In this document: piece after piece, positions 1 to 36,012 of the stretch | How positions within the stretch are numbered: position 1 is the first letter of the stretch | How the letters are laid out: each line of letters starts with the position of its first letter | IMG/VR virus record: IMGVR_UViG_2654587772_000001 | DNA: 36,012 nucleotides | From: a virus | Taxonomy: Duplodnaviria > Heunggongvirae > Uroviricota > Caudoviricetes | Direction: 5' to 3' (one strand) | Translations under genes and position numbers: made by a program | Notes under the pieces: generated by a model | Database searches by the model: none | Told to the model about the DNA's origin: nothing | The model's input: only the letters and a program-made list of their open reading frames with translations

Positions 1-318
1 ATGAAAAAGATAGCTGCTATATCATTAATTAGTGTTTTTCTTATGTCTGGGTGTGCTGTACATAATGATGAGACAAGTATCGGTAAATTTGGTCTTGCAT
101 ATAAAAGTAATATTCAGCGTAAACTCGATAACCAATACTACACCGAAGCCGAAGCTTCTTTAGCCAGGGGCAGAATTTCTGGTGCAGAAAATATAGTAAA
201 AAATGATGCAGCTCATTTCTGTGTTACTCAGGGCAAAAAAATGCAGATAGTTGACCTGAAGACAGAAGGTGCAGGATTACATGGCGTCGCTCGTCTGACA
301 TTCAAATGTGGAGAGTGA
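1..318 (+). CDS. yegR: small lipoprotein, YegR-like (host flank)
   Basis: 105-aa ORF with lipoprotein signal peptide and lipobox (LMSGC); sits left of attL, matching the yegR neighbour of the cyaR/ogrK locus in E. coli K-12 as recalled from memory. Confidence 0.5.
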   Translation: MKKIAAISLISVFLMSGCAVHNDETSIGKFGLAYKSNIQRKLDNQYYTEAEASLARGRISGAENIVKNDAAHFCVTQGKKMQIVDLKTEGAGLHGVARLTFKCGE

Positions 319-475
319 GAATATTTTTTGGTAAGCGTCAAACATGCGCGTTCTGGTTGTGCGTAGCCGGAATCTGTACGAGCACGATGCCGTTACGTGA
401 AAGGCATCGTGCTATGAAGGGGGATTCTATCGATGTGGTCAATGGAAGACGGTGACCAGGATACGGCTTATGCAT

Positions 476-502
476 AAAAAATAAGCCCGTGTAAGGGAGA
501 TT
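476..502. repeat. attL core: 27-bp direct repeat AAAAAATAAGCCCGTGTAAGGGAGATT, identical to the copy at 34480..34506
   Basis: Exact 27-bp repeat seen at both prophage ends; matches the P2 att core as remembered and equals the 3' end of cyaR. Confidence 0.8.
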
Positions 503-581
503 TAGGGTGTCACCAGTAGGGGCTTTCAACGGTACAATGCGGGTTTGAGCGGCATAAATTACCACTGAAAGCCCTTAAACG

Positions 582-1595
582 TTACTCTACTGTGGACACT
601 GTGTGGACACTCTCGGCCTCAGTACCACCTCTTAGCGGATTAAGAGAAATGGCGTCCTGAAGGTACTCTGGCGCAAAATGAGCGTAAACCATAGTTTGTT
701 CAATCCGCGTGTGACCTAGTATCCGTTGTAGCGTGATAATACTTCCTCCATTAATCATGAAATGAGTGGCAAAGCTGTGCCTTAGTGCATGTGTGGCTTG
801 CCCCATTGGCAAATCCGGTTTTATTGCTTTCATTGTTCGTCTGAAGCGAGGGTAATCAGCATCAGGGAATAAAAAACCTCGTTTGTTATCCGCGATCATT
901 TTGGCAACAGCCTCTGAGATCGGGACGGTGCGTGGTTTGTTTGTTTTCGTTTTAACAAACGTGACGCGGTTATGGATGATATTTTCTGCTTTCAAACGAG
1001 CTGCTTCTCCCCAACGTGCTCCAGTACTCAGGCAAAGAATCGCAATCTTTTTATTGTCGCCGTCAAGAGCAGCAAGCAGTAAGGCAATTTCTTCCTGCGT
1101 GAGATAGCCTGTGTCTGGTTTTTCCTCCTTAAGCTTTTTTGTCCCTCTGATAGGGTGCTCACCAAAGAATAACTCCGCTTCAATCAGGGCTGTAAACATG
1201 CCGCTAATACATGTTAAATCACGATTGATACTCGAAGGTTTAATACCCTGACTTCTTCGGGTGGCGCAGTACTGGCTGATAAGCGATTTCGTAATTTGAA
1301 ATGCGCATGGGTCATTCGTTATTTTTGTGAAGATTTCAATTTTTCCAAGATTAGATTTCCCATGCTCTTCGTGTTTACCCTTTAAATCCCACCAGATCTG
1401 TGTCAGCTCCGACAGACGTCGCTTGTCTGTTGGTTTTGATAGCCATTCTTTATTGTGGTGGTTGTACAACGTGTATTTCTCGAAAGCGACAGCTTCGCTT
1501 TTCTTATCAAACTTCCTACGGATGCGTTTTCCATTACGTCCAGTAGGGCGGATGTCCACTTCATATCGACCATCATCGAGTTTTTTGATTGCCAT
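582..1595 (-). CDS. int: tyrosine integrase (P2 Int)
   Basis: 337-aa ORF; translation matches remembered P2 Int (MAIKKLDDGRYEVDIRPTGRNGKRIRRKF...) with C-terminal R..H..R..Y catalytic region; ATG at 1595. Confidence 0.95.
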   Translation of the reverse strand: MAIKKLDDGRYEVDIRPTGRNGKRIRRKFDKKSEAVAFEKYTLYNHHNKEWLSKPTDKRRLSELTQIWWDLKGKHEEHGKSNLGKIEIFTKITNDPCAFQITKSLISQYCATRRSQGIKPSSINRDLTCISGMFTALIEAELFFGEHPIRGTKKLKEEKPDTGYLTQEEIALLLAALDGDNKKIAILCLSTGARWGEAARLKAENIIHNRVTFVKTKTNKPRTVPISEAVAKMIADNKRGFLFPDADYPRFRRTMKAIKPDLPMGQATHALRHSFATHFMINGGSIITLQRILGHTRIEQTMVYAHFAPEYLQDAISLNPLRGGTEAESVHTVSTVE

Positions 1596-1710
1596 CAGAA
1601 AACCCTCCGAGTGGTGTGTTTTTTGGCGACTACTAATCGCTTTTTTCGTGGTGGCTGAAATTTAGCCACCAATAGTAGGCACTTGTGATGAATATATTCA
1701 CGATGAATTG

Positions 1711-2010
1711 TTAACCAGTCTTTTGACCGGAGTGGGGCGACGTTGTTTCGTTTTGCCCAAAGTGTGCGAGAGCGGGCGCAATTTGCCCGGACTCAGGAGC
1801 GATCTGATTGGTCATGAACCATAAAGTGTATTTGGTGAATTGTGGGGTCTGCAGGATGTTCATCATGACATCTGTTGGAGGTGTTGAACGACCACTTTCA
1901 TAGTAACTCAGCGTGCCATACGGAACCCCTGTTAAATCAGCAAGTTGTTGTCTGCTCAAATACTCTGATTTTCGCATTAAGACTATCTTCTCGCTTATCG
2001 TGTTTGACAT
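1711..2010 (-). CDS. C: immunity repressor C
   Basis: 99-aa ORF with HTH (QQLADLTGVPYGTLSYYESG); divergent from cox; length and position as in P2. Confidence 0.9.
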   Translation of the reverse strand: MSNTISEKIVLMRKSEYLSRQQLADLTGVPYGTLSYYESGRSTPPTDVMMNILQTPQFTKYTLWFMTNQIAPESGQIAPALAHFGQNETTSPHSGQKTG

Positions 2011-2124
2011 GGTGTTTAGATCTCAATAGTATTTAGTTTAGATGTAGATTGTTTAGTGCTTGGATGTGTGCACTAAAAGGCATTATAAGGCATTAAACGC
2101 AATTCATGAGGGCTGGAGGACGAC
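2011..2124. promoter_or_regulatory. divergent early promoter/operator region (Pc/Pe) with direct TTTAGAT-type repeats
   Basis: 114-bp AT-rich intergenic region between divergent C and cox; repeated TTTAGAT / TTTAG motifs around 2024-2060; the P2 switch region is in this position. Confidence 0.5.
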
Positions 2125-2400
2125 ATGAGCAAGCAAGTAACACTCATGACTGATGCGATTCCTTATCAGGAGTTCGCAAAACTAATAGGAAAATCGACAG
2201 GAGCGGTTCGTCGGATGATCGATAAAGGAAAGCTGCCTGTAATTGATTTGACCGATCCACAATCAGCTTCAGGTCGTGCAGGTGAATATTGGGTATACCT
2301 TCCGGCATGGAATAACGGACTAAAACTGGCTTATGAAAGCCGCCCTAAAGAGATTCGTGACGGCTGGTTGATGTGGTTAGGTCTCGGTGAACCACGTTAA
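2125..2400 (+). CDS. cox: Cox (excisionase / Pc repressor)
   Basis: 91-aa ORF, RBS GGAGGA about 6 nt upstream; translation matches P2 Cox. Confidence 0.9.
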   Translation: MSKQVTLMTDAIPYQEFAKLIGKSTGAVRRMIDKGKLPVIDLTDPQSASGRAGEYWVYLPAWNNGLKLAYESRPKEIRDGWLMWLGLGEPR

Positions 2401-2410
2401 GGAGAACCGT

Positions 2411-2581
2411 ATGAATGAACCTCGTTGTATTGCTCAGTTATTGCGTAACGAAAGCCCCAGGGCGATTGACTTCACCATCACCCACGGTAAGGGGCGTAAG
2501 GGAATCATTATCCGCACCAAAAAACAGAGTCCGTTAAAAAAGGCTCTGACCTTTCTGAAAAGCCGGAGGGTATGGAAATGA
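2411..2581 (+). CDS. small early protein (P2 orf78-like)
   Basis: ATG at 2411 preceded by AAGGAG; track ORF 2387..2581 starts at a GTG; position between cox and B. Confidence 0.5.
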   Translation: MNEPRCIAQLLRNESPRAIDFTITHGKGRKGIIIRTKKQSPLKKALTFLKSRRVWK

Positions 2582-3078
2582 CAGTGATGACGCTCAATCT
2601 CGTTGAAAAACAGCCAGCAGCTATGCGCCGGATAATTGGTAAGCATCTTGCCGTTCCTCGCTGGCAGGATACATGTGATTATTATAATCAGATGATGGAG
2701 CGCGAACGGCTAACGGTTTGCTTTCATGCGCAGTTAAAACAGCGTCACGCAACGATGCGTTTTGAAGAAATGAACGACGTCGAACGTGAACGACTGGTTT
2801 GTGCAATTGATGAATTGCGTGGCGCATTCTCAAAACGCCGTCAGGTCGGCGCAAGTGAGTATGCATATATTAGTTTTTTAACAGTCAGTCAGCGTCGTAC
2901 TTTATTTATGCATGCCGGATTGACTGAAAAAGAATTCAACCAGCCATACTGGCGAATTAATGAAGAATCATGTTACTGGCGTGATGCTTTATTCCGTGCA
3001 TTACGTGAATTATTCAGTCTGTTTGAGTATGCACCGACAATTCTGACGTCGGTAAAACCAGAGCAATATCTGCATTAA
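2572..3078 (+). CDS. B: replication protein B (helicase loader-like)
   Basis: 168-aa ORF (166 aa if started at ATG 2578) matching remembered P2 B; RBS GGAGGG upstream. Confidence 0.85.
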   Translation: MEMTVMTLNLVEKQPAAMRRIIGKHLAVPRWQDTCDYYNQMMERERLTVCFHAQLKQRHATMRFEEMNDVERERLVCAIDELRGAFSKRRQVGASEYAYISFLTVSQRRTLFMHAGLTEKEFNQPYWRINEESCYWRDALFRALRELFSLFEYAPTILTSVKPEQYLH

Positions 3079-3365
3079 ATAATTAACCAGAGTTTTTAAC
3101 GCACTTAATCGTGCGGGGCTTCTTTTTGCCTGGAGAAAGTCATGCATACAGTTTCTGAAAATCAGTGCGGTAAATACGCATTACTGCTGCAACAGGCCTG
3201 AACCGAAGCACAGGCCGACGCTGCGACGCGCTTTTCTTCTCATCTTGACGCCATGATTCGCCACATCACAAAGGCGGAGTTATCCCGCGTGGAGATAGTT
3301 GAGCTGCTCAGTCAGGAGTCGGAAAAATTTCACAATATCGGATTGTCTCGCGGGGAGGTGCTTTG

Positions 3366-3668
3366 ATGTCCTGTTCTCGTTCGGTTGTATTACTGAATAA
3401 CGCCTTAAAAATCGCCGTTATGAAAAATGGTGATTTGTCTCTTATTCAACTTGGTCTTGATAAAGAAAAACGCGAAATAACTGAGTCTGTTATCGCGATT
3501 TATCAGAACGAATTAAATCTCCTGTCTGATGTGGTCAATTTACTTGTTAAACGCGCTGTATTTCACAAGAAAATCTCCTCCGTGGATGAACTGACAAAAT
3601 TAACGACAGAAATTGCCAGCTATTGCGCTGATGAATTTAAAAAACTTAACGACAAAAGGAGCTGGTAA
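3366..3668 (+). CDS. hypothetical early protein (P2 orf81-like)
   Basis: 100-aa ORF from first ATG (the track start at 3363 is TTG); RBS GGGGAGG about 7 nt upstream; stop overlaps next start. Confidence 0.55.
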   Translation: MSCSRSVVLLNNALKIAVMKNGDLSLIQLGLDKEKREITESVIAIYQNELNLLSDVVNLLVKRAVFHKKISSVDELTKLTTEIASYCADEFKKLNDKRSW

Positions 3669-3892
3669 TGCCGGACAACGTAGATTTTATTCAGGAACAA
3701 CAGGCTGAATTACTGGAGCGTCAGATTAACGCGGCAAGGGTAAAACATTGCGGTGCTTCTGCGCTGGTTTGCGAAGAGTGTGACGCGCCAATACCTGCTG
3801 CCCGTCGTGCGGCTTATCCGTCAGCCACGCGTTGTGTTTCCTGTCAGTCAGTCTTTGAAGCAAAAAACAAACATTACCGGAGAACGGCATGA
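3668..3892 (+). CDS. TraR/DksA-family C4 zinc-finger protein (P2 orf82-like)
   Basis: 74-aa ORF with CxxC...CxxC (CEECDAP...CVSCQ); translationally coupled to its neighbours. Confidence 0.7.
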   Translation: MPDNVDFIQEQQAELLERQINAARVKHCGASALVCEECDAPIPAARRAAYPSATRCVSCQSVFEAKNKHYRRTA

Positions 3893-4164
3893 GTATTCGT
3901 ATTGAAATTGGCGAACGTTATGTCGTTACCAGTGACAGCTTTCAGTTTATTCTCCACGAGAAAAAGAGAGCGGAAAGCGGTAAAAACGCCGGTCAGGAAT
4001 GGCTGGCGGTGGTTGGTTATTACCCGAAATTAAGCCAGCTCGTTTCCGGCCTGATGCATCACGATATTCTGACCGGAAGCGCAAAATCTTTTGCTGATTT
4101 AAACGCGCAGGTTGAGCAACTCAGCAGGCGTTGTTCAGAGGCTTTTGGCTCACATGGACGTTAA
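3889..4164 (+). CDS. hypothetical early protein (P2 orf83-like)
   Basis: 91-aa ORF, ATGA overlap with the upstream gene; position immediately before A. Confidence 0.6.
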   Translation: MSIRIEIGERYVVTSDSFQFILHEKKRAESGKNAGQEWLAVVGYYPKLSQLVSGLMHHDILTGSAKSFADLNAQVEQLSRRCSEAFGSHGR

Positions 4165-6427
4165 AGCCTCCGGGCGTTTTGTCCCTCCGTCAGCATTTGC
4201 CGCAGGCACCGGTAAGACGTTTACCGGTGCTTATGCATGGAACGCGCCACGCGAGGCCGTCGGGCGCGAAAGACCCCTTACACGTGACGAGATGCGTCAG
4301 GTGCAAGGTGTTTTATCCACGATTAACCGCCTGCCTTACTTTTTGCGTTCGCTGTTTACTTCACGCTATGACTACATCCGGCGCAATAAAAGCCCGGTGC
4401 ACGGGTTTTATTTCCTCACATCCACTTTTCAGCGTCGTTTATGGCCGCGCATTGAGCGCGTGAATCAGCGCCATGAAATGAACACCGACGCGTCGTTGCT
4501 GTTTCTGGCAGAGCGTGACCACTATGCGCGCCTGCCTGGAATGAATGACAAGGAGCTGAAAAAGTTTGCCGCCCGTATCTCATCGCAGCTTTTCATGATG
4601 TATGAGGAACTCTGCGATGCATGGGGTGATGCGCATGGTGAAAAAGAATCGCTGTTTACGGATGAGGCGCAGGCTCACCTCTATGGTCATGTTGCTGGCG
4701 CTGCACGTGCTTTCAATATTTCCCCGCTCTACTGGAAAAAATACCGTAAAGGACAGATGACCACGAGGCAGGCATATTCTGCCATTGCCCGTCTGTTTAA
4801 CGATGAGTGGTGGATTAGTCAGCTTAAAGGCCAGCGTATGCGCTGGCATGAGGCGTTACTGATTGCTGTCGGGGAGGTCAATAAAGACCGTTCTCCTTAT
4901 GCCAGTAAACATGCCATTCGTGATGTGCGTGCGCGCCGCCAGGCAAATCTGGAATTTCTTAAATCGTGTGACCTTGAAAACAGGGAAACCGGCGAGCGCA
5001 TCGACCTTATCAGTAAGGTGATGGGCAGTATTTCTAATCCTGAAATTCGCCGGATGGAGCTGATGAACACCATTGCCGGTATTGAGCGTTACGCCGCCGC
5101 AGAGGGTGATGTGGGGATGTTTATCACGCTGACCGCGCCGTCAAAGTATCACCCGACACGTCAGGTCGGAAAAGGCGAAAGTAAAACCGTTCAGCTTAAT
5201 CACGGCTGGAACGATGAGGCATTTAATCCAAAGGATGCGCAGCGTTATCTCTGCCGTATCTGGAGCCTGATGCGCACGGCATTCAAGGATAATGATTTAC
5301 AGGTCTACGGTTTGCGAGTCGTCGAGCCACACCACGACGGAACGCCGCACTGGCATATGATGCTTTTTTGTCATCCACGCCAGCGTAACCAGATTATCGA
5401 AATCATGCGTCGCTATGCGCTCAAAGAGGATGGCGACGAAAGAGGAGCCGCGCGAAACCGTTTTCAGGCAAAACACCTTAACCGGGGCGGTGCTGCGGGA
5501 TATATCGCGAAATACATTTCAAAAAACATCGACGGCTATGCACTGGATGGTCAGCTCGATAACGACACCGGCAGGCCGCTGAAAGACACTGCAGCGGCTG
5601 TTACCGCATGGGCGTCAACGTGGCGCATTCCGCAATTTAAAACAGTTGGCCTGCCGACAATGGGGGCTTACCGTGAACTACGCAAATTGCCTCGCGGCGT
5701 CAGCATTGCTGATGAGTTTGACGAGCGCGTCGAGGCTGCACGCGCCGCCGCAGACAGTGGTGATTTTGCGTTGTATATCAGCGCGCAGGGTGGGGCAAAT
5801 GTCCCGCGCGATTGTCAGACTGTCAGGGTCGCCCGTAGCCCGTCGGATGACGTTAACGAGTATGAGGAAGAAGTCGAGAGAGTGGTCGGCATTTACGCGC
5901 CGCATCTCGGCGCGCGTCATATTCATATCACCAGAACGACGGACTGGCGCATTGTGCCGAAAGTTCCGGTCGTGGAGCCTTTGACTTTAAAAAGCGGCAT
6001 CGCCGCGCCTCGGAGTCCTGTCAATAACTGTGGAAAACTCACCGGTGGTGATACTTCGTTACCGGCTCCCACACCTTCTGAGCACGCCGCAGCAGTGCTT
6101 AATCTGGTAGATGACGGTGTTATCGAATGGAATGACCAGGAGGTCGTGAGGGCGCTCAGAGGTGCATTAAAACACGGTCTGAGAAGACCAAACCGTCAGC
6201 AAAGAAACGGAAGCCCGTTAAAACCGCATGAAATAGCGCCATCGGCCAGACTGACCCGGTCGGAACGAATGCAAATTACCCGTATCCGCGTTGACCTTGC
6301 TCAGAACGGTATCAGGCCGCAGCGATGGGAGCTTGAGGCGCTGGCGCGTGGTGCAATTGTGAACTATGGCGCAAAAGAATTTCATTACCATGTTCAGAAG
6401 GCGTGGGAAGCATTTTCGAGGTGGTAA
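4154..6427 (+). CDS. A: replication initiation endonuclease A (rolling-circle initiator)
   Basis: Track ORF 4112..6427 starts at TTG; first ATG is 4154 (MDVKASGRFVPP...), about 757 aa; long match to remembered P2 gpA including the HxH metal motif (PHWHMMLF) and the YxxK active-site region (AGYIAKYISK). Confidence 0.9.
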   Translation: MDVKASGRFVPPSAFAAGTGKTFTGAYAWNAPREAVGRERPLTRDEMRQVQGVLSTINRLPYFLRSLFTSRYDYIRRNKSPVHGFYFLTSTFQRRLWPRIERVNQRHEMNTDASLLFLAERDHYARLPGMNDKELKKFAARISSQLFMMYEELCDAWGDAHGEKESLFTDEAQAHLYGHVAGAARAFNISPLYWKKYRKGQMTTRQAYSAIARLFNDEWWISQLKGQRMRWHEALLIAVGEVNKDRSPYASKHAIRDVRARRQANLEFLKSCDLENRETGERIDLISKVMGSISNPEIRRMELMNTIAGIERYAAAEGDVGMFITLTAPSKYHPTRQVGKGESKTVQLNHGWNDEAFNPKDAQRYLCRIWSLMRTAFKDNDLQVYGLRVVEPHHDGTPHWHMMLFCHPRQRNQIIEIMRRYALKEDGDERGAARNRFQAKHLNRGGAAGYIAKYISKNIDGYALDGQLDNDTGRPLKDTAAAVTAWASTWRIPQFKTVGLPTMGAYRELRKLPRGVSIADEFDERVEAARAAADSGDFALYISAQGGANVPRDCQTVRVARSPSDDVNEYEEEVERVVGIYAPHLGARHIHITRTTDWRIVPKVPVVEPLTLKSGIAAPRSPVNNCGKLTGGDTSLPAPTPSEHAAAVLNLVDDGVIEWNDQEVVRALRGALKHGLRRPNRQQRNGSPLKPHEIAPSARLTRSERMQITRIRVDLAQNGIRPQRWELEALARGAIVNYGAKEFHYHVQKAWEAFSRW

Positions 6428-6537
6428 TCTAAATATGAAAAATCTGCACACCGAAACACTCTTGTAGGTTGATAATTTGCAAACTAGGTGGATTTACTCT
6501 TTGATGTGTAAGAAGTTATACTACAAAAAATTGATTT

Positions 6538-7458
6538 ATGGGCTTGGCGATGTATAACGATCCTTATAGTGACCCAAAAGCGTGGGAATCATATTTCAAA
6601 AATATTGTTTGGCTACATTATAAGCCTGCTAACTGTTGTGACTTGCCAGATGAGCATGGAGGCGACTTTGGGCTGGAGTGTTACACTCTGAGTGGTCATG
6701 TTTTTCAGTGTTACTTGCCTGAGCAGTCGAGTGATATTGATAAGCTTTATAAAGCGCAACAAAAAAAGATTTATACTGATATAAAAAAGTTTTCTCAGGA
6801 TAACATTAAAGAATTAGAGGAGCTTTTTGGCACATTAAAAATTAGCCGCTGGATATTAGCTACACCATATAATAAATCGGCGAAATTAAGTCAATATTGC
6901 ACAAAAAAATCATTAAAAGTAAGAGAGTTAGGGATTTCTTACGTTGCTGATGATTTTCAAATAGTAGTGCAAACAGATCGAAATTATATAGAAGAAGCGT
7001 TCTTTCTTCGCAAAAATAACTATCAATTAAGCTTTAATATAAATGATGCGACGGCTGAGAATGCTGCTAACTTTATTAGTGAAAATACATCTTTTTTAGA
7101 TAAGCTAAATTTAAAATTACCTAAGATAAATGATGATGTATCTAGGCAGGGTTTATATAGAGAGTTTTTAATACAAAAATATCTTGATTATCAAAACTTG
7201 CTGGATGCTTTGAAGAGAGACTGGGTTGATATCTATGAAATTATCTATAACTGTGTTCAACATAGAGAACGTAATTTGGTAGGTCTCTTTCTTCTTACTT
7301 CATCAGATGCGAAACCATCAGATATAATGAAAGATGAAATCGCTTTGTTAAAGAAATGTATTGAAGAGGAAGTTAGTACGCTTAAACAGGCTGACTTGGA
7401 TAAGATAACATGGGGAGTTATTTCTGATTGGCTTATAAGATGCCCTTTAGATTTTTAG
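6538..7458 (+). CDS. hypothetical protein, gene 1 of the AT-rich cargo operon (candidate effector component)
   Basis: 306-aa ORF in AT-rich DNA at the tin/old position; no motif recognised by eye apart from a Cys/His-rich N-terminal patch (CCDLPDEHGGDFGLECYTLSGHVFQCY); weak RBS. Confidence 0.6.
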   Translation: MGLAMYNDPYSDPKAWESYFKNIVWLHYKPANCCDLPDEHGGDFGLECYTLSGHVFQCYLPEQSSDIDKLYKAQQKKIYTDIKKFSQDNIKELEELFGTLKISRWILATPYNKSAKLSQYCTKKSLKVRELGISYVADDFQIVVQTDRNYIEEAFFLRKNNYQLSFNINDATAENAANFISENTSFLDKLNLKLPKINDDVSRQGLYREFLIQKYLDYQNLLDALKRDWVDIYEIIYNCVQHRERNLVGLFLLTSSDAKPSDIMKDEIALLKKCIEEEVSTLKQADLDKITWGVISDWLIRCPLDF

Positions 7459-7459
7459 A

Positions 7460-7936
7460 ATGGAAAAGCAAATGCATATAACGATAGATGAAATAATAGG
7501 AAGGCCGTTTACGTTTAATAAACGACCTGAACATTTGCCATGTGATATGAGACCATTGTGGCGTTGCAGTTTGTTGCTGATAATATTCCTTGTCACAGGG
7601 AGAGCTGGTTGCTGTTCTTTAAAAAAACTTCATTTAATTAATTGGATGTTAAAGTCAGAGAATAATGAAGCAATGTTTGAATTCTGGCTTTTAAACAAAG
7701 AAGGTTTAAAGCCTGAAGTAAGATTGGATCCAACTTTAGATAGAGCAATACAGCTATTATTAGCAGAGGATTTTATTTTGAGAAATGAACGAGCGTTCAA
7801 AATAAATGAAAAGGGGCTTAAGGTCGCTGAGAAATTGCTTTCTCTTGATGTGTTCAAAGAAGAAAGGTTGGTGCTAAATAAACATAAGGCTGGACTGTCC
7901 GAAACTAACATTAATAAAATATTTCAGGTGGGTTAA
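7460..7936 (+). CDS. hypothetical small protein, gene 2 of the cargo operon (candidate middle/adaptor component)
   Basis: 158-aa ORF; its ATG lies 1 nt after the gene 1 stop and its stop 1 nt before the gene 3 ATG, indicating translational coupling. Confidence 0.55.
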   Translation: MEKQMHITIDEIIGRPFTFNKRPEHLPCDMRPLWRCSLLLIIFLVTGRAGCCSLKKLHLINWMLKSENNEAMFEFWLLNKEGLKPEVRLDPTLDRAIQLLLAEDFILRNERAFKINEKGLKVAEKLLSLDVFKEERLVLNKHKAGLSETNINKIFQVG

Positions 7937-7937
7937 T

Positions 7938-9959
7938 ATGTCGTTGGAAATTATTTCATTGGAGTTAGTAGCAAATACTTCGGATGGGCGTTATGGTGTT
8001 AGTATACCTTTTTCAAATGGCTTGTTTTTATTAAGAGTTGAGAATTCTCATGGTAAATCAACTTGCATGAATGGGATTGCATATGCACTTGGGATGGAAA
8101 AGGCATTAGGTGTCGGTTCTGGAAAAATCCCATTCCCTCCATCTTTGACTAGAGCACTAACGACAAAAGATAATGTTGAAGTTAGTGTAATATCATCTTA
8201 TGTTTTGCTAAAAATAAAGAATCATAAGGGAATAGAAGCATCTTTGAAAAGGAATATTATCGGTCACGATAATAATAATGTTATTTATATAGATGAGAAG
8301 AATAATGTAAAAAGTAAGAGTGGTACTTATTTTTTACATAGAGAGGGCGATACTGAAAGGGAACGTGGTTTCTATAAGTGGTTAGCTGATTTTATAGGTT
8401 GGAGTTTGCCAAATGTTCCAAACCATAATGGGAAGGACACTATTCTTTATCCATCCGTACTTTTCCCTGCATGGTATGTTGAGCAAAAAAAAGGATGGTC
8501 GTCAATTATGGCGACTGTACCAACACAATTTGGAATTAAAGAGCCAAAGAAAAGAGCTCTAGAATTTTTAATGTCTCTTGATGTTAATGATAATATTTTA
8601 TTGCGTAGTTCGTTAAGAAATGAACTTGATATTATTTATCATGATTGGAAGTTAATTAAACACAATGCAGAAGTTATTGCTTCTAAATTGTCGTCAGTTG
8701 TCACAGGGATTCCTGAACAACCAGTGGCAAAATTTGATCATTATAAGATAGATTTGATTATTAAAAATGGTAGCGTCGTTAGATCTATTGTTGATGTTCG
8801 TAATGAACTGGAAAAAGAGTTGCAAGAAATTAAGTTTGACACTCTTGGTGAGCAAGAAGAACAAACTTTACAATTATCAGTGGTTAAGTTATTAGGTCAA
8901 AAAAATGATGAAATTAACTCTCTGGAATTAAAGATTAAAGAGATTTGTGAGCATAGAAGTTATATTCAATATCAAATTCAGGCGACCAAAAACAGATTGT
9001 ATAATCTGTTGGAAGATAAAAGGAAGTATGAAGATTTAAAGAAAATATCATCTTCGGATGCGTATAAGTCAACAGATTTAATGTCAAATATTTGTCCGAC
9101 TTGTGGTGCAAGTTATAATGATAATTTGCTAAGTTTTTCATCGCAAGAAAATCTGATGACATATGAAGATAGTTTGAACTTTATTAAAGAGCAAGTAAAA
9201 GCATTTGAGTTTGTTCTGTCGGATAGTGAAAAGCAATTAAAGCTTAAAGATGTTGAGAGGAGTGATTTAGAGGGGGAAATAGCCAAGATTAGAGTTGATA
9301 TTAATGCATTAAGGGAGTCAAAATATCCCTCAATGGTTGTTCAGGAGGAGTTTCTGAGACGTAAAATAAACATTGAGAATAAAATTAATGCCATTAACGA
9401 TGGCATTAAAAGTATATTGGACATTAGACTGGAGTTGGATTCATTACACCGTAGATATAAAAAGCTTATCGCGAAAAGAAAAGGGTTGCCAGATAATTTC
9501 TTGTCGCGTAATGATGCCGATAAGTTAAAATTTCTTAATAAAGAAGTCGTTGCACGATTAGAAAAATATAATTTTACAAGTTTTGATTCTAAACTTGTGT
9601 CAATATCAGAAGATAATTACTTACCTACTAGGGAAGGATATGATATAGGTTTTGACACATCAGCTAGTGATGGAATAAGAATCATTTGGGGTTATTTAAT
9701 AAGTTTATTTGTTGTTGGTTCTAAATTTCAAACAAATCACCCTGGATTGATTGTGTTTGATGAGCCTCGTCAACAAGAAGCAAATAAAGTAAGTTTTGCC
9801 GAGTTACTTAAAGATGCTGCAGAAACAACAAAAGGACAAGGGCAGATCATTTTTGCTACATCAGAAGATGAAAATGTCTTAAAAGAGGCATTAGAAGGGT
9901 ATGACTATACAATGATATCCTTTGATAAGAACAATGGGAAATTGTTGAGGAAATTATAA
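7938..9959 (+). CDS. SMC/Rad50-like ABC ATPase with coiled coil and CxxC hook (LmuB/DdmC-like), gene 3 of the cargo operon
   Basis: 673 aa; Walker A VENSHGKST (aa 34-42); long E/K/L-rich heptad-like region aa 280-540; CPTC at aa 386-389 (nt 9093..9104) mid coiled coil; signature-like SASDG and Walker B GLIVFDEP (aa 603-610); SD AGGTGG upstream. Confidence 0.75.
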   Translation: MSLEIISLELVANTSDGRYGVSIPFSNGLFLLRVENSHGKSTCMNGIAYALGMEKALGVGSGKIPFPPSLTRALTTKDNVEVSVISSYVLLKIKNHKGIEASLKRNIIGHDNNNVIYIDEKNNVKSKSGTYFLHREGDTERERGFYKWLADFIGWSLPNVPNHNGKDTILYPSVLFPAWYVEQKKGWSSIMATVPTQFGIKEPKKRALEFLMSLDVNDNILLRSSLRNELDIIYHDWKLIKHNAEVIASKLSSVVTGIPEQPVAKFDHYKIDLIIKNGSVVRSIVDVRNELEKELQEIKFDTLGEQEEQTLQLSVVKLLGQKNDEINSLELKIKEICEHRSYIQYQIQATKNRLYNLLEDKRKYEDLKKISSSDAYKSTDLMSNICPTCGASYNDNLLSFSSQENLMTYEDSLNFIKEQVKAFEFVLSDSEKQLKLKDVERSDLEGEIAKIRVDINALRESKYPSMVVQEEFLRRKINIENKINAINDGIKSILDIRLELDSLHRRYKKLIAKRKGLPDNFLSRNDADKLKFLNKEVVARLEKYNFTSFDSKLVSISEDNYLPTREGYDIGFDTSASDGIRIIWGYLISLFVVGSKFQTNHPGLIVFDEPRQQEANKVSFAELLKDAAETTKGQGQIIFATSEDENVLKEALEGYDYTMISFDKNNGKLLRKL

Positions 9960-10082
9960 ACTTTTATGTTGCTGCATTAGAATGCATGATTATTGTTTAT
10001 CTGTTAAGAGTGCTCCGTGCCAGTGTCGGCGCGGAGAAATCATGTCATGCACCTGCATTAAAACCGACCCATGAAGCGGGCG

Positions 10083-10101
10083 GGCGAGGCGGGGAAAGCA
10101 C
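10083..10101. other. cos site (19-nt cohesive end GGCGAGGCGGGGAAAGCAC)
   Basis: Sequence matches the P2 cohesive-end sequence as remembered; located in the GC-rich intergenic region upstream of Q, as in P2. Confidence 0.45.
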
Positions 10102-10243
10102 TGCGCGCTGGCGGTGGTGCTGATTTTATTTTTTCAGCGTCTGAGCGCGTTGTGATGGCGTTTAGATTGTTCGCCGGGGCGTTGGTGTGTATGCGGGCTG
10201 TTTTGTGCGGTGGTGAGCGTGTGAGGGCGTGATGGCGGGGTGT

Positions 10244-10265
10244 AAAAAAGCCGCCTACAGGCGGC
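10244..10265 (-). terminator. rho-independent terminator downstream of Q (minus strand)
   Basis: GC hairpin GCCGCC-TACA-GGCGGC followed, on the minus strand, by a run of six T. Confidence 0.5.
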
Positions 10266-10270
10266 GATGT

Positions 10271-11305
10271 TCAGCCGTTGTCAGTGTCCAGTGAGTAGTT
10301 TTTAAAGCGGATGACCTCCTGACCGAGCCAGCCGTTTATCTCGCGGATCCTGTCCTGTAACGGGATAAGCTCATTGCGGACAAAGACCTTTGCCACTTTC
10401 TCTATATCACCCAGCGATCCGACGTTCTCCGGCTTGCCACCCATCAACTGAAAGGGGATGCGGTGCGCGTCCAGCAGGTCAGCGGCGCTGGCTTTTTTGA
10501 TATTAAAAAAATCGTCCTTCGTCGCCACTTCACTGAGGGGGATAATTTTAATGCCGTCGGCTTTCCCCTGTGGGGCATAGAGAAACAGATTTTTAAAGTT
10601 ATTGCGGCCTTTCGACTTAACCATGTTTTCGCGTAGCATTTCGATATCGTTGCGATCCTGCACGGCATCAGTGACGTACATGATGTATCCGGCATGTGCG
10701 CCATTTTCGTAATACTTGCGGCGGAACAGCGTGGCCGACTCATTCAGCCAGGCAGAATTAAGGGCGCTGAGATATTCCGGCAGACCGTACAGCTCCTGAT
10801 TAATATCCGGCTCCAGCAGGTGAAACACGGAGCCGGGCGCGAAGGCTGTCGGCTCGTTGAAGGACGGCACCCACCAGTAAACATCCTCTTCCACACCACG
10901 GCGGGTATATTTTGCCGGTGAGGTTTCCAGTCTGATGACCTTACCGGTGGTACTGTAACGCTTTTCCAGAAACGCATTGCCGAACACCAGAAAATCCAGC
11001 ACAAAGCGGCTGAAATCCTGCTGGGAAAGCCACGGATGCGGAATAAACGTTGAAGCCAGAATATTGCGTTTGACGTAAATCGGTGAGCTGTGATGCACGG
11101 CAGTACGCAGGCTTTTTGCCAGACCGGTAAAGCTGACCGGCGGCTCATACCATCTGCCGTTACTGATACATTCGACGTAATCCAGAATGTCACGGCGGTC
11201 GAGCACCGGAACCGGCTCACCAAAGGTGAATGCCTCCATTTTCGGGGCGCTGGCGGCCATTGTTTTTACCGCAGGTTGCGGTGTTTTCCCTTTTTTCTTG
11301 CTCAT
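10271..11305 (-). CDS. Q: portal protein Q
   Basis: 344-aa ORF matching P2 gpQ in length and sequence; ATGA overlap with the P stop. Confidence 0.95.
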   Translation of the reverse strand: MSKKKGKTPQPAVKTMAASAPKMEAFTFGEPVPVLDRRDILDYVECISNGRWYEPPVSFTGLAKSLRTAVHHSSPIYVKRNILASTFIPHPWLSQQDFSRFVLDFLVFGNAFLEKRYSTTGKVIRLETSPAKYTRRGVEEDVYWWVPSFNEPTAFAPGSVFHLLEPDINQELYGLPEYLSALNSAWLNESATLFRRKYYENGAHAGYIMYVTDAVQDRNDIEMLRENMVKSKGRNNFKNLFLYAPQGKADGIKIIPLSEVATKDDFFNIKKASAADLLDAHRIPFQLMGGKPENVGSLGDIEKVAKVFVRNELIPLQDRIREINGWLGQEVIRFKNYSLDTDNG

Positions 11306-13077
11306 CAGTAAAACTCCAGAATGGTGGATGTCAGCGGGGTGCTGATACCGGCGGTGAGTGGCTCATTTAACAGGGCATGCATGGTCGCCCAGGCGAGGTC
11401 GGCGTGGCTGGCTTCCTCGCTGCGGCTGGCCTCATAGGTGGCGCTGCGTCCGCTGCTGGTCATGGTCTTGCGGATAGCCATAAACGAGCTGGTGATGTCG
11501 GTGGCGCTGATGTCATATTCCAGACAGCCACGGCGGATAACGTCTTTTGCCTTGAGCACCATTGCGGTTTTCATTTCTGGCGTGTAGCGGATATCGCGCG
11601 CGGCGGGATAGAACGAGCGCACGAGCTGGAACACGCCGACACCGAGGCCGGTGGCATCAATTCCGATGTATTCGACGTTGTATTTTTCGGTGAGTTTGCG
11701 GATGGATTCCGCCTGGGTGGCAAAGTCCATGCCTTTCCACTGGTGACGCTCAAGTATTCTGAATTTGCCACCGGCCACCACCGGCGGTGCCAGTACCACG
11801 CATCCGGCGCTGTCGCCACGGTGTGACGGGTCGTAACCAATCCATACCGGGCGGGAGCCGAACGGATTGGCGGCAAACGGCGCATAGTCTTCCCATTCTT
11901 CCAGCGTGTCGACCATGCAGCGTTGCAGCTCCCCGAACGGGAACACCGATGCCTTGTCGTCAACAAATTCACACATGAACAGGTTTTTAAAATCGTCGGC
12001 GCTGTTTTCGCGTTTGAGCTGCTCAATGTCGAACAACGTGCAGCCGCCTTTCAGGGCGTCCTCAATGGTGACAATCTGCCGCCACTGACCGTCCGCACAG
12101 AGAAGCCCACCGGCAAGGGCGTTATGACTGACGTCGATTTCCACGCGTTCAGCGGCGCTGGCGCGTCCCCGGTTGAACAGTTCACCCGACCAGAACGGGT
12201 AGGCGTCGTGCGCCAGCGTGGACGGGGTGGAGAAATAGGTCGAGCGCAGGTGACTCTGTGAGGCCATACCTGATGCCACCTTACGCAGTACCTGAAAATT
12301 CGGGATCCAGAAAATCTCGTCGACGTACAGGTCGCCGTTATGGCTCTGTGCGGTGTTGGAGTTGGTGCCGAGAAAAATCAGTTTTGCGCCGTTATTGCCA
12401 AGAACAATCGGGTCACCGGTCAGGTCAACGTCAACCAGACGGGCAAAGGCGATGATGTATTCACGGAATACATACGCCTGCGTTTTACTGGCCGACAGAA
12501 AAATCTGGTTATGGCCGGTTTTCAGGGCGCGCAGCAGCGCCTCGCGGGAAAAATAAAACGTCGCGCCAATCTGGCGGGATTTCAGGATATCGCGGATGCG
12601 GTGCTCAAGCCCGGCGCGATACCAGTGCAACTGATAGTCGAAAGACTGCTCAAAGAAAATCTGCTCCAGCTTTTCGATGGCTTCGTCGCTGAAAAAATTC
12701 TTTTTCGGTTTGCGACGTCCGCCTTTGTTGCGGTTAGCGACGTTCGGATTAAGGTCTGCCTCGTTGCCGGTCTGACTGTAACGGTTGACCCGTGCCAGTC
12801 GTTCAATCTGGCGTCCGAGCAGGTCAATTTCCTTGAAGTCACCACCGGTTTTCTGCGGTTTGATGATGAGCTGGGTCAGTCGCGCTTCCAGACTCATTTC
12901 GACACGGCTGATGGGGGCAACGCTGTCCCAGCCGTCGCGCTGTTTCCAGCTCTGCACCGTCGGGCGTTTCATCTGCAACATGGCGGCAATCTGCGGCACG
13001 GAAAACCCCTGCCAGTACAGCAGCGCCGCCTGACGACGCGGGTCGTGTAAAAGAGTGGTGTCTGTGGTGATGGTCAT
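11305..13077 (-). CDS. P: terminase large (ATPase) subunit P
   Basis: Track ORF extends to 13107; first ATG at 13077 gives 590 aa, the P2 gpP length; start reads MTITTDTTLL. Confidence 0.95.
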   Translation of the reverse strand: MTITTDTTLLHDPRRQAALLYWQGFSVPQIAAMLQMKRPTVQSWKQRDGWDSVAPISRVEMSLEARLTQLIIKPQKTGGDFKEIDLLGRQIERLARVNRYSQTGNEADLNPNVANRNKGGRRKPKKNFFSDEAIEKLEQIFFEQSFDYQLHWYRAGLEHRIRDILKSRQIGATFYFSREALLRALKTGHNQIFLSASKTQAYVFREYIIAFARLVDVDLTGDPIVLGNNGAKLIFLGTNSNTAQSHNGDLYVDEIFWIPNFQVLRKVASGMASQSHLRSTYFSTPSTLAHDAYPFWSGELFNRGRASAAERVEIDVSHNALAGGLLCADGQWRQIVTIEDALKGGCTLFDIEQLKRENSADDFKNLFMCEFVDDKASVFPFGELQRCMVDTLEEWEDYAPFAANPFGSRPVWIGYDPSHRGDSAGCVVLAPPVVAGGKFRILERHQWKGMDFATQAESIRKLTEKYNVEYIGIDATGLGVGVFQLVRSFYPAARDIRYTPEMKTAMVLKAKDVIRRGCLEYDISATDITSSFMAIRKTMTSSGRSATYEASRSEEASHADLAWATMHALLNEPLTAGISTPLTSTILEFY

Positions 13078-13145
13078 GAATACCTCGCCGTGATGAATAC
13101 ACGGCAAGGCTACTGAGTCGCGCCCTGCGATTCGCTAAGGTGCTG

Positions 13146-13172
13146 TTGTGTCAGTGATAAGCCATCCGGGAC
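13146..13172 (+). promoter_or_regulatory. late-promoter upstream element (candidate Ogr-dependent PO activator site) TTGTGTCAGTGATAAGCCATCCGGGAC
   Basis: 27-nt motif about 80 nt upstream of the O start codon; a 21/27-identical copy occurs upstream of FI (27684..27710); P2 late promoters carry a conserved activator site near -55. Confidence 0.45.
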
Positions 13173-13250
13173 TGATGGCGGAGGATGCGCATCGTCGGGA
13201 AACTGATGCCGACATGTGACTCCTCTAATCACTATTCAGGACTCCTGACA

Positions 13251-13865
13251 ATGGCAAAAAAAGTCTCAAAATTCTTTCGTATCGGCGTTGAGGGTGACAC
13301 CTGTGACGGGCGTGTCATCAGTGCGCAGGATATTCAGGAAATGGCTGAAACCTTTGACCCGCGTGTCTACGGTTGCCGCATTAACCTGGAACATCTGCGC
13401 GGCATCCTGCCTGACGGTATTTTTAAACGTTATGGCGATGTGGTCGAACTGAAGGCCGAAAAGATTGATGACGATTCGGCGCTGAAAGGCAAATGGGCGC
13501 TGTTTGCGAAAATCACCCCGACCGATGACCTTATCGCGATGAACAAGGCCGCGCAGAAGGTCTATACCTCAATGGAAATTCAGCCGAACTTTGCCAACAC
13601 CGGCAAATGTTATCTGGTGGGGCTGGCCGTCACCGATGACCCGGCAAGCCTCGGCACGGAATACCTGGAATTCTGCCGCACGGCAAAACACAACCCTCTG
13701 AACCGCTTCAAATTAAGCCCTGAAAACCTGATTTCAGTGGCAACGCCCGTTGAGCTGGAATTTGAAGACCTGCCTGAAACCGTGTTCACCGCCCTGACCG
13801 AAAAGGTGAAATCCATTTTTGGCCGCAAACAGGCCAGCGATGACGCCCTGATGACGAACTGCTGA
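13251..13865 (+). CDS. O: capsid scaffolding protein/protease O (shorter than canonical)
   Basis: First ATG 13251 (MAKKVSKFFRIGVEGDTCDGR...) gives 204 aa; track ORF starts upstream without a plausible start; N-terminus matches P2 gpO. Confidence 0.85.
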   Translation: MAKKVSKFFRIGVEGDTCDGRVISAQDIQEMAETFDPRVYGCRINLEHLRGILPDGIFKRYGDVVELKAEKIDDDSALKGKWALFAKITPTDDLIAMNKAAQKVYTSMEIQPNFANTGKCYLVGLAVTDDPASLGTEYLEFCRTAKHNPLNRFKLSPENLISVATPVELEFEDLPETVFTALTEKVKSIFGRKQASDDALMTNC

Positions 13866-13923
13866 CCGGCGTCAGTCAGTCCGGGAAAACCTTCACGATT
13901 AACTCTTAATTTCAGGAAAAACT

Positions 13924-14997
13924 ATGCGCCAGGAAACCCGCTTTAAATTTAATGCTTACCTGTCCCGTGTTGCCGAACTGAACGGCATCGACGCCGGTGA
14001 TGTGTCGAAAAAATTCACCGTTGAACCGTCGGTCACCCAGACCCTGATGAACACCATGCAGGAGTCCTCTGACTTTCTGACCCGCATCAACATTGTGCCG
14101 GTCAGCGAAATGAAAGGGGAAAAAATTGGCATCGGTGTCACCGGCTCCATCGCCAGCACCACCGACACCGCCGGTGGCACCGAGCGTCAGCCGAAGGACT
14201 TCTCGAAGTTGGCGTCAAACAAGTACGAATGCGACCAGATTAACTTCGATTTTTATATCCGCTACAAAACGCTGGACCTGTGGGCGCGTTATCAGGATTT
14301 CCAGCTCCGTGTCCGTAACGCCATTATCAAACGCCAGTCCCTTGATTTCATCATGGCCGGTTTTAACGGCGTGAGGCGTGCCGAAACCTCTGACCGCAGC
14401 AGTAACCCGATGCTGCAGGATGTGGCGGTCGGCTGGCTGCAGAAATACCGCAATGAAGCCCCGGCGCGCGTGATGAGCAAGGTTACTGACGAGGAAGGTC
14501 ACACGACCTCTGAGGTCATCCGCGTGGGTAAGGGCGGTGATTATGCCAGCCTTGATGCACTGGTGATGGATGCGACCAACAACCTGATTGAGCCGTGGTA
14601 TCAGGAAGACCCTGACCTTGTGGTGATTGTGGGACGTCAGCTACTGGCGGACAAGTATTTTCCCATCGTCAACAAGGAGCAGGACAACAGCGAAATGCTG
14701 GCCGCTGACGTCATCATCAGCCAGAAACGCATCGGCAACCTGCCAGCGGTACGCGTCCCGTACTTCCCGGCGGATGCGATGCTCATCACGAAGCTGGAAA
14801 ACCTGTCCATCTACTACATGGATGACAGCCATCGCCGCGTGATTGAGGAAAACCCGAAACTCGACCGCGTGGAGAACTACGAGTCAATGAACATTGATTA
14901 CGTGGTGGAGGACTACGCCGCCGGTTGTCTGGTGGAAAAAATTAAGGTCGGTGATTTCTCCACACCGGCTAAAGCGACCGCAGAGCCGGGAGCGTAA
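13924..14997 (+). CDS. N: major capsid protein N
   Basis: 357-aa ORF matching P2 gpN in length and sequence. Confidence 0.95.
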   Translation: MRQETRFKFNAYLSRVAELNGIDAGDVSKKFTVEPSVTQTLMNTMQESSDFLTRINIVPVSEMKGEKIGIGVTGSIASTTDTAGGTERQPKDFSKLASNKYECDQINFDFYIRYKTLDLWARYQDFQLRVRNAIIKRQSLDFIMAGFNGVRRAETSDRSSNPMLQDVAVGWLQKYRNEAPARVMSKVTDEEGHTTSEVIRVGKGGDYASLDALVMDATNNLIEPWYQEDPDLVVIVGRQLLADKYFPIVNKEQDNSEMLAADVIISQKRIGNLPAVRVPYFPADAMLITKLENLSIYYMDDSHRRVIEENPKLDRVENYESMNIDYVVEDYAAGCLVEKIKVGDFSTPAKATAEPGA

Positions 14998-15000
14998 CCG

Positions 15001-15744
15001 ATGACGAGTCCCGCACAGCGCCACATGATGCGGGTCTCGGCAGCGATGGCCGCGCAGCGGGAAGCCGCCCCGCTGCGACATGCAACTGTCTATGAGCAGA
15101 TGCTGGTCAAGCTGGCCGCAGACCAGCGCACACTGAAAGCGATTTATTCAAAAGAGCTGAAGGCCGCGAAAAAACGCGAACTGCTGCCGTTCTGGTTGCC
15201 GTGGGTGAACGGCGTGCTGGAGCAGGGCAAAGGTGCACCGGATGACATTCTGATGACGGTCATGCTGTGGCGTCTGGATACCGGCGATATTGCCGGTGCG
15301 CTGGAGATTGCCCGTTATGCCCTGAAGTACGGTCTGACCATGCCGGGTAAACACCGCCGCACCCCGCCGTACATGTTCACCGAGGAGGTGGCGCTCGCGG
15401 CCATGCGCGCCCACGCGGCCGGTGAGTCTGTGGATACCCGCCTGCTGACGGAGACCCTTGAACTGACTGCCGCTGCTGACATGCCTGATGAAGTGCGCGC
15501 AAAGCTGCACAAAATCACCGGTCTGTTTCTGCGTGACGGTGGTGATGCCGCCGGTGCGCTGGCTCACCTGCAACGTGCGACACAGCTCGACTGTCAGGCA
15601 GGCGTCAAAAAAGAGATTGAACGACTGGAGCGGGAGCTGAAACCGAAGCCGGAGCCGCAACCCAAAGCGGCCACCCGTGCCACGCGTAAGACCCGGAGCG
15701 TGACACCGGCAAAACGTGGACGCCCGAAAAAGAAAGCCAGTTAA
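15001..15744 (+). CDS. M: terminase small (endonuclease) subunit M
   Basis: 247-aa ORF; P2 gpM length and position; basic C-terminal tail. Confidence 0.9.
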   Translation: MTSPAQRHMMRVSAAMAAQREAAPLRHATVYEQMLVKLAADQRTLKAIYSKELKAAKKRELLPFWLPWVNGVLEQGKGAPDDILMTVMLWRLDTGDIAGALEIARYALKYGLTMPGKHRRTPPYMFTEEVALAAMRAHAAGESVDTRLLTETLELTAAADMPDEVRAKLHKITGLFLRDGGDAAGALAHLQRATQLDCQAGVKKEIERLERELKPKPEPQPKAATRATRKTRSVTPAKRGRPKKKAS

Positions 15745-15843
15745 CAACCGAATGCGCCCCGCGCCAGGGCGGCACGCCGGTCAGTGAGGGTGAATCACCT
15801 GACACTGCACCGGCGTCCACCGCCCGACTTTTCAGAGGTAGTC

Positions 15844-16353
15844 ATGATGACGCTGATTATTCCGCGAAAGGAGGCTCCCGTGTCCGGTGAGGGTACGGTG
15901 GTCATCCCGCAACCGGCAGGCGACGAGCCGGTGATTAAAAACACGTTCTTTTTTCCCGATATCGACCCGAAGCGCGTCCGGGAACGTATGCGCCTTGAGC
16001 AGACCGTCGCCCCCGCCCGTCTGCGTGAGGCCATCAAGTCAGGCATGGCGGAAACAAATGCGGAGCTGTACGAGTACCGCGAACAGAAAATTGCCGCCGG
16101 TTTTACGCGTCTGGCGGACGTTCCGGCGGACGACATCGACGGTGAAAGTATCAAAGTTTTTTACTACGAGCGCGCCGTGTGTGCGATGGCGACCGCGTCG
16201 CTTTATGAGCGTTACCGCGGCGTGGATGCCAGTGCGAAAGGAGACAAGAAGGCCGACAGCATTGACAGCACCATTGATGAGCTGTGGCGGGATATGCGCT
16301 GGGCAGTGGCGCGCATCCAGGACAAGCCGCGCTGCATCGTGAGTCAAATCTGA
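15844..16353 (+). CDS. L: capsid completion protein L
   Basis: Track ORF starts at GTG 15784; ATG 15844 with GAGG RBS gives 169 aa (MMTLIIPRKE...), the P2 gpL length. Confidence 0.85.
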   Translation: MMTLIIPRKEAPVSGEGTVVIPQPAGDEPVIKNTFFFPDIDPKRVRERMRLEQTVAPARLREAIKSGMAETNAELYEYREQKIAAGFTRLADVPADDIDGESIKVFYYERAVCAMATASLYERYRGVDASAKGDKKADSIDSTIDELWRDMRWAVARIQDKPRCIVSQI

Positions 16354-16556
16354 TGAAGACCTTTGCGCTACAGGGCGACACGCTCGACGCCATTTGTGTC
16401 CGGTATTACGGGCGCACTGAGGGCGTGGTTGAGACCGTGCTCGCCGCAAATCCGGGACTGGCTGAACTGGGTGCGGTGCTGCCACACGGCACCGCCGTCG
16501 AACTGCCCGACGTTCAGACCGCGCCCGTGGCTGAAACTGTCAATCTGTGGGAGTAA
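16353..16556 (+). CDS. X: tail protein X (LysM-like)
   Basis: 67 aa from ATG 16353 (MKTFALQGDTLDAICVRYYG...), ATGA overlap with the L stop; track ORF 16284..16556 starts earlier. Confidence 0.8.
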   Translation: MKTFALQGDTLDAICVRYYGRTEGVVETVLAANPGLAELGAVLPHGTAVELPDVQTAPVAETVNLWE

Positions 16557-16559
16557 CGC

Positions 16560-16841
16560 ATGACAGCAGAAGAAAAAAGCGTCCTGTCGCTTTTCATGAT
16601 TGGGGTGCTGATTGTTGTCGGCAAGGTGCTTGCCGGTGGTGAACCCATCACCCCGCGTCTGTTTATCGGGCGCATGTTGCTCGGTGGTTTTGTCTCGATG
16701 GTTGCCGGTGTTGTTCTGGTGCAGTTTCCTGACCTGTCACTGCCTGCGGTGTGCGGCATCGGCTCCATGCTGGGTATTGCCGGTTATCAGGTGATTGAGA
16801 TTGCCATTCAGCGCCGCTTTAAGGGCAGGGGGAAACCGTAA
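16560..16841 (+). CDS. Y: holin Y
   Basis: 93-aa ORF with hydrophobic membrane segments and a charged C-terminus; first gene of the lysis cassette. Confidence 0.85.
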   Translation: MTAEEKSVLSLFMIGVLIVVGKVLAGGEPITPRLFIGRMLLGGFVSMVAGVVLVQFPDLSLPAVCGIGSMLGIAGYQVIEIAIQRRFKGRGKP

Positions 16842-17338
16842 TGCCGGTAATTAACACGCATCAGAATATCGCCGCCTTTCTCGACATGCTGGCCGTGTCC
16901 GAAGGGACGGCGAACCATCCGCTGACGAAAAACCGGGGCTATGACGTGATAGTCACCGGACTGGACGGGAAGCCGGAAATCTTCACCGACTACAGTGACC
17001 ACCCGTTCGCACATGGCCGACCGGCGAAGGTGTTTAACCGTCGCGGTGAAAAATCCACGGCCTCCGGTCGCTATCAGCAGCTTTACCTGTTCTGGCCGCA
17101 CTACCGCAAACAGCTTGCCCTGCCGGATTTCAGTCCGTTGTCACAGGACAGACTCGCCATTCAGTTGATCCGCGAACGCGGTGCACTGGATGACATCCGG
17201 GCGGGACGCATTGAGCGCGCCATTTCACGCTGTCGCAATATCTGGGCGTCCCTGCCGGGTGCCGGTTACGGTCAGCGTGAGCATTCACTGGAAAAACTGG
17301 TCACCGTCTGGCGTACCGCCGGCGGCGTACCGGCTTAA
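16841..17338 (+). CDS. K: endolysin K (lysozyme-like)
   Basis: 165-aa ORF; position and length as P2 gpK. Confidence 0.9.
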   Translation: MPVINTHQNIAAFLDMLAVSEGTANHPLTKNRGYDVIVTGLDGKPEIFTDYSDHPFAHGRPAKVFNRRGEKSTASGRYQQLYLFWPHYRKQLALPDFSPLSQDRLAIQLIRERGALDDIRAGRIERAISRCRNIWASLPGAGYGQREHSLEKLVTVWRTAGGVPA

Positions 17339-17352
17339 ACGGAGTAAACACC

Positions 17353-17778
17353 ATGAAGAAATTATCCCTTTCACTGATGCTGAACGTGTCGCTGGCGCTG
17401 ATGCTGGCACTGTCCCTGATTTACCCGAAGAGCGTGGCCGTCAGTTTTGTCGCTGTCTGGGCGATTCTGGCGACGGTTATCTGTGTGGTTGCCGGTGGTG
17501 TCGGCGTGTATGCCACGGAGTATGTGCTGGAACGCTACGGGCGGGAGCTACCGCCGGAATCGCTGGCCGTGAAGATTGTCGCATCGCTGTTTTTGCAGCC
17601 GGTGCCGTGGCGCAGACGGGCAGTGGCTCTGGTGGTGATGGTGACGACGTTTATCTCGCTGGTCGCTGCCGGGTGGATTTTTACCGCGCTGATTTATCTC
17701 GTGGCGTCGCTGTTCTTCCGGCTGATACGTACGGCCTGCCGTCAGCGTTTTGAGGGGCGGGAACCATGTCAAAGCTGA
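17353..17778 (+). CDS. lysA: lysis accessory membrane protein LysA
   Basis: 141-aa ORF with multiple hydrophobic helices. Confidence 0.8.
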   Translation: MKKLSLSLMLNVSLALMLALSLIYPKSVAVSFVAVWAILATVICVVAGGVGVYATEYVLERYGRELPPESLAVKIVASLFLQPVPWRRRAVALVVMVTTFISLVAAGWIFTALIYLVASLFFRLIRTACRQRFEGREPCQS

Positions 17779-18191
17779 TGACTGTGCTGGTCGTGTTGTT
17801 ATCGCTGGCGGTGGCCGGTCTGTTTCTGGTGAAACATAAAAATGCCAGCCTGCGCGCCTCGCTGGACAGGGCGAACAACGTCGCCAGTGAACAGCAGACG
17901 ACCATCACCATGCTGAAAAACCAGCTTCATGTTGCACTCACCAGGGCAGACAAAAACGAGCTGGCGCAGGTGGCACTGCGTCAGGAACTGGAGAACGCCG
18001 CGAAGCGTGAAGCACAGCGCGAGAAAACCATCACGAGGTTACTTAATGAAAACGAGGATTTTCGCCGCTGGTATGGCGCTGAGCTGCCTGATGCTGTGCG
18101 CCGGTTGCACCAGCGTCCCGCCTGCACCGATGCCAGTGATTGTCCACAACGCCTGCCCGAAAGTGAGTCTTTGCCCGATGCCGGGCAGTGA
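17766..18191 (+). CDS. lysB: LysB (Rz-like spanin, inner-membrane component)
   Basis: 141-aa ORF with N-terminal TM and coiled-coil region. Confidence 0.8.
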   Translation: MSKLMTVLVVLLSLAVAGLFLVKHKNASLRASLDRANNVASEQQTTITMLKNQLHVALTRADKNELAQVALRQELENAAKREAQREKTITRLLNENEDFRRWYGAELPDAVRRLHQRPACTDASDCPQRLPESESLPDAGQ

Positions 18192-18336
18192 CCCGGAGAC
18201 GAACGGCGATTTAAGTGCCGATATCCGGCAGCTTGAGAACGCGCTGGCACGCTGTGCCAGCCAGGTAAAAATGATTAAACACTGTCAGGACGAAAACGAT
18301 GCTCAAACCCGACAGCCTGCGCAGGGCGCTGACTGA
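18046..18336 (+). CDS. lysC: LysC (Rz1-like outer-membrane lipoprotein spanin), starts inside lysB in another frame
   Basis: 96-aa ORF from ATG 18046 (MKTRIFAAGMALSCLMLCAGCTS...) with lipobox LCAGC; extends past lysB as in P2. Confidence 0.7.
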   Translation: MKTRIFAAGMALSCLMLCAGCTSVPPAPMPVIVHNACPKVSLCPMPGSDPETNGDLSADIRQLENALARCASQVKMIKHCQDENDAQTRQPAQGAD

Positions 18337-18766
18337 TGACGTCACGGTGCTGAAAACTAACCCCGATATGCTGCGGATATTCGTGGATAACGGGAGTATT
18401 GCCTCCACGCTGGCGGAGTCGTTGTCATTCGAAAAGCGTTACACGCTCAATGTCATTGTGACCGACTTTACCGGTGATTTTGACCTGCTCATCGTGCCGG
18501 TGCTGGCGTGGCTGCGGGAAAATCAGCCCGACATCATGACCACCGACGAAGGCCAGAAAAAGGGCTTCACGTTTTATGCAGACATCAACAATGACAGCAG
18601 CTTTGATATCAGCATCAGCCTGATGCTGACCGAGCGCACGCTGGTCAGTGAGGTGGACGGCGCACTGCATGTGAAGAATATCCCGGAACCCACGCCGCCG
18701 GAGCCGGTCACCCGCCCGATGGAGCTTTATATCAATGGTGAACTGGTGAGCAAGTGGGATGAATGA
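18299..18766 (+). CDS. R: tail completion protein R
   Basis: 155-aa ORF; P2 gpR length and position. Confidence 0.85.
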   Translation: MLKPDSLRRALTDDVTVLKTNPDMLRIFVDNGSIASTLAESLSFEKRYTLNVIVTDFTGDFDLLIVPVLAWLRENQPDIMTTDEGQKKGFTFYADINNDSSFDISISLMLTERTLVSEVDGALHVKNIPEPTPPEPVTRPMELYINGELVSKWDE

Positions 18767-19220
18767 GTTTAAGCGTTTTGAAGACCGGCTGACCGGACTG
18801 ATTGAGTCGCTGTCACCGTCAGGGCGTCGTCGACTGGCGGTAGATATTGCGAAGAAGCTGCGCCAGCGCCAGCAGCAGCGAATTAAATTACAAAAAGCCC
18901 CGGATGGTACGCCGTATGTACCGAGAAAAAACCAACCAGTACGAAATAAGAAAGGCCGGATAAAGCGGGAAATGTTTATGAAATTACGCACTAACCGGTT
19001 TATGAAAGCAACCGGTAGCGAGAGTGCCGCGGTGGTGGAGTTTGCCAGCGGAGTGCAACGAATTGCGCGAGTGCATCAGTATGGTTTAAAAGATAGACCC
19101 AATCCCGACGTTAAACCTATTAAGTATGATGAACGTAAACTACTTGGTTTTTCACATAATGATATTGACTTTATAGAATCAACGATCATTAATTGTCTTC
19201 TGGAAAAATCCAGAGAATAG
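18759..19220 (+). CDS. S: tail completion protein S (3' end divergent and AT-rich)
   Basis: 153-aa ORF; N-terminus matches P2 gpS; the last roughly 45 codons are AT-rich. Confidence 0.8.
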   Translation: MNEFKRFEDRLTGLIESLSPSGRRRLAVDIAKKLRQRQQQRIKLQKAPDGTPYVPRKNQPVRNKKGRIKREMFMKLRTNRFMKATGSESAAVVEFASGVQRIARVHQYGLKDRPNPDVKPIKYDERKLLGFSHNDIDFIESTIINCLLEKSRE

Positions 19221-19235
19221 GAAGGTAAAGTACAA

Positions 19236-19775
19236 GTGACATGTAAAAAGAATGAAGGTGATGTTGTAAAGAAAATTGAACTGGTGCTGAAAACAATCGC
19301 GCGGACGGATTCTTATTTAAATTCAGCCAATACTAAATCAACGATATTACTAAGCTTAGCTTCAGCTGTAATTGTTGCTATTATAGCAAATTTTGACAAA
19401 GTTATATGTCTGGTAGATGTGGATAGTGATAGGATTTTTCTCTCTCTTTTATTGATTGTAATAGTTGGGTTATTGGTGATCTCTTTGTTATTTTCTCTAA
19501 AAGGTGTTACTCCAAATATCTCTAAGAGTGATAAGGAGAATACTTTTTCATTTGTTGATATATCAAGTTATTATAGTAGTCTTGATTGCTATTCTAGTAG
19601 TTTTAAGTCAGTGAGTGATCTGGAGTTGTTGGAGCAGTTAATTGCATTGAATTATACTCTTTCCAGAGCATTAACTAGCAAATATGAGATGCAAATCATA
19701 GCCATTGACTTTATAAAAATGGCTGTTTATGTGCTTTGTTTTTTAATATATGTGGTTGCTTTATCTAATTGGTGA
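19236..19775 (+). CDS. small membrane protein with 3 predicted TM helices (candidate membrane effector, SLATT/PycTM-like)
   Basis: 179-aa ORF from GTG 19236 (no in-frame ATG until near the end); SD AGGAAGG upstream; hydrophobic stretches STILLSLASAVIVAIIANF, IFLSLLLIVIVGLLVISLLFSL, MAVYVLCFLIYVVALS; AT-rich. Confidence 0.55.
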   Translation: MTCKKNEGDVVKKIELVLKTIARTDSYLNSANTKSTILLSLASAVIVAIIANFDKVICLVDVDSDRIFLSLLLIVIVGLLVISLLFSLKGVTPNISKSDKENTFSFVDISSYYSSLDCYSSSFKSVSDLELLEQLIALNYTLSRALTSKYEMQIIAIDFIKMAVYVLCFLIYVVALSNW

Positions 19776-19785
19776 AGGTTTTTGT

Positions 19786-21138
19786 ATGTCCATAAAGAGT
19801 ATTTATTTAGTATTAGATGAAAGGCTGGAAGAGATAATTTCAAAATCAAAATCGCAATCAGTCCATGATGCTATATTTGAATCAGTGGATAATACACAGT
19901 TGGCCACGGAGAGCTTAAGTAAATCTTCTGGTTTCGTAAGAAGTTCTATTTCATTGAAAAAAGATGTAGGTGGAGCTGATGTTCAAAGTTATCAGGTGAA
20001 AGATATTGTTAGAAATAAATTTGGCAAGCACGGTCCACTCATGACAAGTTTTGGATGTCATCCGGACTTTAATAAAATGGATGATGGTGAGGTGAGAAAT
20101 GGTTATTCCATTACCATGTTTATGGATATAATCGGCTCAACTAAACTTGGGGTTGTTTTTCCACCAGAAATAGTATTTAGAATCAAAAATGATATTATAA
20201 GATGTGCGATCGAAACAGTGAATGCATTTGATGGTCACGTCCATAGAATTATGGGTGATGCAGTAATGGCATTTTTCCGAAGTAATGACCGATATAAAAA
20301 CAATAAGATCGCAGACAGTGCAATTGATGCAATAAACTGTGCCGTTGTTTTGATTGAAATGTTCAAGGGGGTTGTTATACCTAAATTGAGTGATTTGGGA
20401 GTTGACGAAAACTTAGGAATAAGAATTGGTCTTGACTATGGCCCTCACGAGGAAGTGGTGTGGTCAAAATATGGCTATATGGAAAGTCATGAAGTGACTG
20501 CGACATCTTTTTTTGTTGATGTTGCGGCAAAACTTCAGCAAAAAGCTCCTAAAAACTCAATTATGATAGGTGCAAGTTTTGTAGAGTTATTAGGCCTTGA
20601 TGATGTTCAATTAAAACATAAAATTAACAGAAACAATGGCGTAGAACACAAGGAATTGTATTTAACCCCAAATTATAAAGATGCTTCAGGCAAACCAATA
20701 AATTACAGACAATATGTATTTGATAACGAACGTTATTGTAATTTGCTGCCTATAAATGATGAGGGGGGTAAACTCATTGTAAAAGCAACGCTTAAGAAGA
20801 GTGAAAATGATGTGTCTGATGATGAGTATATTTGTTGTTCTCGAATGATAAAAAAGGGTATGGGTATCTCATTTAAAGGGTACTATTACTCACAAGAACA
20901 GTACTCTAATCCCAGGTTCAAATTTCGTGTCGAAAATACAGGTCCTGATGCAGGTAATGTTGATAATAAGGGTAATCATGAGTCATATGAGGTAGCAAGG
21001 TACACTGGCGAGCGTTATTTTGCTAAGCATTGGGAAGATTGTCATTACAAAGGACTGCATTATATGTTTGTATCTTTTTGGAATGGGGATCAATTAATAG
21101 AAAGGGAGAGGTGTTTTTCAGTTTTTATTAACGATTAA
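19786..21138 (+). CDS. class III nucleotidyl cyclase-domain protein (candidate PycC-like cyclase)
   Basis: 450 aa from ATG 19786 (SD GAAGG 8 nt upstream; track start 19750 overlaps the upstream gene); motifs SITMFMDIIGSTKL (aa 108-121), HRIMGDAVMAFF (153-164), GIRIGLDYGP (211-220), SFFVDVAAKL (241-250) resembling the FxDIxGFT / IGDxxMA / GIHxGxV / VNxAARL blocks of adenylyl/guanylyl-type cyclases. Confidence 0.7.
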   Translation: MSIKSIYLVLDERLEEIISKSKSQSVHDAIFESVDNTQLATESLSKSSGFVRSSISLKKDVGGADVQSYQVKDIVRNKFGKHGPLMTSFGCHPDFNKMDDGEVRNGYSITMFMDIIGSTKLGVVFPPEIVFRIKNDIIRCAIETVNAFDGHVHRIMGDAVMAFFRSNDRYKNNKIADSAIDAINCAVVLIEMFKGVVIPKLSDLGVDENLGIRIGLDYGPHEEVVWSKYGYMESHEVTATSFFVDVAAKLQQKAPKNSIMIGASFVELLGLDDVQLKHKINRNNGVEHKELYLTPNYKDASGKPINYRQYVFDNERYCNLLPINDEGGKLIVKATLKKSENDVSDDEYICCSRMIKKGMGISFKGYYYSQEQYSNPRFKFRVENTGPDAGNVDNKGNHESYEVARYTGERYFAKHWEDCHYKGLHYMFVSFWNGDQLIERERCFSVFIND

Positions 21139-21238
21139 ATTGTGATTTATTTGAGGGGGGGAATGTAGTCTGTTGTATCATACCTCACCAAAGCATCAAA
21201 ATTTGCCGCTAGTGTAAACTAGCGGCATCCTTCCCGTT

Positions 21239-21874
21239 ATGAACACTCTCGCAAATATTCAGGAACTCGCGCGCGCACTGCGCAACATGATTCGCACCGG
21301 CATTATCATCGAAACCGACCTTAACGCCGGTCGCTGCCGTGTGCAGACCGGCGGCATGTGCACCGACTGGCTTCAGTGGCTGACCTGTCGTGCCGGGCGT
21401 TCGCGCACATGGTGGGCACCTTCCGTGGGGGAGCAGGTGCTGATTCTGGCCGTGGGCGGTGAACTTGACACGGCGTTTGTTCTGCCGGGGATTTATTCCG
21501 GCGATAACCCCGCGCCGTCTGCGTCGGCGGATGCCCTGCATATCCGTTTCCCTGACGGGGCGGTGATTGAGTATGAACCCGAAACCAGTGCACTCACGGT
21601 AAGCGGAATTAAAACGGCCAGCGTGACGGCTTCTGATTCTGTTACTGCCACGGTGCCGGTGGTCACGGTGAAAGCATCAACCCGCGTCACCCTGGACACA
21701 CCGGAGGTGGTCTGCACCAACAGGCTGATTACCGGCACGCTGGAAGTGCAGAAGGGCGGGACGATGCGCGGCAACATTGAACACACCGGCGGTGAACTCT
21801 CATCAAACGGTAAGGTACTGCATACCCATAAACACCCCGGCGACAGCGGCGGCACAACCGGGAGTCCTCTATGA
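21239..21874 (+). CDS. V: baseplate spike protein V
   Basis: 211-aa ORF; P2 gpV length and sequence. Confidence 0.9.
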   Translation: MNTLANIQELARALRNMIRTGIIIETDLNAGRCRVQTGGMCTDWLQWLTCRAGRSRTWWAPSVGEQVLILAVGGELDTAFVLPGIYSGDNPAPSASADALHIRFPDGAVIEYEPETSALTVSGIKTASVTASDSVTATVPVVTVKASTRVTLDTPEVVCTNRLITGTLEVQKGGTMRGNIEHTGGELSSNGKVLHTHKHPGDSGGTTGSPL

Positions 21875-22218
21875 CAGCGCGTTATCTCGGAATGAATCGC
21901 AGTGATGGCCTGACTGTCACTGACCTTGAGCATATCAGCCAGAGTATCGGCGATATCCTGCGCACACCGGTCGGCTCACGGGTGATGCGTCGTGATTACG
22001 GCTCGTTGCTGGAGTCAATGATTGACCAGCCGCAGACCCCGGCGCTTGAGTTGCAGATTAAGGTCGCCTGTTACATGGCGGTGCTGAAATGGGAACCCCG
22101 CGTCACCCTGTCATCCGTCACCACTGAGCGCAGTTTTGACGGGCGAATGACGGTCACGTTAACCGGCCAGCACAACGACACCGGCCAGCCACTTTCGTTA
22201 ACCATCCCTGTGAGTTGA
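21871..22218 (+). CDS. W: baseplate wedge protein W (gp25-like)
   Basis: 115-aa ORF overlapping the V stop; P2 gpW length. Confidence 0.9.
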   Translation: MTARYLGMNRSDGLTVTDLEHISQSIGDILRTPVGSRVMRRDYGSLLESMIDQPQTPALELQIKVACYMAVLKWEPRVTLSSVTTERSFDGRMTVTLTGQHNDTGQPLSLTIPVS

Positions 22219-22222
22219 AACC

Positions 22223-23131
22223 ATGCCGATTATCGACCTGAACCAGCTACCCGCACCGGATGTGGTCGAGGAGCTGGACTTTGAAACCATTCTTGCCGAA
22301 CGCAAGGCGACACTGATTTCCCTTTACCCGGAAGACCAGCAGGAGGCGGTCGCCCGTACCCTGACGCTGGAATCCGAGCCTCTCGTCAAACTGCTGGAGG
22401 AAAATGCTTATCGTGAGCTTATCTGGCGTCAGCGTGTGAATGAGGCCGCACGGGCGGTGATGCTGGCCTGTGCCGCCGGTAATGACCTTGATGTGATTGG
22501 TGCCAATTACAACACCACGCGCCTGATTATCACCCCGGCAGATGATTCGACTATCCCGCCGACACCGGCAGTGATGGAGTCTGACACCGATTATCGTCTG
22601 CGTATTCAGCAGGCGTTTGAAGGTTTAAGCGTCGCCGGGTCGGTGGGGGCCTATCAGTATCATGGTCGAAGTGCCGACGGGCGTGTCGCGGATATCTCTG
22701 TCACCAGTCCTTCTCCGGCCTGCGTCACCATCTCTGTGCTGTCACGTGAAAATAACGGTGTCGCATCCGAAGACCTGCTGGCGGTGGTGCGTAACGCCCT
22801 TAATGGCGAGGACGTCAGGCCGGTGGCCGACCGCGTGACCGTGCAGTCTGCCGCCATCGTTGAATACCAGATAAACGCCACGCTTTACCTTTACCCTGGT
22901 CCCGAAAGCGAACCCATCCGCGCCGCCGCCGTGAAAAAACTGGAAGCGTACGTCACGGCACAGCACCGGCTGGGGCGCGACATCCGTCTGTCTGCCATTT
23001 ATGCCGCTTTGCATGTGGAAGGCGTGCAGCGTGTCGAACTGGCTGCACCGCTGGCCGATATCGTGCTTAACAGCACGCAGGCGTCTTTCTGCACCGAATA
23101 CCGCGTCGTGACCGGAGGCTCGGATGAGTGA
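22223..23131 (+). CDS. J: baseplate protein J
   Basis: 302-aa ORF; P2 gpJ length. Confidence 0.9.
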   Translation: MPIIDLNQLPAPDVVEELDFETILAERKATLISLYPEDQQEAVARTLTLESEPLVKLLEENAYRELIWRQRVNEAARAVMLACAAGNDLDVIGANYNTTRLIITPADDSTIPPTPAVMESDTDYRLRIQQAFEGLSVAGSVGAYQYHGRSADGRVADISVTSPSPACVTISVLSRENNGVASEDLLAVVRNALNGEDVRPVADRVTVQSAAIVEYQINATLYLYPGPESEPIRAAAVKKLEAYVTAQHRLGRDIRLSAIYAALHVEGVQRVELAAPLADIVLNSTQASFCTEYRVVTGGSDE

Positions 23132-23735
23132 TTCGCGCCTGCTGCCGACCGGCTCATCACCGCTTGAAGTCGCCGCCGCAAAAGCCTGTGCGGAAATTGA
23201 AAAAACGCCGGTCAGTATTCGTGAACTGTGGAACCCGGATACCTGCCAGGCAAATCTGCTGCCGTGGCTGGCGTGGTCATTTTCGGTTGACCGCTGGGAT
23301 GATAAGTGGCCGGAAGCGACAAAACGCGCTGTTATCCGCGATGCGTATTTCATTCACTGTCATAAAGGCACTATAGGTGCAATCCGGCGTGTGGTGGAGC
23401 CGCTCGGCTATCTGATTGAGGTGAGGGAGTGGTGGCAGCTCAACGAGGAGCCGGGGACGTTCCGTATCGTTGTTGGCGTGCTTGAGCAGGGTATTACCGA
23501 AGAAATGTATCAGGAGCTGGAGCGCCTCGTTGCTGATGCAAAACCGGCGAGCCGCCATCTGACGGGACTGGCTATCAGTTTAAGTACAACCGGCAACATT
23601 TTTGCCGGTGCGGGATGCTATCACGGCGACGCCCTGACGGTTTATCCCTACACCCCGGAGGCCATTATTGTCGGAGGGGATTATTTCCCGGCCTCGGCCA
23701 TTCATTTAATTGATAACCTGAGAGTAAACGCATGA
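23124..23735 (+). CDS. I: baseplate protein I
   Basis: 203-aa ORF overlapping the J stop; P2 gpI-like sequence. Confidence 0.85.
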   Translation: MSDSRLLPTGSSPLEVAAAKACAEIEKTPVSIRELWNPDTCQANLLPWLAWSFSVDRWDDKWPEATKRAVIRDAYFIHCHKGTIGAIRRVVEPLGYLIEVREWWQLNEEPGTFRIVVGVLEQGITEEMYQELERLVADAKPASRHLTGLAISLSTTGNIFAGAGCYHGDALTVYPYTPEAIIVGGDYFPASAIHLIDNLRVNA

Positions 23736-25057
23736 CAGTGAAATACTACGCCATTCTGACTAATCAGGGCGCAGCACGGCTGGCTAACGCGACGATGCTC
23801 GGCAGTAAGCTGAATCTGACGCAAATGGCCGTTGGTGATGCGAATGGTGTCTTGCCGACACCAGACCCGGCACAGACAAAACTGATTAACCAGAAACGCA
23901 TCGCGCCGCTGAATCTTCTGAGTGTTGACCCGAACAACCAGAGCCAGATTATTGCGGAGCAAATCATCCCTGAGAACGAGGGCGGATTCTGGATCCGTGA
24001 GATTGGGCTTTATGATGATGAAGGCGTACTCATTGCGGTGGCGAACTGCCCGGAAACGTACAAACCGCAGTTGCAGGAAGGCAGTGGTCGTACCCAGACT
24101 ATCCGCATGATTCTGGTTGTCACGAATACCGAAGCTATCACGCTGAAAATCGACCCGTCGGTGGTACTGGCGACCCGTAAATACGTGGATGATGAAGTCC
24201 TGGAATTAAAGCTGTATGTGGATGACCAGATGAGAAACCACATTGCCGCACAGGATCCTCATACCCAGTATGCGCAGAAACATAATCCGACATTTACCGG
24301 AGAACCAAAAGCGCCGACGCCTGCCGCAGGAAATAACACCACGCGGATTGCGACCACTGAGTTTGTTCAGGCCGCTATTACCGCTCTGATTAACGGTGCG
24401 CCAGCCACACTGGACACACTGAAAGAAATTGCCGCGGCCATTAACAATGACCCGAAATTCAGCACCACCATTAACAATGCGCTGTCAGGTAAGCAGCCAC
24501 TGGATGAGACGCTGACTCATTTGAGTGGAAAGGATGTAGCTGGTCTTCTCGCATACCTTGGTTTGGGAGAAGGTTCTGCGTTGCCTGTTGGCATACCAGT
24601 TCCTTGGCCTTCAGCTACGCCGCCAACAGGCTGGCTGAAATGCAACGGGGCTGCTTTTTCGGCTGAAGAATACCCGGAACTGGCAAAGGCTTACCCGACA
24701 AATAAATTGCCTGATTTACGTGGTGAGTTTATTCGTGGCTGGGATGACGGGCGGGGGATTGATACAGGTCGCTCTATTTTAAGTATTCAGGGGTATGCAA
24801 CGGAGGATCATGCTCATGGATTACCGTCAAGATCCACGATTGTGACTGATGCAACGATTAATTTCTATTTTGATGAAAGCTGGGTAAATAGTGGCACTGA
24901 CATTATCAAAAGAGGAAACACAAACGATGCTGGATTACCAGCACCGGATTATGGAACCTTTAAAACATATAAACAATCAGTGGCTGGTTTAGGTGCCGCA
25001 GCCTCAGAAACGCGTCCGCGTAATATTGCATTTAACTATATCGTGAGGGCAGCCTGA
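23732..25057 (+). CDS. H: tail fibre protein H (constant N-terminal part plus currently expressed variable C-terminus)
   Basis: 441-aa ORF; N-terminus MTVKYYAILTNQGAARLANA as in P2 gpH; C-terminal tail-collar/receptor-binding-like region; crossover site inside the gene. Confidence 0.85.
   Translation: MTVKYYAILTNQGAARLANATMLGSKLNLTQMAVGDANGVLPTPDPAQTKLINQKRIAPLNLLSVDPNNQSQIIAEQIIPENEGGFWIREIGLYDDEGVLIAVANCPETYKPQLQEGSGRTQTIRMILVVTNTEAITLKIDPSVVLATRKYVDDEVLELKLYVDDQMRNHIAAQDPHTQYAQKHNPTFTGEPKAPTPAAGNNTTRIATTEFVQAAITALINGAPATLDTLKEIAAAINNDPKFSTTINNALSGKQPLDETLTHLSGKDVAGLLAYLGLGEGSALPVGIPVPWPSATPPTGWLKCNGAAFSAEEYPELAKAYPTNKLPDLRGEFIRGWDDGRGIDTGRSILSIQGYATEDHAHGLPSRSTIVTDATINFYFDESWVNSGTDIIKRGNTNDAGLPAPDYGTFKTYKQSVAGLGAAASETRPRNIAFNYIVRAA
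24548..24573. repeat. invertase crossover site (hix/gix-like), left copy inside H
   Basis: The reverse complement TTCTCCCAAACCAAGGTATGCGA matches TTCTCTCAAACCAACGTTTTATGG at 26455..26480 (14/15 over the conserved core stretch); resembles hix/gix sites. Confidence 0.45.
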
Positions 25058-25659
25058 TGCATAAAGCAATATTAAATAGTGAGCTCATTGCAACAAAGGC
25101 AGGGGATGTTACCGTTTATAACTATGATGGTGAAACACGGGAATATATTTCCACTTCAAATGAATATCTTGCCGTTGGTGTCGGCATTCCGGCATGTTCC
25201 TGTTTAGATGCCCCTGGCACACATAAGGCTGGTTATGCAATCTGCCGTTCTGCAGATTTTAACTCATGGGAATATGTGCCAGACCATCGCGGTGAAACGG
25301 TCTATAGCACCGAAACAGGAGAATCAAAAGAAATCACCGCTCCGGGTGATTACCCTGAAAATACAACCACTATCGCCCCATTAACGCCATATGATAAATG
25401 GGATGGTGAGAAATGGGTGACGGATACCGAGGCACAGCATAGCGCCGCAGTAGATGCAGCAGAAGCACAGCGCCAGTCGCTGATTGATACTGCAATGGCT
25501 TCCATCAGTCTGATTCAACTGAAATTGCAGGCCGGACGTAAACTGACGCAGGCAGAAACAACCCGGCTTAACGCTGTGCTGGATTACATTGACGCGGTGA
25601 CGGCAACAGATACCAGCACCGCGCCGGATGTCATCTGGCCTGAACTGCCGGAGGCGTAG
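25057..25659 (+). CDS. G: tail fibre assembly chaperone (G / Tfa)
   Basis: 200-aa ORF with start overlapping the H stop; Tfa-like sequence with conserved C-terminal region (RLNAVLDYIDAVTATDTSTAPDVIWPELP). Confidence 0.8.
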   Translation: MHKAILNSELIATKAGDVTVYNYDGETREYISTSNEYLAVGVGIPACSCLDAPGTHKAGYAICRSADFNSWEYVPDHRGETVYSTETGESKEITAPGDYPENTTTIAPLTPYDKWDGEKWVTDTEAQHSAAVDAAEAQRQSLIDTAMASISLIQLKLQAGRKLTQAETTRLNAVLDYIDAVTATDTSTAPDVIWPELPEA

Positions 25660-26083
25660 GCCATTCAATATCTGGTGCACTGGAGGTATCAACCAGCTCC
25701 AGTGCATCCAGATAATCCAGCCACAAATTATATTGCGCCAGTTCCTCACCTTTCAGACGACCAATAGCGGCTTTACCGGGCCATTGCTTACTGTTCATGT
25801 ATTCGTTGGCCTGGTTAATTAGTAGCTGTCTTTCTGATTCAGTAATTTCAATAAGCTCTTCATGCGTGGGTGGAGGAATATCTGCCCACGCAGGCAGCCC
25901 ATCATCTCCGGCAATACGGATTTTTCCTTGTGGCGGTTCAGCCATAAACTCACTGATAATATTTTGATTTACTTCCTTAGCGTCTGATAAATCCCATCCC
26001 TCTGATTTATATTTATCAATCATATCCACAGGGAAAAAAGCATTATGCCTTGCGCTATAAACATATTCGTTCATATAAATCAC
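25631..26083 (-). CDS. alternative tail fibre assembly chaperone (inverted orientation)
   Basis: 150-aa ORF convergent with G, with related C-terminus (YNLWLDYLDALELVDTSSAPDIEWPTPP). Confidence 0.7.
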   Translation of the reverse strand: MIYMNEYVYSARHNAFFPVDMIDKYKSEGWDLSDAKEVNQNIISEFMAEPPQGKIRIAGDDGLPAWADIPPPTHEELIEITESERQLLINQANEYMNSKQWPGKAAIGRLKGEELAQYNLWLDYLDALELVDTSSAPDIEWPTPPAVQAR

Positions 26084-26094
26084 CCTGAATAAAA

Positions 26095-26463
26095 TTACTC
26101 ACCAACAGCCCACCAACTGTAATTCATCGATACCGTGTCGCTGGTTGATGACGTTCTGTAAGCAGAATTAAAGCCGGTTAACGTTGGGCCTTCTGCAGTC
26201 ATCACGAACCCTCGCCCAGCGCCTAAAGGCGCACCGCCATCACCAGAATGAGTAAGCATGGCGCAGTCCGCTTTTTTGGGGAAAGGGATGCTGAATGTAA
26301 TTCTCATTGTTTGCGTCGATAATGTCGGCGTAACCGCACCACGACCATATTGCAGGATTTTCCCGTTGGGTAATTTCATCCATCCATCACCACTGGCAAA
26401 AGAGGCCATGTCCGGTATCTGATTTTCCCCTGTCCCCACATCCCGTTTTGCCGCTTCTCTCAA
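26095..26463 (-). CDS. alternative tail fibre C-terminal segment (promoter-less and start-less; would fuse to H after inversion)
   Basis: Open frame on the minus strand running to the crossover site at about 26466 with no credible own start; Gly/Thr/Ser-rich fibre-tip-like sequence. Confidence 0.6.
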   Translation of the reverse strand: MREAAKRDVGTGENQIPDMASFASGDGWMKLPNGKILQYGRGAVTPTLSTQTMRITFSIPFPKKADCAMLTHSGDGGAPLGAGRGFVMTAEGPTLTGFNSAYRTSSTSDTVSMNYSWWAVGE

Positions 26464-26480
26464 ACCAACGTTTTATGGAA
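26455..26480. repeat. invertase crossover site (hix/gix-like), right copy
   Basis: TTCTCTCAAACCAACGTTTTATGGAA; inverted-repeat partner of 24548..24573. Confidence 0.45.
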
Positions 26481-26570
26481 TCGGTTAAATATGATGTTGA
26501 AAGAAGGGAGTGTCCTAGTATTGATTGTTAGATAAAAATGGAAAGTGCTGATTGTAACGGTATATTTTAA

Positions 26571-26598
26571 GATGGTAACACCAAATGGTGCTACCATC
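26571..26598. terminator. candidate bidirectional rho-independent terminator
   Basis: Hairpin GATGGTAACACC-AAAT-GGTGCTACCATC followed by TTTATT on the + strand and by an A/T-rich tract on the - strand; lies just downstream of the minus-strand 105-aa gene. Confidence 0.4.
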
Positions 26599-26606
26599 TT
26601 TATTAG

Positions 26607-26924
26607 TTATCTGTTCCTTCTGAGGATTCCGCTACTCCCTTGTGTTGTAGGGTTTAATTTTTTCCAATAATGATAACCTTGTGATGTAATCCTTAGAGAG
26701 GCAGTATCTACACTCCATCCATCAATACTTTCAGGAGAACCATCGAAGATTACCTTTCCTGTAAGATACCCATCGTCATGCAGAAAGGCGATATATCCAT
26801 AAACTTCTTTTAAATCACCAATTTCATTGACTAGGCGTTCCCACGCTTGAACAGTGATTCTCTCTGGATAGGCTTCGACAAAATATTTCAGTGTGGTAGT
26901 TTTTTTATTGGTATCGATGTTCAT
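26607..26924 (-). CDS. hypothetical protein (AT-rich moron between the invertible segment and the invertase)
   Basis: 105-aa ORF with ATG at 26924 and a good SD (AAGGAAA) upstream on the minus strand; AT-rich; no recognisable motif. Confidence 0.5.
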   Translation of the reverse strand: MNIDTNKKTTTLKYFVEAYPERITVQAWERLVNEIGDLKEVYGYIAFLHDDGYLTGKVIFDGSPESIDGWSVDTASLRITSQGYHYWKKLNPTTQGSSGILRRNR

Positions 26925-27122
26925 CAGATTTTCCTTTTATTGAGGTCAACCTATCTTACCATACTTATTTGTTTCACATGGGAATGCTAAGTGGGCTATG
27001 TATCCACTATCAGTAAATATTCTTATCCAGCAAGATTACTGTAACTGAGAGCTCCATAGCCTTGTCCGCTTGTACATATATAGATAATTCTGTGTCATTA
27101 TTCTGTTTTTATAGGGATTTTT

Positions 27123-27716
27123 ATGCGTATAGGTTATGTTCGTGTATCAACAAATGACCAGAACACGGAATTGCAGCGTAACGCGCTCGAGTGCGCAGGA
27201 TGTGAGCTGATTTTTGAGGATAAAATCAGCGGCACGAAGTCCGACCGACCGGGGCTGAAAAAACTGCTCAGAACATTATCAGCAGGTGACACTCTGGTAG
27301 TCTGGAAGCTGGACAGGCTGGGGCGTAGTATGCGGCATCTGGTCATTCTGGTTGAGGAACTGCGCGAACGCGGCATTAATTTTCGCAGCCTGACAGATGC
27401 TATTGATACCAGCACGCCGATGGGGCGTTTTTTCTTTCATGTGATGGGTGCCCTGGCTGAAATGGAACGAGAACTCATTGTCGAACGGACTCGGGCCGGG
27501 CTGGAAGCGGCCAGAGCCAAAGGTCGTATTGGTGGCAGACGTCCTAAACTCACCACGAGTGAGTGGGAGCAGGTCGGGCGTTTGCTGGCTGCAGGGGAGT
27601 CACGTCAACGCGTGGCACTGATTTTTGATATTGGCCTGTCCACGCTCTATAAAAAATTTCCCTCATCAGCGATAAAGAATAAATTGTGTCATCCCTTAGC
27701 CAACCGGGACAAATAG
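27123..27716 (+). CDS. serine DNA invertase (Hin/Gin/Pin/Cin family)
   Basis: 197-aa ORF; N-terminal resolvase catalytic domain with GYVRVST-DQ (Ser nucleophile), LVVWKLDRLGRS, and a C-terminal HTH; closely resembles Hin/Gin. Confidence 0.9.
   Translation: MRIGYVRVSTNDQNTELQRNALECAGCELIFEDKISGTKSDRPGLKKLLRTLSAGDTLVVWKLDRLGRSMRHLVILVEELRERGINFRSLTDAIDTSTPMGRFFFHVMGALAEMERELIVERTRAGLEAARAKGRIGGRRPKLTTSEWEQVGRLLAAGESRQRVALIFDIGLSTLYKKFPSSAIKNKLCHPLANRDK
27684..27710 (+). promoter_or_regulatory. late-promoter upstream element (candidate PF) TTGTGTCATCCCTTAGCCAACCGGGAC
   Basis: 21/27 identical to the element upstream of O (13146..13172); ends about 66 nt before the FI start; lies inside the 3' end of the invertase gene. 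Confidence 0.45.
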
Positions 27717-27775
27717 CCTGACATCTCCGGCACAACTGAAAATATCACTCACCCATTAACCACGGAGTTAAACGG

Positions 27776-28966
27776 ATGAGTGACTATCATCACGGCGTGC
27801 AGGTGCTGGAGATTAACGACGGCACCCGCGTCATTTCCACCGTATCCACTGCCATTGTCGGCATGGTCTGCACGGCCAGCGATGCGGATGCGGAAACCTT
27901 CCCCCTCAATAAACCTGTGCTGATTACCAATGTGCAGAGCGCAATTGCAAAGGCCGGTAAAAAAGGCACGCTGGCGGCATCGTTGCAGGCCATCGCCGAC
28001 CAGTCAAAACCGGTCACCGTTGTCGTGCGTGTGGAAGACGGCACCGGCGACGACGAGGAAACGAAACTCGCGCAGACTGTTTCCAATATCATCGGCACCA
28101 CCGACGAAAACGGTCAGTACACCGGACTGAAAGCCCTGCTGGCGGCGGAGTCTGTTACCGGTGTTAAACCGCGTATTCTCGGCGTGCCGGGACTGGACAC
28201 CAAAGAGGTGGCTGTTGCACTGGCATCAGTCTGTCAGAAGCTGCGCGCTTTCGGATATATCAGCGCATGGGGCTGTAAGACCATTTCCGAGGTGAAAGCC
28301 TACCGCCAGAATTTCAGCCAGCGTGAGCTGATGGTCATCTGGCCGGATTTCCTCGCATGGGATACGGTCACCAGTACCACCGCCACCGCGTATGCCACCG
28401 CCCGTGCGCTGGGTCTGCGCGCTAAAATCGACCAGGAGCAGGGCTGGCATAAAACGCTGTCCAACGTCGGGGTGAACGGTGTTACCGGCATCAGCGCCTC
28501 TGTATTCTGGGATTTGCAGGAGTCCGGCACCGATGCTGACCTGCTTAATGAGTCAGGCGTCACTACGCTGATTCGCCGCGACGGTTTCCGCTTCTGGGGT
28601 AACCGTACCTGCTCTGATGACCCGCTGTTCCTCTTTGAAAACTACACCCGCACCGCGCAGGTGCTGGCCGACACGATGGCTGAGGCGCACATGTGGGCGG
28701 TGGACAAGCCCATCACCGCAACGCTGATTCGCGACATCGTTGACGGCATCAATGCCAAATTCCGTGAGCTGAAAACAAACGGCTATATCGTGGATGCGAC
28801 CTGCTGGTTCAGCGAAGAATCCAACGATGCGGAAACCCTCAAGGCCGGAAAACTGTATATCGACTACGACTATACCCCGGTGCCTCCTCTTGAAAACCTG
28901 ACCCTGCGCCAGCGTATCACCGATAAATACCTGGCAAATCTGGTCACCTCGGTTAACAGCAATTAA
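27776..28966 (+). CDS. FI: tail sheath protein FI
   Basis: 396-aa ORF; P2 gpFI length and sequence. Confidence 0.95.
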   Translation: MSDYHHGVQVLEINDGTRVISTVSTAIVGMVCTASDADAETFPLNKPVLITNVQSAIAKAGKKGTLAASLQAIADQSKPVTVVVRVEDGTGDDEETKLAQTVSNIIGTTDENGQYTGLKALLAAESVTGVKPRILGVPGLDTKEVAVALASVCQKLRAFGYISAWGCKTISEVKAYRQNFSQRELMVIWPDFLAWDTVTSTTATAYATARALGLRAKIDQEQGWHKTLSNVGVNGVTGISASVFWDLQESGTDADLLNESGVTTLIRRDGFRFWGNRTCSDDPLFLFENYTRTAQVLADTMAEAHMWAVDKPITATLIRDIVDGINAKFRELKTNGYIVDATCWFSEESNDAETLKAGKLYIDYDYTPVPPLENLTLRQRITDKYLANLVTSVNSN

Positions 28967-28978
28967 GGAGCCTGACCG

Positions 28979-29497
28979 ATGGCAATGCCGCGCAAACTCA
29001 AGTTAATGAACGTCTTTCTGAACGGCTACAGCTATCAGGGCGTTGCAAAGTCCGTCACGCTGCCCAAACTGACCCGTAAGCTCGAAAACTATCGCGGTGC
29101 GGGGATGAACGGCAGCGCACCGGTAGACCTCGGCCTTGATGACGATGCGCTGTCAATGGAGTGGTCGCTCGGGGGCTTCCCGGATTCGGTTATCTGGGAG
29201 CTTTACGCCGCAACCGGTGTGGATGCCGTACCGATTCGTTTTGCAGGCTCTTACCAGCGTGACGATACCGGCGAAACGGTGGCCGTCGAGGTGGTCATGC
29301 GTGGACGTCAGAAAGAAATCGACACCGGCGAGGGTAAACAGGGAGAAGACACCGAGTCGAAAATCTCCGTGGTCTGCACCTATTTCCGGCTGACGATGGA
29401 CGGTAAGGAGCTGGTCGAAATTGACACCATCAACATGATTGAGAAGGTGAACGGCGTCGACCGGCTGGAGCAACACCGCCGCAATATCGGCCTGTGA
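28979..29497 (+). CDS. FII: tail tube protein FII
   Basis: 172-aa ORF; P2 gpFII length. Confidence 0.95.
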   Translation: MAMPRKLKLMNVFLNGYSYQGVAKSVTLPKLTRKLENYRGAGMNGSAPVDLGLDDDALSMEWSLGGFPDSVIWELYAATGVDAVPIRFAGSYQRDDTGETVAVEVVMRGRQKEIDTGEGKQGEDTESKISVVCTYFRLTMDGKELVEIDTINMIEKVNGVDRLEQHRRNIGL

Positions 29498-29553
29498 TTT
29501 TCATCCGGTCAGCCTGGCTGACCGGTTAACCCCGATTCATAAGTGAGAAAACC

Positions 29554-29829
29554 ATGAACAAAGAAAATGTGATTACCCTGGACAATCCGGTTAAACGTGG
29601 TGAGCAGGTTATCGAACAGGTCACGCTGATGAAACCCAATGCCGGGACGCTGCGCGGTGTCAGTCTGGCAGCGGTCGCAAACTCTGAAGTCGATGCACTG
29701 ATTAAGGTGCTGCCGCGCATGACTGCACCGATGCTGACCGAGCAGGAAGTCGCCGCACTGGAACTGCCTGACCTTGTGGCGCTGGCCGGTAAGGTGGTCG
29801 GTTTTTTGTCGCCGAACTCGGTGCAGTGA
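29554..29829 (+). CDS. E: tail assembly chaperone E
   Basis: 91-aa ORF upstream of the tape measure gene; P2 gpE length. Confidence 0.85.
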   Translation: MNKENVITLDNPVKRGEQVIEQVTLMKPNAGTLRGVSLAAVANSEVDALIKVLPRMTAPMLTEQEVAALELPDLVALAGKVVGFLSPNSVQ

Positions 29830-29981
29830 CGTTTCCGAAAAATCTCTCGGTCGATGACCTGATGGCGGATGTGGCAGTGATATTTCACTGGCCGCCATCA
29901 GAACTGTATCCCATGAGCCTGACCGAACTCATCACATGGCGCGAAAAGGCGCTCCGGCGAAGCGGAAACACGAATGAGTAA
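29554..29981 (+). CDS. E': tail assembly chaperone E+E' (predicted -1 programmed frameshift product, about 142 aa)
   Basis: Slippery T TTT TTG at 29802..29808 near the end of E; the -1 frame is open to TAA at 29979..29981, giving 85+57 codons, about the P2 E+E' length; overlaps the T start. Confidence 0.6.
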
Positions 29982-32421
29982 CAATGTAAAATTACAGGTA
30001 TTGCTCAGGGCTGTTGACCAGGCATCCCGCCCGTTTAAATCCATCCGCACAGCGAGCAGGTCGCTGTCGGGCGATATCCGGGAAACACAAAAATCACTGC
30101 GCGAGCTGAACGGTCACGCATCCCGTATTGAGGGATTTCGCAAGACCAGTGCACAGCTCGCCGTGACTGGTCATGCACTTGAAAAGGCTCGGCAGGAGGC
30201 CGAAGCCCTTGCCACACAGTTTAAAAACACCGAACGTCCGACCCGTGCTCAGGCGAAAGTGCTGGAATCCGCAAAGCGTGCGGCGGAGGACTTACAGGCG
30301 AAATATAACCGCCTGACGGATTCCGTTAAACGCCAGCAGCGGGAACTGGCCGCTGTGGGAATTAATACCCGCAATCTTGCACATGATGAGCAGGGACTGA
30401 AAAACCGTATCAGTGAAACCACCGCACAGCTTAACCGTCAGCGTGACGCGCTGGCGCGTGTCAGTGCGCAACAGGCAAAACTTAACGCAGTAAAACAGCG
30501 TTATCAGGCCGGAAAGGAACTGGCCGGAAATATGGCCTCAGTGGGCGCTGCCGGTGTGGGGATTGCGGCGGCGGGAACGATGGCCGGTGTTAAGCTGCTG
30601 ATGCCCGGTTATGAGTTTGCGCAGAAAAACTCAGAATTGCAGGCTGTGCTGGGAGTGGCAAAAGACTCCGCCGAAATGACCGCACTCCGCAAGCAGGCGC
30701 GCCAGCTCGGCGACAATACCGCAGCCTCGGCAGATGATGCAGCCGGTGCACAGATAATCATCGCGAAAGCGGGTGGGGATGTTGATGCCATTCAGGCGGC
30801 AACGCCGGTCACGCTGAATATGGCGCTGGCGAACCGCCGCACGATGGAAGAAAACGCCGCCCTGCTGATGGGGATGAAATCCGCCTTTCAGCTTTCAAAC
30901 GATAAGGTCGCTCATATCGGGGATGTTCTCTCCATGACGATGAACAAAACCGCCGCCGATTTTGACGGCATGAGCGATGCGCTGACCTATGCCGCACCTG
31001 TGGCAAAAAATGCCGGTGTCAGCATTGAAGAAACCGCCGCAATGGTCGGGGCGCTGCATGATGCAAAAATCACAGGCTCAATGGCGGGGACGGGAAGCCG
31101 TGCCGTGTTAAGCCGCCTGCAGGCACCGACGGGAAAAGCATGGGATGCACTCAAAGAGCTTGGAGTGAAAACCTCAGACAGCAAGGGAAACACCCGGCCA
31201 ATATTTACCATTCTGAAAGAAATGCAGGCCAGTTTTGAGAAAAACCGGCTCGGTACTGCCCAGCAGGCTGAATACATGAAAACTATTTTCGGGGAGGAGG
31301 CCAGCTCAGCCGCCGCCGTGCTGATGACTGCCGCCTCAACCGGAAAGCTGGACAAACTGACCGCTGCGTTTAAAGCCTCAGACGGGAAGACCGCCGAGCT
31401 GGTAAATATCATGCAGGACAACCTAGGCGGTGACTTTAAGGAGTTTCAGTCTGCTTATGAGGCGGTGGGGACTGACCTGTTTGACCAGCAGGAAGGCGCA
31501 CTGCGTAATCTCACGCAGACGGCCACAAAGTATGTGTTAAAACTCGACGGCTGGATCCAGAAAAACAAATCACTGGCGTCAACCATCGGACTTATTGTCG
31601 GTGGCGCACTGGCGCTTATTGGCATCATCGGTGCAATTGGTCTTGTAGCCTGGTCGGTTATCACCGGCATCAATGCCATCATCGCGGCAGCAGGCGCAAT
31701 GGGGGCAATCTTCACGACGGTTGGCAGTGCTGTTATGACGGCCATCGGGGCGATTAGCTGGCCGGTTGTGGCCGTGGTGGCCGCCATTGTCGCCGGGGCG
31801 TTGCTTATCCGTAAATACTGGGAGCCTGTCAGCGCATTCTTTGGCGGTGTGGTGGAAGGGCTGAAAGCGGCATTTGCGCCGGTGGGGGAACTGTTCACGC
31901 CACTTAAACCGGTTTTTGACTGGCTGGGTGAAAAGTTACAGGCCGCGTGGCAGTGGTTTAAAAACCTGATTGCCCCGGTTAAAGCCACCCAGGACACCCT
32001 GAACCGTTGCCGTGACACGGGGGTCATGTTCGGGCAGGCACTGGCTGACGCGCTGATGCTGCCGCTTAATGCGTTCAACAAACTGCGCAGCGGTATTGAC
32101 TGGGTACTGGAAAAACTCGGTGTTATCAACAAAGAGTCAGACACACTTGACCAGACCGCCGTCAGAACTCATGCCGCCACGTATGGCACCGGTGGTTATA
32201 TTCCGGCGACCAGCTCTTATGCAGGTTATCAGGCTTATCAGCCGGTTACGGCACCGGCTGGCCGCTCTTATGTGGACCAGAGTAAAAACGAATATCACAT
32301 CAGCCTGACGGGTGGTACTGCGCCGGGGACACAGCTTGACCGCCAGTTACAGGATGCGCTCGAAAAATACGAGCGGGATAAACGTGCGCGCGCCCGTGCC
32401 AGCATGATGCATGACGGTTAA
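29974..32421 (+). CDS. T: tail tape measure protein T
   Basis: 815-aa ORF; coiled-coil N-terminal half and Gly/Ala-rich hydrophobic segment; P2 gpT length. Confidence 0.9.
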   Translation: MSNNVKLQVLLRAVDQASRPFKSIRTASRSLSGDIRETQKSLRELNGHASRIEGFRKTSAQLAVTGHALEKARQEAEALATQFKNTERPTRAQAKVLESAKRAAEDLQAKYNRLTDSVKRQQRELAAVGINTRNLAHDEQGLKNRISETTAQLNRQRDALARVSAQQAKLNAVKQRYQAGKELAGNMASVGAAGVGIAAAGTMAGVKLLMPGYEFAQKNSELQAVLGVAKDSAEMTALRKQARQLGDNTAASADDAAGAQIIIAKAGGDVDAIQAATPVTLNMALANRRTMEENAALLMGMKSAFQLSNDKVAHIGDVLSMTMNKTAADFDGMSDALTYAAPVAKNAGVSIEETAAMVGALHDAKITGSMAGTGSRAVLSRLQAPTGKAWDALKELGVKTSDSKGNTRPIFTILKEMQASFEKNRLGTAQQAEYMKTIFGEEASSAAAVLMTAASTGKLDKLTAAFKASDGKTAELVNIMQDNLGGDFKEFQSAYEAVGTDLFDQQEGALRNLTQTATKYVLKLDGWIQKNKSLASTIGLIVGGALALIGIIGAIGLVAWSVITGINAIIAAAGAMGAIFTTVGSAVMTAIGAISWPVVAVVAAIVAGALLIRKYWEPVSAFFGGVVEGLKAAFAPVGELFTPLKPVFDWLGEKLQAAWQWFKNLIAPVKATQDTLNRCRDTGVMFGQALADALMLPLNAFNKLRSGIDWVLEKLGVINKESDTLDQTAVRTHAATYGTGGYIPATSSYAGYQAYQPVTAPAGRSYVDQSKNEYHISLTGGTAPGTQLDRQLQDALEKYERDKRARARASMMHDG

Positions 32422-32435
32422 GGAGGTGACGAAAA

Positions 32436-32915
32436 ATGATGCTCGCGTTAGGTATGTTTGTTTTTATGCGCCAGACGCTGCCACACCAGACCATGCAGCG
32501 TGAATCAGATTATCGCTGGCCATCAAATTCCCGTATCGGCAAACGGGATGCCTTTCAATTTCTCGGTGTGGGTGAGGAAAACATCACGCTTGCCGGTGTG
32601 CTTTATCCCGAACTGACCGGCGGAAAGCTGACGATGACCACGCTCAGGCTGATGGCAGAGGAAGGCCGGGCGTGGCCGTTGCTGGATGGCACAGGCATGA
32701 TTTACGGCATGTATGTCATCAGCAGGGTGAGTGAAACAGGGAGTATTTTCTTTGCAGACGGCACACCCCGGAAAATTGATTTTACGCTGTCACTCACCCG
32801 CGTGGATGAATCACTGGCCGCGCTTTATGGCGATATCGGTAAACAGGCGGAGTCGCTCATCGGTAAGGCCGGTAGTCTGGCGACCAGATTCACGGGGATG
32901 ACGGGGGCGGAATAA
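32436..32915 (+). CDS. U: tail protein U
   Basis: 159-aa ORF; P2 gpU length. Confidence 0.9.
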   Translation: MMLALGMFVFMRQTLPHQTMQRESDYRWPSNSRIGKRDAFQFLGVGEENITLAGVLYPELTGGKLTMTTLRLMAEEGRAWPLLDGTGMIYGMYVISRVSETGSIFFADGTPRKIDFTLSLTRVDESLAALYGDIGKQAESLIGKAGSLATRFTGMTGAE

Positions 32916-34078
32916 TGCTGGATGCGCTGACATTTGATGCAGGCAGTACGCTGACGCCGGATTACATGCTGATGCTCGACAGCAGGGATATTACCGGCAA
33001 TATCAGCGACCGTCTGATGAGCATGACCCTGACGGATAACCGGGGCTTTGAGGCTGATCAGCTTGATATTGAACTGAACGATGCCGACGGGCAGGTCGAA
33101 CTGCCGGTTCGTGGCGCTGTCCTGACGGTGTATATCGGCTGGAAAGGTTTTGCCCTGGTATGCAAAGGGAAATTCACCGTTGATGAGGTAGAACACCGGG
33201 GCGCGCCGGATGTGGTCACCATCCGGGCCCGGAGTGCAGATTTTCGTGGCACGCTCAATTCCCGCCGTGAAGGCTCCTGGCATGACACCACGCTCGGTGC
33301 GATTGTTGAGGCGATAGCCTCCCGTAACAGGCTGGAAGCCAGTGTCGCTCCGTCACTGGCCGGAATTAAAATCCCGCACATCGACCAGTCGCAGGAGTCT
33401 GATGCAAAATTCCTGACCCGCCTTGCTGAACGCAACGGCGGTGAGGTGTCGGTAAAAATGGGAAAACTGTTGTTTCTCAAAGCGGGGCAGGGGGTGACGG
33501 CCAGCGGTAAAAAAATCCCGCAGGTCACCATAACCCGCAGCGACGGCGACCGCCATCATTTTGCGATTGCTGACCGTGGAGCCTATACCGGTGTAACGGC
33601 AAAGTGGTTACACACCAAAGACCCGAAGCCGCAAAAGCAGAAGGTAAAACTGAAACGCAAAAAGAAAGAGAAACACCTGCGCGCACTGGAGCACCCGAAA
33701 GCGAAACCAGTCACGCAGAAGAAAGCGCCAAAAGTACCGGAAGCGCGCGAAGGTGAATACATGGCCGGTGAGGCTGACAACGTTTTTGCACTGACCACGG
33801 TATATGCCACGAAAGCACAGGCCATGCGCGCCGCTCAGGCGAAGTGGGATAAACTGCAACGGGGCGTTGCGGAGTTCTCCATCAGCCTGGCTACCGGTCG
33901 GGCAGATATTTACACGGAAACACCGGTTAAAGTGTCAGGCTTTAAGCGCGTCATAGACGAGCAGGACTGGACAATCACTAAGGTGACACATTTTCTGAAT
34001 AATAGCGGCTTCACGACATCCCTAGAGCTTGAGGTCAGGCTTTCTGATGTGGAGTACGAAACAGAAGATGATGAGTGA
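32915..34078 (+). CDS. D: tail protein D (late control gene D)
   Basis: 387-aa ORF; P2 gpD length and position; overlaps the U stop. Confidence 0.9.
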   Translation: MLDALTFDAGSTLTPDYMLMLDSRDITGNISDRLMSMTLTDNRGFEADQLDIELNDADGQVELPVRGAVLTVYIGWKGFALVCKGKFTVDEVEHRGAPDVVTIRARSADFRGTLNSRREGSWHDTTLGAIVEAIASRNRLEASVAPSLAGIKIPHIDQSQESDAKFLTRLAERNGGEVSVKMGKLLFLKAGQGVTASGKKIPQVTITRSDGDRHHFAIADRGAYTGVTAKWLHTKDPKPQKQKVKLKRKKKEKHLRALEHPKAKPVTQKKAPKVPEAREGEYMAGEADNVFALTTVYATKAQAMRAAQAKWDKLQRGVAEFSISLATGRADIYTETPVKVSGFKRVIDEQDWTITKVTHFLNNSGFTTSLELEVRLSDVEYETEDDE

Positions 34079-34159
34079 TGTTTTTATTTTATCTATTTGT
34101 TTTATAGGGATAAATTAACTAAAATGGCACCATCAACAAAACCGGAAGAGGTGCTCGCG

Positions 34160-34378
34160 ATGTTTCATTGTCCTTTATGCCAGCATGCCGCACATGCGCG
34201 TACAAGTCGCTATATCACTGACACGACAAAAGAGCGTTATCACCAGTGTCAGAACGTGAATTGCAGCGCCACGTTCATCACTTATGAGTCGGTACAGCGA
34301 TACATCGTGAAGCCGGGAGAAGTCCACGCCGTAAGACCGCACCCGTTGCCGTCAGGGCAGCAAATTATGTGGATGTAA
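34160..34378 (+). CDS. ogr: late transcription activator Ogr (C4 zinc finger)
   Basis: 72 aa from ATG 34160 (MFHCPLCQHAAHARTSRYITDTTKERYHQCQNVNCSATF...); CxxC...CxxxxC zinc motif; track ORF starts upstream. Confidence 0.9.
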   Translation: MFHCPLCQHAAHARTSRYITDTTKERYHQCQNVNCSATFITYESVQRYIVKPGEVHAVRPHPLPSGQQIMWM

Positions 34379-34388
34379 TTACAAACAG

Positions 34389-34416
34389 AAAGCCCCTCAG
34401 TTGAGGGGCTTTTTTG
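34389..34416 (+). terminator. rho-independent terminator downstream of ogr
   Basis: Hairpin AGCCCCTC-AGTT-GAGGGGCT followed by TTTTTT. Confidence 0.7.
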
Positions 34417-34479
34417 TCGATGTGGTCAATATGTGGACGTGACCAGAAATAAATCCTTTTATTTCAATTTGTTGTGCGT

Positions 34480-34506
34480 AAAAAATAAGCCCGTGTAAGG
34501 GAGATT
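34480..34506. repeat. attR core (27-bp direct repeat), also the 3' end of cyaR
   Basis: Identical to 476..502. Confidence 0.8.
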
Positions 34507-34566
34507 ACACAGGCTAAGGAGGTGGTTCCTGGTACAGCTAGCATTTTATGGGTTATGTTTTTCAGC
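34480..34566 (-). ncRNA. cyaR: CRP-dependent sRNA CyaR (RyeE)
   Basis: Reverse complement reads GCTGAAAAACATAACCCATAAAATGCTAGCTGTACCAGGAACCACCTCCTTAGCCTGTGTAATCTCCCTTACACGGGCTTATTTTTT (87 nt), matching the remembered E. coli CyaR, with a terminal hairpin and U-tail. Confidence 0.85.
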
Positions 34567-34596
34567 GAAACGGATGATAACCTTAATAAATGCAGC

Positions 34597-34618
34597 TGTA
34601 TGTGATCGGTTTCTAAGA
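34597..34618 (-). promoter_or_regulatory. candidate CRP-binding site of the cyaR promoter
   Basis: TGTGA-N6-TCTAA (TGTGATCGGTTTCTAA at 34601..34616) centred about 42 bp upstream of the CyaR 5' end, with a TATCAT -10-like hexamer in between; CyaR is known to be CRP-cAMP activated. Confidence 0.45.
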
Positions 34619-34650
34619 ATTTTCCATCCGGGAAAAATAATCGAAATTAA

Positions 34651-36012
34651 TCACTTACCGTGGGGGTTACGCGTGGTTTCCCCGGAGAAATTACGCATCA
34701 GCAGCGCGTAATTTAGCTCAAGATCCTGCGGCACCGGGATCCACACAGTATAACCATCGCCTGGTGCGACCGGCATAGCTTCACCTTTGGCGTTTTCCAT
34801 ATGCTCAAGGGTAAAGTTAATGTTGCCTTGCGGCGTCATCAGCTCAAGGCTGTCGCCAACGGAGAATTTATTTTTCACCGCTACCGCCGCGAGGTCGCCC
34901 TTGCGCTCACCGGTAAACTCACCAACAAACTGCTGGCGGTCAGAAACTGAATAACCGTATTCGTAGTTCTGATAATCGTCGTGAGTATGACGACGCAGGA
35001 AACCTTCGGTATAGCCACGATGCGCCAGACCTTCCAGAGTTTCCAGCAGGCTGGTATCGAATGGTTTTCCCGCAGCTGCGTCATCGATAGCTTTACGGTA
35101 AACCTGCGCGGTGCGTGCGCAATAGTAGAAAGATTTGGTACGGCCTTCGATTTTCAGCGAATGCACTCCCATTTTGGTCAGGCGTTCTACATGGGCGATG
35201 GCGCGCAGATCTTTCGAGTTCATGATGTAAGTGCCGTGCTCATCTTCAAACGCGGTCATATACTCGCCCGGACGCTGGGCCTCTTCGATCATAAACACTT
35301 TGTCGGTTGGTGCGCCGATACCCAGCGTCGGCTCAACATTTTGCACCGGAATCGGCTCGTACTTGTGTACGATGTTGCCAACGTCATCTTCTTTCCCTTC
35401 CTGGACGTTGTACTCCCAGCGGCAGGCGTTGGTGCAGGTGCCCTGGTTCGGGTCGCGCTTGTTGATATAGCCAGAGAGCAGGCAGCGACCGGAGTAGGCC
35501 ATGCACAGAGCGCCGTGAACGAAGATTTCGATCTCCATATTTGGCACCTGATTGCGGATCTCTTCAATCTCTTCCAGCGACAGCTCGCGAGAGAGGATCA
35601 CGCGGGTCAGGCCCATTTGCTGCCAGAATTTCACCGTCGCCCAGTTCACGGCGTTAGCCTGTACCGAGAGATGGATCGGCATTTCAGGGAAGTGCTCACG
35701 CACCAGCATAATCAGCCCTGGATCGGACATAATCAGCGCATCCGGCCCCATTTCCACCACCGGTTTCAGGTCACGGATAAAGGTTTTCAGCTTGGCGTTG
35801 TGCGGTGCAATGTTGACCACTACATAAAACTTTTTCCCCAGCGCGTGGGCTTCATTGATGCCGAGCTGAAGATTTTCGTGGTTGAATTCGTTGTTGCGCA
35901 CACGCAGGGAGTAACGCGGCTGGCCCGCATAAACAGCATCTGCGCCATAAGCGAAAGCGTAACGCATATTTTTCAGCGTTCCCGCCGGGGAAAGGAGTTC
36001 CGGTTTAAACAT
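34651..36012 (-). CDS. yegQ: U32-family peptidase-like protein YegQ/RlhA (23S rRNA hydroxylation factor), host flank
   Basis: 453-aa ORF (MFKPELLSPAGTLKNMRYAFAYGADAVYAGQPRYSL...) matching the remembered E. coli YegQ; start codon at the window edge. Confidence 0.85.
   Translation of the reverse strand: MFKPELLSPAGTLKNMRYAFAYGADAVYAGQPRYSLRVRNNEFNHENLQLGINEAHALGKKFYVVVNIAPHNAKLKTFIRDLKPVVEMGPDALIMSDPGLIMLVREHFPEMPIHLSVQANAVNWATVKFWQQMGLTRVILSRELSLEEIEEIRNQVPNMEIEIFVHGALCMAYSGRCLLSGYINKRDPNQGTCTNACRWEYNVQEGKEDDVGNIVHKYEPIPVQNVEPTLGIGAPTDKVFMIEEAQRPGEYMTAFEDEHGTYIMNSKDLRAIAHVERLTKMGVHSLKIEGRTKSFYYCARTAQVYRKAIDDAAAGKPFDTSLLETLEGLAHRGYTEGFLRRHTHDDYQNYEYGYSVSDRQQFVGEFTGERKGDLAAVAVKNKFSVGDSLELMTPQGNINFTLEHMENAKGEAMPVAPGDGYTVWIPVPQDLELNYALLMRNFSGETTRNPHGK

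Follow-up and report, generated by a model that had tools for sequence, protein, structure and literature searches.

Why should the bacterial DNA beside an integrated phage resemble the attachment arm of the phage itself? The window analysed here, a stretch of 36,012 nucleotides that agrees with E. coli strain ST2747 at every position of 300..502, carries a P2-like prophage next to cyaR. Both cyaR as a P2 insertion site and an ogr–D′ remnant at this locus in K-12 have already been published (PMC3032704). A first-pass annotation of this DNA had drawn attention to the host side of the left junction (attL), where the sequence between yegR and the att core looked like the P arm at the right end of the phage, and had proposed that the flank preserves the right end of an older P2-like element that once occupied the same site. 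The layout on which the question turns is the following.

1..318, + strand: yegR, encoding a 105-aa lipoprotein of family PF27694 (from the ORF and the yegR annotation in matching genomes)
319..475: non-coding stretch of 157 bp between yegR and the core
476..502, + strand: attL copy of the 27-bp core, AAAAAATAAGCCCGTGTAAGGGAGATT, an exact repeat of 34480..34506
503..616, + strand: P′ arm of the resident prophage, nearly identical to that of P2 (coordinates transferred from the P2 annotation)
591..609: two Int arm-type repeats, TGTGGACAC, which together with the Cox region make up the contents of the resident P′ arm (from the P2 annotation)
582..1595, − strand: integrase of the resident P2-like prophage, a 337-aa ORF annotated as a site-specific integrase in strain ST2747
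34160..34378, + strand: ogr of the resident prophage, in the same position as P2 ogr
34389..34415, + strand: intrinsic terminator of ogr and the F operon, a G+C-rich hairpin followed by a T-run (P2 annotation; fold of −19.6 kcal/mol)
34417..34446, + strand: Int arm-type sites of the resident P arm, corresponding to 430..459
34448..34481, + strand: IHF site in the resident attR (coordinates transferred from the P2 annotation)
34480..34506, + strand: attR copy of the 27-bp core, an exact repeat of the attL core
34483..34568, − strand: cyaR (RyeE) sRNA gene (Rfam RF00112, 100.7 bits, E = 3.5e-19), with yegQ beyond it

The att core makes up the 3′ half of the cyaR terminator and is contiguous with cyaR in empty sites.

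Resemblance of the host flank to the P arm

The resemblance centres on 430..459 (TCGATGTGGTCAAT-GGAAGACG-GTGACCAG), which matches 34417..34446 of the resident P arm, sharing its strand and lying to the same side of the core, and which begins one base earlier in both copies (430 and 34417) than had first been noticed. In the best local alignment between 319..475 and 34379..34479, TCGATGTGGTCAAT-GGAAGACGGTGACCAG stands against TCGATGTGGTCAATATGTGGAC-GTGACCAG, comprising a 14-nt exact run, the triplet GAC and then an 8-nt exact run; its score of 33 is equalled by none of 2000 dinucleotide shuffles, which reach 14.9 ± 2.2 (maximum 28). Two features can accordingly be entered beside the core.

430..459, + strand: probable decayed P arm (from the alignment, the P-arm profile scan and the P2 annotation of the Int P arm)
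460..475, + strand: probable rest of the old P arm beside the core, in a short allele from which 12–13 bp of the IHF-site region are missing

The matching stretch of P2, TCGATGTGGTCAATGTGTGGACGTGACC, is annotated in GenBank as “protein_bind Int, P arm” (24293..24320), with the IHF site and then the core beyond it, and the host copy can be read against this footprint part by part. Of the two Int arm-type repeats, the first, at 430..443 (TCGATGTGGTCAAT, with the repeat unit ATGTGGTCAAT), survives unaltered; the second has been destroyed (GGAAGACG) and reads GGAAGACGGTG in place of (A/G)TGTGGACGTG. The distal edge, GTGACCAG at 452..459, is preserved, and the Int footprint is identical to that of P2 at either edge. 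The pair of direct TGTGGxC repeats, about 11 bp apart, that is expected of a P2-type P arm is thus not found in 430..459. The match lies 45–46 nt from the core in the host B arm, as compared to 62–63 nt in the P arm. The trace therefore shares with the P arm of P2 attP its flank position and orientation, the first repeat and the footprint edges, but differs from it in the loss of the second repeat, in the absence of the IHF region from the common allele, and in having no ogr upstream.

A profile built from 35 distinct P arms, with the core excluded, was used in a blind scan of five prophage-free loci, and its top matches are the B arms, with E = 8e-5 and 0.012 for the long alleles described below and 0.015 for the short ones. 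The ancestral-type locus of Escherichia sp. E1V33 gave no significant match to this profile. When 319..475 was compared by BLAST with 50,697 phage records, just two matched over the full length (ON470606.1 and AY639599.1). As both of these contain host flank, no extant phage in the set carries this arm variant.

The long allele was met while att arms were being gathered from IMG/VR. It extends the B arm by 12–13 bp, occurs in approximately 196 of 5414 genomes (~4%), and is carried by 2022H047 and O158:H23, both of them prophage-free. As far as the core it reads TCGATGTGGTCAATGGAAGACGGTGACCAGGGATCAATCCGTATTTACAGCTTATGCAT and, set against the entire P2 P arm with the IHF region included, it shares 46 of 64 columns and is 4 nt shorter, at a near-native spacing of 58–59 nt versus the 62–63 nt of P2. 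The IHF-side tail taken alone is equalled by 5–31 of 5000 shuffles. A degenerate form of the IHF-region sequence can be made out in the long allele (GGGATCAATCCGTATTTACAG versus AAATAAATCCTTTTATTTCA, a remnant of the form AT.AATCC...TTTA.A), whereas the short allele of the window is without this region. The divergence of the long allele is even along the whole arm, unlike that of a recent conversion patch.

Could a resemblance of this kind have arisen by chance, or reflect a motif that was selected in the host and has nothing to do with phage? No exact run exceeds 14 bp, which is just under the 15-bp line that the first-pass annotation had drawn for a chance match, and the surroundings are otherwise ordinary intergenic DNA. 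The alignment as a whole nevertheless lies far beyond the shuffles, the P-arm profile has its top match at this place, the long allele carries the alignment on to the core, and the match coincides with the Int footprint on the right side of the core and in the right orientation. We regard either origin as hardly credible.

The yegS–cyaR islet among enteric bacteria

How widespread is this flank, and what did the site look like before it? The interval 300..502 is present in 5417 of 5426 complete E. coli genomes. Prophage-free strains, to which the first-pass annotation had looked for a comparison, carry it as well: O103 RM8385 and EC958 run from the same interval directly into the core and cyaR, and 2022H047 and O158:H23 also possess it. 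The interval belongs to an islet of ~776 bp (~0.8 kb) between yegS and cyaR, which holds yegR and is collinear in phylogroups A, B1 and B2 and in the strain of the window. Its GC content is 40.2% (38.4–38.7% in yegR), versus 49.7% in yegS and 54.1% in yegQ. EC958 (2331..2500 of its locus) and O158:H23 have an extra AT-rich insert of ~170 bp between the yegR stop and window position 323.

A scan for cyaR with one genome per species yielded 120 Enterobacteriaceae loci. In 65 of the 120 species the distance between the yegS start codon and the core is 74–144 bp (median 83); islets of 0.24–2.8 kb separate yegS from the core in a further 26, and for 29 the available flank yielded no yegS start. Among the 120, E. 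coli alone has yegR. Escherichia sp. E1V33 is of the compact kind, aligning with the sequence upstream of E. coli yegS as far as GAAAGTCG(T)GAGG (an end that can also be written ...GATGAAAGTCG(T)GAGG) and then passing into the core and cyaR, such that the break falls exactly at a degenerate core in E. coli. This locus, which comes from one genome, may represent the pre-insertion state or the product of a later clean excision.

The degenerate core in question, AAAAAGTCAGTTCAAGTATGGAGGATT, forms the left boundary of the E. coli islet at +87 from the yegS ATG, is identical to the core at 18 of 27 positions, and has p = 0.007 within the local scan window. Several of the islets in other species have a partial copy of the core at +78 to +93, counted from the yegS ATG, with up to 23/27 identities, and the recurrence of such copies at the same position reads as the signature of site-specific insertion there; the cyaR 3′ end is a general integration hot spot.

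Several other loci show features of their own. Seven loci of Enterobacter spp. share a conserved 633-bp islet between yegS and cyaR, with an ORF that ends ...IDELIAWIEEREGKK and whose TAA stop lies inside the att core. Independent P-arm-like fossils occur left of the cyaR core in S. enterica subsp. diarizonae (AATGTGGTCAATATTTAGATGTGGTGG) and in E. albertii, the latter comprising the second arm repeat and an IHF site, truncated by IS-like sequence.

If the E. coli islet was inserted as a unit, a P′ arm might be expected at its far end. Beyond the degenerate core, the sequence can be aligned in register with the P′ arm of P2 (GTTACCACCAGGAGCTTGCAATGG versus GTCACCAGTAGGGGCTTTCAACGG, onward to ATAAATT). 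In an anchored test this alignment has z = 4.0–4.8, with 0–5 of 3000 shuffles as good, and 390 control windows of real sequence reach at most 4 as against the observed 9. An unanchored scan of the prophage-free loci with a profile of 20 P′ arms returned a match at the predicted position at E of about 2, which is not significant, so that the claim is carried by the anchored test only, and the P′-like sequence beyond the degenerate core is to be taken as supportive, not proven.

The islet thus shows much of what is expected of a decayed element, with extra DNA exactly at the att core, direct repeats of the core and a deviant base composition; recognisable phage genes, which would also be expected, are absent from it. 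Homology to the P arm, fixation in E. coli, insertion relative to the outgroups and a flanking degenerate core are all observed. On this basis, 319..475 together with yegR and about 300 bp further left, outside the window, probably constitutes the remnant of an ancient integrative element with P2-type arms. The element was, we infer, a P2-like phage rather than some other element with P2-type att sites, and the original proposal for the attB flank finds its support in both comparisons that the first-pass annotation had suggested (with the P arm and with prophage-free strains) and, beyond these, in the P-arm footprint, the long allele, the outgroups and the degenerate far core.

Similarity alone gives no direction, however, and phages do acquire flanking DNA, so one may ask whether the P2-type P arm was instead captured from the bacterial flank by aberrant excision. 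Such a capture would have to be reconciled with the same two-repeat and IHF layout in the cyaR prophages of Citrobacter, Buttiauxella, Trabulsiella and others, whose hosts do not have the E. coli islet, and with the recurrence of TGTGGxC in the P′ arm as a functional Int site (P2 annotation). Furthermore, decay is seen on the host side, where the second repeat is lost and 12–13 bp are deleted, and outgroup hosts have no such sequence beside cyaR. Transfer from host to phage is very improbable in our judgement, and the remnant of an inserted element is the reading retained in what follows.

Contents of the islet

The first-pass annotation had noted a strong hairpin left of the attL core, and this is borne out: an 11-bp perfect stem pairs AGCACGATGCC (381..391) with GGCATCGTGCT (403..413) around an 11-nt loop, and the fold of 381..413, at −19 to −22 kcal/mol (z = −4.3 to −5.1), is equalled by 0 of 200 shuffles. 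The stem is conserved across phylogroups, a single C-to-T change in EC958 keeping a G.U pair on the + strand. The annotation had gone further and likened the succession of hairpin and arm to the right end of the phage, where the ogr terminator precedes the P arm. The arm half of this parallel stands; the hairpin half does not. A T-run is absent after 381..413 on either strand and a terminator scan of 1..700 returned 0 sites, and the hairpin was rejected as an intrinsic terminator for want of a T-run. It was likewise rejected as a former ogr terminator, being unrelated in sequence to that of P2, having no T-run and standing at a different spacing. It is possibly the 3′ stem-loop of the yegR mRNA.

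The sole gene inside the islet is yegR, whose homologues come mostly, indeed almost only, from E. coli and Shigella. YegR itself had no significant hit in the Pfam copy that was searched, and the assignment to PF27694 derives from precomputed hits. PHROG 21109 matches YegR with E = 2e-72, probably owing to mis-set prophage boundaries or flank contamination. The “phage” record ON470606.1 holds the host galactitol repressor gene, yegS and yegR, and the “phage” record AY639599.1 holds part of yegR plus yegQ; a tblastn search of phages with yegR matched just these two host-flank records and nothing in genuine phage genomes. Divergent homologues (44–76% identity) lie within an IS-rich island or stand alone at unrelated chromosomal loci of enterics, and their similarity is confined to the coding sequence, not reaching 319..475. 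Given such placements, yegR is clearly mobile.

The suggestion that yegR is itself remnant cargo survives in part. Its position inside the islet and its low GC make it a candidate cargo of the ancient islet, and it presumably arrived with the element. As specifically phage cargo it was rejected, having no phage homologue and relatives at unrelated loci that share the coding sequence only. In other genera, 0.4–0.95 kb of extra genes lie between ogr and the P arm (Citrobacter youngae, another Enterobacteriaceae isolate and Trabulsiella guamensis), in P2-like prophages or remnants at cyaR; in T. guamensis the gene next to an intact P arm encodes a lipoprotein on the + strand and ends 168 nt before the core end. 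Such extra genes make cargo in that position plausible.

One further stretch of the islet bears on its origin.

323..375, + strand: non-coding DNA downstream of yegR that weakly resembles the right end of coliphage 186 close to cos

In a BLAST comparison with the whole phage collection, 323..371 aligns with 30517..30565 (of 30624) of phage 186 at 39/49 identities and E = 0.01. The matching site in the phage is downstream of orf97 and the terminator t95b, 60–110 bp from cos. The two sequences share the 16-mer CGTTCTGGTTGTGCGT, with flanks that are 31/60 identical, as compared to at most 21/60 around the other non-E. coli occurrences of this 16-mer in IMG/VR; the IMG/VR scan gave 51 matches, mostly unrelated chance ones, and no intermediate between 186 and E. 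coli. The similarity is marginal and does no more than hint that the islet contains another fragment of phage origin. In P2-family phages cargo genes are found beside cos, and the similarity to 186, if real, would place yegR in such a position. Elsewhere, tblastn of the E. coli flank and islet found no int, ogr or D gene or fragment, and when the 328 bp of the islet nearest yegS were compared with phages by BLAST, the only match was a record with host flank.

Might the islet be, then, a non-phage islet or satellite with P2-type arms, or a yegR insert into which transient P2 prophages introduced arm sequence piecemeal by gene conversion? An islet without phage genes would suit either version, as would the movement of yegR-family genes as single-gene islets to unrelated loci and the small, non-phage-looking cyaR islets of many species, bounded as they are by partial core copies. 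Neither version sits easily with a P arm and, more weakly, a P′ arm in the order and orientation of one P2-type element, with the even divergence of the long allele along the arm, or with the possible similarity to the cos-proximal region of 186, a P2-family phage. We consider such an origin unlikely.

Proposed history of the site and reuse of its junction

How would the remnant of an ancient P2-type element have come to form part of the present attB? The ancestral order would have been yegS, a spacer of 80–140 bp, the cyaR terminator (with the core), cyaR and yegQ. Insertion into the 3′ end of cyaR in an E. coli ancestor would have produced yegS, a left copy of the core, the P′ arm, the element, the P arm, the core and cyaR, and the element would then have been almost wholly lost, decaying to ~0.8 kb. 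What is left over would comprise the degenerate left core, the faint P′-like sequence, yegR, the possible cos-proximal fragment, the hairpin and the decayed P arm, the right core having stayed intact because it is the cyaR terminator. Prior to the arrival of the resident prophage, 476..502 would have been the 3′ end of the cyaR terminator and at the same time the attR core of the ancient element, and this retained, old attR-type junction would serve as the present attB for P2 and its relatives. Since the resident prophage would have integrated at that junction, its attL would be made up of the fossil P arm, the core and a live P′ arm.

The first-pass annotation had compared the trace with the ogrK/yegZ remnant of K-12. 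The two do lie at the same locus, but K-12 has both the islet and D′–ogrK, which makes the islet the older and a separate event. The K-12 locus consists of the fossil interval, a truncated attL core, D′, ogrK, a complete P arm, the core and cyaR. Its attL core is cut after window position 493, where AAAAAAATAAGCCCGTGTAG is followed by CAGAGTTC (K-12 derivative locus 2690..2700). Given that the K-12 remnant begins inside the attL core, the deletion that made it must have run from within attL into gene D, in a prophage that had integrated at this very fossil junction. The D′/yegZ–ogrK–attR remnant resembles the trace in being a decayed P2-type element at the same site with a surviving right junction and core. 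It is young, however, and hardly differs from P2 in D′, ogr, the terminator, the whole P arm or the IHF site, whereas the trace is far older, is fixed in E. coli, holds no phage gene and is located to the left of the K-12 remnant.

Tandem accretion at the 3′ ends of RNA genes is a familiar process, as are the cis-mobilisable remnants (CIMEs) left by decayed ICEs or prophages. The trace has in common with these an att-flanked decayed element whose distal att was reused, resulting in an array of remnant, att, new element and att. It differs from CIMEs in that its left core (18/27) is too degenerate for co-excision of the remnant, and no mobilisation is implied. A decayed element with a reused distal att being a well-known phenomenon, the locus offers a new example and no new mechanism. 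A full-text literature search for yegR with ogrK or cyaR, a scope outside which the early P2 att papers fall, did not find the yegR islet described as an older att-flanked remnant.

Is the fossil arm still of consequence? The remnant is presumably now functionally inert for recombination. Alternatively, since one Int arm-type site is intact and the long allele has, in addition, an IHF-like site spaced almost as in P2, attB could behave like an attR and attract P2 Int through its arm-binding domain, an idea that we think improbable. Were the arm active, it could aid the preference of P2 for the cyaR site over secondary sites, it could alter excision in that attL would have arm sites on both sides like attP, and the short/long polymorphism would tune lysogeny among strains.

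Viewed as the remnant of an earlier element, the locus has several implications. First, the P2 attB of E. coli would be the surviving junction of an earlier relative rather than pristine host DNA. Second, the E. coli-specific orphan yegR between yegS and cyaR would be accounted for. Third, the 3′ end of cyaR has been struck repeatedly, with islets in at least 26 of 120 species and independent P-arm fossils in three lineages. Finally, the locus counsels caution with prophage-boundary callers and phage databases, for arm-like sequence and yegR have been swept into “phage” records and a PHROG family.

The core also varies among strains. The stem of the cyaR terminator (34480..34515) contains one U.G wobble in the window, O103 and K-12, in all of which core position 13 is C, as in P2 attP, and the 5′ half of the stem is GCCTGTGT; the wobble may have been left behind by a core of phage origin. 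EC958 (B2) has T at core position 13, which yields a perfect pair in the cyaR terminator.

Follow-up and report, generated by a model that had tools for sequence, protein, structure and literature searches.

The window, by which we mean the whole stretch of 36,012 nucleotides analyzed here, belongs to a P2-like prophage and contains three same-strand (+) ORFs that fill the interval bounded by P2 gene A on one side and cos/portal Q on the other. An initial sequence-only reading had already noted these ORFs after gene A, and their products measure 306 (or, likelier, 302), 158 (or 154) and 673 aa. It had also described the A–cos interval of P2-like phages as a defense hotspot, which agrees with Rousset 2022, where the region between gpA and gpQ, adjoining cos, is an established defense locus. 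The features discussed below are:

4112-6427, left flank of the block: P2 A-like replication endonuclease
6428..6537, + strand: intergenic region from the gene A stop to lmuA, candidate native promoter
6493-6522, + strand: TTTACT-18-TATACT, the one sigma-70-like site in a consensus scan (9/12 matches), putative and based on the consensus match alone
6538-7458, + strand: lmuA (effector), 306 aa from ATG 6538 or, likelier, 302 aa from ATG 6550
LmuA aa ~1-150: N-domain, predicted PD-(D/E)xK restriction-endonuclease-like
LmuA aa ~150-306: C-terminal helical 'ABC-3C CTD'
6661..6768, + strand: putative LmuA active-site residues G42-D43-x-G45-x-E47 (6661-6678), Q57-C58-Y59 (6706-6714) and K77 (6766-6768)
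7460-7936, + strand: lmuC (middle component), 158 aa from ATG 7460 or 154 aa from ATG 7472
7938-9959, + strand: lmuB (Rad50/SbcC-like ABC ATPase sensor), 673 aa
8052-8063, + strand: LmuB Walker A, GKST, aa 39-42
9093-9104, + strand: LmuB CxxC hook, aa 386-389
9660-9674, + strand: LmuB signature-like SASDG, aa 575-579
9747-9764, + strand: LmuB Walker B, LIVFDE, aa 604-609
10083..10101, + strand: exact 19-mer GGCGAGGCGGGGAAAGCAC, which we take to be the 19-nt cohesive-end sequence of P2 cos; right-hand boundary of the hotspot, outside the system
10271-11305, - strand: portal Q, past cos
11305-13107, - strand: terminase P, past Q

The block at 6428-9959 has a GC content of 33.0%, below that of gene A (53.5%) and of Q/P (55.3%), and varies between 0.29 and 0.375 across 400-nt windows; it is AT-rich as initially described, though the range of 20-35% given then was slightly too low. 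In E. coli FDAARGOS_1249, an IS5 sits inside the gene A–lmuA interval. An intrinsic terminator scan recovered no convincing + strand terminator past lmuB, and the block was negative in scans for Rfam families, tRNAs and repeats. Most likely, lmuA begins at ATG 6550 (MYNDPY..., 302 aa), as PGAP and most homologs use this codon. The lmuC ORF may similarly begin at 7472, giving 154 aa; hence, of the 1-nt spacings first reported for both junctions, only that between lmuC and lmuB, which reads TAA-A-ATG with a GGTGGG Shine-Dalgarno, is firm.

In gene order, the three proteins are members of the Lamassu families LmuA, LmuC and LmuB. The PADLOC HMMs, a check named in the sequence-only reading, returned solely Lmu models for them: LmuA matches the LmuA model PDLC03852 (1.1e-29) and LmuC the model PDLC03871 (2.5e-23), both nearly full length, while LmuB matches the LmuB model PDLC03863 over residues 1-669 (1.1e-98) along with nine more LmuB models. 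The same three are the best models for the proteins of the validated Lamassu-Mrr system of E. coli SE15, whose LmuA, LmuC and LmuB (first 399 aa) score 1.4e-105, 4e-57 and 2.6e-105, respectively. Against Pfam and NCBIfam, none of the three rises above threshold (AAA_23 reaches 18.9 bits vs. a cutoff of 27), and the full-length matches in PHROGs are solely to 'unknown function' families. No Lamassu chain emerged from PDB sequence searches, whether run with individual proteins or with family profiles; the clade is remote from every solved or tested Lamassu system. Direct comparisons of the window or clade LmuA to the SE15 LmuA by hhalign, hmmsearch (clade profiles of 59 and 148 sequences) and BLASTP were all negative; thus, the tie to the validated system rests on the broader models of PADLOC and on the fold.

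The components display the Lamassu architecture, namely an N-terminal effector domain fused to the conserved CTD (ABC-3C CTD) in LmuA, a small middle protein whose gene separates lmuA from lmuB, and an SMC/Rad50-like ABC ATPase with its motifs split by a coiled coil. The 'short Lamassu' of Haudiquet 2025 has an LmuB of ~600 aa with the Walker B form hhhhD[Q/S/T/E], a CTD bundle of 5-6 helices and a short LmuC; here, LmuB has 673 aa and LIVFDE, the CTD is all-helical, and LmuC has 154-158 aa. We hold it to be very probable that the locus is a complete and intact 'short' Lamassu system of the Mrr-nuclease type (lmuA-lmuC-lmuB), carried as accessory cargo of the A–cos hotspot in a P2-like prophage. 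The HMMs, folds and context thereby support the original Lamassu/ABC-3C reading of a variable effector, a small middle part and a coiled-coil Rad50-like ATPase. They do not support the accompanying suggestion of an undescribed variant: models of PADLOC-DB v2 (2023) match all three proteins nearly full length, SE15 shares the best models, and the cassette is P2-hotspot system #51 in Table S5B of Rousset 2022, where it stands unlabelled with 79 occurrences. The Lamassu identity is real but largely ordinary; standard defense-finding models already recognize the system. Rousset 2022 also validated a 'three hypothetical proteins' system against P1; its identity with the cassette was not confirmed, and PADLOC gave Lamassu models alone. 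No experimental test of the cassette or clade was found in the literature searched, Rousset 2022 included.

A total of 31 out of 33 related loci preserve the A-C-B order, and they span at least eight phyla (Proteobacteria, Cyanobacteria, Chloroflexi, Actinobacteria, Firmicutes, Acidobacteria, Verrucomicrobia and Ignavibacteria). Among 5426 complete E. coli genomes, 32 carry the trio in the same order, with intact ORFs at 99.4-100% identity. Such recurrence rules out a chance arrangement of ORFs. Besides the P2 hotspot, the cassette occupies an integrative island in Klebsiella, a chromosomal islet in Shewanella and an integrase-bearing element in a cyanobacterium; the three genes move together among mobile elements that are not related to each other. 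It is absent from the phage GenBank collection searched, as neither megablast (DNA) nor tblastn (LmuA protein) gave a match there.

The ABC-ATPase motifs of LmuB are intact, with the CxxC hook in a central position, and together with the PADLOC LmuB models these motifs bear out the initial view of gene 3 as an SMC/Rad50-like ABC ATPase. Residues N36, G39, K40, S41, C386, P387, C389, A576, S577, D578, D608 and E609 are invariant in 30 homologs; the hook cysteines C386/C389 had been placed correctly, but the Walker A lysine given as K41 is K40 (GKST 39-42). The family profile gives weak matches to the N-termini of Rad50/SMC proteins (E ~1e-3), to 1l8d, a Rad50 zinc-hook fragment (E 0.038), and to coiled-coil proteins over residues ~275-550. 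For LmuC, a fold search with the AF2 model (pLDDT 86) gave nothing significant: the top matches (E ~0.1, at best 0.11) are weak and winged-helix-like (MUS81 WH, MarR), and no solved LmuC was matched. Accordingly, the membership of LmuC rests on the HMM and its position.

Gene 1 had initially been thought to resemble no recognizable effector, but the structure model of LmuA (pLDDT 91) predicts an N-domain with a PD-(D/E)xK restriction-endonuclease-like fold of the Mrr/FokI type. As modeled, the protein pairs this REase-fold domain with an all-helical bundle, the CTD known from solved LmuA structures. Its fold matches are all active nucleases, i.e., FokI, the CdiA-CT DNase, N.BspD6I, LlaBIII and Avs4. 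Across 148 sequences (the window protein and 147 cluster representatives at 50% identity, mostly less than 50% identical), G42, D43, Q57 and K77 are 100% conserved and position 47 is E or D. The Pfam Mrr_cat model does not match the window LmuA, in which the QxK lysine is missing and the motif reads QCY; position 59, which replaces this lysine, is Y in 142 of the 148 (96%) and F in the remaining six. The invariant K77 shares a helix with the near-invariant D81 and K84, adjacent to the QxY strand. From the resemblance of these motifs to the SE15 LmuA (GDKGRD...YQCK), we infer a catalytic role for the G42-E47, Q57-Y59 and K77 residues, with K77 on the following helix probably supplying the catalytic lysine in place of that of QxK. 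Shifted catalytic residues are well known in the PD-(D/E)xK fold. The tolerance of Y→F at position 59 argues for a structural residue rather than a new nucleophile.

Clustering at 50% identity divides this ~300-aa LmuA clade, which spans at least eight phyla, into 908 clusters; at present, the clade is placed in 'Lamassu-Mrr' solely through a broad HMM. We tentatively raise the possibility, though the odds lean against it, that it constitutes a distinct and unnamed Lamassu effector subtype: a minimal REase-fold nuclease with the catalytic lysine moved to the next helix (K77). If so, its cleavage chemistry or activation geometry could differ from that of the studied Cap4- and canonical Mrr-type LmuA. 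A more radical departure would be a Lamassu scaffold with a non-DNase LmuA that binds or blocks DNA, nicks it or acts on another substrate, making it a functionally new effector subtype. Such a role could explain the Q57-x-Y59 in place of QxK, the lack of matches to Pfam Mrr_cat and NCBIfam, and the failure of the clade HMMs to detect the SE15 LmuA. However, it appears improbable in light of the uniformly nucleolytic fold matches, the invariance of D43, E/D47 and Q57, the presence of K77 with D81 and K84 on the adjacent helix, the precedent for relocated catalytic residues, and the Y/F tolerance at position 59.

The other alternatives concern the cassette as a whole. It could be a horizontally acquired AT-rich block that is silent or decaying in the lysogen, with no current function. 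Low GC, such as 33% within a ~50% GC genome, is typical of targets of xenogeneic silencing, and the IS5 noted above lies in the promoter interval of one E. coli strain. Moreover, in the 100%-identical ST2747 prophage, PGAP annotates both a scaffold gene and a DUF2732 gene as pseudogenes, which suggests that the prophage is possibly defective. Against this, the three ORFs are intact both here and in the 32 genomes, the catalytic and ATPase motifs are conserved, and silencing alters the level of expression rather than the identity of the system; we give this proposal very little chance. The Rad50/SbcC-like character of LmuB with its zinc hook, the derivation of Lamassu from SbcCD by Haudiquet 2025, and the location of the block directly past replication gene A might instead point to a repair or replication module analogous to SbcCD/Rad50-Mre11, which aids P2 replication rather than functioning in conflict. 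This we judge exceedingly improbable: genes 1 and 2 show no Mre11/SbcD phosphoesterase domain by Pfam and NCBIfam, the slot is a position for variable cargo (old/tin in P2, many other defense genes elsewhere), and the same trio occurs in non-phage islands and chromosomal islets of distant phyla. Further, with just 32 of the 5426 E. coli genomes carrying the cassette, P2-like phages evidently do not need it.

For the preferred Lamassu reading, relatives offer a precedent for the mechanism. Structures and papers describe an LmuA1:LmuB2:LmuC1 resting complex and tetramerization of LmuA on activation (9ny5/9nxx/9hr5). The SE15 system defends E. coli by abortive infection and needs the ATPase, the effector and lmuC (Millman 2022); likewise, protection in Lamassu relatives requires the LmuB ATPase, LmuA and LmuC (Haudiquet 2025). 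Carrying over the stoichiometry, trigger and abortive outcome from V. cholerae DdmABC, the Salmonella system and E. coli SE15, we propose that in the uninfected cell an LmuB dimer and one LmuC would grip a single LmuA by its CTD, so that the nuclease stays an inactive monomer. The LmuB heads might then capture DNA ends or replication intermediates from an invading phage or plasmid, and ATP turnover would accompany the release of LmuA. The free LmuA would oligomerize via its CTD, pairing nuclease domains into an active site and causing indiscriminate DNA degradation. The cell would thus be killed or arrested before completion of the phage cycle, protecting the lysogen population and hence the prophage.

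The main result is the settling of the annotation as a complete Lamassu system on a P2-like prophage, at a locus whose products RefSeq labels 'hypothetical protein' and 'coiled-coil domain-containing protein', with LmuC homologs labeled 'serine/threonine protein kinase'. It adds one more named defense system to the catalog of the P2 A–cos hotspot. A Pycsar pair is encoded elsewhere in the same prophage; with Lamassu, one temperate phage would carry two abortive-infection systems. The sole wider interest lies in the putatively rearranged nuclease active site (QxY + K77) of a large and widespread LmuA clade, and no new kind of biology is opened.

Among known systems, the Lamassu-Mrr of E. coli O150:H5 SE15 (SG108 in Millman 2022), with its 379-aa LmuA ('Mrr nuclease'), 168-aa LmuC ('wHTH') and 620-aa LmuB ('SMC'), resembles the cassette in the A-C-B order, the best PADLOC models for all three proteins, the nuclease pattern GGxGDxGxD/E followed by a strand ending in (Y/F)QC, and an LmuB with a single CxxC. 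However, the two systems show no measurable pairwise similarity (BLASTP E >1; clade HMM <1 bit), the window LmuA is ~75 aa shorter because an N-terminal extension is absent, it has QCY with the invariant downstream K77 as against QCK, the window LmuB is ~50 aa longer, and the system sits in the P2 hotspot. The V. cholerae DdmABC/Lamassu Vc-Cap4 and Salmonella enterica LmuACB (9nxx, 9ny1, 9ny5, 9hr5, 9hqx) share the three components, the 'short' features and the position of the Walker A lysine (K40). They differ in having a Cap4-type nuclease with a canonical K57, in contrast to the Mrr/FokI-like LmuA with a putatively relocated lysine, and there is no sequence-level match to any solved chain; the Vc LmuB lacks the zinc hook, unlike the invariant CPxC here. 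SbcCD/Rad50-Mre11, the proposed source of Lamassu (Haudiquet 2025), has the head motifs, coiled coil and CxxC hook of LmuB. In contrast to this housekeeping complex, the window system has no Mre11/SbcD phosphoesterase partner and a much shorter coiled coil (LmuB is 673 aa in total), and is mobile, patchy, AT-rich prophage cargo. The P2 old/tin genes occupy the same A–cos slot and exclude other phages, with Old combining an ABC-ATPase sensor with a fused nuclease; however, the sequences are unrelated (no Old/Tin homology, PADLOC matching solely Lmu models), and Old consists of one polypeptide bearing a TOPRIM nuclease as opposed to a three-protein REase-fold system. Finally, the ABC-3C systems (Krishnan, Burroughs, Iyer and Aravind 2020) likewise combine a coiled-coil ABC ATPase, a wHTH-like middle component and an effector with a common CTD, and LmuA entries in the PDB carry the depositor-given name 'ABC-three component systems C-terminal domain-containing protein'. 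As ABC-3C is the broader computational class and Lamassu an experimentally named subset of it, there is no real difference in kind between them.

The cassette occupies the interval between the P2-type gene A and cos of a P2-like prophage, and its three ORFs, claimed by the sequence-only reading to lie on the same strand, are recovered with the following neighbors:

4112-6427, A-type replication endonuclease, left flank of the cassette
6538-7458, + strand, gene 1 (lmuA), ORF of 306 aa
7460-7936, + strand, gene 2 (lmuC), ORF of 158 aa
7938-9959, + strand, gene 3 (lmuB), ORF of 673 aa
10083-10101, exact match to the 19-nt cos sequence of P2
10271-11305, - strand, portal Q
11305-13107, - strand, terminase P

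The block 6428-9959 has a GC content of 33.0%, as compared to 53.5% in gene A to its left and 55.3% in the Q/P genes to its right. Thus, it is AT-rich as previously noted, but the range of 20-35% then given was slightly low, the values being 0.29 to 0.375 across 400-nt windows. Of the two junctions said to have stop and start 1 nt apart, lmuC-lmuB is firm (TAA-A-ATG after GGTGGG) but lmuA-lmuC is not, as ATG 7472 is the start of gene 2 (154 aa) in PGAP and most homologues, in which gene 1 likewise begins at ATG 6550 (302 aa). The description of the A-cos interval as a defense hotspot holds, with the same gpA-gpQ interval defined as the P2 hotspot, occupied in P2 itself by old and tin (Rousset et al. 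2022, PMC9122126).

In the PADLOC and HMM searches that the sequence-only reading had proposed, the PADLOC-DB v2 models assign gene 1 to LmuA (PDLC03852, 1.1e-29, residues 12-299), gene 2 to LmuC (PDLC03871, 2.5e-23) and gene 3 to LmuB (PDLC03863, 1.1e-98, residues 1-669, with nine further LmuB models also matched), upholding its Lamassu-like interpretation. None of the three proteins has an above-threshold match in Pfam or NCBIfam, and their full-length PHROGs matches are to families of 'unknown function'. For comparison, the proteins of Lamassu-Mrr from Escherichia coli O150:H5 SE15, a validated system, were scanned using the sequences published by Millman et al. 2022 (for LmuB, the first 399 aa). 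The best PADLOC models of SE15 LmuA, LmuC and LmuB are the same three as in the window (1.4e-105, 4e-57 and 2.6e-105, respectively), and a cyanobacterial relative displays the same best-model pattern. Since its best models are those of the SE15 system, the cassette is predicted to be a Lamassu of the Mrr-nuclease type under the PADLOC/DefenseFinder classification. SE15 LmuA is unseen by the clade HMMs, hhalign and BLASTP, and the cassette proteins match no PDB chain by sequence, even with profiles; by these comparisons the window clade is remote from every solved or tested Lamassu. Hence, the assignment is carried by the shared PADLOC models together with the fold results.

The earlier suggestion of an undescribed variant is not supported: the PADLOC-DB v2 models match all three proteins, and the cassette is already listed as P2-hotspot system #51 with the label 'AAA_13/DUF3732' and 79 occurrences (Rousset 2022, Table S5B), with no sign of system #51 among the systems tested in that study. 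Among 5426 complete E. coli genomes, 32 carry the cassette, in every case chromosomally and with 99.4-100% identity. Three of these records (ST2747, FDAARGOS_1286 and FDAARGOS_1249) were inspected; each has it in a P2-like prophage between the replication endonuclease and portal genes, with its products annotated as 'hypothetical' or 'coiled-coil domain-containing'. In FDAARGOS_1249 (L010 3137-4105) an IS5 transposase lies between gene A and lmuA, corresponding to the candidate promoter region at window 6428-6537, and could silence or re-drive the lmu operon. Related trios are found in a Shewanella chromosomal islet, a cyanobacterial element that bears integrase and NERD-UvrD genes, and an integrative island of Klebsiella that also contains CbtA/CbeA, AlpA and an anti-restriction gene. 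Across species-representative genomes, the lmuA-lmuC-lmuB order is seen in 31 of 33 loci, counting one whose contig stops inside lmuC so that lmuB is not visible; the two exceptions are a truncated lmuA with lmuC and lmuB undetected and a locus with lmuB undetected. These loci span Gamma-, Beta- and Alphaproteobacteria, Cyanobacteria, Chloroflexi, Actinobacteria, Firmicutes, Acidobacteria, Verrucomicrobia and Ignavibacteria.

LmuA has 147 relatives of ~300 aa among 5.8 billion proteins, all unnamed and none with a Pfam domain; with HMMER, a search through all of 1.84 billion representatives yields 908 clusters at E <= 1e-3. In its AlphaFold2 model (pLDDT 91, pTM 0.80, from a 59-sequence alignment), an alpha/beta N-domain spans aa 13-145 and is followed by a C-domain of seven helices (aa 151-301). 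The fold matches (scores in brackets) are 9nxx_A, the Vibrio cholerae LmuA (9.4), FokI (9.0), the CdiA-CT EC869 DNase (8.6), N.BspD6I (8.5), AF1548 (8.3), LlaBIII (8.0) and Avs4 (7.4). From these matches of the model, LmuA is a predicted nuclease of the restriction-endonuclease fold (PD-(D/E)xK, Mrr/FokI-like) fused to a Lamassu C-terminal domain, replacing the earlier view of gene 1 as lacking a recognizable effector. The window motif HGGDFGLEC...HVFQCY aligns by eye with SE15 GGAGDKGRDI...HLYQCK; where SE15 has the canonical lysine (QCK), the window protein has a tyrosine (QCY). Across window LmuA and 147 cluster representatives at 50% identity (n=148), G42, D43, Q57 and K77 are 100% conserved, residue 47 varies between E and D, position 59 has Y in 142/148 and F in 6/148, and D81, K84 and K193 are near-invariant. 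K77, which lies on the helix that follows strand beta3, is the putative source of the lysine. The combination of QxY and K77 across a large LmuA clade is a modest peculiarity. Several enterobacterial homologues (P0002-P0006, P0011, P0012) are called at 351-381 aa versus ~302 aa for most, the extensions being N-terminal and probably due to miscalled in-frame starts further upstream, not to additional domains.

LmuB carries the following motifs, invariant in 30 homologues with identity down to 27%:

aa 39-42, Walker A GKST
aa 386-389, hook CPTC
aa 575-579, SASDG
aa 604-609, LIVFDE

Of the residues earlier singled out, C386 and C389 are right, while the Walker A lysine is K40 rather than K41. The family profile matches N-termini of Rad50/SMC proteins at E about 1e-3, 1l8d, a fragment of the Rad50 zinc hook, at E 0.038 and, over residues about 275-550, coiled-coil proteins. 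The PADLOC match, the motifs and the profile matches support gene 3 as an SMC/Rad50-like ABC ATPase.

The membership of gene 2 in LmuC rests on the HMM match and gene position. Its homologues are 152-161 aa long, and its model (pLDDT 86) shows weak, winged-helix-type fold matches that agree with the 'wHTH' label of SE15 LmuC (Millman et al. 2022), an agreement that proves little. NCBI and UniRef label many homologues (P0235-P0251; 152-158 aa) 'serine/threonine protein kinase'; Pfam finds no kinase domain in those so labeled, and the name looks like a propagated annotation error. Gene calls also vary: the representative LmuB of Rousset Table S5B entry 51 is called from a Met within the protein (MNGIAYALG...) and thereby loses Walker A, and the Klebsiella calls include an LmuB of 633 aa instead of 676 in one record and an LmuC of 70 aa in another. 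These may reflect frameshifts or start-codon miscalls, and may conceal the system from some pipelines.

Elsewhere in the window lie:

19236-19775, + strand, PycTM effector, 179 aa (PADLOC PDLC02364 8.5e-29; Pfam PycTM 3e-6)
19750-21138, + strand, PycC cyclase, 462 aa (PDLC00764 1.6e-128; Pfam Guanylate_cyc and AGS_C)
25631-26083, - strand, tail-fiber assembly ORF (Caudo_TAP)
26095-26463, - strand, tail-fiber C-terminus (Gp53-like_C)
27123-27716, + strand, serine DNA invertase (Resolvase 4e-52 and HTH_7)
34483-34568, - strand, CyaR/RyeE sRNA gene (Rfam, 100.7 bits)
34651-36012, - strand, Peptidase_U32 gene, yegQ-like

The Pycsar pair, with the effector gene upstream of the cyclase gene, is a second defense system of the same prophage, placed at the P2 orf30 position with tail-completion genes on one side and baseplate V on the other. 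The invertase adjoins inverted tail-fiber segments, and window 25631-27716 looks like a Gin/Cin-type invertible host-range segment. The CyaR and yegQ-like genes (34483-36012, - strand) are host flank; in the matching record, ST2747, yegS/yegR border the prophage at its integrase end, so it is integrated at the yegR-cyaR site. In that record, whose cassette is 100% identical, PGAP marks a DUF2732 gene as interrupted by an internal stop (L001 4715-4939; about window 3142-3366) and a capsid scaffolding gene as without its C-terminus (L001 14824-15432; about window 13251-13859); the window ORF at 13185-13865 encodes only 226 aa. The prophage may be defective with its defense cargo still intact.

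Abortive infection is the mode of action of Lamassu-family systems, SE15 Lamassu-Mrr among them, and they depend on lmuC as well as on the ATPase and the effector (Millman 2022). In characterized relatives, LmuA is kept at rest in an LmuA1B2C1 complex that sequesters its C-terminal domain; dsDNA ends and phage replication origins are sensed with ATP-stimulated activation, and released LmuA forms a tetramer in which the site that cleaves DNA is built where two nuclease domains meet (Haudiquet 2025; Li et al. 2025). By transfer from these, we propose that the window LmuA would be held through its C-terminal domain in a resting LmuA1B2C1, that dsDNA ends or phage replication origins would be sensed with activation stimulated by ATP, and that freed LmuA would tetramerize and cleave DNA between paired nuclease domains, resulting in abortive infection. 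Short Lamassu systems are characterized by a Walker B of the form hhhhD[Q/S/T/E] and a helical LmuA C-terminal domain (Haudiquet et al. 2025, PMC12663957); the window LmuB LIVFDE fits the former and the helical LmuA C-domain the latter. In contrast to V. cholerae LmuB, which is without a CxxC hook, the window LmuB has one, which would serve as its point of dimerization.

Follow-up and report, generated by a model that had tools for sequence, protein, structure and literature searches.

A probable short-type Lamassu operon with a divergent, Mrr-like LmuA in a P2-like prophage

A stretch of viral DNA of 36,012 nucleotides (IMGVR_UViG_2654587772_000001; hereafter the window) harbors an operon of three genes, the first of which encodes a protein of about 300 residues. 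A previous inspection of the DNA alone (hereafter the sequence-only reading) had proposed a three-component ABC system in which this gene encodes the non-ATPase effector subunit. It saw no catalytic signature in the protein, and singled out a Cys/His-rich patch near the N-terminus as either a metal site or a divergent nuclease core. We asked to which family the operon belongs, and what the patch represents.

Gene content and family of the operon

The gene 1 open reading frame had been placed at 6538-7458, encoding 306 amino acids. An ATG-to-stop frame was present there on the + strand; however, translation more likely starts at the second in-frame ATG, at 6550, giving 302 amino acids, because RefSeq WP_024174129 begins there and most homologues have 300-302 amino acids. 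The stop codon of lmuA is followed by lmuC after 1 nt if ATG 7460 is used, or after 13 nt with the RefSeq start at 7472, and 1 nt separates the lmuC stop from the lmuB start. The lmuA-lmuC-lmuB block forms an island of 32% GC in a background of ~54% GC. On its 5' side lies gpA (4112-6427), which encodes a replication endonuclease of the P2 type, and on its 3' side lie portal and terminase genes on the opposite strand (10271-13107). The candidate promoter upstream of lmuA lies within the 110-bp gap downstream of gpA. These neighbors place the operon in the gpA–gpQ hotspot near cos in a P2-like prophage; Rousset et al. identified the cos-proximal site in such prophages as a hotspot for defence (PMC9122126). 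The features are collected in Table 1.

Table 1. Features of the operon and its products in the window, and LmuA residues aligned with canonical Mrr-CTD6 LmuAs
Feature	Position	Strand	Remarks
Candidate sigma-70 promoter	6493..6522	+	TTTACT-18-TATACT, 9/12 consensus matches, scan only
lmuA	6550..7458	+	Probable Lamassu effector gene, 302 aa; upstream ATG 6538 gives 306 aa
LmuA N-terminal domain	6550..6975	+	aa 5-146 (306-aa numbering), predicted PD-(D/E)xK Mrr-like fold
Putative active-site hairpin G42-D43-x-G45-x-E47…Q57-C58-Y59	6661..6714	+	Conservation in 261 sequences; falls in the patch of the sequence-only reading
Helix α2 motif K77-I-x-x-D81-x-x-K84	6766..6789	+	Conservation in 261 sequences
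LmuA C-terminal domain	6976..7455	+	aa 147-306, predicted all-helical, sequestration/oligomerisation type
C-terminal tail D-W-L-I-R-C-P-L-D-F	7426..7455	+	W298, C302, P303 invariant or nearly so
lmuC	7472..7936	+	Middle component, 154 aa; other ATG at 7460 gives 158 aa; RefSeq WP_000548273
lmuB	7938..9959	+	SMC/Rad50-like ABC ATPase, 673 aa
LmuB zinc-hook C-P-T-C	9093..9104	+	aa 386-389, mid coiled coil, regular expression on translation
Terminator-like hairpin	10105..10120	+	Downstream of lmuB, pattern scan only
W16-E17 (window clade)			Aligned with W6-E7 (canonical Mrr-CTD6)
G42-D43-x-G45 (window clade)			Aligned with G31-D32-x-G34 (canonical Mrr-CTD6)
Q57-C58-Y59 (window clade)			Aligned with Q56-C57-K58 (canonical Mrr-CTD6)
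D81…K84 (window clade)			Aligned with E72…K75 (canonical Mrr-CTD6)

All three products were matched by PADLOC models of Lamassu proteins. Gene 1 matched the LmuA model PDLC03852 over residues 12-299 (E 1.1e-29), gene 2 matched the LmuC model PDLC03871 (E 2.5e-23), and gene 3 matched the LmuB model PDLC03863 (E 1.1e-98) together with nine more LmuB models. The PADLOC LmuA model was also matched by 51 of 52 diverse relatives. The N-terminal domain of LmuA matched PDLC03852 by itself (E 4e-21), as did the N-terminal domains of 44 of 44 relatives. Weak matches to PADLOC PtuB in five relatives (E 1.5e-5) vanished when N-terminal domains were scanned alone, and are therefore located in the helical C-terminal domain.

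The two partner proteins have the features of Lamassu components. LmuB is an SMC/Rad50-like ATPase with a coiled coil and a CxxC hook. A search of its translation by regular expression revealed a Walker A motif, SHGKST (GKS at aa 39-41, lysine K40). An ABC-signature-like SASDG was present at aa 575-579, and the deviant Walker B motif LIVFDE (aa 604-609) agrees with the short-Lamassu pattern hhhhD[Q/S/T/E]. This pattern, and a single CxxC hook in many LmuB proteins, have been described previously (PMC12663957). LmuC, encoded between lmuA and lmuB, is the small middle component recognized by PDLC03871, a model that, at 4e-50, also matched a V. campbellii protein with a Pfam MC2 match. The order lmuA-lmuC-lmuB is that of a single operon conserved across distant taxa (E. 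coli, Shewanella and Leptolyngbya loci).

PDLC03852 could be tied to the Mrr-type LmuA. The V. campbellii 'Mrr_cat + SMC' LmuA, used as a bridge from Table S6 of Rousset et al., carries Pfam CTD6 (ABC-3C) and a sub-threshold Mrr_cat match. This protein matched PDLC03852 at E 3e-115 and E. coli Mrr matched it at E 5e-4; the model is therefore regarded as one of Mrr-type LmuA.

General family databases gave a different picture. Pfam and NCBIfam returned nothing significant for any of the three proteins, which accounts for their RefSeq names of 'hypothetical protein'. The absence of HNH, HEPN, Sir2 and TIR signatures noted earlier agreed with this result, since no such Pfam or NCBIfam family was detected by sequence. 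For 52 relatives, no nuclease family was present among the 25 of 58 Pfam families listed (E<=5). Pfam CTD6, MC2 and Mrr_cat did not match the window proteins, nor did they occur among those 25 of 58 listed families; specifically, Mrr_cat (PF04471) was absent from the window-protein matches at E<=1 and from the listed families of the relatives at E<=5. When LmuA, its family profile and its N-terminal-domain profile were compared with all PDB chains by phmmer/hmmsearch, only coiled-coil noise was obtained. Because links to solved LmuAs, CTD6, MC2 and Mrr_cat are undetectable by sequence, homology rests on the PADLOC profile, the fold matches described below and a modest hhalign P value.

In the catalogue of P2 hotspot systems (Rousset 2022), the exact proteins are listed as system 51 ('AAA_13/DUF3732', 79 occurrences), outside the tested set. 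The three-gene P2 system '3HP', validated against P1 in the same study, was considered as a candidate and rejected, as the window sequences are absent from the tested table and appear in the catalogue only as system 51.

These results suggest, with a probability of about 0.8, that the three genes are a short-type Lamassu (ABC-3C) operon, lmuA-lmuC-lmuB, in which gene 1 is lmuA and encodes an effector with an Mrr-like N-terminal domain and a helical C-terminal domain; the mechanistic part of this reading is taken from solved systems. The PADLOC matches of the three genes and the fold of the LmuA C-terminal domain upheld the proposal that gene 1 encodes the non-ATPase effector subunit. The system thus belongs to a known family, Lamassu with Mrr-type LmuA, which is recognizable by PADLOC and invisible to Pfam and RefSeq naming.

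Predicted fold and conserved residues of LmuA

An AlphaFold2 model of LmuA was built from an alignment of 49 homologues (mean pLDDT 87). The best Foldseek matches were the LmuA chains 9nxx, 9hr5 and 9ny1 (E 2.4e-4, probability 1.0). The structure-match list further included CdiA-CT EC869 (8.8), FokI (8.7), N.BspD6I (8.6), AF1548 (8.3), LlaBIII (8.2) and CdiA-CT Yptb (8.1), and Avs4, Can2, NgoMIV and HindIII also matched the model. These fold matches indicate that the C-terminal half is a LmuA-type domain and that the N-terminal half, as modelled, has the restriction-endonuclease-like PD-(D/E)xK fold, including its αβββαβ core. Gene 1 thus combines a variable N-terminal effector domain with a LmuA C-terminal domain, as in other Lamassu systems. 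The sequence-only reading had seen no PD-(D/E)xK signature; the literal sequence motif is indeed absent, whereas the predicted fold is PD-(D/E)xK. At the other end of the protein, the tail DWLxRCPLDF is near-invariant down to 23% overall identity, and may form an interface with LmuB/LmuC or within an oligomer.

To describe the patch, we counted residues in 261 family members, gathered by word-indexed and exhaustive profile search. The peptide quoted earlier, CCDLPDEHGGDFGLECYTLSGHVFQCY, was found at aa 33-59 (nt 6634-6714). G42, D43 and Q57 were present in 261 of 261 sequences, and G45 was also counted among the invariant patch residues. Position 47 was E in 248 sequences and D in the other 13, and at position 17, 178 sequences had E and 75 had Q. 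Position 59 held Y in 256 sequences, F in the remaining 5 and K in none. In the following helix, K77 was invariant (261/261), while D81 and K84 were conserved in 258 and 259 sequences, respectively. The acidic residues of a PD-(D/E)xK site, the Asp at the start of β2 and the Glu of helix 1, are therefore represented by D43, E47 and E17. By contrast, the (D/E/Q)-x-K motif of β3 with its catalytic lysine was absent from the family: Q57 is invariant, and the residue two positions on is Y59.

The Mrr relationship was examined by profile-profile alignment (hhalign), with 120 Mrr-CTD6 LmuAs as the canonical set. BLASTP found no match between the window LmuA and canonical Mrr-type LmuA. The hhalign comparison of the two families gave an 89-column local alignment (P 0.0036), in which the motifs paired as listed in Table 1; the listed canonical residues were 100% conserved among the 120 proteins. 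K77 lies within an 8-residue insertion and has no counterpart in the canonical LmuAs. E. coli Mrr itself shows the pattern RLGYG…GTGDGGIDGV…VQAKRW, compared with RYG…GDxGIEGF…YQCY in the window LmuA. As a single sequence, it matched the LmuA family profile with a probability of <1%, and a profile of 120 E. coli Mrr homologues gave a 24-column local match (P 0.007), so that just the beginning of the pattern was aligned, and weakly. The latter was of little help, because all 120 members were at least 72% identical.

On these alignments, the clade keeps the acidic and Gln residues of the Mrr-like site (E17, D43, E47 and Q57), with the Lys exchanged for Tyr59 and an invariant K77 gained. In the modelled hairpin, E47 would face Q57, and Y59 would face G45 beside D43, so that D43, E47, Q57 and Y59 would lie on a single face. 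K77, on the inserted helical segment, may substitute for the lost catalytic or phosphate-binding Lys by relocation. In FokI, the dimer contacts D483 and R487 lie on the helix after β3; K77, D81 and K84 could therefore alternatively pair two nuclease domains, and could act as dimer or DNA contacts. LmuA may act as a DNase. Since the canonical 'QxK' lysine of β3 is missing, nuclease activity is not guaranteed, and we term the domain a nuclease fold with a non-canonical site rather than a proven nuclease.

Distribution of the cassette and alternative readings

Among 5426 complete E. coli genomes, 32 (~0.6%) carried the cassette, always on the chromosome, with an identity of at least 99.4% and next to the end of gpA. 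No more distant copies were found at the DNA level beyond the 32; distant blastn for the Lamassu-Mrr locus of E. coli SE15 likewise returned only these near-identical copies. None was found in 50,697 deposited phage genomes. The most divergent E. coli copies had three differences in lmuA and two in lmuC, all non-synonymous; dN/dS gave no information here. In one genome, an IS5 element lies between gpA and lmuA.

The same trio was found on a Shewanella chromosome (301, 152 and 679 aa) and on a contig of the cyanobacterium Leptolyngbya (304, 161 and 673 aa), where LmuA is 37% identical. Plasmids of Proteobacteria, Cyanobacteria, Clostridium, Arthrobacter and Gemmatirosa also carry homologues. 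Exhaustive profile search revealed 910 cluster representatives at a threshold of E<=1e-3; with E<=1e-30 there were 467, and the clade thus holds at least this number of clusters at 50% identity. The many homologue clusters and the recurrence of the trio in Shewanella and a cyanobacterium indicate that lmuA is a true gene and not a chance ORF. Two findings had been named in advance as reasons to abandon the effector proposal, and neither was made: no homology to a non-defence family was found, and instead of a pseudogene, lmuA was an intact 302-aa CDS in 3 of 3 E. coli prophage copies read directly. The annotation of the locus over 32 copies lists three or four CDSs and zero pseudogenes; lmuB is split into two CDSs in the annotation of two genomes, through a frameshift or an assembly error.

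The E. coli protein has four Cys and two His within 27 residues, and position 58 is Cys in 235 of 261 relatives (90%), which would suit a Zn or Fe site, the metal option of the sequence-only reading; such a site would define a new kind of effector. However, C58 is otherwise A, S or M, and the remaining candidates are freely replaced: C33 is mostly Y, else F or L; C34 is mostly Q or R, also K; H40 varies among H, D, Q and Y; C48 is mainly C or G, also A; and H54 varies among H, C, I and N. Fewer than two ligands are conserved, where at least three or four would be needed; the Cys/His content is specific to the lineage, and a Cys/His metal center therefore cannot be a family feature. The residues of the patch that are conserved are those of the endonuclease motif, and we regard the metal-site reading as highly improbable. 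Cys/His richness was thus the wrong feature to single out, while the other guess, a divergent nuclease core, was borne out by the fold search and the motif alignment. Within the endonuclease fold, the patch forms the β2-β3 hairpin. A further possibility is that LmuA has kept the fold and DNA binding and lost catalysis with the change from QCK to QCY. Such a protein would work without catalysis: it might clamp or occlude DNA, bring in a host nuclease, or serve as a sensor or decoy and not as a killer. The Tyr or Phe at the position of the canonical catalytic Lys (256 and 5 of 261) fits this idea, as does the lack of a Pfam nuclease model among the 25 of 58 families listed for 52 members, and a Lamassu clade with a seemingly lost effector domain is known (PMC12663957). 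Against this, the residues at the metal-binding and active-site positions, D43, E47 (E/D) and Q57, are kept down to 23% identity and the loss of the Lys is accompanied by the invariant K77, a pattern typical of a selected active site and not of decay. The clade is also a large one (467 clusters at E<=1e-30), in which LmuB and LmuC are always retained. Moreover, active PD-(D/E)xK enzymes that have no lysine exist, such as BamHI (ExE) and BglII (ExQ). Loss of catalysis is therefore considered quite unlikely.

A role outside defence was also weighed, in which the operon would serve the prophage as a housekeeping module, for example in SbcCD/Rad50-like repair, in partition or in the control of replication, with gene 1 as an accessory nuclease for phage DNA metabolism. 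LmuB does resemble Rad50/SbcC, Lamassu has been proposed to derive from SbcCD (PMC12663957), and partition systems occupy about a quarter of P2 hotspots (PMC9122126). Such a module is nevertheless hard to reconcile with the setting of the cassette, an accessory island rich in AT within a hotspot validated for defence, with its rarity (32/5426 E. coli genomes and 0/50,697 deposited phage genomes), with homologues on P2-unrelated chromosomes and plasmids adjoining other defence-type genes, and with the match of defence-specific profiles to all three genes; we consider it very unlikely. That the rebuilt site, with Tyr in place of the β3 Lys and the K77 insertion, has an altered chemistry or target and makes LmuA a mechanistically new Lamassu effector is a tentative, rather unlikely proposal. 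If true, the Lys might be contributed in trans and only once the oligomer has formed, as a built-in safety lock; the site might prefer another metal or substrate; or the effector might bind DNA without cleaving it. Our preferred reading, a short-type Lamassu with an Mrr-like LmuA, makes the finding largely an ordinary one, the patch being the divergent nuclease-like core of LmuA with no Cys/His metal site.

Proposed mechanism and comparison with known Lamassu systems

The mechanism of Cap4-type Lamassu is known from three concordant structural studies (10.1101/2025.03.14.643221; PMC12663957; 10.1101/2025.06.23.660979). In these systems, one LmuA is held through its C-terminal domain by LmuB2-LmuC, with the nuclease monomeric and inactive, and the complex binds DNA ends. 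Once freed, LmuA tetramerises via its C-terminal domain; in the tetramer, two nuclease domains come together and cut DNA with low sequence specificity. Mutants of the LmuA interface, in which LmuA is freed, are hyper-toxic, while oligomerisation mutants are dead. Millman et al. reported that Lamassu systems with other effectors, Mrr-type included, act by abortive infection, and that defence needs the LmuB ATPase, LmuC and the effector site (10.1101/2022.05.11.491447).

The fold of the LmuA C-terminal domain and the intact LmuB and LmuC are the basis for transferring this mechanism to the window system. In the resting cell, a LmuB dimer and LmuC would grip one LmuA monomer by its C-terminal domain, and the nuclease domain would therefore be unable to pair. 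LmuB/LmuC would detect DNA ends or replication intermediates of a phage or plasmid, whereupon LmuA would be freed and would oligomerise via its C-terminal domain, probably as a tetramer. The paired N-terminal domains may then cut DNA non-specifically, so that the infected cell would be killed or arrested (abortive infection). We infer stoichiometry, trigger, oligomer and DNA cleavage by analogy; for the stoichiometry and tetramer geometry, this is because the solved systems are Cap4-type with CTD7 or CTD12.

With this assignment, three 'hypothetical proteins' of E. coli and many other phyla can be annotated as a Lamassu system whose effector is open to testing. The assignment also points to a large LmuA/LmuC clade that is missed by Pfam, NCBIfam and RefSeq and seen only by defence-specific profiles and fold comparison. 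The remodelled active site is the sole non-routine element, the rest confirming the presence of Lamassu-family systems in P2 hotspots. The change from QCK to QCY with an inserted invariant Lys offers a natural test case for how a toxic Lamassu nuclease is kept silent until oligomerisation.

Compared with Cap4-type Lamassu (V. cholerae DdmABC, LmuA 9nxx/9ny1/9ny5; Salmonella enterica LmuACB, 9hr5/9hqx), the window system shares a PD-(D/E)xK domain joined to a helical C-terminal domain, LmuC and an SMC-like LmuB. However, its LmuA is not DUF4297/Cap4: it had no Pfam match and no sequence or profile match to the LmuA chains in the PDB, the similarity being at the level of fold only. Its N-terminal domain is smaller (~145 aa), its C-terminal domain differs in family from the CTD7 or CTD12 of the solved Cap4-type LmuAs, and no residue corresponds in position to the Cap4-type catalytic Lys (K57 or K68). 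The zinc hook is present in the window LmuB and absent from V. cholerae LmuB.

Unlike Mrr/type IV and type IIS nucleases (E. coli Mrr, FokI, BspD6I and LlaBIII) and CdiA-CT EC869, the window LmuA has neither the β3 lysine nor a Mrr_cat match. It also has no DNA-recognition domain; its nuclease domain is instead joined to the C-terminal domain of a Lamassu effector and would be under the control of an SMC-like ATPase. With Mrr-type Lamassu (Mrr NTD–CTD6 + MC2 + 3C-ABC), the window system shares the matches to PDLC03852 and PDLC03871, the three-gene order, the two-domain plan of LmuA and carriage in prophage hotspots. The aligned motifs W-E (helix 1), G-D-x-G-x-(D/E), Q-C-x and (D/E)-x-x-K are also common to both. 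The window LmuA differs from canonical Mrr-type LmuA (GDxGRD…QCK) in being ~30-50 aa shorter and in carrying Y59 in place of the invariant K58.

A second defence cassette in a possibly defective prophage

To the right of the Lamassu operon lies a second AT-rich island of the plus strand (window 19236-21138; GC about 0.34), directly past the P2 S-like tail-completion gene (18759-19220). Profile matches to PycTM and the PycC cyclase indicate that this island encodes a Pycsar system, so that, together with the Lamassu operon, a single prophage carries two defence cassettes. The prophage itself may be defective, yet the defence cassettes in it intact, because in RefSeq the gpO-like gene for the capsid scaffold (226-aa ORF; window 13185-13865, plus strand) is marked incomplete, its C-terminus missing, and a DUF2732 gene is marked as containing an internal stop. 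Both flags come from the identical prophage of ST2747 (L001; entry coordinates L001 14852-15460).

Further along, a serine invertase adjoins minus-strand tail-fibre C-terminal fragments within a dip in GC content. This region (window 26095-27716) resembles an invertible host-range switch of the Gin/Cin type, acting on the tail fibre.

Features of the prophage and split lmuB copies of other E. coli genomes (window coordinates unless a locus is named)
Feature	Coordinates	Strand	Evidence or source
PycTM	19236-19775	+	PADLOC E 8.5e-29; Pfam PycTM match
PycC cyclase	19750-21138	+	PADLOC E 1.6e-128
Tail-fibre C-terminal fragment	26095-26463	-	Gp53-like_C
Tail-fibre C-terminal fragment	26607-26924	-
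Serine invertase	27123-27716		Resolvase + HTH_7, E 4e-52
Split lmuB copy	L007 2889-4909		E. coli ARL09/232
Split lmuB copy	L008 1689-3709		Isolate SY038

Variation of the lmu operon among E. coli copies

lmuB was annotated as two CDSs in two of the 32 E. coli copies, ARL09/232 and SY038, with lmuA and lmuC intact in both; the split reflects either a frameshift or an assembly error. LmuC of ARL09/232 is named 'serine/threonine protein kinase' in RefSeq, which is probably a mis-annotation. In one strain, FDAARGOS_1249 (H11, a near-identical cassette; NZ_CP069459.1 263333-268099), an IS5-family transposase separates gpA from lmuA; it lies in the presumed promoter region, equivalent to window ~6400-6538. 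This insertion could silence or re-drive the operon.

The C-terminal domain of LmuA and its relation to other effectors

The extreme C-terminus of LmuA, DWLIRCPLDF (aa 297-306; window 7426-7455), is among the best-conserved parts of the protein; in relatives down to 23% overall identity, W298, C302, and P303 show little or no variation. The one canonical Mrr-CTD6 LmuA examined lacks a tail resembling this sequence. Among 52 diverse LmuA relatives, five gave weak PADLOC matches to a Septu PtuB1 model ('unknown function'; best E 1.5e-5). These matches were lost when the N-terminal domains were scanned alone, which places the similarity in the helical C-terminal domain (equivalents of window 6976-7455). 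On the basis of these profile matches, the PtuB1-like similarity may represent a module common to ATPase-partnered defence effectors.

What the first reader, a model, noticed from the sequence alone, without database searches (positions are those of the whole stretch)
7460..7936. 158-aa middle gene squeezed between effector candidate and ATPase
Its ATG is 1 nt after the gene 1 stop and its stop is 1 nt before the gene 3 ATG, so it is probably co-translated stoichiometrically. Small middle components in Lamassu/ABC-3C systems bridge the SMC-like arms and the effector. It has one hydrophobic stretch (LLLIIFLVTG) and a helical K/E-rich C-terminal half.
Basis: inference. Interest (0 to 1): 0.45.

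Follow-up and report, generated by a model that had tools for sequence, protein, structure and literature searches.

The report
LmuC middle gene of prophage Lamassu
The 158-codon gene is real and is lmuC, the small winged-helix middle subunit of a three-gene Lamassu anti-phage system carried by a P2-like prophage of E. coli. It is an untested member of a known defence family, not a new kind of system.

Summary
The ORF 7460-7936 (+) exists exactly as described. It starts 1 nt after the upstream stop and ends 1 nt before the downstream ATG. RefSeq instead uses a second in-frame ATG at 7472 (154 aa).

The three genes match PADLOC's Lamassu models: LmuA 1e-29, LmuC 2.5e-23, LmuB 1e-98. They form a 31-36 % GC cargo island between the replicase gpA and the portal gpQ of a P2-like prophage. 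This is the published P2 defence hotspot.

The order lmuA-lmuC-lmuB, with junctions from -11 to +13 nt, holds in all 14 related loci examined.

By analogy with solved Lamassu complexes (LmuA1:LmuB2:LmuC1), LmuC most likely clamps the LmuA C-terminal domain to the folded LmuB coiled coils and helps bind DNA.

This is a new member of a known kind and of low interest.

The parts
6493..6522 (+). Sigma-70-like promoter candidate upstream of lmuA (TTTACT-18-TATACT)
   Evidence: This is a consensus scan only (9 of 12 matches). It is the only + strand site between gpA and lmuA. In strain FDAARGOS_1249 an IS5 element sits in this gpA-lmuA spacer.
6538..7458 (+). lmuA, the effector subunit (306 aa; RefSeq start 6550, 302 aa). 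It has an N-terminal restriction-endonuclease-fold domain (about residues 1-160) and a helical C-terminal domain (about residues 170-306).
7460..7936 (+). lmuC, the middle component and the gene of the finding (158 aa; alternative start 7472, 154 aa)
7502..7567 (+). The most conserved peptide of LmuC (residues 15-36, KPFTFxKRPExLPCDMRPLWRC). It is an extended N-terminal arm with lower model confidence and is a candidate partner-binding segment.
   Evidence: The invariant columns are P16 F17 T18 F19 L26 P27 C28 M30 R31 P32 W34. F19 and R31 are nearly invariant across the wide family. pLDDT is 59-73 here against about 90 elsewhere. The role as an interface is inference.
7541..7804 (+). Winged-helix core of LmuC (residues 28-115). 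Helix 28-46 contains LLLIIFLVTG. It is followed by strand 51-53, helices 54-64, 67-78 and 91-102, and the beta-hairpin wing at 106-115.
7927..7932 (+). Shine-Dalgarno-like GGTGGG inside the last codons of lmuC, 5 nt upstream of the lmuB ATG
   Evidence: Read directly from the sequence. The equivalent purine-rich motif is kept in the Xenorhabdus, Proteus, Citrobacter and Yersinia loci.
7938..9959 (+). lmuB, a Rad50/SMC-like ABC ATPase (673 aa). Walker A GKS is at residues 39-41 (nt 8052-8060). The CxxC zinc-hook motif C386-C389 is at nt 9093-9104. The signature-like SASDG starts at residue 575. Walker B LIVFDE is at residues 604-609 (nt 9747-9764).
   Evidence: PADLOC LmuB PDLC03863 scores 1.1e-98 over the full length, and nine other LmuB models also hit. 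There is a weak Pfam AAA_23 hit. The motifs were located by script.
6450..10000 (.). Low-GC cargo island (31-36 % GC, against 51-57 % in the flanks) in the gpA-gpQ hotspot of the P2-like prophage
   Evidence: From the composition profile. The flanks are annotated as replication endonuclease, portal and terminase. 1550 E. coli genomes match part of the 6400-10100 query (which includes the gpA end and the cos-proximal flank), but only 31 cover at least 80 % of it. The hotspot is described in PMC13586616.

Best explanation
Gene 2 is lmuC, the middle component of a short, type II Lamassu (ABC-3C) defence operon, lmuA-lmuC-lmuB. The operon is carried as cargo in the gpA-gpQ defence hotspot of a P2-like E. 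coli prophage.

LmuC is a soluble, basic protein of about 18 kDa (pI 8.9). It consists of a conserved N-terminal arm, a winged-helix domain and three C-terminal helices.

The following mechanism is inferred from solved homologous complexes and is not shown here. One LmuC binds a dimer of the Rad50-like LmuB and one LmuA. [quoted passage not shown] This keeps the nuclease-fold effector monomeric and inactive.

LmuC also contacts one LmuB head and, with its winged helix, the backbone of duplex DNA next to a DNA end held by LmuB. When phage replication produces the triggering DNA structure, LmuB ATPase-driven rearrangement releases LmuA. LmuA then oligomerises and destroys DNA, aborting the infection.

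The abutting or overlapping gene junctions ensure that the three subunits are made together from one mRNA.
For: Shown here:
- All three genes hit PADLOC Lamassu models.
- The LmuC model is confident. It matches the solved LmuC chains 9ny5_C and 9hqx_d over 117-120 residues, against about 75-85 residues for most generic winged-helix hits.
- LmuA has a restriction-endonuclease-fold N-terminal domain and resembles solved LmuA.
- LmuB has Walker A, Walker B and a central CxxC motif.
- The triad and its tight junctions are conserved in 14 of 14 related loci across four phyla.
- The three proteins diverge in parallel, from about 60/55/57 % identity in close loci to about 32/32/31 % in distant ones.
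- The island is low in GC and lies in the P2 hotspot.
- No + strand terminator-like site lies between the genes.

From papers:
- The complex is A1B2C1, LmuC is central, and LmuC-LmuB, LmuC-LmuA and LmuC-DNA contacts are needed for defence (PMC12663957; 10.1101/2025.03.14.643221; 10.1101/2025.06.23.660979).
- Deleting lmuC abolishes defence in other Lamassu systems (10.1101/2022.05.11.491447).
Against: - There is no detectable sequence similarity to any solved LmuC, with a single sequence or with a family profile.
- No Pfam or NCBIfam family covers LmuC or the LmuA C-terminal domain of this subtype, so the interfaces may differ from the solved Cap4-type systems.
- The LmuA active-site motif is QxY rather than the usual QxK, so nuclease chemistry is not assured.
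- No complex model, binding data or phage assay exists for this system.
Confidence: 0.85

Rival explanations
1. Gene 2 is LmuC but works differently from the solved Cap4-type systems. For example, it could be a kleisin-like head-binding subunit or a pure scaffold without a role in DNA binding, because this LmuC/LmuA-CTD subtype is unrelated in sequence to the solved ones.
Against: The protein is basic, with invariant K55 K56 at the start of the second winged-helix helix and basic residues in the wing. PMC12663957 reports that predicted complexes of 14 short Lamassu systems place LmuC as in the solved one.
Confidence: 0.1
2. Gene 2 is a free-standing winged-helix transcription factor (MarR/PadR-like) that regulates the operon rather than a structural subunit.
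For: The best fold matches are MarR, PadR, QsrR and RosR repressors. There are weak HTH_45 hits.
Against: The gene always lies between lmuA and lmuB with overlapping or abutting junctions, never upstream or divergent. It hits the LmuC HMM. The matches to repressors cover only the roughly 75-85 residue winged-helix core, whereas LmuC chains align over about 120 residues. Solved LmuC proteins give the same repressor-like fold hits yet are complex subunits.
Confidence: 0.03
3. Gene 2 is a serine/threonine protein kinase, as NCBI names many homologues, or a membrane-anchored protein by virtue of the hydrophobic stretch.
For: Sources give the name 'serine/threonine protein kinase'. The Kyte-Doolittle 19-residue maximum is 1.93.
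Confidence: 0.01

Closest known systems
LmuC (DdmB) of Vibrio cholerae Lamassu Vc-Cap4 (PDB 9ny5 chain C) and LmuC of Salmonella enterica LmuACB (PDB 9hqx chain d)
   Different: Aligned identity is only 10-13 %, and there is no sequence or profile match. The partner LmuA here is not a Cap4 nuclease; it is a divergent restriction-endonuclease-fold domain with a QxY motif. LmuB here has a CxxC zinc hook, which the V. cholerae LmuB lacks. The function of this system is untested.
ABC-3C middle components MC1-MC8 (classification cited in 10.1101/2025.03.14.643221)
   Same: The operon position and size are the same, and it belongs to a three-component ABC ATPase conflict system.
   Different: No Pfam family above noise matched this protein or 63 relatives. 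That Pfam holds models for MC1-MC8 is my recollection and was not checked here, so the MC type is unassigned.
Lamassu-Mrr of E. coli SE15 (tested in 10.1101/2022.05.11.491447)
   Same: It is an E. coli Lamassu-family system with a restriction-endonuclease-type effector, and lmuC deletion abolished defence there.
   Different: It is not the same locus. The lmuC DNA of this window occurs in 31 complete E. coli genomes, none of which is SE15. Protein-level relatedness to the SE15 system was not tested.
MarR/PadR-type winged-helix repressors; kleisin and KITE winged helices of SMC complexes
   Same: They share the winged-helix core fold. Kleisin and KITE subunits are also small winged-helix partners of SMC-type ATPases.
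   Different: There is no dimerisation module of the MarR kind. The operon position is fixed inside a defence operon. Solved LmuC binds the coiled-coil apex and the effector rather than bridging two heads as a kleisin does.

Membership tests
Lamassu type II (LmuA-LmuC-LmuB; ABC-3C) | A Rad50/SMC-like ABC ATPase (LmuB) with Walker A and B motifs split by a coiled coil | tested here: met
   PADLOC LmuB PDLC03863 scores 1.1e-98 over the full length. GKS is at residues 39-41, LIVFDE at 604-609 and a central CxxC at 386-389.
Lamassu type II (LmuA-LmuC-LmuB; ABC-3C) | LmuA with an N-terminal effector domain and a helical C-terminal domain, encoded first | tested here: met
Lamassu type II (LmuA-LmuC-LmuB; ABC-3C) | A short middle gene (lmuC) between lmuA and lmuB in one operon | tested here: met
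   The junctions are +1 (or +13) and +1 nt in the window. The same order is found in 14 of 14 related loci.
LmuC protein family | Match to a curated LmuC profile | tested here: met
   PADLOC PDLC03871 scores 2.5e-23 (80.8 bits), covering model positions 1-148 of 156.
LmuC protein family | Fold like experimentally solved LmuC | tested here: inconclusive
LmuC protein family | Assembles as LmuA1:LmuB2:LmuC1 and contacts the LmuA C-terminal domain, the LmuB coiled coils and DNA | not testable with these tools
   No multimer prediction was available. Known only for the V. cholerae and Salmonella systems.
Lamassu type II (LmuA-LmuC-LmuB; ABC-3C) | Anti-phage or anti-plasmid activity that needs all three genes | not testable with these tools
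   No experiment on this locus was found in the papers I read. Requirement for lmuC has been shown for other Lamassu systems.
ABC-3C middle-component types MC1-MC8 (Pfam) | Match to one of the MC family profiles | tested here: not met
   No Pfam family at E<=0.01 matched this protein, and none beyond scattered HTH hits matched 64 family members. That the MC profiles are present in the Pfam copy was assumed, not verified.

The most novel reading that the evidence does not exclude
This LmuA/LmuC/LmuB triad may be a distinct, uncharacterised Lamassu subtype. Its LmuC and LmuA C-terminal domain fall outside every Pfam family. Its effector has a restriction-endonuclease fold but an invariant QxY in place of the catalytic QxK. 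It might therefore use different effector chemistry, or a different LmuC-effector interface, from the solved Cap4-type systems. One candidate interface is the invariant LmuA tail DWLxRCPLDF docking on the conserved LmuC N-terminal arm.
Probability: 0.15. Interest if true: 0.45.

Novelty: new member of a known kind. Interest (0 to 1): 0.2.

Why it matters
The result gives three "hypothetical" E. coli prophage genes a function. RefSeq annotates them as hypothetical in the strains listed, and NCBI mislabels many homologues of the middle gene as "serine/threonine protein kinase". It also adds a Lamassu subtype that is far in sequence from the solved ones, has a zinc hook and has an unusual nuclease-fold effector. 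That subtype could be used to test how general the LmuC "clamp and DNA-contact" mechanism is. Finally, it shows a P2-like prophage carrying two defence systems, Lamassu and Pycsar. It does not open a new question.

Tried and rejected
- **PDB sequence searches.** Searches with each of the three proteins, and with a 64-member LmuC profile, found nothing significant.
- **Family libraries.** Pfam and NCBIfam gave no family for any of the three genes. PHROGs gave only "unknown function" families; the one for gene 2 covers residues 63-158 only.
- **Viral contigs.** A scan with the wide alignment failed for lack of a conserved stretch. The deposited-phage collection has no DNA or protein match to the cassette.
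- **RNA hairpin.** A terminator-like hairpin at 7502-7528 inside the 5' part of lmuC was tested as an RNA structure and is no better than shuffles (z 0.24).
- **Membrane segment.** This reading of LLLIIFLVTG was rejected on the model and on family variation.
- **Kinase name.** Rejected.
- **Identity with the SE15 Lamassu-Mrr.** Not supported at the DNA level.
- **Species-representative genomes.** This scan returned only 3 loci, so synteny was extended with look-ups of exact proteins and with plasmid records.

Full report
**Observation**

The window holds an ORF at 7460-7936 (+) of 158 codons. The upstream ORF (6538-7458) ends with TAG at 7456-7458, and one base separates it from the ATG at 7460. 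The ORF ends with TAA at 7934-7936, and one base separates that from the ATG at 7938 of a 673-codon ORF.

In this AT-rich stretch stop codons are expected at 0.086 per codon. A 158-codon open frame therefore has a chance probability of about 7e-7. The antisense 93-codon ORF (7630-7911) has no support.

The start is ambiguous. A second in-frame ATG at 7472 is the start in RefSeq (WP_000548273.1, 154 aa) and in most close homologues. In the Xenorhabdus and Proteus loci the ATG next to the stop is out of frame, so only the downstream ATG can be used. In the Citrobacter and Yersinia loci only the ATG 1 nt after the stop exists. Residues 1-8 are unconserved and have low model confidence. With either start, the gene abuts its neighbours.

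**Context**

The window is a P2-like prophage of E. coli and is 100 % identical to strain ST2747 over the cassette. RefSeq annotates the replication endonuclease (gpA) upstream, and the portal and terminase downstream on the other strand.

The three ORFs form an island of 31-36 % GC between flanks of 51-57 % GC. The gpA-gpQ interval is the main published defence hotspot of P2-like phages (PMC13586616). 1550 of 5426 complete E. coli genomes match part of the 6400-10100 query, which includes the gpA end and the cos-proximal flank, but only 31 carry the cassette. In those 31 it is always single-copy, chromosomal and at least 99.6 % identical. No deposited phage genome carries it.

A sigma-70-like site lies upstream of the first gene, and no + strand terminator-like site lies between the genes.

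**Identity of the three genes**

PADLOC-DB models give LmuA (PDLC03852, 1.1e-29), LmuC (PDLC03871, 2.5e-23, nearly the full model) and LmuB (PDLC03863, 1.1e-98, plus nine other LmuB models). Pfam, NCBIfam and PDB sequence searches give nothing significant for any of them.

- **LmuB.** It has a Walker A motif (GKS at residues 39-41), a central CxxC (residues 386-389) as in zinc-hook LmuB/Rad50 proteins, a signature-like SASDG, and a canonical Walker B (LIVFDE at residues 604-609).

**The middle protein**

A profile search of 1.84 billion cluster representatives found 566 relatives at E<=1e-3 (265 at E<=1e-10). Nearly all are 145-182 aa and match over their whole length. Relatives occur on plasmids of Pantoea, Priestia, Clostridium, Arthrobacter, Anabaena, Sinorhizobium and others.

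An AlphaFold2 model from 24 homologues is confident (pLDDT 85, pTM 0.81). Its elements, in order, are:

- an extended N-terminal arm (residues about 15-27);
- helix 28-46, strand 51-53, and helices 54-64, 67-78 and 91-102;
- a beta hairpin at 106-115, which together with the preceding elements forms a winged helix with an inserted helix;
- three further helices.

It is 10 residues long, is bounded by R35 and R48, and carries polar residues in relatives. It is not a membrane segment.

The protein is basic (pI 8.9, net charge +4). K55 and K56 are invariant at the start of the second helix, and there are basic residues in the wing.

The most conserved peptide of the family is the N-terminal arm (PFTFxKRPExLPCDMRPLW). 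This arm is less confidently modelled in isolation (pLDDT 59-73). I infer that it becomes ordered on a partner. In V. cholerae LmuC, N-terminal residues (N15, E17) lie at the LmuA interface.

**Synteny**

They do not. I examined 14 related loci:

- Xenorhabdus, Citrobacter and Proteus genomes;
- a Yersinia P2-like prophage with the cassette in the same gpA-portal slot;
- seven metagenomic or draft contigs;
- plasmids of Priestia, Anabaena and Clostridium.

All 14 carry a 300-333 aa LmuA homologue, the 151-166 aa LmuC homologue and a 622-679 aa LmuB homologue, in that order on one strand. The homology was confirmed by tblastn. Two loci are incomplete in the data: L005 is a 1.2 kb contig cut in both outer genes, and the Xenorhabdus lmuB frame stops after 336 codons.

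Identities fall in parallel for the three proteins, from about 60/55/57 % in close loci to about 32/32/31 % in distant ones.

Junctions range from an 11-nt overlap to a 13-nt gap. The one called gap of 200 nt (L008) has an alternative ATG that overlaps the lmuC stop. An SD-like GGTGGG within the last lmuC codons precedes the lmuB ATG and is kept in close relatives.

The neighbourhoods are defence-like or mobile: a type I restriction system, TIR-domain proteins, an integrase, a plasmid replication gene and prophages.

**Mechanism**

What is shown here is family membership, fold, operon structure and co-inheritance. What follows is inferred from the solved V. cholerae and Salmonella systems.

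- One LmuC joins an LmuB dimer and one LmuA.
- LmuC also contacts the DNA duplex backbone, while LmuB caps a DNA end.
- The complex sequesters monomeric LmuA. On activation, LmuA is released and oligomerises into an active nuclease, causing abortive infection.
- Mutations in the LmuC-LmuB, LmuC-LmuA and LmuC-DNA contacts abolish defence in those systems. Deleting lmuC abolishes defence in other Lamassu types.

Because the solved complex is A1B2C1, tight coupling explains co-expression but not stoichiometry. The separate SD-like site before lmuB may allow higher LmuB output, which is my inference.

**Comparison and novelty**

This is a Lamassu type II system of the short kind: LmuB is 673 aa with a zinc hook. 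Its LmuC and LmuA C-terminal domain are unrelated in sequence to the solved ones and are not covered by any Pfam family. Its effector is a divergent restriction-endonuclease fold.

It is not the E. coli SE15 Lamassu-Mrr tested earlier, at least at the DNA level. I found no experiment on this locus in the papers I read.

PADLOC already recognises all three genes. I therefore rate it a new member of a known kind, of low interest. There is a modest chance (about 0.15) that the subtype differs in effector chemistry or interface.

**Limits**

Noticed in passing
window 19236-21138 (+): A second low-GC island (34-36 % GC) lies inside the tail-gene region and encodes a Pycsar system. ORF 19236-19775 is PycTM (PADLOC 8.5e-29; Pfam PF18967). 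ORF 19750-21138 is the PycC cyclase (PADLOC 1.6e-128). The effector gene lies upstream of the cyclase and overlaps it by 26 nt. The prophage therefore carries two defence systems.
   Followed up: partly
window 25057-27716: This looks like an invertible tail-fibre segment. A serine recombinase/invertase is at 27123-27716 (Resolvase + HTH_7). An alternative tail-fibre C-terminus (26095-26463) and assembly protein (25631-26083) lie on the minus strand, opposite a plus-strand assembly gene (25057-25659).
   Followed up: partly
window 6538-7458 (LmuA residues 42-59 and 297-306): The effector has a restriction-endonuclease fold, but its invariant motif is GDxGxE...QCY, that is QxY where Mrr-type nucleases have QxK. 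K77, D81 and K84 are invariant in the next helix. The extreme C-terminus DWLxRCPLDF is invariant down to 25 % identity. In the Priestia homologue D43 is replaced by Gly.
   Followed up: partly
homologues of window 7460-7936 in NCBI records (e.g. H59, H62, P0002-P0006, P0032): Many homologues of this 154-158 aa winged-helix protein are named 'serine/threonine protein kinase' in NCBI and UniRef, although no kinase domain is detectable. This looks like a propagated misannotation.
   Followed up: partly
L013 (E. coli FDAARGOS_1249, NZ_CP069459.1) 465-1433: An IS5-family element is inserted between gpA and lmuA, in the presumed promoter region of an otherwise identical cassette. Its effect on expression is unknown.
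   Followed up: no
L002 (Xenorhabdus sp. PB62.4) 6473-7483: The lmuB reading frame ends after 336 codons, about 84 nt before the contig end. This may be a truncated or pseudogenised lmuB, or an assembly artefact.
   Followed up: no
PHROGs phrog_22260 versus window 7646-7936: The PHROG family for this gene is only 96 positions long and matches residues 63-158. The gene was therefore probably called from an internal Met in the phage/prophage set used to build the family.
   Followed up: no

What the first reader, a model, noticed from the sequence alone, without database searches (positions are those of the whole stretch)
7938..9959. 673-aa ATPase has a Rad50-type layout: Walker A, CxxC hook mid coiled coil, signature and Walker B at the C-terminus
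Read from the translation: P-loop VENSHGKST at aa 34-42; a long heptad-like, E/K/L-rich region at about aa 280-540; a CPTC motif at aa 386-389 (nt 9093..9104) almost exactly halfway, where Rad50/SbcC carry the zinc hook; then SASDG (ABC-signature-like) and GLIVFDEP (Walker B plus catalytic Glu) at aa 575-610. A split ATPase head with a hook-tipped coiled coil suggests a DNA-end or DNA-shape sensing clamp rather than a transporter.
Basis: seen in the sequence. Interest (0 to 1): 0.7.

Follow-up and report, generated by a model that had tools for sequence, protein, structure and literature searches.

The report
Lamassu defence ATPase LmuB in prophage

Summary
All four motifs lie at the stated residues. 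The single CPTC sits in the apex loop between two heptad-periodic helical arms. CPxC, Walker A, the signature-like SASDG and Walker B DEP are kept in essentially all 109 full-length homologues.

The interpretation, a Rad50-type DNA-end sensor rather than a transporter, is also right, but the protein has a known name. PADLOC profiles call the three co-directional, tightly coupled genes LmuA (306 aa), LmuC (158 aa) and LmuB (673 aa; E 1e-98, full length). The AlphaFold model of the ATPase matches solved Lamassu LmuB chains best, with Rad50 next. LmuA has a restriction-endonuclease-fold N-terminal domain and a helical C-terminal bundle, and its best structural match is solved LmuA.

The cassette is a 33% GC island between the gpA replicase and gpQ portal genes of a P2-like prophage, the known P2 defence hotspot. 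Rousset et al. 2022 list it there as system #51 ("AAA_13/DUF3732", 79 occurrences).

The likely mechanism is taken from solved Lamassu complexes. A hook-joined LmuB dimer plus LmuC sequesters LmuA. Sensing of DNA ends releases LmuA, which oligomerises into an active nuclease and aborts the infection.

Two features are mildly unusual: an invariant canonical Walker B glutamate, and an effector domain that Pfam does not annotate. I found no experimental test of this sub-family.

The parts
6450..10250 (.). Low-GC island (about 0.32-0.33 GC against 0.52-0.57 in the flanks) between the gpA-like replication endonuclease gene (4112-6427) and the gpQ-like portal gene (10271-11305, minus strand). This is the P2 defence hotspot.
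   Evidence: Composition profile. ORF map. RefSeq annotation of identical DNA in E. coli ST2747. Definition of the hotspot in Rousset 2022, PMC9122126.
6493..6522 (+). Candidate sigma-70 promoter (TTTACT, 18-nt spacer, TATACT) upstream of lmuA. Weak evidence only.
   Evidence: Consensus scan, 9 of 12 matches. The region is AT-rich, so such matches are common.
6538..7458 (+). lmuA, the effector gene (306 aa). RefSeq and most homologues start at Met5, nt 6550.
6538..7032 (+). LmuA N-terminal effector domain (aa 1-165), restriction-endonuclease (PD-(D/E)xK) fold. Invariant residues are D43, E47, Q57, C58, Y59, K77, D81 and K84.
7054..7440 (+). LmuA C-terminal six-helix bundle (aa 173-301), followed by the invariant tail DWLIRCPLDF. 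Presumed docking and oligomerisation domain.
   Evidence: AF2 helices 173-182, 185-197, 201-228, 230-253, 260-278 and 284-301. Short-Lamassu LmuA C-terminal domains are described as bundles of 5-6 helices in PMC12663957.
7460..7936 (+). lmuC, the middle component (158 aa). Its start lies 1 nt after the lmuA stop.
   Evidence: PADLOC LmuC PDLC03871, E 2.5e-23. Genes of 153-154 aa sit in the same position and are 30-38% identical in Pantoea dispersa and Pseudomonas cavernae.
7938..9959 (+). lmuB, the SMC/Rad50-like sensor ATPase (673 aa) and the subject of the finding. Its ATG lies 1 nt after the lmuC stop, with AGGTGGG upstream.
   Evidence: PADLOC LmuB PDLC03863, E 1.1e-98, aa 1-669. Foldseek: 9uxh_F 3e-14, 9hqx_B 2e-13, 9hqu_A 2e-12, 9ux7_A 6e-12, then Rad50 7zr1. 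Junction sequence read.
8037..8063 (+). Walker A P-loop, VENSHGKST (aa 34-42; K40).
   Evidence: Position. G39, K40 and S41 are invariant. The Rad50 and SMC head N-termini align here.
8481..8486 (+). E182-Q183, the probable Q-loop glutamine at the end of strand 180-182. Inferred.
   Evidence: Invariant in 41 sequences. Strand position from the AF2 model. The assignment rests on position only.
8583..9053 (+). Ascending coiled-coil arm (aa 216-372), with a beta insert at aa 254-283.
   Evidence: AF2 helices. Heptad periodicity is enriched. Column conservation is low, 0.27-0.55.
9054..9161 (+). Apex module (aa 373-408) holding the CPTCG zinc-hook motif (CPTC at nt 9093-9104).
   Evidence: C386, P387 and C389 are invariant. 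Conservation peaks locally at aa 341-420. The hook profile hits the Rad50 hook structures 1l8d and 6zff.
9162..9566 (+). Descending coiled-coil arm (aa 409-543).
   Evidence: AF2 helices 409-460, 464-515 and 524-543. Heptad periodicity. Profile hits to keratin and lamin coiled coils.
9660..9674 (+). Signature-like motif SASDG (aa 575-579) at the N-terminus of helix 576-597.
   Evidence: A576, S577 and D578 are invariant. SASDG is present in 103 of 109 homologues. It lies 28 residues before Walker B, as in ABC ATPases.
9744..9767 (+). Walker B with a canonical catalytic glutamate, GLIVFDEP (aa 603-610; D608, E609).
   Evidence: Strand 604-608 in the model. DEP occurs in 109 of 109 homologues and DQP in none.

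Best explanation
The ORF is lmuB, the Rad50-like sensor ATPase of a short, type II Lamassu anti-phage system. The system has three genes, lmuA-lmuC-lmuB at 6538-9959, and sits in the cos-proximal gpA/gpQ hotspot of a P2-like E. coli prophage.

Shown here:
- the split ABC head
- the antiparallel heptad arms
- an invariant CPxC at the apex
- profile and fold membership of all three proteins
- a conserved three-gene operon

Inferred by homology to the solved Salmonella, Vibrio and Bacillus Lamassu complexes:
1. Two LmuB protomers pair at the apex. Each gives two cysteines to one zinc ion.
2. The folded LmuB dimer, together with one LmuC, sequesters the C-terminal helical bundle of one LmuA. This keeps LmuA's restriction-endonuclease-fold domain monomeric and inactive.
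3. LmuB and LmuC bind DNA ends or replication intermediates of an invading phage.
4. ATP-driven head engagement opens the complex and releases LmuA.
5. Free LmuA oligomerises into an active nuclease that cuts DNA indiscriminately, aborting the infection. This protects the lysogen population and the prophage's clonal copies in sister cells.
For: PADLOC gives LmuB E 1.1e-98 over the full length, LmuC 2.5e-23 and LmuA 1.1e-29. No other defence family is hit.

The LmuB AF2 model (pLDDT 84.7) matches solved LmuB chains best: 9uxh_F, 9hqx_B, 9hqu_A and 9ux7_A, ahead of Rad50 and SMC. The LmuA model (pLDDT 89) matches solved LmuA best. Its N-terminal domain matches the FokI, CdiA-CT, Mrr-like and Avs4 nuclease domains.

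The motifs are invariant in 41 aligned and 109 retrieved homologues.

The same order of genes, about 300, 154 and 680 aa, recurs with 29-48% identical LmuB next to an integrase in Pantoea dispersa and on a MobI-bearing element in Pseudomonas cavernae.

The cassette is a low-GC island in the P2 hotspot. Rousset 2022 Table S5B lists these exact proteins as P2-hotspot system #51, 'AAA_13/DUF3732', with 79 occurrences.

Published work supports the mechanism. The LmuB zinc hook, ATP binding and head engagement are required for defence; LmuA is sequestered and then forms a tetramer (10.1101/2025.03.14.643221). DNA-end sensing is reported in PMC12663957 and in 10.1101/2025.06.23.660979.
Against: I found no experimental test of this particular cassette. 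It is absent from the systems cloned by Rousset. It is not the E. coli SE15 Lamassu-Mrr that Millman tested.

Sequence similarity to any solved LmuB is too low for phmmer or a family profile to detect. The link to solved structures therefore rests on PADLOC profiles and on fold comparison, where TM scores are only 0.4-0.45 because the arms bend differently.

Zinc binding and hook-mediated dimerisation were not modelled. The apex has low pLDDT (47-56). It is a 36-residue module rather than a tight Rad50-like hairpin.

The LmuA beta-3 strand carries QCY instead of (D/E)xK, so nuclease activity is not assured.

The Walker B glutamate is canonical here, unlike the E-to-Q variants in the Salmonella and Vibrio systems. 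The ATP-cycle details may therefore differ.
Confidence: 0.9

Rival explanations
1. It is a genuine Rad50/SbcC-type DNA-repair ATPase encoded by the phage, working with an Mre11/SbcD nuclease on DNA ends for recombination or repair.
For: The layout is Rad50-like. There are weak profile hits to Rad50 heads (E 2e-3) and to the Rad50 zinc-hook crystal structures. AAA_23 is hit in 25 of 41 family members. Rad50 chains rank just below LmuB in Foldseek.
Against: No Mre11/SbcD-type phosphoesterase gene lies next to it. The two upstream genes hit LmuA and LmuC and have no Pfam family. The protein is 673 aa, within the LmuB size range (short about 600 aa, long about 800 aa). Rad50 is described as larger because its coiled coils are longer. 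Solved LmuB chains score better than every Rad50 chain. The gene sits in an accessory low-GC defence hotspot, not among the phage replication genes.
Confidence: 0.03
2. It is the ATPase of a different SMC/ABC-type defence system, such as PARIS AriA, Septu PtuA, Gabija/OLD, Wadjet JetC, RloC or DndD. The LmuB profile match would then reflect only the shared ABC head.
For: AriA and JetC chains appear in the Foldseek list at E about 1e-5 to 1e-8. AriA heads give marginal profile hits (E about 0.05).
Against: The PADLOC match covers aa 1-669 of a 610-position LmuB model at 1e-98, and all ten PADLOC hits are LmuB models. The partners match LmuA and LmuC, not Toprim, HNH or JetA/B/D. Solved LmuB chains are the top four fold hits.
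Confidence: 0.02
3. It is LmuB, but the CPTC is not an intermolecular Rad50-type zinc hook. It might be a local zinc knuckle, a redox or structural motif, or a contact point for LmuA or LmuC, with LmuB dimerising by other means.
For: The hook-region profile also hits generic CPxCG zinc knuckles (PF0385, RNF4 RING, C2H2 fingers) with scores similar to Rad50. The apex is a 36-residue, low-confidence module, not a tight hairpin. Short Lamassus can have zero, one or two CxxC motifs, and the Vibrio LmuB dimerises with none. In the Salmonella map the zinc ion was not resolved.
Against: The apex has only two invariant Cys. The arms and apex have no other conserved Cys, and the apex has no His (C337 is 29% conserved). 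A single chain therefore cannot complete a four-ligand site. The Rad50 hook hits extend about 50 residues into the flanking helices, not just across the knuckle. Zinc-hook mutation abolishes defence in the Salmonella system, where the two hooks lie side by side.
Confidence: 0.12
4. It is the ATP-binding subunit of a membrane ABC transporter.
For: It has Walker A, a signature-like motif and Walker B. Rousset's table notes '1 TM in protein 2', meaning LmuC.
Against: About 330 residues of coiled coil are inserted between the two half-heads. No ABC_tran or permease family is hit. The hydrophobic stretch of LmuC lies in a conserved soluble-protein motif, RPLWR.SLL.II, shared with distant LmuC homologues.
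Confidence: 0.005

Closest known systems
Salmonella enterica LmuACB Lamassu (PDB 9hqu, 9hqx, 9hr5; Li et al., bioRxiv 10.1101/2025.03.14.643221)
   Same: It has the same three-gene order, lmuA-lmuC-lmuB. LmuB is about 630-670 aa with Walker A K40, short coiled coils and a zinc hook. LmuA has a PD-(D/E)xK-fold N-terminal domain and a helical C-terminal domain. Its chains are among the top fold hits for both LmuB and LmuA.
   Different: Sequence identity in the structural alignment is only about 12%, and sequence searches do not detect it. Salmonella LmuB has the E-to-Q Walker B variant, whereas this clade always has DE. LmuA here is shorter (306 against about 390 aa), has no Pfam Cap4 match, and carries QCY on beta-3.
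Vibrio cholerae DdmABC (Lamassu Vc-Cap4; PDB 9nxx, 9ny1, 9ny5 and 9uxh; Haudiquet et al. PMC12663957; Li M. et al. 10.1101/2025.06.23.660979)
   Same: It is a short, type II Lamassu. 9uxh_F is the best fold hit for LmuB and 9nxx the best for LmuA. It is activated by DNA-end sensing and LmuA tetramerisation.
   Different: The Vibrio LmuB has lost the CxxC hook, while this one keeps an invariant CPxC. The Vibrio effector is a Cap4 nuclease, while this one is an unannotated restriction-endonuclease-fold domain. The Vibrio system is chromosomal rather than in a P2 prophage hotspot.
E. coli Lamassu Ec-Lipase, the 'Hydrolase + SMC' system of the REL606 P2 hotspot (Rousset pFR106; validated by Haudiquet et al.)
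   Same: It is an E. coli three-gene short Lamassu with a zinc-hook LmuB. Rousset's table assigns the 'Hydrolase + SMC' cassette to the P2 hotspot.
   Different: Its effector is a lipase or hydrolase, not a nuclease-fold domain. I inferred from matching descriptions that pFR106 and Ec-Lipase are the same system; I did not check the sequences.
Rad50-Mre11 / SbcCD DNA-end repair complex
   Same: It has a split ABC head, an antiparallel coiled coil, a CPxCG hook at the apex and DNA-end sensing. It is the proposed evolutionary source of Lamassu. The hook profile hits 1l8d and 6zff.
   Different: This locus has no Mre11/SbcD nuclease partner. Its arms are much shorter. The effector is released rather than held at the DNA end. 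The outcome is cell death rather than repair.

Membership tests
Lamassu LmuB (SMC/Rad50-like sensor ATPase) | Full-length match to curated LmuB profiles | tested here: met
   PADLOC PDLC03863 at E 1.1e-98 covers aa 1-669 against model positions 1-604 of 610. Nine further LmuB models also hit.
Lamassu LmuB (SMC/Rad50-like sensor ATPase) | ABC ATPase head split by an antiparallel coiled coil, total length about 600-800 aa | tested here: met
   AF2 model. Heptad periodicity in the arms only. 673 aa. The four best Foldseek PDB hits are solved LmuB chains.
Lamassu LmuB (SMC/Rad50-like sensor ATPase) | Walker A Gx4GK[S/T] and Walker B hhhhD[Q/S/T/E] for the short type (PMC12663957) | tested here: met
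   NSHGKST and LIVFDE. DEP occurs in 109 of 109 homologues. E is one of the allowed residues, but it differs from the Q of the solved Salmonella and Vibrio proteins.
Lamassu LmuB (SMC/Rad50-like sensor ATPase) | CxxC zinc hook at the coiled-coil apex (present in many but not all LmuB) | tested here: inconclusive
   The sequence and position criteria are met. There is one invariant CPxC in the predicted apex, with weak Rad50-hook profile hits. Zinc binding and the intermolecular geometry could not be tested.
Lamassu system (type II, lmuA-lmuC-lmuB) | An adjacent, co-oriented lmuA with an N-terminal effector domain and a C-terminal docking domain | tested here: met
   PADLOC LmuA at 1.1e-29. The fold matches solved LmuA. 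There is a restriction-endonuclease-fold N-terminal domain and a six-helix C-terminal domain. The gap to lmuC is 1 nt.
Lamassu system (type II, lmuA-lmuC-lmuB) | A small middle gene, lmuC, between lmuA and lmuB | tested here: met
   PADLOC LmuC at 2.5e-23. The position and size are conserved at distant loci L002 and L003.
Lamassu system (type II, lmuA-lmuC-lmuB) | Anti-phage or anti-plasmid protection that depends on the LmuB ATPase and the LmuA effector (abortive infection) | not testable with these tools
   I found no experimental report for this cassette. Only the context is supportive: the P2 hotspot and a low-GC island.
Lamassu system (type II, lmuA-lmuC-lmuB) | An LmuA1:LmuB2:LmuC1 sequestration complex that releases LmuA on sensing DNA ends | not tested
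The stoichiometry is taken from published structures.
Rad50/SbcC | An adjacent Mre11/SbcD phosphoesterase nuclease partner | tested here: not met
   The neighbouring genes are LmuA, LmuC, gpA and gpQ. There are no Metallophos or SbcD hits.
Rad50/SbcC | A significant match to Rad50/SbcC family profiles or sequences | tested here: inconclusive
   AAA_23 scores 18.9 bits, below its gathering threshold of 27, although 25 of 41 relatives hit it. Rad50 PDB sequences match only at E 2e-3 over aa 10-51.
Canonical SMC (hinge type) | A globular hinge dimerisation domain at the apex, with kleisin/KITE partners | tested here: not met
   The apex is a 36-residue loop with CPTC. No SMC_hinge hit was found.
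ABC transporter nucleotide-binding subunit | A contiguous nucleotide-binding domain with a partner or fused transmembrane domain | tested here: not met
   About 330 residues of coiled coil split the head. No ABC_tran or permease hits were found.

The most novel reading that the evidence does not exclude
This clade may be a mechanistically distinct Lamassu variant, for two reasons.

First, its LmuB keeps a hook and also an invariant canonical Walker B glutamate (DEP in 109 of 109). The solved Salmonella and Vibrio LmuBs are described as carrying an E-to-Q substitution that slows hydrolysis. This LmuB may therefore hydrolyse ATP efficiently and act as a resettable sensor rather than a one-way switch.

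Second, its effector is an unannotated restriction-endonuclease-fold domain with QxY in place of (D/E)xK on beta-3 and a conserved Lys on the following helix. The same domain is fused to STAND-TPR and iHD-CE conflict proteins. It could have a catalytic arrangement or a substrate different from the Cap4-type LmuA nucleases.
Probability: 0.2. Interest if true: 0.4.

Novelty: already known. Interest (0 to 1): 0.15.

Why it matters
The result matters mainly for annotation. RefSeq labels all three genes "hypothetical protein", or at best "coiled-coil domain-containing protein" or "ATP-binding protein", in the 32 complete E. coli genomes that carry the cassette. They are in fact a complete Lamassu defence system. 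The same P2-like prophage also carries a Pycsar system, so it arms its host with two abortive-infection modules.

There is one scientific point. This hook-bearing clade with a DE Walker B is a natural counterpart to the E-to-Q LmuBs studied so far. Li et al. explicitly left open whether LmuB ATP hydrolysis matters for defence, and this clade could be used to test that.

Tried and rejected
- Single-sequence phmmer of LmuB against PDB sequences gave only noise, ribosomal protein L4 at E 0.3.
- The full-family profile against PDB gave keratin and lamin coiled coils and only marginal Rad50 head and hook hits. It found none of the solved LmuB chains. The link to solved LmuB therefore comes from fold search alone.
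- NCBIfam gave nothing for any of the three proteins.
- Pfam gave only AAA_23, below threshold, for LmuB and nothing credible for LmuA or LmuC.
- Searching papers for the RefSeq accessions returned nothing.
- The supplements of Haudiquet et al. are not held as text, so I could not read off the DefenseFinder clade or subtype.
- A profile search with the LmuA N-terminal domain, meant to reach a Pfam-annotated relative, returned only unannotated LmuA-like proteins of about 300 aa. The exhaustive search added a few long fusion proteins. Their only annotated parts are STAND/TPR and iHD-CE domains downstream of the effector domain.
- No sequenced phage isolate carries similar DNA.
- I considered that the cassette might be Rousset's validated 'three genes with no predicted domain' system that protects against P1. 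I rejected this because the protein sequences are absent from the table of cloned systems, and the cassette is listed separately as uncloned system #51.
- I considered that it might be Millman's tested Lamassu-Mrr from E. coli SE15. I rejected this because SE15 is not among the 32 genomes with this DNA. A distant protein-level relationship was not tested.
Full report
**1. The observation**

ORF 7938..9959 (+) encodes a 673-aa protein.
- VENSHGKST at aa 34-42
- CPTC at aa 386-389 (nt 9093-9104)
- SASDG at aa 575-579
- GLIVFDEP at aa 603-610

CPTC is the only CxxC, and the protein has only four cysteines. With four cysteines placed at random, a CxxC appears in 1.8% of trials and falls within the apex segment in 0.08%.

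A database search found 113 relatives, nearly all 663-685 aa, from Enterobacterales, Pseudomonas, Shewanella and other Proteobacteria. In an alignment of 41 of them, down to about 28% identity, these residues are invariant:
- G39, K40, S41 (Walker A)
- E182, Q183
- C386, P387, C389
- A576, S577, D578
- D608, E609, P610, Q612

Across all 109 full-length relatives there is exactly one CxxC. It is always CPxC (CPTCG in 66) and lies at 53-57% of the length. Walker B is always DEP and never DQP.

The AlphaFold2 model (mean pLDDT 84.7) shows an N-terminal half-head (aa 1-215), ascending helices (216-250, 284-300, 308-372) and a low-confidence apex loop (373-408) that holds CPTC. Descending helices follow (409-460, 464-515, 524-543), then a C-terminal half-head (554-673). 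The 3.5-residue hydrophobic periodicity is significant in the arms only. Conservation is low along the arms and rises again around the apex, at aa 341-420. The one correction is that the coiled coil begins near aa 216 and contains a small beta insert at 254-283.

**2. What it is**

The gene is the last of three co-directional genes with 1-nt intergenic gaps: 6538-7458 (306 aa), 7460-7936 (158 aa) and 7938-9959. They lie inside a 33% GC island flanked by DNA of 52-57% GC.

PADLOC profiles identify the three proteins as LmuA (E 1.1e-29), LmuC (2.5e-23) and LmuB (1.1e-98, full length). No other defence family is hit. Pfam and NCBIfam are nearly silent, which explains why RefSeq calls all three "hypothetical protein".

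Foldseek of the LmuB model against the PDB ranks four solved Lamassu LmuB chains first: 9uxh_F at 3e-14, 9hqx_B, 9hqu_A and 9ux7_A. Rad50 (7zr1) comes next, followed by YydD, SMC, MukB, JetC and AriA.

The same order of genes, about 300, 154 and 680 aa, occurs at distant loci. One is next to an integrase in Pantoea dispersa (LmuB 29% identical). The other is on a MobI-bearing element in Pseudomonas cavernae (48%). LmuA and LmuC are recognisably conserved at these loci. The three genes therefore form a mobile unit.

**3. Context**

The window is a complete P2-like prophage, identical in layout to one in E. coli ST2747 beside yegR. The cassette lies between the gpA replication endonuclease and the gpQ portal gene. 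Phage P2 carries old and tin at this position, which Rousset et al. defined as the P2 defence hotspot.

Their Table S5B lists these very protein sequences as system #51, "AAA_13/DUF3732", with 79 occurrences. The sequences are not in their table of cloned systems.

The cassette is present at 99.4% identity or more in 32 of 5,426 complete E. coli genomes, always on the chromosome. It is absent from sequenced phage isolates.

**4. The hook**

Reviews and structural papers state that LmuB, like Rad50, has an ABC head, a coiled coil and, in many members, a CPxCG zinc hook. In the Salmonella system the hook is required for defence. Short Lamassus carry zero, one or two CxxC motifs.

A profile of aa 340-430 of this family hits the P. 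furiosus Rad50 hook crystal structures (1l8d at E 0.0034, 6zff at 0.017). That alignment spans about 50 residues around KCPVCGRELTD. Generic CPxCG zinc knuckles score similarly, so the sequence evidence alone is weak.

A stronger argument is that the apex has only two invariant cysteines and no other conserved metal ligand. A four-ligand zinc site therefore needs a second protomer. I could not model a dimer, so hook function remains inferred.

**5. Mechanism**

This is inferred from homologues. In the solved complexes, two folded LmuB protomers and one LmuC sequester the LmuA C-terminal domain near the hook. The complex binds DNA ends. ATP-driven head engagement releases LmuA, which forms a cyclic tetramer whose paired nuclease domains cut DNA, and this produces abortive infection. 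The anatomy found here fits that scheme piece by piece.

**6. Differences worth noting**

- Walker B is a canonical DE throughout this clade. The solved Salmonella and Vibrio LmuBs carry E-to-Q and hydrolyse ATP at about 1 per minute. The published short-Lamassu consensus, D[Q/S/T/E], does allow E.
- The position where ABC ATPases usually have the H-loop histidine reads ATSE (aa 640-643), which is nearly invariant. I assigned this by position only.
- The LmuA effector domain has no Pfam family in any homologue. Its beta-3 strand carries invariant QCY rather than (D/E)xK, alongside invariant D43, E47 and K77.
- An exhaustive profile search finds 761 clusters with this domain. Most are LmuA-like proteins of about 300 aa. 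A few carry the domain at the N-terminus of 1,083-1,207-aa proteins with STAND NTPase and TPR domains or iHD-CE domains. This fits a modular conflict-system effector.

**7. Verdict**

However, the protein belongs to a well-described family, is matched by a curated defence-database profile, and was already catalogued at this exact locus in 2022. This specific sub-family appears untested experimentally. Its DE Walker B and unannotated effector give it modest residual interest.

Noticed in passing
window 19236-21138 (+): A second low-GC island (GC 0.34-0.36) lies between the tail/virion-morphogenesis genes and baseplate gene V. It encodes a Pycsar system: PycTM effector (179 aa, PADLOC 8.5e-29) and PycC cyclase (462 aa, 1.6e-128). 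The prophage therefore carries two abortive-infection systems.
   Followed up: partly
window 13185-13865 (+) and about 3142-3366 (+): RefSeq annotation of the co-linear ST2747 prophage marks the capsid scaffold gene as partial, missing its C-terminus. It also marks a DUF2732 gene as a pseudogene with an internal stop. The prophage may be defective. This was read from the annotation of L001 and not verified further.
   Followed up: no
LmuA N-terminal domain, window 6538-7032; proteins P0364, P0396, P0398: The unannotated restriction-endonuclease-fold effector domain of this LmuA also occurs at the N-terminus of proteins of about 1,100-1,200 aa. These carry nSTAND_NTPase5 plus TPR repeats, or iHD-CE/HD-CE domains, which is an Avs/NLR-like conflict architecture.
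   Followed up: partly
window 7426-7455 (LmuA aa 297-306): LmuA ends in a near-invariant C-terminal tail, DWLIRCPLDF. D297, W298 and R301-F306 are invariant in 35 sequences. C302 is kept even in a 30%-identical Pantoea homologue, where the tail reads RCNLDF. This may be a docking peptide for LmuB or LmuC near the hook. Its role is unknown.
   Followed up: no
window 9855-9866 (LmuB aa 640-643): After the last core strand of the head, where ABC ATPases usually carry the H-loop histidine, this family has a nearly invariant ATSE and no His. Together with the canonical Walker B glutamate, this suggests an unusual catalytic-site make-up. The assignment is by position only.
   Followed up: no
window 8697-8786 (LmuB aa 254-283): The AF2 model places a small beta-hairpin insert that interrupts the ascending coiled-coil arm. 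This could correspond to one of the coiled-coil 'folding points' described for Salmonella LmuB. Not examined.
   Followed up: no
window 7460-7936 (LmuC): Rousset's table flags '1 TM in protein 2'. The hydrophobic stretch, LWRCSLLLIIFLV, is part of a motif (RPLWR.SLL.II...SLKKL) shared with 30-38% identical LmuC homologues. It is more likely a buried core helix than a membrane anchor.
   Followed up: partly
window 25631-27716: A recombinase-family (invertase-like) gene at 27123-27716 (+) lies beside oppositely oriented tail-fibre assembly and gp53-like genes. This is the usual invertible host-range segment of P2-like and Mu-like phages (annotation).
   Followed up: no
NZ_CP069459.1 (E. coli FDAARGOS_1249), hit H9: In one genome the island matches in two pieces with an IS5-family transposase between them. 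The lmuA-lmuB stretch itself is intact there.
   Followed up: no
Rousset 2022 Table S5B, system #51: The representative LmuB sequence in that table starts at Met44 (MNGIAYALG...) and so lacks the Walker A loop. This is probably a mis-called start or a variant allele (WP_106121066) in the source genome.
   Followed up: no

Follow-up and report, generated by a model that had tools for sequence, protein, structure and literature searches.

Protease and scaffold are encoded as separable units in the phages lambda (C/Nu3) and HK97 (gp4, with the delta domain). In phage P2, the two functions lie together in the product of gene O, gpO, a capsid scaffolding protein and maturation serine protease of 284 aa (NP_046759) that we take to belong to MEROPS family S73 and that scaffolds and cleaves the major capsid protein, gpN. 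Work by Chang et al. from 2009 is said to have found that the C-terminal 90 residues of gpO are necessary and sufficient for assembly, that a predicted helix within these 90 residues (197-257) multimerises, that the terminal Cys matters and is linked to assembly, and that the protease half binds gpN. Kizziah et al. (2020; PMC7552001) place the protease in residues 1-141, with the S107A variant being protease-dead, assign a possible role in portal incorporation to the middle part (142-194), and report the C-terminal domain (195-284) as absolutely required for P2 procapsid assembly. As regards the satellite P4, gpN and the P4 protein Sid give rise to small shells without gpO, and viable P4 needs gpO, presumably for its protease and for portal incorporation (PMC7552001).

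The window, that is, the whole stretch of 36,012 nucleotides analysed here (IMG/VR record IMGVR_UViG_2654587772_000001), matches NZ_CP007394.1, a genome of Escherichia coli strain ST2747, with 0 mismatches over 33,930 nt. It contains a P2-like prophage whose gene O lies, as in P2, between genes P and N, flanked by a divergent large-terminase gene (11305..13077, - strand) and a P2-family major capsid gene (13924..14997, + strand). The ORF starts with the ATG at 13251, ends with the TGA at 13863-13865 and comprises 204 codons plus the stop, as had been stated in a preliminary description of this DNA. The parts of the gene are the following:

13251..13865, + strand: gene O with an internal in-frame deletion, from the ORF and alignments; RefSeq pseudogene CF60_RS14315
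13251..13673, + strand: N-terminal protease domain, kept (residues 1-141, the O* fragment; limits from PMC7552001)
13674..13847, + strand: middle segment, kept (residues 142-199), which holds the first five residues of the scaffolding domain
13837..13848, unstranded: deletion junction with the sole surviving repeat copy, TGACGCCC at 13841-13848 and GCGATGACGCCC from 13837
13848..13865, + strand: extreme C-terminus, kept, Leu280-Cys284 (LMTNC) and the TGA, from the alignment

The product begins with MAKKVSKFF and ends with GRKQASDDALMTNC. A 901-nt query around the gene spans 1141 nt, in two pieces, in 30 of the 30 phage matches listed, which include P2, L-413C, fiAA91-ss and several Yersinia P2-like phages. 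Alignments with P2 (NC_070906) and with the Yersinia phage vB_YpM_115 reduce this difference to a single clean gap of 240 nt, or 80 aa: residues 1-199 are collinear, with 1 substitution relative to P2 and 0 relative to vB_YpM_115, residues 200-279 are absent, and LMTNC and the stop resume in frame. P2 gpO is accordingly about 98% identical to the window's residues 1-199 and 280-284 and holds the residues 200-279 that the ST2747 allele lacks. The existence of the deletion itself is thus essentially certain, and the preliminary description, which had put P2 gpO at about 284 aa (it has 284) and had proposed an in-frame loss of about 80 aa with the extreme C-terminus kept, is borne out to the residue. 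Only the ending it quoted, ALMTNC, needs correction: LMTNC is right, and the A before it was counted twice, the sequence reading ...SDDA-LMTNC.

At the level of the family, the product matches the Pfam profile PF05929 (Phage_GPO) with 305.6 bits (cut-off 33.6) over profile positions 1-195 of 268, whereas full-length P2 gpO covers positions 1-268; the C-terminal helical scaffolding domain characteristic of the family (P2 residues 195-284, profile positions of about 196-268) is not found here. Because the match ends at position 195 of 268 and residues 200-279 are gone, gene O is a damaged, incomplete member of PF05929, a pseudogene-type allele, rather than a complete one. RefSeq also labels it a pseudogene, 'capsid scaffolding protein; incomplete; missing C-terminus', a wording that is imprecise, as the loss is internal and the C-terminus is present. 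Searches with gpO of PDB sequences and of NCBIfam gave no matches.

What remains is well preserved. Asp19, His48 and Ser107 are all in the 204-aa protein and are invariant among 24 homologues; following Chang et al. 2009, we take Asp19 and His48 to be the catalytic residues of the protease together with Ser107. The C-terminal L-x-T-x-C ending is present as LMTNC, and the family alignment shows no variation at C284. An AlphaFold2 model, made for a full-length homologue from a shallow alignment of 24 sequences, has a single helix at 197-272, where its local confidence is best; the model as a whole is of low confidence (mean pLDDT 52) and was used for the helix boundary only. Together with the reported limits of the scaffolding domain (195-284; PMC7552001), this low-confidence helix agrees with the statement in the preliminary description that the C-terminal helical region of gpO is its scaffolding part. 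The deletion removes essentially the entire scaffold helix and spares the protease domain, linker and final five residues. In this respect the ST2747 remnant resembles the stand-alone prohead proteases of systems such as lambda C/Nu3 and HK97 gp4 with the delta domain, where the scaffold function is separate. No substitute scaffold and no second gpO-like locus were found, at the sensitivity of blastn, in the prophage or the rest of the ST2747 genome, and the latter result makes rescue in trans by another P2-like prophage unlikely.

The ends of the gap coincide with a pair of short direct repeats. The closest full-length alleles (three alleles) have two copies of the octamer TGACGCCC, one at gene position 591 and the other at 831, exactly 240 nt apart, and the extended copies, GCGATGACGCCC and GCGGTGACGCCC, agree at 11 of 12 positions (GCGrTGACGCCC). 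There are thus two copies flanking the segment in the ancestral form and exactly one at the junction, and this one has its left flank from the first repeat and its right flank from the second, the classic footprint of a deletion between direct repeats, which points to slippage or microhomology as its origin. The closest full-length allele found among the matches listed is that of vB_YpM_115 (OR545056), a deposited and presumably viable phage; it differs from the window at 2 nt over the retained 615 nt, encodes the same amino acids there, has both TGACGCCC copies and carries the extra 240 bp. Canonical P2 (NC_001895), by contrast, has TGATGCCC at the left site and is without the perfect repeat.

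Of 5,426 complete E. coli genomes, 2 contain a 46-nt sequence spanning the junction, namely NZ_CP007393.1 and NZ_CP007394.1. These two ST2747 genomes go back to one stool isolate from a Belgian outpatient with a urinary tract infection and its laboratory nitrofurantoin-resistant derivatives (PMC3983296), and since both derive from the same isolate, they count as one natural lineage and as two separate sequencing experiments. The same 204-aa protein and the same junction are also found on a 12.7-kb Logan contig of SRA run SRR23598355, SRR23598355_241, with the gene at 3001-3615. Over 6.6 kb, this contig and the window are 97.4% identical, with 170 aligned positions that differ; 11 of these are synonymous changes inside gene O, and those nearest to the junction lie 34 nt upstream of it and 23 nt downstream. 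Compared instead with the FRIK944 prophage, a P2-like element of E. coli O157:H7, it is 99.97% identical, bar the same 240 bp. Each short allele is thus far closer to a full-length relative than to the other short allele; the deletion in SRR23598355 is therefore an independent event, and the repeat pair inside gene O has been used for inactivation at least twice. A common origin of the two alleles through recombination is unlikely, both on account of these closer full-length relatives and because the tract of identity at the junction is at most 59 bp long (13812-13870).

A different deletion of the same kind is present in P0070, a protein of 246 aa from an ENA metagenome contig. The ends of its in-frame loss fall on the 8-bp repeat GGCAAATG, found at gene positions 238 and 352, and the loss removes 38 residues of the protease domain, whereas the ST2747 allele loses the scaffold domain instead. 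Repeat-mediated loss thus seems to be a general decay route for gene O.

Apart from gene O, the prophage looks complete, as the preliminary description had it. It is inserted between yegR and an ORF of 453 aa (34651..36012, - strand), keeps the P2 order of the hallmark genes (Q, P, O, N, M, L, T), and comprises the following features around the lesion:

475..34506, unstranded: entire P2-like (Peduovirus) prophage, with a perfect att repeat of 28 bp at either end (475-502 and 34479-34506)
10083-10101: cos 19-mer, intact
10271..13077, - strand: full-length genes Q (portal) and P (large terminase)
13078..13250, unstranded: divergent late promoter region of genes P and O, 173 of 174 nt as in P2
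13924..14997, + strand: full-length major capsid gene N, whose product of 357 aa has 99.2% identity to P2 gpN

A tblastn search with all P2 proteins finds complete counterparts, with 96-100% amino-acid identity, of Q, P, N, M, L, X, Y, K, R, V, W and J as well as of FI, FII, E, T, U, D, ogr, int, C, cox, B and A; S (58%) and I (82%) are full length and diverged from P2, and the tail-fibre module H/G is replaced. The only further lesion found is in the non-essential orf80 (DUF2732; 3142..3366, + strand), where codon 20, Arg in P2, is a premature stop in both ST2747 assemblies. Since the other essential P2 genes, cos and both att sites are intact, and since the surviving residues of gpO are all unchanged relative to its closest full-length relative, the lesion in gene O is young and evolutionarily recent.

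Taken together, we consider it highly probable that gene O has suffered a spontaneous, repeat-mediated deletion of 240 bp, with which head assembly would have been lost. Replication slippage or microhomology-mediated recombination would have joined the two TGACGCCC copies and left one of them, and as the frame is kept, the late operon downstream (N, M, L onward) would be read normally. The product would consist of the serine protease (1-141), the middle segment and the last five residues with their Cys, with nearly all of the long C-terminal helix gone. P2 is not SOS-inducible; once the prophage is derepressed by other means, such as Cox, P4 epsilon or superinfection by P4, replication, tail formation and lysis would be expected to proceed; the coat protein, deprived of an internal scaffold, would fail to nucleate proper T=7 procapsids, and few or no infectious P2 particles would be formed. 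The prophage is thus probably head-defective, its intact looks notwithstanding, and the defect suggested in the preliminary description is a sound inference, because the lost residues 200-279 lie within the C-terminal domain 195-284 and the rest of the prophage looks complete. Given the kept protease half and terminal Cys, some residual assembly activity may persist.

This is an ordinary, recent inactivating deletion in a well-known gene that already carries a pseudogene flag in RefSeq, and the additions to what is known are modest: the exact mechanism, the independent recurrence and the apparent presence of co-resident P4-like elements. Three points, the RefSeq flag, the repeat-mediated origin and the recurrence, go beyond the preliminary description. 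The practical lesson is a small one: a prophage that automated tools would rate as intact is probably head-less through a single in-frame lesion, in a gene that still has an ORF and a strong family match. Before a prophage is declared inducible, its hallmark genes should therefore be examined for their length and for how much of the family profile they cover.

The alternative that fares best is that the short allele is retained for a selected function, either that of a helper for P4-like satellites only or that of a poison subunit against superinfecting P2-like phages, and we regard it as unlikely. Its premises are that Sid builds its shell from the outside, that gpN and Sid form small shells in the absence of gpO, and that the parts of gpO relevant to P4, the protease and possibly the region of portal incorporation (142-194), lie in the kept segment. 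Satellites are apparently at hand: by match counts with chimeric queries, a tag from the O region alone finds 1 place in each of the two ST2747 assemblies, the tag joined to P4 sid (735 nt) finds 4 and 3, and the tag joined to sid-delta-psu likewise 4 and 3. These 3 and 2 extra places, outside the window, correspond to 2-3 sid-like loci, so that late-gene clusters of P4-like satellites seem to be present in 2-3 copies; in the annotated surroundings of leuX and thrW of ST2747, there is no sid/delta/psu cluster. The anti-phage systems that the prophage carries, Lamassu and Pycsar, would moreover benefit the host regardless of virion output. Against all this stands the extreme rarity of the short allele, which is found in 1 strain among about 1,540 genomes with gene O and speaks for drift rather than selection. 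It is accordingly improbable that the prophage acts as a satellite-only helper, one that would have lost its own T=7 heads and still supply coat, protease, portal, terminase, tails and lysis to P4-like satellites. If it did, the recurrence in an O157:H7-type background would hint that hosts or satellites have a recurrent way of disarming a helper while keeping it, and, with P4-like satellites still served, the protease and portal roles of gpO would be cleanly separated from its scaffold role in vivo; this possibility is the one aspect of wider interest.

Still less likely than a retained helper or poison function is that gpO is naturally short here and fully functional, the residues that remain or a different protein acting as the scaffold. 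One could read in this way the preservation of the frame, the protease, the C-terminal Cys and downstream expression, as well as the occurrence of an identical allele in two lineages; both cases, however, sit at the tips of their lineages with full-length nearest relatives, which fits a fresh mutation and not a maintained variant, and the domain lost is the one reported as absolutely required for P2 procapsids (PMC7552001). The junction 46-mer is found in 0 of 50,697 deposited phage records, and a degenerate pattern of the junction has no matches in IMG/VR, JGI metagenomes or GTDB representative genomes. The long form, on the other hand, is present in about 1,495-1,540 complete E. coli genomes, and among 4,711 homologous protein clusters, the best 120 are nearly all of 284 aa, or of 295 aa through an upstream start call. 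The preliminary description had allowed that homologues of about 204 aa might be common among P2-like phages; with all 30 of the phage matches listed being longer and the best 120 clusters almost all at 284 or 295 aa, short homologues are ruled out as the family norm across phages, E. coli genomes and protein clusters. A spontaneous inactivating deletion therefore remains our preferred reading.

That the assembler dropped 240 bp from a gene O that is in truth full length is extremely unlikely: the ST2747 genomes are indeed PacBio C2/HGAP assemblies of early date, with about 28x coverage and an optical map for the order of the scaffolds (PMC3983296), the chromosomes of the clonal derivatives differ in size by about 90 kb, and numerous genes are called frameshifted, including valS, and gpN in NZ_CP007393.1, but the usual errors of this technology are 1-bp indels and not a clean, repeat-bounded loss of 240 bp in unique sequence, the same junction was obtained in two separately sequenced ST2747 derivatives and in an unrelated assembly from a different run and prophage background (SRR23598355), and a repeat of 8 bp is too short to collapse multi-kilobase long reads and also, assuming that the Logan contig was built so, too short for a short-read k-mer graph.

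The frameshift calls themselves deserve a comment. That in capsid gene N is confined to one derivative (positions 20103-21177 of L005, the locus in NZ_CP007393.1), and that in valS lies at positions 22041-24895 of L010, the locus in NZ_CP007394.1. Both genes should be intact; the calls look like PacBio indel errors, and single-base lesions in the ST2747 records are untrustworthy.

Other entries of about 204 aa do exist in the databases (P0002, P0003, P0005, P0006 and more) and fall into the same 90% cluster. They have different ends, ...ARLNDV(H) or ...AVTAV(A), are mostly labelled 'partial', and are read as truncations at contig ends and not as the ST2747 allele. Many of the gpO fragments in the P0001/P0002 protein cluster (209 members) stop at residues 202-212, again mostly as 'partial', and some of them recur on 7 to 34 contigs, P0003 on 34. 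Assemblies of short reads may often break where the C-terminal domain of gpO starts, a possible cause being co-resident P2-like prophages that have the N-terminal part in common and differ downstream.

Several regions outside the head genes set this prophage apart from P2. The diverged genes S (18759..19220, + strand) and I (23124..23735, + strand) have neighbours that are 97-100% identical to those of P2 and appear to be local mosaic replacements beside the cargo and tail-fibre modules. At the site of the P2 tin/old cargo, between gene A and cos/Q (6538..9959, + strand), there are three genes without Pfam matches, all of them hypothetical in RefSeq, that match the PADLOC models LmuA, LmuC and LmuB (E = 1e-29, 2.5e-23 and 1e-98) of the Lamassu anti-phage system. 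A second cargo, at the P2 orf30 site between S and V (19236..21138, + strand), is a Pycsar pair: the effector PycTM, of 179 aa, and the cyclase PycC (PADLOC, E = 1.6e-128). Further defence genes lie elsewhere in the ST2747 genome: the leuX tRNA island (L010-L011; NZ_CP007394.1, 482431-506000) holds an integrase, a Dnd/Dpt phosphorothioation system with a truncated dptH, and a type I Zorya system, and the leuX and thrW surroundings also include a degraded remnant of small size that carries AbiE and a reverse transcriptase.

In phage Mu, a tail-fibre segment is invertible and switches the host range. A 1.9-kb tail-fibre segment of the ST2747 prophage (24555..26468) is reversed between the two assemblies, positions 30738-32651 of L005 corresponding to 26468-24555 of the window at 99.95% identity, a difference in orientation that would fit an invertible, host-range-switching segment, the source assemblies being error-prone. 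The segment adjoins a gene that RefSeq assigns to a recombinase family (27123..27716, + strand), and in the window's orientation the fibre gene H is only 441 aa long.

Follow-up and report, generated by a model that had tools for sequence, protein, structure and literature searches.

The stretch of DNA analyzed here (the window, 36,012 nucleotides) is a P2-like Escherichia coli prophage, and it is 100% identical to the ST2747 prophage, which is sited between yegR and yegQ. Gene S (18759..19220, plus strand) is an open reading frame of 153 amino acids that encodes a tail completion protein; it belongs to Pfam family PF05069 and its product is named 'phage virion morphogenesis protein' in RefSeq. 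Gene R (18299..18766) lies directly 5' of S, so that S is placed after R and before V, as in the P2-type late operon. Between S and V two more plus-strand genes are found. PycTM, the Pycsar membrane effector (19236..19775; PADLOC PycTM 8.5e-29; Pfam PF18967; the RefSeq coordinates agree), starts 16 nt after the S stop codon and is followed by PycC, the Pycsar pyrimidine cyclase (19786..21138; PADLOC PycC 1.5e-128; Pfam Guanylate_cyc and AGS_C). Pycsar is an already known anti-phage system, and PycC with its adjoining effector PycTM is predicted to be such a system. Gene V, the baseplate spike (21239..21874, plus strand; Pfam Phage_base_V and Phage_spike), is of the backbone type, with 97-99% amino acid identity to V of cargo-free or other-cargo E. 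coli prophages.

Other parts of the window are also AT-rich or altered. Three hypothetical genes of about 0.9, 0.5 and 2.0 kb lie in a large AT-rich island at 6351..10063, which separates replication gene A from portal gene Q and which we take to be the classical old/tin hotspot for defence genes. A second interval, 26431..27223 and about 27123..27716, separates the genes for tail-fibre assembly from the sheath gene; it is AT-rich, has small minus-strand ORFs beside a recombinase-family (invertase-like) gene and is presumably the Z/fun-type hotspot, with a fibre segment that is possibly invertible. The capsid scaffold gene O (13185..13865) is truncated to 226 amino acids, compared with 284, and is annotated in RefSeq as a pseudogene without its C-terminus; in the A30 and PEC1012 prophages, which carry the same S tail and Pycsar genes, gene O is full (855 nt). 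The ST2747 prophage carries a DUF2732 pseudogene as well, and it is probably defective for reasons unrelated to S. Since its gpO is truncated, S may no longer be under selection in that strain.

The C-terminus of S reads ...DRPNPDVKPIKYDERKLLGFSHNDIDFIESTIINCLLEKSRE in the window translation, and the version given in an earlier, sequence-only reading of this DNA matches the ORF exactly. That reading had also called the 3' end of S AT-rich, and indeed the G+C content drops from about 51% to 31% at 19078/19079, being 0.31 in S nucleotides 322-462 and 0.51-0.54 in the rest of the gene. GC3 is 0.20 in the S tail and 0.52 in the S head; the values are 0.27 for PycTM, 0.29 for PycC, 0.74 for R and 0.67 for V. 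When the whole window was scanned, 5.7% of the 142-nt segments were as AT-rich as the S tail; segments below 40% G+C cluster in islands, one of which (19041..21263) begins within S.

The composition break is matched by a break in identity. The closest S allele for BLASTN is that of E. coli EN-1077, which is of the same type as that of phage R18C; the match runs with 96% identity up to 19078, stops, and restarts at 21163. Codons 1-26 of S (18759..18836) form a universal P2-type 5' end with 99% nucleotide identity to R18C and 97% to P2. Codons 27-107 (18837..19078) are an R18C-type and not a P2-type allele, with 96% nucleotide and 98% amino acid identity to R18C (and EN-1077) and 57% and 54% to P2. 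Codons 108-153 (19079..19220) are the AT-rich tail, tied by composition, identity and co-occurrence to the Pycsar cassette, and they show 46% nucleotide and 31% amino acid identity to R18C and 48% and 38% to P2. S is a three-part mosaic gene. It was suggested before that S starts with P2 sequence, which holds for codons 1-26 but not for codons 27-107; a second, upstream junction is therefore present near 18836/18837 (codon 26/27), and 19078/19079 is the second of the two. At 19078/19079 the breaks in identity and composition coincide, as for an exchange tract of homologous recombination. The junction lies directly 3' of the codons GTG CAT CAG (VHQ, at the end of ...ARVHQ), a patch kept at the nucleotide level in all but one of ten S alleles. 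If only P2 is used for comparison the change looks gradual, because codons 27-107 and 108-153 are both diverged from it; yet the idea that S is a uniformly distant allele of P2 S, with the even divergence along the gene that the sequence-only reading had considered, is refuted by the drop from 96% to 46% nucleotide identity at one position (R18C, EN-1077) and by the drop in GC3, and we give it practically no credence.

At the other end of the block, backbone homology restarts just upstream of V (21163..21238, plus strand), as located by BLASTN and junction alignment. The BLASTN match restarts at 21163 when EN-1077 is the subject and at 21203 when a prophage without cargo is used. By position this junction corresponds to the pV activator site of the P2 annotation and to a hairpin at 21203..21227 (TTGCCGCTAGT-gtaa-ACTAGCGGCA), about 12 nt 5' of the V start codon. 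The hairpin stem is kept in related phages by paired changes (TTGCCGCCGG...CCGGCGGCA and TTGCTGCTGG...CCAGCGGCA), and the hairpin may belong to the pV region or to the 5' end of the V mRNA. In the P2 annotation the O-operon terminator comes right after S and is followed by the minus-strand orf30. No terminator-like site was detected on the plus strand of the window in the scanned interval 18700..21400, and late O-operon transcripts may for that reason read through the Pycsar genes.

The arrangement in the window is not a single case. The order R, S with an AT-rich tail, PycTM, PycC and V was found in ten diverged P2-like lineages, which include Klebsiella phage Kp4852-2, several IMG/VR and metagenome contigs and one Scandinavium genome. 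PycC in the other lineages is 52-66% identical to that of the window at the amino acid level, and in the four lineages compared PycTM is 51-59% and the S tail 46-54% identical. The tails of S proteins that stand beside other cargo or none, the phages nearest in backbone included, show 28-37% amino acid identity to the window tail, even where S codons 1-107 are 98% identical. From these comparisons the S tails appear to have diverged about as much as the cargo, as a co-diverged unit. The PycTM start lies 6-21 nt past the S stop codon in all ten lineages. The AT-rich part of the tail covers about 46 codons in the window and in one other lineage (L120) and about 17-25 codons elsewhere, and such a varying length is as expected from repeated crossovers inside the tail. 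In one of the Pycsar-bearing P2-like phages (L090, 3345..4543) about 1.2 kb of GC-rich DNA, which may be an insertion sequence, interrupts PycTM and likely inactivates that copy of the defence.

A full-length AT-rich S that could have served as donor was not found in an exhaustive search for the tail among 1.84 billion representatives, in which the best tail relatives were 54-59% identical. A word-indexed protein search with a 51-amino acid tail query returned truncated gene calls only and missed the window's own protein, so it is unusable for counts. In genome contigs, PycC used alone gave no match, and a PycC alignment gave only one Pseudomonas prophage and one distant match. Apart from one Pseudomonas prophage, PycC relatives of 45% identity or less were not in the S-V slot of P2-like phages, and no low-GC P2-like donor was found among the distant relatives; their loci are integrase-adjacent or in other defence contexts, without S. 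The exception is the prophage of Pseudomonas sp. SJZ074 (L087 / L114, 2884..6855), which shows S, a minus-strand RES-Xre toxin-antitoxin pair, PycC and a minus-strand PycTM, its PycC being 45% identical to that of the window. The slot downstream of S thus hosts Pycsar outside the Enterobacteriaceae too, in a different arrangement.

The extent of a more recent exchange was mapped by comparing the window with two E. coli prophages that bear the same cassette (L089 and L097). Against L089, a near-identical tract spans 18942..21322 (plus strand) across different P2-like backbones, with 5 mismatches in 2381 nt (0.2%); on its left there are 11 mismatches in 18830..18941, and on its right they become dense from 21323. 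The comparison with L097 gives a clean tract of 18581..21322. The backbone flanks differ by about 4-10%, compared with 0.2% in the tail and cassette. In the A30 and PEC1012 prophages the PycTM and PycC proteins are identical, the S protein accessions differ, and the tail-fibre genes are not those of the window. Such a pattern marks a homologous exchange of recent date, in which one crossover fell in S and the other in the 5' end of V.

We suggest the following mechanism. The last 46 codons of S would be part of the mobile unit, whose left boundary would thus fall inside S; the tail would be the C-terminus of another, more AT-rich S lineage, and its linkage to PycTM and PycC would have been kept while homologous recombination carried the unit from one P2-like phage to another. 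On the left, the crossover would take place in the conserved core of S, in the window right after the ...ARVHQ codons; on the right, it would fall at the pV promoter region and the 5' end of V, or past them. The outcome would be a chimeric but working S protein, in which the replaced part, a loop or small hairpin followed by a C-terminal amphipathic helix, would be one that is naturally variable in the family. That the end of S belongs to a travelling Pycsar unit at the known S-V accessory site is, in our judgment, probable.

Whether the chimeric S can work bears directly on this proposal, as the sequence-only reading had supposed that the function of S may be affected. The Pfam Phage_tail_S profile (PF05069, E = 3.5e-31) aligns S residues 3-147 with profile positions 2-147 of 148, and since this match spans the tail, the S-like pattern noticed there in the same reading is real. 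All lineages keep the tail in frame, with an end that lies within four codons of one aligned position. Its pN (0.23-0.46) is below its pS (0.55-0.94) in every pair, and dN/dS, where computable, is 0.2-0.47 in the tail and 0.05-0.30 in the head, which points to purifying selection on the tail that is weaker than on the head. An AlphaFold model of S (pLDDT 77) has a C-terminal helix at residues 133-152, and the 10-residue blocks over residues 111-150 have pLDDT values of 79-83; no solved relative of S was found by sequence, and a Foldseek search of the PDB with the model gave no match. In 36 enterobacterial S proteins, a set that was picked by hand and is head-biased, the variability of the family is concentrated in the last 40 or so residues. 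In PEC1012 the chimeric S lies within a late-gene array without pseudogenes and with an intact gpO. The plaque-forming phage R18C, whose viability is demonstrated according to PMC6823313, has the same S head with an equally foreign tail. Taken with the full-length profile match, the signs of purifying selection and the modelled helix, these two cases speak against impaired function, and the tail looks functional and not damaged.

The same data bear on the possibility that a one-off illegitimate insertion placed the island inside S and, by destroying the native end, made the gene crippled or non-functional. With a truncated gpO and a DUF2732 pseudogene the ST2747 prophage is in any case probably defective, and the tail is only 31-38% identical to the P2 and R18C tails at the amino acid level, both of which would suit such a scar. 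Against it stand a genuine S C-terminus that matches the profile to position 147 of 148, the in-frame tail with its nearly constant end and pN below pS across ten lineages, the occurrence of the tail in intact late operons, and the exchange of the unit between backbones. We consider this explanation very unlikely. The sequence-only reading had spoken of a scar left by recombination within S with a distant S homologue. The recombination itself agrees with the sharp break and with a tail that occurs in E. coli only beside Pycsar (see below), but a one-off scar does not agree with ten co-diverged lineages and a near-identical tract of 2.4 kb that moved between E. coli backbones.

The link between the S tail and the cargo can be followed at the population level. 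A segment of 181 nt spanning the S tail is present in 5 of 5426 complete E. coli genomes, all five copies being 100% identical and all with Pycsar adjoining; the flanking S and V sequences occur with other cargo or none in about 1590 other E. coli genomes. We also built a table of 86 S-V loci from IMG/VR, phage records and E. coli genomes. In this table the S-V gap ranges from 66-68 nt (no cargo) to 2958 nt, has a G+C content of 0.32-0.44 and holds many unrelated contents. Every cargo-free locus (gap 66-68 nt) has a tail G+C of 0.46-0.57, and an AT-rich S tail is absent from all cargo-free loci among the 86; the sequence-only reading had raised the prospect that P2-like phages without cargo share the same 3' end, and this was not seen. 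The cargo-bearing loci fall into two classes. In the first, exemplified by P2, the backbone S tail is kept and the cargo begins after the S stop codon, and in the second the tail is replaced and AT-rich (G+C 0.33-0.42). AT-rich S tails are also found beside cargo on the opposite strand (L026, L028 and L078).

Other observations concern the cargo at further loci. In Klebsiella-type loci (L035, L051, L058, L062, L069, L077 and others) the cargos leave S intact and are held between two conserved frames. The left frame, directly after the S stop codon, has the hairpin ACTGTATCAGCTCAGATTTGAGCTGATACAGTTTTT, and the right one, before the pV site, reads ...GGGCTGATACAGATAAC; CTGATACAG is common to both, a sign that the S-V site may have another, separate system of cassette boundaries. 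In Enterobacter hormaechei a decayed P2-like remnant (L101, 3104..7699) consists of an integrase, S, cargo, a gpD fragment and Ogr. Its S is reduced to the last 80 codons and its cargo is a 791-amino acid protein, so here S tail and cargo have remained side by side while the phage around them decayed.

Forward look-ups of two kinds were made from the tail to the cargo. Three S proteins were picked solely by the tail motif D(I/V)D...(T/A)IIN, and PycTM and PycC were found in the S-V slot after all three. Two more were picked by the R18C-type tail GFD..SI(Q/H)L..E.(L/I)L, and in both cases the next gene was the R18C gp15-like gene, which is 61-81% identical among four examples. Tail type thus gave the correct cargo type in 5/5 blind look-ups. 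Another hypothesis is that the tail diverged by diversifying selection on S, such as escape from a host sensor or co-adaptation to a partner, and that the proximity of the cargo is a coincidence. The last 40 or so residues are in fact more variable, with a column entropy of 1.2-2.7 bits compared with 0.3-0.9 (in the same 36 hand-picked, head-biased enterobacterial proteins). However, the GC3 of the tail (0.20) is cargo-like and not backbone-like, the change is a block replacement with sharp edges instead of scattered substitutions, the tails at cargo-free loci are of the backbone type with normal G+C, dN/dS is below 1, and tail type predicts cargo type; we regard selection of this kind as improbable. 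The comparisons support instead an S tail that derives from the C-terminus of another S homologue and entered together with the cargo, through recombination within the gene.

A further question is why the tail and the cargo stay together. In the S tail lies the motif TTGACT-N17-ATTAAT (19165..19193, plus strand), which includes a GATC at 19184..19187 and is a candidate promoter or other cis element. In the form TTGAC(A/T)-N17-AT(T/A)AAT it occurs in the same register in 10/10 lineages, TTGAC and the 17-nt spacing being invariant, and the three lineages that were added later fit it exactly. The GAC codon of D137 and the AAT codon of N145 are invariant in all ten, and the codons xTT GAC are so although GAC is non-preferred in the AT-rich block; the other invariant tail residues (G109, L110, R126, L128 and G130) use 4-6 different codons each. 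As a background, PycC has an invariant codon at 4 of 156 invariant-residue columns (2.6%), a statistic in which, as with the other codon counts, the lineages share ancestry and are not independent trials. The -35-like TTGACT at 19165..19170 is the consensus and the 17-nt spacer is optimal for sigma-70. The -10-like hexamer (ATTAAT or ATAAAT) has T at -7, but T and not the canonical A at -11, and no register satisfies both.

A scan with the sigma-70 consensus gave no enrichment of promoter-like sites (12 found, 9.7 expected in shuffles). The best plus-strand match of that scan, TTCACA-17-TAGAAT (19151..19179, 10/12), was rejected as the cassette promoter, as it is not conserved in the other lineages. 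The motif is not shared at a comparable distance by the regions upstream of PycTM in non-P2 contexts, and in R18C-type tails no convincing promoter was found by eye.

P2 late operons, with their Ogr-dependent late promoters, are silent in lysogens. As PycTM starts 6-21 nt past the S stop codon, a cassette that protects the lysogen would then need its promoter inside the S tail, and the motif at 19165..19193 would be the candidate for it. A promoter in this place would explain the linkage of tail and cargo. It is not the general cause of linkage, because AT-rich tails also stand beside minus-strand cargo, and simple hitch-hiking of donor S sequence explains those three loci. Pure hitch-hiking may account for the Pycsar-bearing phages as well: the tail would be donor S left between the crossover and the cargo and would carry no signal, and the motif would reflect protein constraint and ancestry. 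It is favored by the minus-strand cargo, for which S cannot hold a promoter, by the non-canonical -10-like hexamer and the lack of enrichment of promoter-like matches, and by an AT-rich length that varies between about 17 and 46 codons, a variation which successive crossovers would produce. It is harder to reconcile with the xTT GAC codons that are invariant in 10/10 lineages, compared with 4-6 codons at other tail residues and 2.6% in PycC, and with a distance from the S stop codon to PycTM that is too short in every lineage to offer a promoter another place. We hold pure hitch-hiking to be a serious possibility, somewhat short of an even chance. We put forward tentatively, on the basis of the codon pattern, the idea that a cassette promoter or other cis element is overprinted on about the last 20 codons of this essential tail gene, and we give it clearly less than even odds.

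The site itself is known. According to PMC6823313 and PMC3091744, the S/V region (orf30) is one of three known moron regions of P2-like phages, and it is credited there to Christie & Calendar and to Nilsson & Haggard-Ljungquist. As in the window, the orf30 site is an S-V slot with AT-rich content that varies between otherwise near-identical phages, and its right edge is just 5' of the pV activator site. In P2, by contrast, the cargo (orf30, minus strand) comes after the S stop codon and the O-operon terminator and S is untouched, whereas in the window the variable block starts 142 nt inside S, with no plus-strand terminator detected in 18700..21400. As the foreign block starts at 19079, inside the flanking essential gene, the locus is a variant of the classical S/V moron site.

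Two phages come closer to the window. R18C also has S codons 1-107 that are 96-99% identical at the nucleotide level, an AT-rich replaced tail (G+C 0.31-0.37) and a plus-strand cargo gene 12 nt later, and here too a tail type of its own travels with its own cargo; it differs in that its tail is 31% identical to that of the window at the amino acid level, its cargo is a 246-amino acid gp15-like protein and its viability, unlike that of the window prophage, is demonstrated. Kp4852-2 (OK490408) has the same order S-PycTM-PycC-V and the same tail motif, and its tail is 46-48% identical to that of the window, compared with 28-37% for non-Pycsar tails. It differs in its PycC (62% amino acid identity), its backbone (about 74-79%), a shorter AT-rich part and an S of 149 amino acids.

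Rapid swapping of cargo between near-identical backbones has been described for the defence hotspots of P2-like phages (Rousset et al. 2022, PMC9122126; PMC13586616), and defence systems within P2 tail genes have also been reported (PMC13586616). The hotspots of these two sources resemble the window in that defence cargo sits in a fixed slot and recurs almost unchanged in different backbones; the mechanism proposed for the swapping is recombination within core genes on the flanks. Their focus is on the A-Q (old/tin) and Z/fun hotspots, and term searches of both papers gave no passage on a cassette boundary inside S or on a correspondence between tail and cargo. Our literature search, with a coverage that ends short of the older P2 papers of Nilsson et al., found no description of co-transfer of an S tail with its cargo. 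Plus-strand cassettes that start inside S and bring a matching S C-terminus are thus apparently new; otherwise the moron site is a known one and the mosaicism is of the ordinary phage kind, although gene tail and cargo are linked with unusual clarity.

These results have some practical consequences. Hotspot surveys that delimit cargo by the flanking core genes will misplace the boundary, and the S tail can be used as a cheap marker for the cargo family (5/5). For defence assays, the cassette is best cloned together with the last ~150 nt of S, as these may contain the native promoter. The case also places one edge of an exchangeable defence cassette, in a phage family that is well studied, inside an essential structural gene. 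If the overprinting of the S tail is true, gene tail, promoter and cargo would be one portable module, which would explain why each plus-strand cargo family at the P2 S/V site has an S C-terminus of its own, and the exchange of defence cassettes would continually rewrite part of a structural protein.

Follow-up and report, generated by a model that had tools for sequence, protein, structure and literature searches.

What kind of module do two genes form when they sit side by side in an AT-rich island that has the P2 gene S on one side and V on the other, inside a P2-like prophage? The host is Escherichia coli ST2747, where the prophage is integrated between yegR and yegQ, and the island was analysed within a stretch of 36,012 nucleotides (hereafter the window; Table 1). 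An earlier note on this DNA had read the pair as a Pycsar-like abortive-infection cargo module, atypical both because the membrane gene comes first and because the membrane protein has no cyclic nucleotide (cNMP)-binding domain. Profile, structure and gene-neighbourhood evidence supports the kind of module proposed there, but not its atypical character. We put the probability at roughly 0.88 that the two genes of the island together make up a complete Pycsar anti-phage system, which the prophage carries as cargo in its orf30 slot. The system is one that is already known and annotated, and it is an ordinary Pycsar.

Table 1. Features of the S-V island and its borders (positions are those of the window)
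Feature	Position	Strand	Description
Gene S	18759-19220		Phage_tail_S (Pfam 3.5e-31); upstream neighbour of the island
Left junction	19090-19235	+	AT-rich 3' end of S (stop 19220) and 15-nt spacer ahead of PycTM
Candidate promoter	19165-19170 and 19188-19193	+	TTGACT, 17 nt, ATTAAT; in the left junction
Ribosome-binding site	19221-19226	+	GGAAGG, ahead of pycTM
pycTM (ORF1)	19236-19775	+	179 aa, GTG start; Pfam/PADLOC PycTM
Ribosome-binding site	19771-19778	+	GGTGAAGG, ahead of pycC
pycC (ORF2)	19786-21138	+	450 aa
Class III cyclase catalytic domain	20044-20751	+	~residues 87-322; D114, D158; F112, R154, M156
AGS-C domain of PycC	20773-21132	+	~residues 330-449
Right junction and flank	21139-21238	+	~25 nt of cassette tail, then conserved P2 S-V intergenic region ahead of gene V
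Hairpin	21206-21227	+	GCCGCTAG-tgtaaa-CTAGCGGC; conserved, in the right flank
Gene V	21239-21874		Phage_base_V and Phage_spike (Pfam); downstream neighbour of the island

The island stands out by its composition, with a GC content of 0.35 over positions 19,221-21,238 against 0.53-0.60 in the flanks. Both neighbours were recognised by Pfam and the two genes lie on the same strand with a gap of 10 nt between the stop of ORF1 and ORF2, so that the earlier description of an AT-rich insert with two co-directional genes holds, coordinates included. What it overlooked is that the left edge lies inside gene S: the AT-rich stretch begins at ~19090, where GC falls from ~0.5 to 0.3, within the last ~40 codons of that gene. 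The start of ORF2 was set according to its homologues and RefSeq, the mechanical list of open reading frames having placed it at 19750 (a 462-aa translation). The two proteins are identical to RefSeq entries from E. coli ST2747, ORF2 to WP_025210649.1 and ORF1 to WP_025210650.1, the latter named 'Pycsar system effector family protein', while no NCBIfam model matches either of them.

ORF2 is covered almost from end to end by the PADLOC PycC profile PDLC00764 (1.6e-128, profile positions 12-448 of 449) and belongs to a family of at least 475 relatives. The cyclase domain that had been proposed for it is recovered by Pfam Guanylate_cyc, whose gathering cut-off of 21.9 bits is exceeded with a score of 25.3, and the AlphaFold2 (AF2) model has a pLDDT of 84.8 and a pTM of 0.85. 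By sequence and by fold alike, the best solved relative is EaPycC of Elizabethkingia anophelis (8JSF; phmmer 1.5e-25, family profile 2.1e-48, Foldseek 9e-20 with a TM score of 0.82), with 27% identity over the structural alignment. The two aspartates singled out in the earlier note, D114 and D158, occupy the alignment positions of D102 and D146, which bind metal in EaPycC, and F112 and R154 are the counterparts of F100 and R142 in its CTP pocket (residue roles from PMC11224242). At a third position M156 replaces Q144, which makes one difference among the three residues that EaPycC has been shown to require for cCMP synthesis. Among 30 PycC relatives F112, D114 and the whole of H151-V-H-R-I-M-G-D158 are invariant. 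An N-terminal helix is also common to the two enzymes, as is a disordered linker of ~40 residues, the low-confidence stretch 26-65 of the PycC model paralleling residues 22-66 that are unresolved in EaPycC. They differ at the other end: EaPycC (342 aa) has a 'Y-shaped' beta element there and no AGS-C domain, whereas PycC of the window ends in one.

This C-terminal AGS-C domain had escaped the earlier note. In the AF2 model the region consists of beta strands only and is Ig-like. Pfam AGS_C scores 26.4-26.5 bits on ORF2 itself, marginally below the cut-off of 26.7, but it matches all 30 PycC relatives (best 1.4e-13) and 120 of 120 among the relatives listed for the family. The C-termini of PADLOC CBASS cyclases match the same region, at residues 340-454 of the 462-aa translation, which correspond to 328-442 in the 450-aa numbering. 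The PycC family profile also finds 9ARD (1e-8), the structure of an AGS-C domain deposited as 'Cytidylate cyclase'. Fusion of AGS-C to PycC has already been described (bioRxiv 10.1101/2023.05.21.541620), and here the domain is presumed to be a sensor or regulatory domain.

The relationship to 9ARD deserves some attention. Searched against plasmids, the 9ARD fragment gave no match, and against the protein database it gave three short fragments only. For the catalytic motif the comparison relied on a frameshifted contig: HRxMGD, in the form HRLMGD, is also present in a contig that encodes an AGS-C domain with 96% identity to 9ARD. If 9ARD is EcPycC, then PycC of the window is only ~41-43% identical to it in the catalytic domain, and the AGS-C similarity is detectable only by the family profile. 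Neither 'Cytidylate cyclase' nor 'EcPycTM' occurs as a name among the members listed of the 90% clusters of the ORF1 and ORF2 proteins.

Which cyclic nucleotide PycC makes may be approached through these relatives. The product cCMP has been assigned to clade E only, while most PycC clades make cUMP (PMC11224242), and in a ranking of PDB entries by sequence similarity the closest match of PycC is by a wide margin the clade E enzyme EaPycC. It may nevertheless be that the same architecture and abortive logic work with another messenger, either cUMP or a purine cNMP such as cGMP. Indeed, M156 stands in place of a glutamine that EaPycC needs for cCMP synthesis, and since the methionine is invariant in the AGS-C subfamily, that subfamily may use a nucleotide other than cCMP. 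Furthermore, the abstract of a 2026 preprint (10.64898/2026.08.12.744502) reports cGMP production by cyclases related to Pycsar, whose partners are TIR or TM effectors ('Pucsar'), so that family membership alone has no power to fix the product of PycC. We consider another messenger unlikely nonetheless, as the two nearest enzymes with a known activity both act as cytidylate cyclases, 8JSZ and 7R65, which synthesise cUMP, match ORF2 at about 1e-1 by sequence, the 9ARD-type 'Cytidylate cyclase' itself carries the methionine, and F112 and R154 agree with the residues of the CTP pocket.

The partner of this cyclase is a PycTM effector. ORF1 matches Pfam PycTM (PF18967, formerly DUF5706) at 28.0 bits, with a cut-off of 27.2, and PADLOC PycTM PDLC02364 at 8.5e-29 over profile positions 3-151 of 160; three other PADLOC PycTM profiles match as well (2.1e-27, 3.4e-15 and 1.7e-10). 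A protein with three transmembrane (TM) helices had been predicted, and two approaches agree on this: three hydrophobic segments (~34-54, 66-88 and 155-177; Kyte-Doolittle, 19-residue window, >1.6) fall within three long helices of the AF2 model, which is helical throughout (pLDDT 87.3). In the topology predicted from hydropathy and charge distribution the N-terminus is inside, a cytoplasmic amphipathic helix runs into TM1, and TM2 is followed by a cytoplasmic helical segment of ~65 aa and then by TM3. A solved relative of PycTM was found neither by profile search nor by Foldseek (best E = 0.4).

The earlier note was also right that the membrane protein has no cNMP-binding domain: Pfam gave no match to PF00027 at E <= 1 in ORF1 or in 29 relatives. 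It was mistaken in regarding this as atypical. Neither Pfam PF18967 nor any of the four PADLOC PycTM profiles, which have 74-165 positions, offers room for a cNMP-binding domain, and judged by these sequence profiles the missing domain is a trait of the PycTM family itself, of which such a domain is not a defining feature. It is for PycTIR, the second class of effector, that the literature we read records a cNMP-binding domain (PMC11224242). How, then, might PycTM perceive its signal? The family shows no recognisable nucleotide-binding fold. Its invariant residues R23, D25, Y27, A31, N32, K34, P93, F106 and K149 are kept even by the P. aeruginosa homologue, whose identity is 19%. One tentative proposal, which we would not yet favour, is that the PycTM family reads the cyclic nucleotide through a new all-helical site at the membrane interface. 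The putative sensing site, as tentative as the proposal itself, would comprise R23-x-D25-x-Y27...A31-N32-x-K34 ahead of TM1 and, predicted to lie on one cytoplasmic face with this motif, P93, F106 and K149. Whatever its fate, a short list of invariant PycTM residues is now on hand for mutagenesis.

Because it combines an AGS-C-bearing synthase with a small membrane effector, the island resembles type I CBASS, in which a CD-NTase-AGS-C fusion is paired with a 2TM effector and signalling likewise relies on a nucleotide messenger; several PADLOC CBASS '2TM' effector profiles match ORF1 at 1e-20. However, the CBASS synthase is a cGAS/DncV-like nucleotidyltransferase, whereas that of the window has the class III cyclase fold and would make a cyclic mononucleotide. 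Assignment to CBASS was therefore rejected, since the synthase is not of the SMODS/cGAS-DncV type and only AGS-C and the TM effector family are held in common. The island agrees instead with the PycC + PycTM type, in that it has AGS-C as in PycC of certain clades, a Pfam PycTM, and the catalytic Asp pair with the F/R pocket. Like the Pycsar of E. coli E831, which makes cCMP and blocks T5 and P1 (PMC12393519), it is an E. coli operon of a class III-type cyclase and a small TM effector.

The order of the two genes is equally regular. PycTM precedes PycC at all five further kinds of locus that have both genes (Pectobacterium, Klebsiella, P. aeruginosa, Yersinia and Vibrio), and the homologue lists of effector and cyclase have contigs in common; the sole exception to the pairing is an Erwinia copy with a transposase in place of PycTM. 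The effector-first order, which had been thought unusual, is thus the fixed arrangement of the PycTM-PycC lineage, and a TM-first pair has been termed "a typical Pycsar system" (PMC13069673). The settings of the pair are diverse: Pectobacterium and P. aeruginosa have it on the chromosome, Yersinia in the Q-A hotspot and Vibrio on a small integrative element, and it is found in the S-V slot of E. coli prophages, Klebsiella prophages and Klebsiella phage Kp4852-2 (Peduoviridae). Its phage and mobile-element cargo slots lie beside other defence systems. In Kp4852-2 and the Klebsiella prophages the cassette has the same order, spacing, slot and AT-rich 3' end of S as in the window, but the proteins are only ~62% (PycC) and ~53% (PycTM) identical, which indicates an old or independently exchanged allele and not a recent transfer.

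The S-V position, orf30, counts with TO and Z/fun among the three regions in which P2-like phages vary horizontally, and non-P2 genes are common there (PMC3091744). Pycsar cargo in this slot was found in 6 of 5,426 complete E. coli genomes. A published survey of defence hotspots in E. coli P2-like phages has the cos-proximal A-Q locus as its scope (PMC9122126), and in the literature we found no paper that places Pycsar in the orf30 slot. In the prophage studied here the A-Q hotspot holds a Lamassu system. No Rfam family was found in or near the island.

Comparison with other prophages helps to delimit the cargo. On the right, similarity to prophages whose slot is empty or holds different cargo restarts at ~21160-21222, the arms of the hairpin show compensatory changes in three other prophages, and in empty-slot prophages the hairpin follows S; on this sequence comparison the right flank with the hairpin is phage backbone, not cargo. 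On the left, other alleles of S in E. coli cease to be similar at the DNA level near the junction, and the junction stretch travels with the cassette: a similar one is present in a Klebsiella P2-like prophage, and a decayed S remnant with stop codons persists upstream of the chromosomal Pectobacterium copy. The cassette takes the 3' end of S along with it, which suggests that homologous recombination in S and V transfers it from one phage to another. No direct or inverted repeats that would point to site-specific insertion were found on the flanks of the island, where short matches occur at chance level only.

The left junction also contains candidate expression signals. TTGACT and GATCATTAAT are conserved across all three genera (E. 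coli, Klebsiella and Pectobacterium), and we infer that TTGACT-17-ATTAAT may act as a promoter with a weak -10 element (ATTAAT). The promoter scan made a different choice (19,151-19,179, which is non-conserved), and promoter-like sites showed no excess over shuffled sequence; the terminator scan was likewise at background. The cassette follows S with the same orientation and precedes the conserved hairpin, so its expression might instead be confined to that of the late genes. It stands at the end of the late O-to-S transcription unit, a position that would also suit a lysogenic-conversion or self-regulation module, for instance one that signals lysis timing or host physiology during late expression, and holin-like action is in principle conceivable for a small membrane protein encoded beside the lysis genes. 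We regard this reading as very improbable, given that the same pair occurs outside phage late operons in the Pectobacterium, P. aeruginosa, Yersinia and Vibrio settings mentioned above and that curated defence profiles cover the two proteins from end to end. On the first of these grounds, a role as a holin or in lysis timing was rejected. The cassette is also dispensable for the phage, as the S-V slot is empty in about two thirds of the sampled E. coli P2-like prophages.

It might further be argued that the cassette is an inactive relic. The prophage does show signs of decay, with a truncated scaffold gene O and one more pseudogene with an internal stop, and the cassette differs from the common E. 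coli allele at seven codons, five of them with a non-synonymous change (G8D, I67L and C118G in PycTM; L8S and A64T in PycC). Yet the cassette itself is unaffected: both reading frames are full length and all family-invariant residues are kept, while the non-synonymous changes sit at variable or disordered positions, and seven differences are too few to infer anything on selection. Identical or near-identical 450-aa and 179-aa proteins are moreover found on hundreds of contigs. We therefore give very little credence to a relic and retain the reading of the island as a complete Pycsar system.

How such a system would work in the lysogen can be outlined as follows. The family membership of both proteins, the intact catalytic residues, the conserved pair with its order and the location on mobile elements are direct observations. 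What we infer is which nucleotide is made, what acts as the trigger, that the nucleotide binds PycTM directly, that the lysogen expresses the cassette, and that it protects. PycC, a class III cyclase that ends in an AGS-C domain, would form a homodimer and stay inactive in the lysogen until infection by another phage activates it, plausibly via the AGS-C domain. With D114, D158 and a divalent metal it would then convert a pyrimidine NTP into its cyclic form, in the likeliest case CTP into 3',5'-cCMP, and the cyclic nucleotide would activate PycTM, a helical inner-membrane protein with three TM segments and no classical cNMP-binding domain. PycTM would impair the membrane, and growth would stop before the cycle of the invader ends, that is, by abortive infection. 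Both the Pycsar logic and membrane impairment by PycTM have been described previously (PMC11224242, PMC10118264).

In summary, the main value of our analysis lies in the correct annotation of this island. The orf30 slot serves defence cargo, and the same Pycsar cassette is also present in the other P2 hotspot in Yersinia. With Lamassu at the cos-proximal locus and what is most probably Pycsar in orf30, the prophage would carry two stacked defence systems, which fits P2-like prophages as carriers of anti-phage cargo.

By its profile matches, the two-gene island between tail genes S and V of this P2-like prophage belongs to a known system, Pycsar: standard defence-annotation profiles recognise both proteins, and a RefSeq name has already been given. 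The window is identical to part of the E. coli ST2747 chromosome, and the prophage, complete and inserted between yegR and yegQ, drops to a GC content of ~0.35 across roughly 19090-21160, against 0.53-0.60 outside. The 179-aa PycTM (transmembrane effector) and the 450-aa PycC (nucleotide cyclase) have verbatim copies in public databases, and the earlier note's description of an AT-rich insert with two co-directional genes 10 nt apart was confirmed in every detail. Elsewhere in the prophage, RefSeq records a truncated capsid scaffold gene O and a DUF2732 gene with an internal stop; particle formation may have been lost. In the tail-fibre region, tail-fibre-assembly and gp53-like genes lie in opposite orientations, with a 'recombinase family protein' gene after them, an arrangement that looks like an invertible host-range switch.

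Coordinates of the features discussed; positions are those of the window or, after an L handle, those within that retrieved comparison locus
Feature	Position	Remarks
DUF2732 gene	3142-3366	Internal stop
Lamassu island	6550-9959 (+)	Between replication gene A and portal gene Q
Gene O, capsid scaffold	13251-13859	C-terminus missing
Gene S, tail completion	18759-19220	Upstream of island; Phage_tail_S 3.5e-31
Candidate cassette promoter	TTGACT 19165-19170; ATTAAT 19188-19193	17-nt spacer
pycTM, 179-aa ORF	19236-19775	GTG start; same strand as pycC; RefSeq gene model
pycC, 450-aa ORF	19786-21138	Same strand as pycTM; RefSeq gene model
Hairpin	21206-21227	11 nt 5' of V start codon
Gene V, baseplate spike	21239-21874	Downstream of island
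Tail-fibre region	25631-27716
'Recombinase family protein' gene	27123-27716
sRNA gene	34483-34568 (-)	Adjoins prophage
246-aa slot protein, E. coli NS-NP030	L002 1730-2470	Between S and V
Decayed P2 S 3' end, Pectobacterium versatile	L003 5210-5416	tblastn E = 0.002
PycTM-PycC pair, Yersinia enterocolitica	L010 2945-4853	Portal-to-replication (Q-A) hotspot of P2-like prophage
PycC-type gene, Logan ERR10498409 contig	L014 1-1148

The PADLOC PycC profile (PDLC00764) matches the 450-aa protein over its full length (1.6e-128, profile positions 12-448 of 449) and Pfam Guanylate_cyc exceeds its threshold (25.3 bits against 21.9), which bears out the cyclase domain proposed earlier. The closest solved relative is EaPycC (8JSF), a clade E Pycsar enzyme whose product is cCMP (PMC11224242). 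It matched PycC by phmmer (1.5e-25), the PycC family profile (2.1e-48) and, by Foldseek, the AlphaFold model of PycC (pLDDT 84.8; 9e-20, TM 0.82); the cUMP synthases 8JSZ and 7R65 reached only ~0.1 by sequence. D114 and D158, singled out in the earlier note, indeed align with catalytic D102 and D146 of EaPycC, as do F112 and R154 with its CTP-pocket residues F100 and R142, and all four are invariant in 30 relatives from Enterobacterales, Vibrio, Aeromonas, Pseudoalteromonas and Pseudomonas. The third pocket residue differs, being Q144 in EaPycC but an invariant Met (M156) in the subfamily of the window enzyme. This difference, together with the cGMP-making relatives reported in a preprint abstract, leaves some room for a product other than cCMP, which we consider rather unlikely.

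Residues 330-449 of PycC, all-beta in the AlphaFold model, are an AGS-C domain: Pfam AGS_C scores slightly below its cut-off on the window protein (26.4 against 26.7 bits) and matches 30/30 relatives (best 1.4e-13). The AGS-C-PycC fusion has been reported previously, and in such fusions and in type I CBASS the domain is suspected to tune the range of phages sensed (bioRxiv 10.1101/2023.05.21.541620). PDB entry 9ARD, an isolated AGS-C domain whose parent protein was deposited as "Cytidylate cyclase", is matched by the PycC family profile at 1e-8. A PycC-type gene on a Logan contig encodes an AGS-C domain 96% identical to 9ARD and has HRLMGD at the position of the window pocket motif with M156; since this 9ARD-type relative shares the Met, the difference from EaPycC at this position is no argument against cCMP. 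The catalytic domains of the two are 41-43% identical, and the window cyclase would constitute a distinct subfamily at that level if 9ARD derives from the enzyme of the experimentally tested E. coli E831 system. The Logan gene is broken into three reading frames; next to it are genes for a resolvase and for GmrSD-type restriction.

The 179-aa protein, named "Pycsar system effector family protein" in RefSeq, passes the Pfam PycTM threshold (PF18967) and matches four PADLOC PycTM profiles (best 8.5e-29, over nearly the whole profile) as well as CBASS "2TM" effector profiles. Its three hydrophobic segments (about residues 34-54, 66-88 and 155-177) agree with the three helices predicted earlier. 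No cNMP-binding domain family matched PycTM or 29 relatives even at E <= 1, so the absence noted earlier stands; it is, however, the norm for the family rather than atypical, the reference PycTM profiles (74-165 positions) being too short to hold such a domain, which is documented for the other effector class, PycTIR (PMC11224242). The AlphaFold model (pLDDT 87.3) is entirely helical: a long N-terminal helix runs into TM1, and TM2 and a pair of short helices precede another long helix, whose end is TM3; neither profile nor fold searches found a solved relative. Charge distribution suggests that the N-terminus is inside. Nine residues (R23, D25, Y27, A31, N32, K34, P93, F106 and K149) are unchanged even in the P. 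aeruginosa homologue (19% identity), and in the predicted N-in topology all would lie at the cytoplasmic membrane face, which marks them out as the first candidates for a site of ligand binding or gating.

The effector-first order, previously thought atypical, was found at every other retrieved locus type holding both genes, and a TM-first pair has been called "a typical Pycsar system" (PMC13069673). Such loci comprise one on the Pectobacterium chromosome, the slot between S and V in P2-like prophages of Klebsiella and in Klebsiella phage Kp4852-2, an integrase-adjoining island in P. aeruginosa, a small integrative element in Vibrio and the Yersinia enterocolitica Q-A hotspot, where PycC is 66% identical to that of the window. 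The Yersinia cassette adjoins an HTH/Peptidase_M78 gene pair. An Erwinia PycC copy has a transposase in the expected PycTM position. Because the pair is also found away from phage late operons, and both ORFs are undamaged and widely distributed, it is unlikely that the cassette serves the prophage's own biology or is an inactive relic. The standard Pycsar mechanism (PMC11224242, PMC10118264, PMC12393519) is the best-supported reading: PycC would be activated on infection, the cyclic pyrimidine that builds up (cCMP being the most probable) would activate PycTM, and the resulting membrane impairment would stop growth of the infected cell.

On its left side the AT-rich DNA begins inside gene S, whose last ~40 codons are an AT-rich allele common to the window and Klebsiella cassettes. 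In Pectobacterium versatile, where ssb and a LacI-family regulator gene flank the pair, a decayed P2 S 3' end with stop codons persists just upstream, which suggests that this chromosomal copy derived from a P2-like phage. No flanking repeats of the island were found, and the shared and persisting S 3' end suggests exchange via recombination within S and V, not site-specific insertion. A generic promoter scan gave background level; the top candidate promoter for the cassette is a weak match within this 3' stretch of S, TTGACT-17 nt-ATTAAT, kept in E. coli, Klebsiella and Pectobacterium. A hairpin before V, GCCGCTAG-tgtaaa-CTAGCGGC, keeps its stem in three further P2-like prophages, where the arms carry compensatory changes (GCTGCTGG/CCAGCGGC, GCCGACAG/CTGGCGGC and GCCGCCGG/CCGGCGGC), and lies directly 3' of S in empty-slot prophages; it may mark where the late transcript of O to S ends, or be an element in the 5'-UTR of V.

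Three regions of P2-like phages have been described as accepting foreign genes, among them the orf30 locus between S and V (PMC3091744); a published survey of E. coli defence hotspots was concerned instead with the cos-proximal locus (PMC9122126). Of the 1,586 E. coli records that match S/V, ~58 spread across the set were sampled; V directly follows S in roughly two thirds of these (span 1,155 nt), and about one third have one hypothetical gene between them (inserts of ~0.6-1.2 kb), such as that for the NS-NP030 protein, which matched no PADLOC profile. The Pycsar cassette occupies the slot in only 6 of 5,426 complete E. coli genomes (1,583 with S/V matches). The cos-proximal hotspot of the window prophage holds another AT-rich island, a Lamassu defence system, whose three proteins, all labelled 'hypothetical protein' in RefSeq, match PADLOC LmuA (9.4e-30), LmuC (2.3e-23) and LmuB (1.1e-98). 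For the specialist the S-V island holds no surprise; its residual interest lies in how a PycTM without a cNMP-binding domain reads its signal and in the carriage of defence cargo in the orf30 slot.
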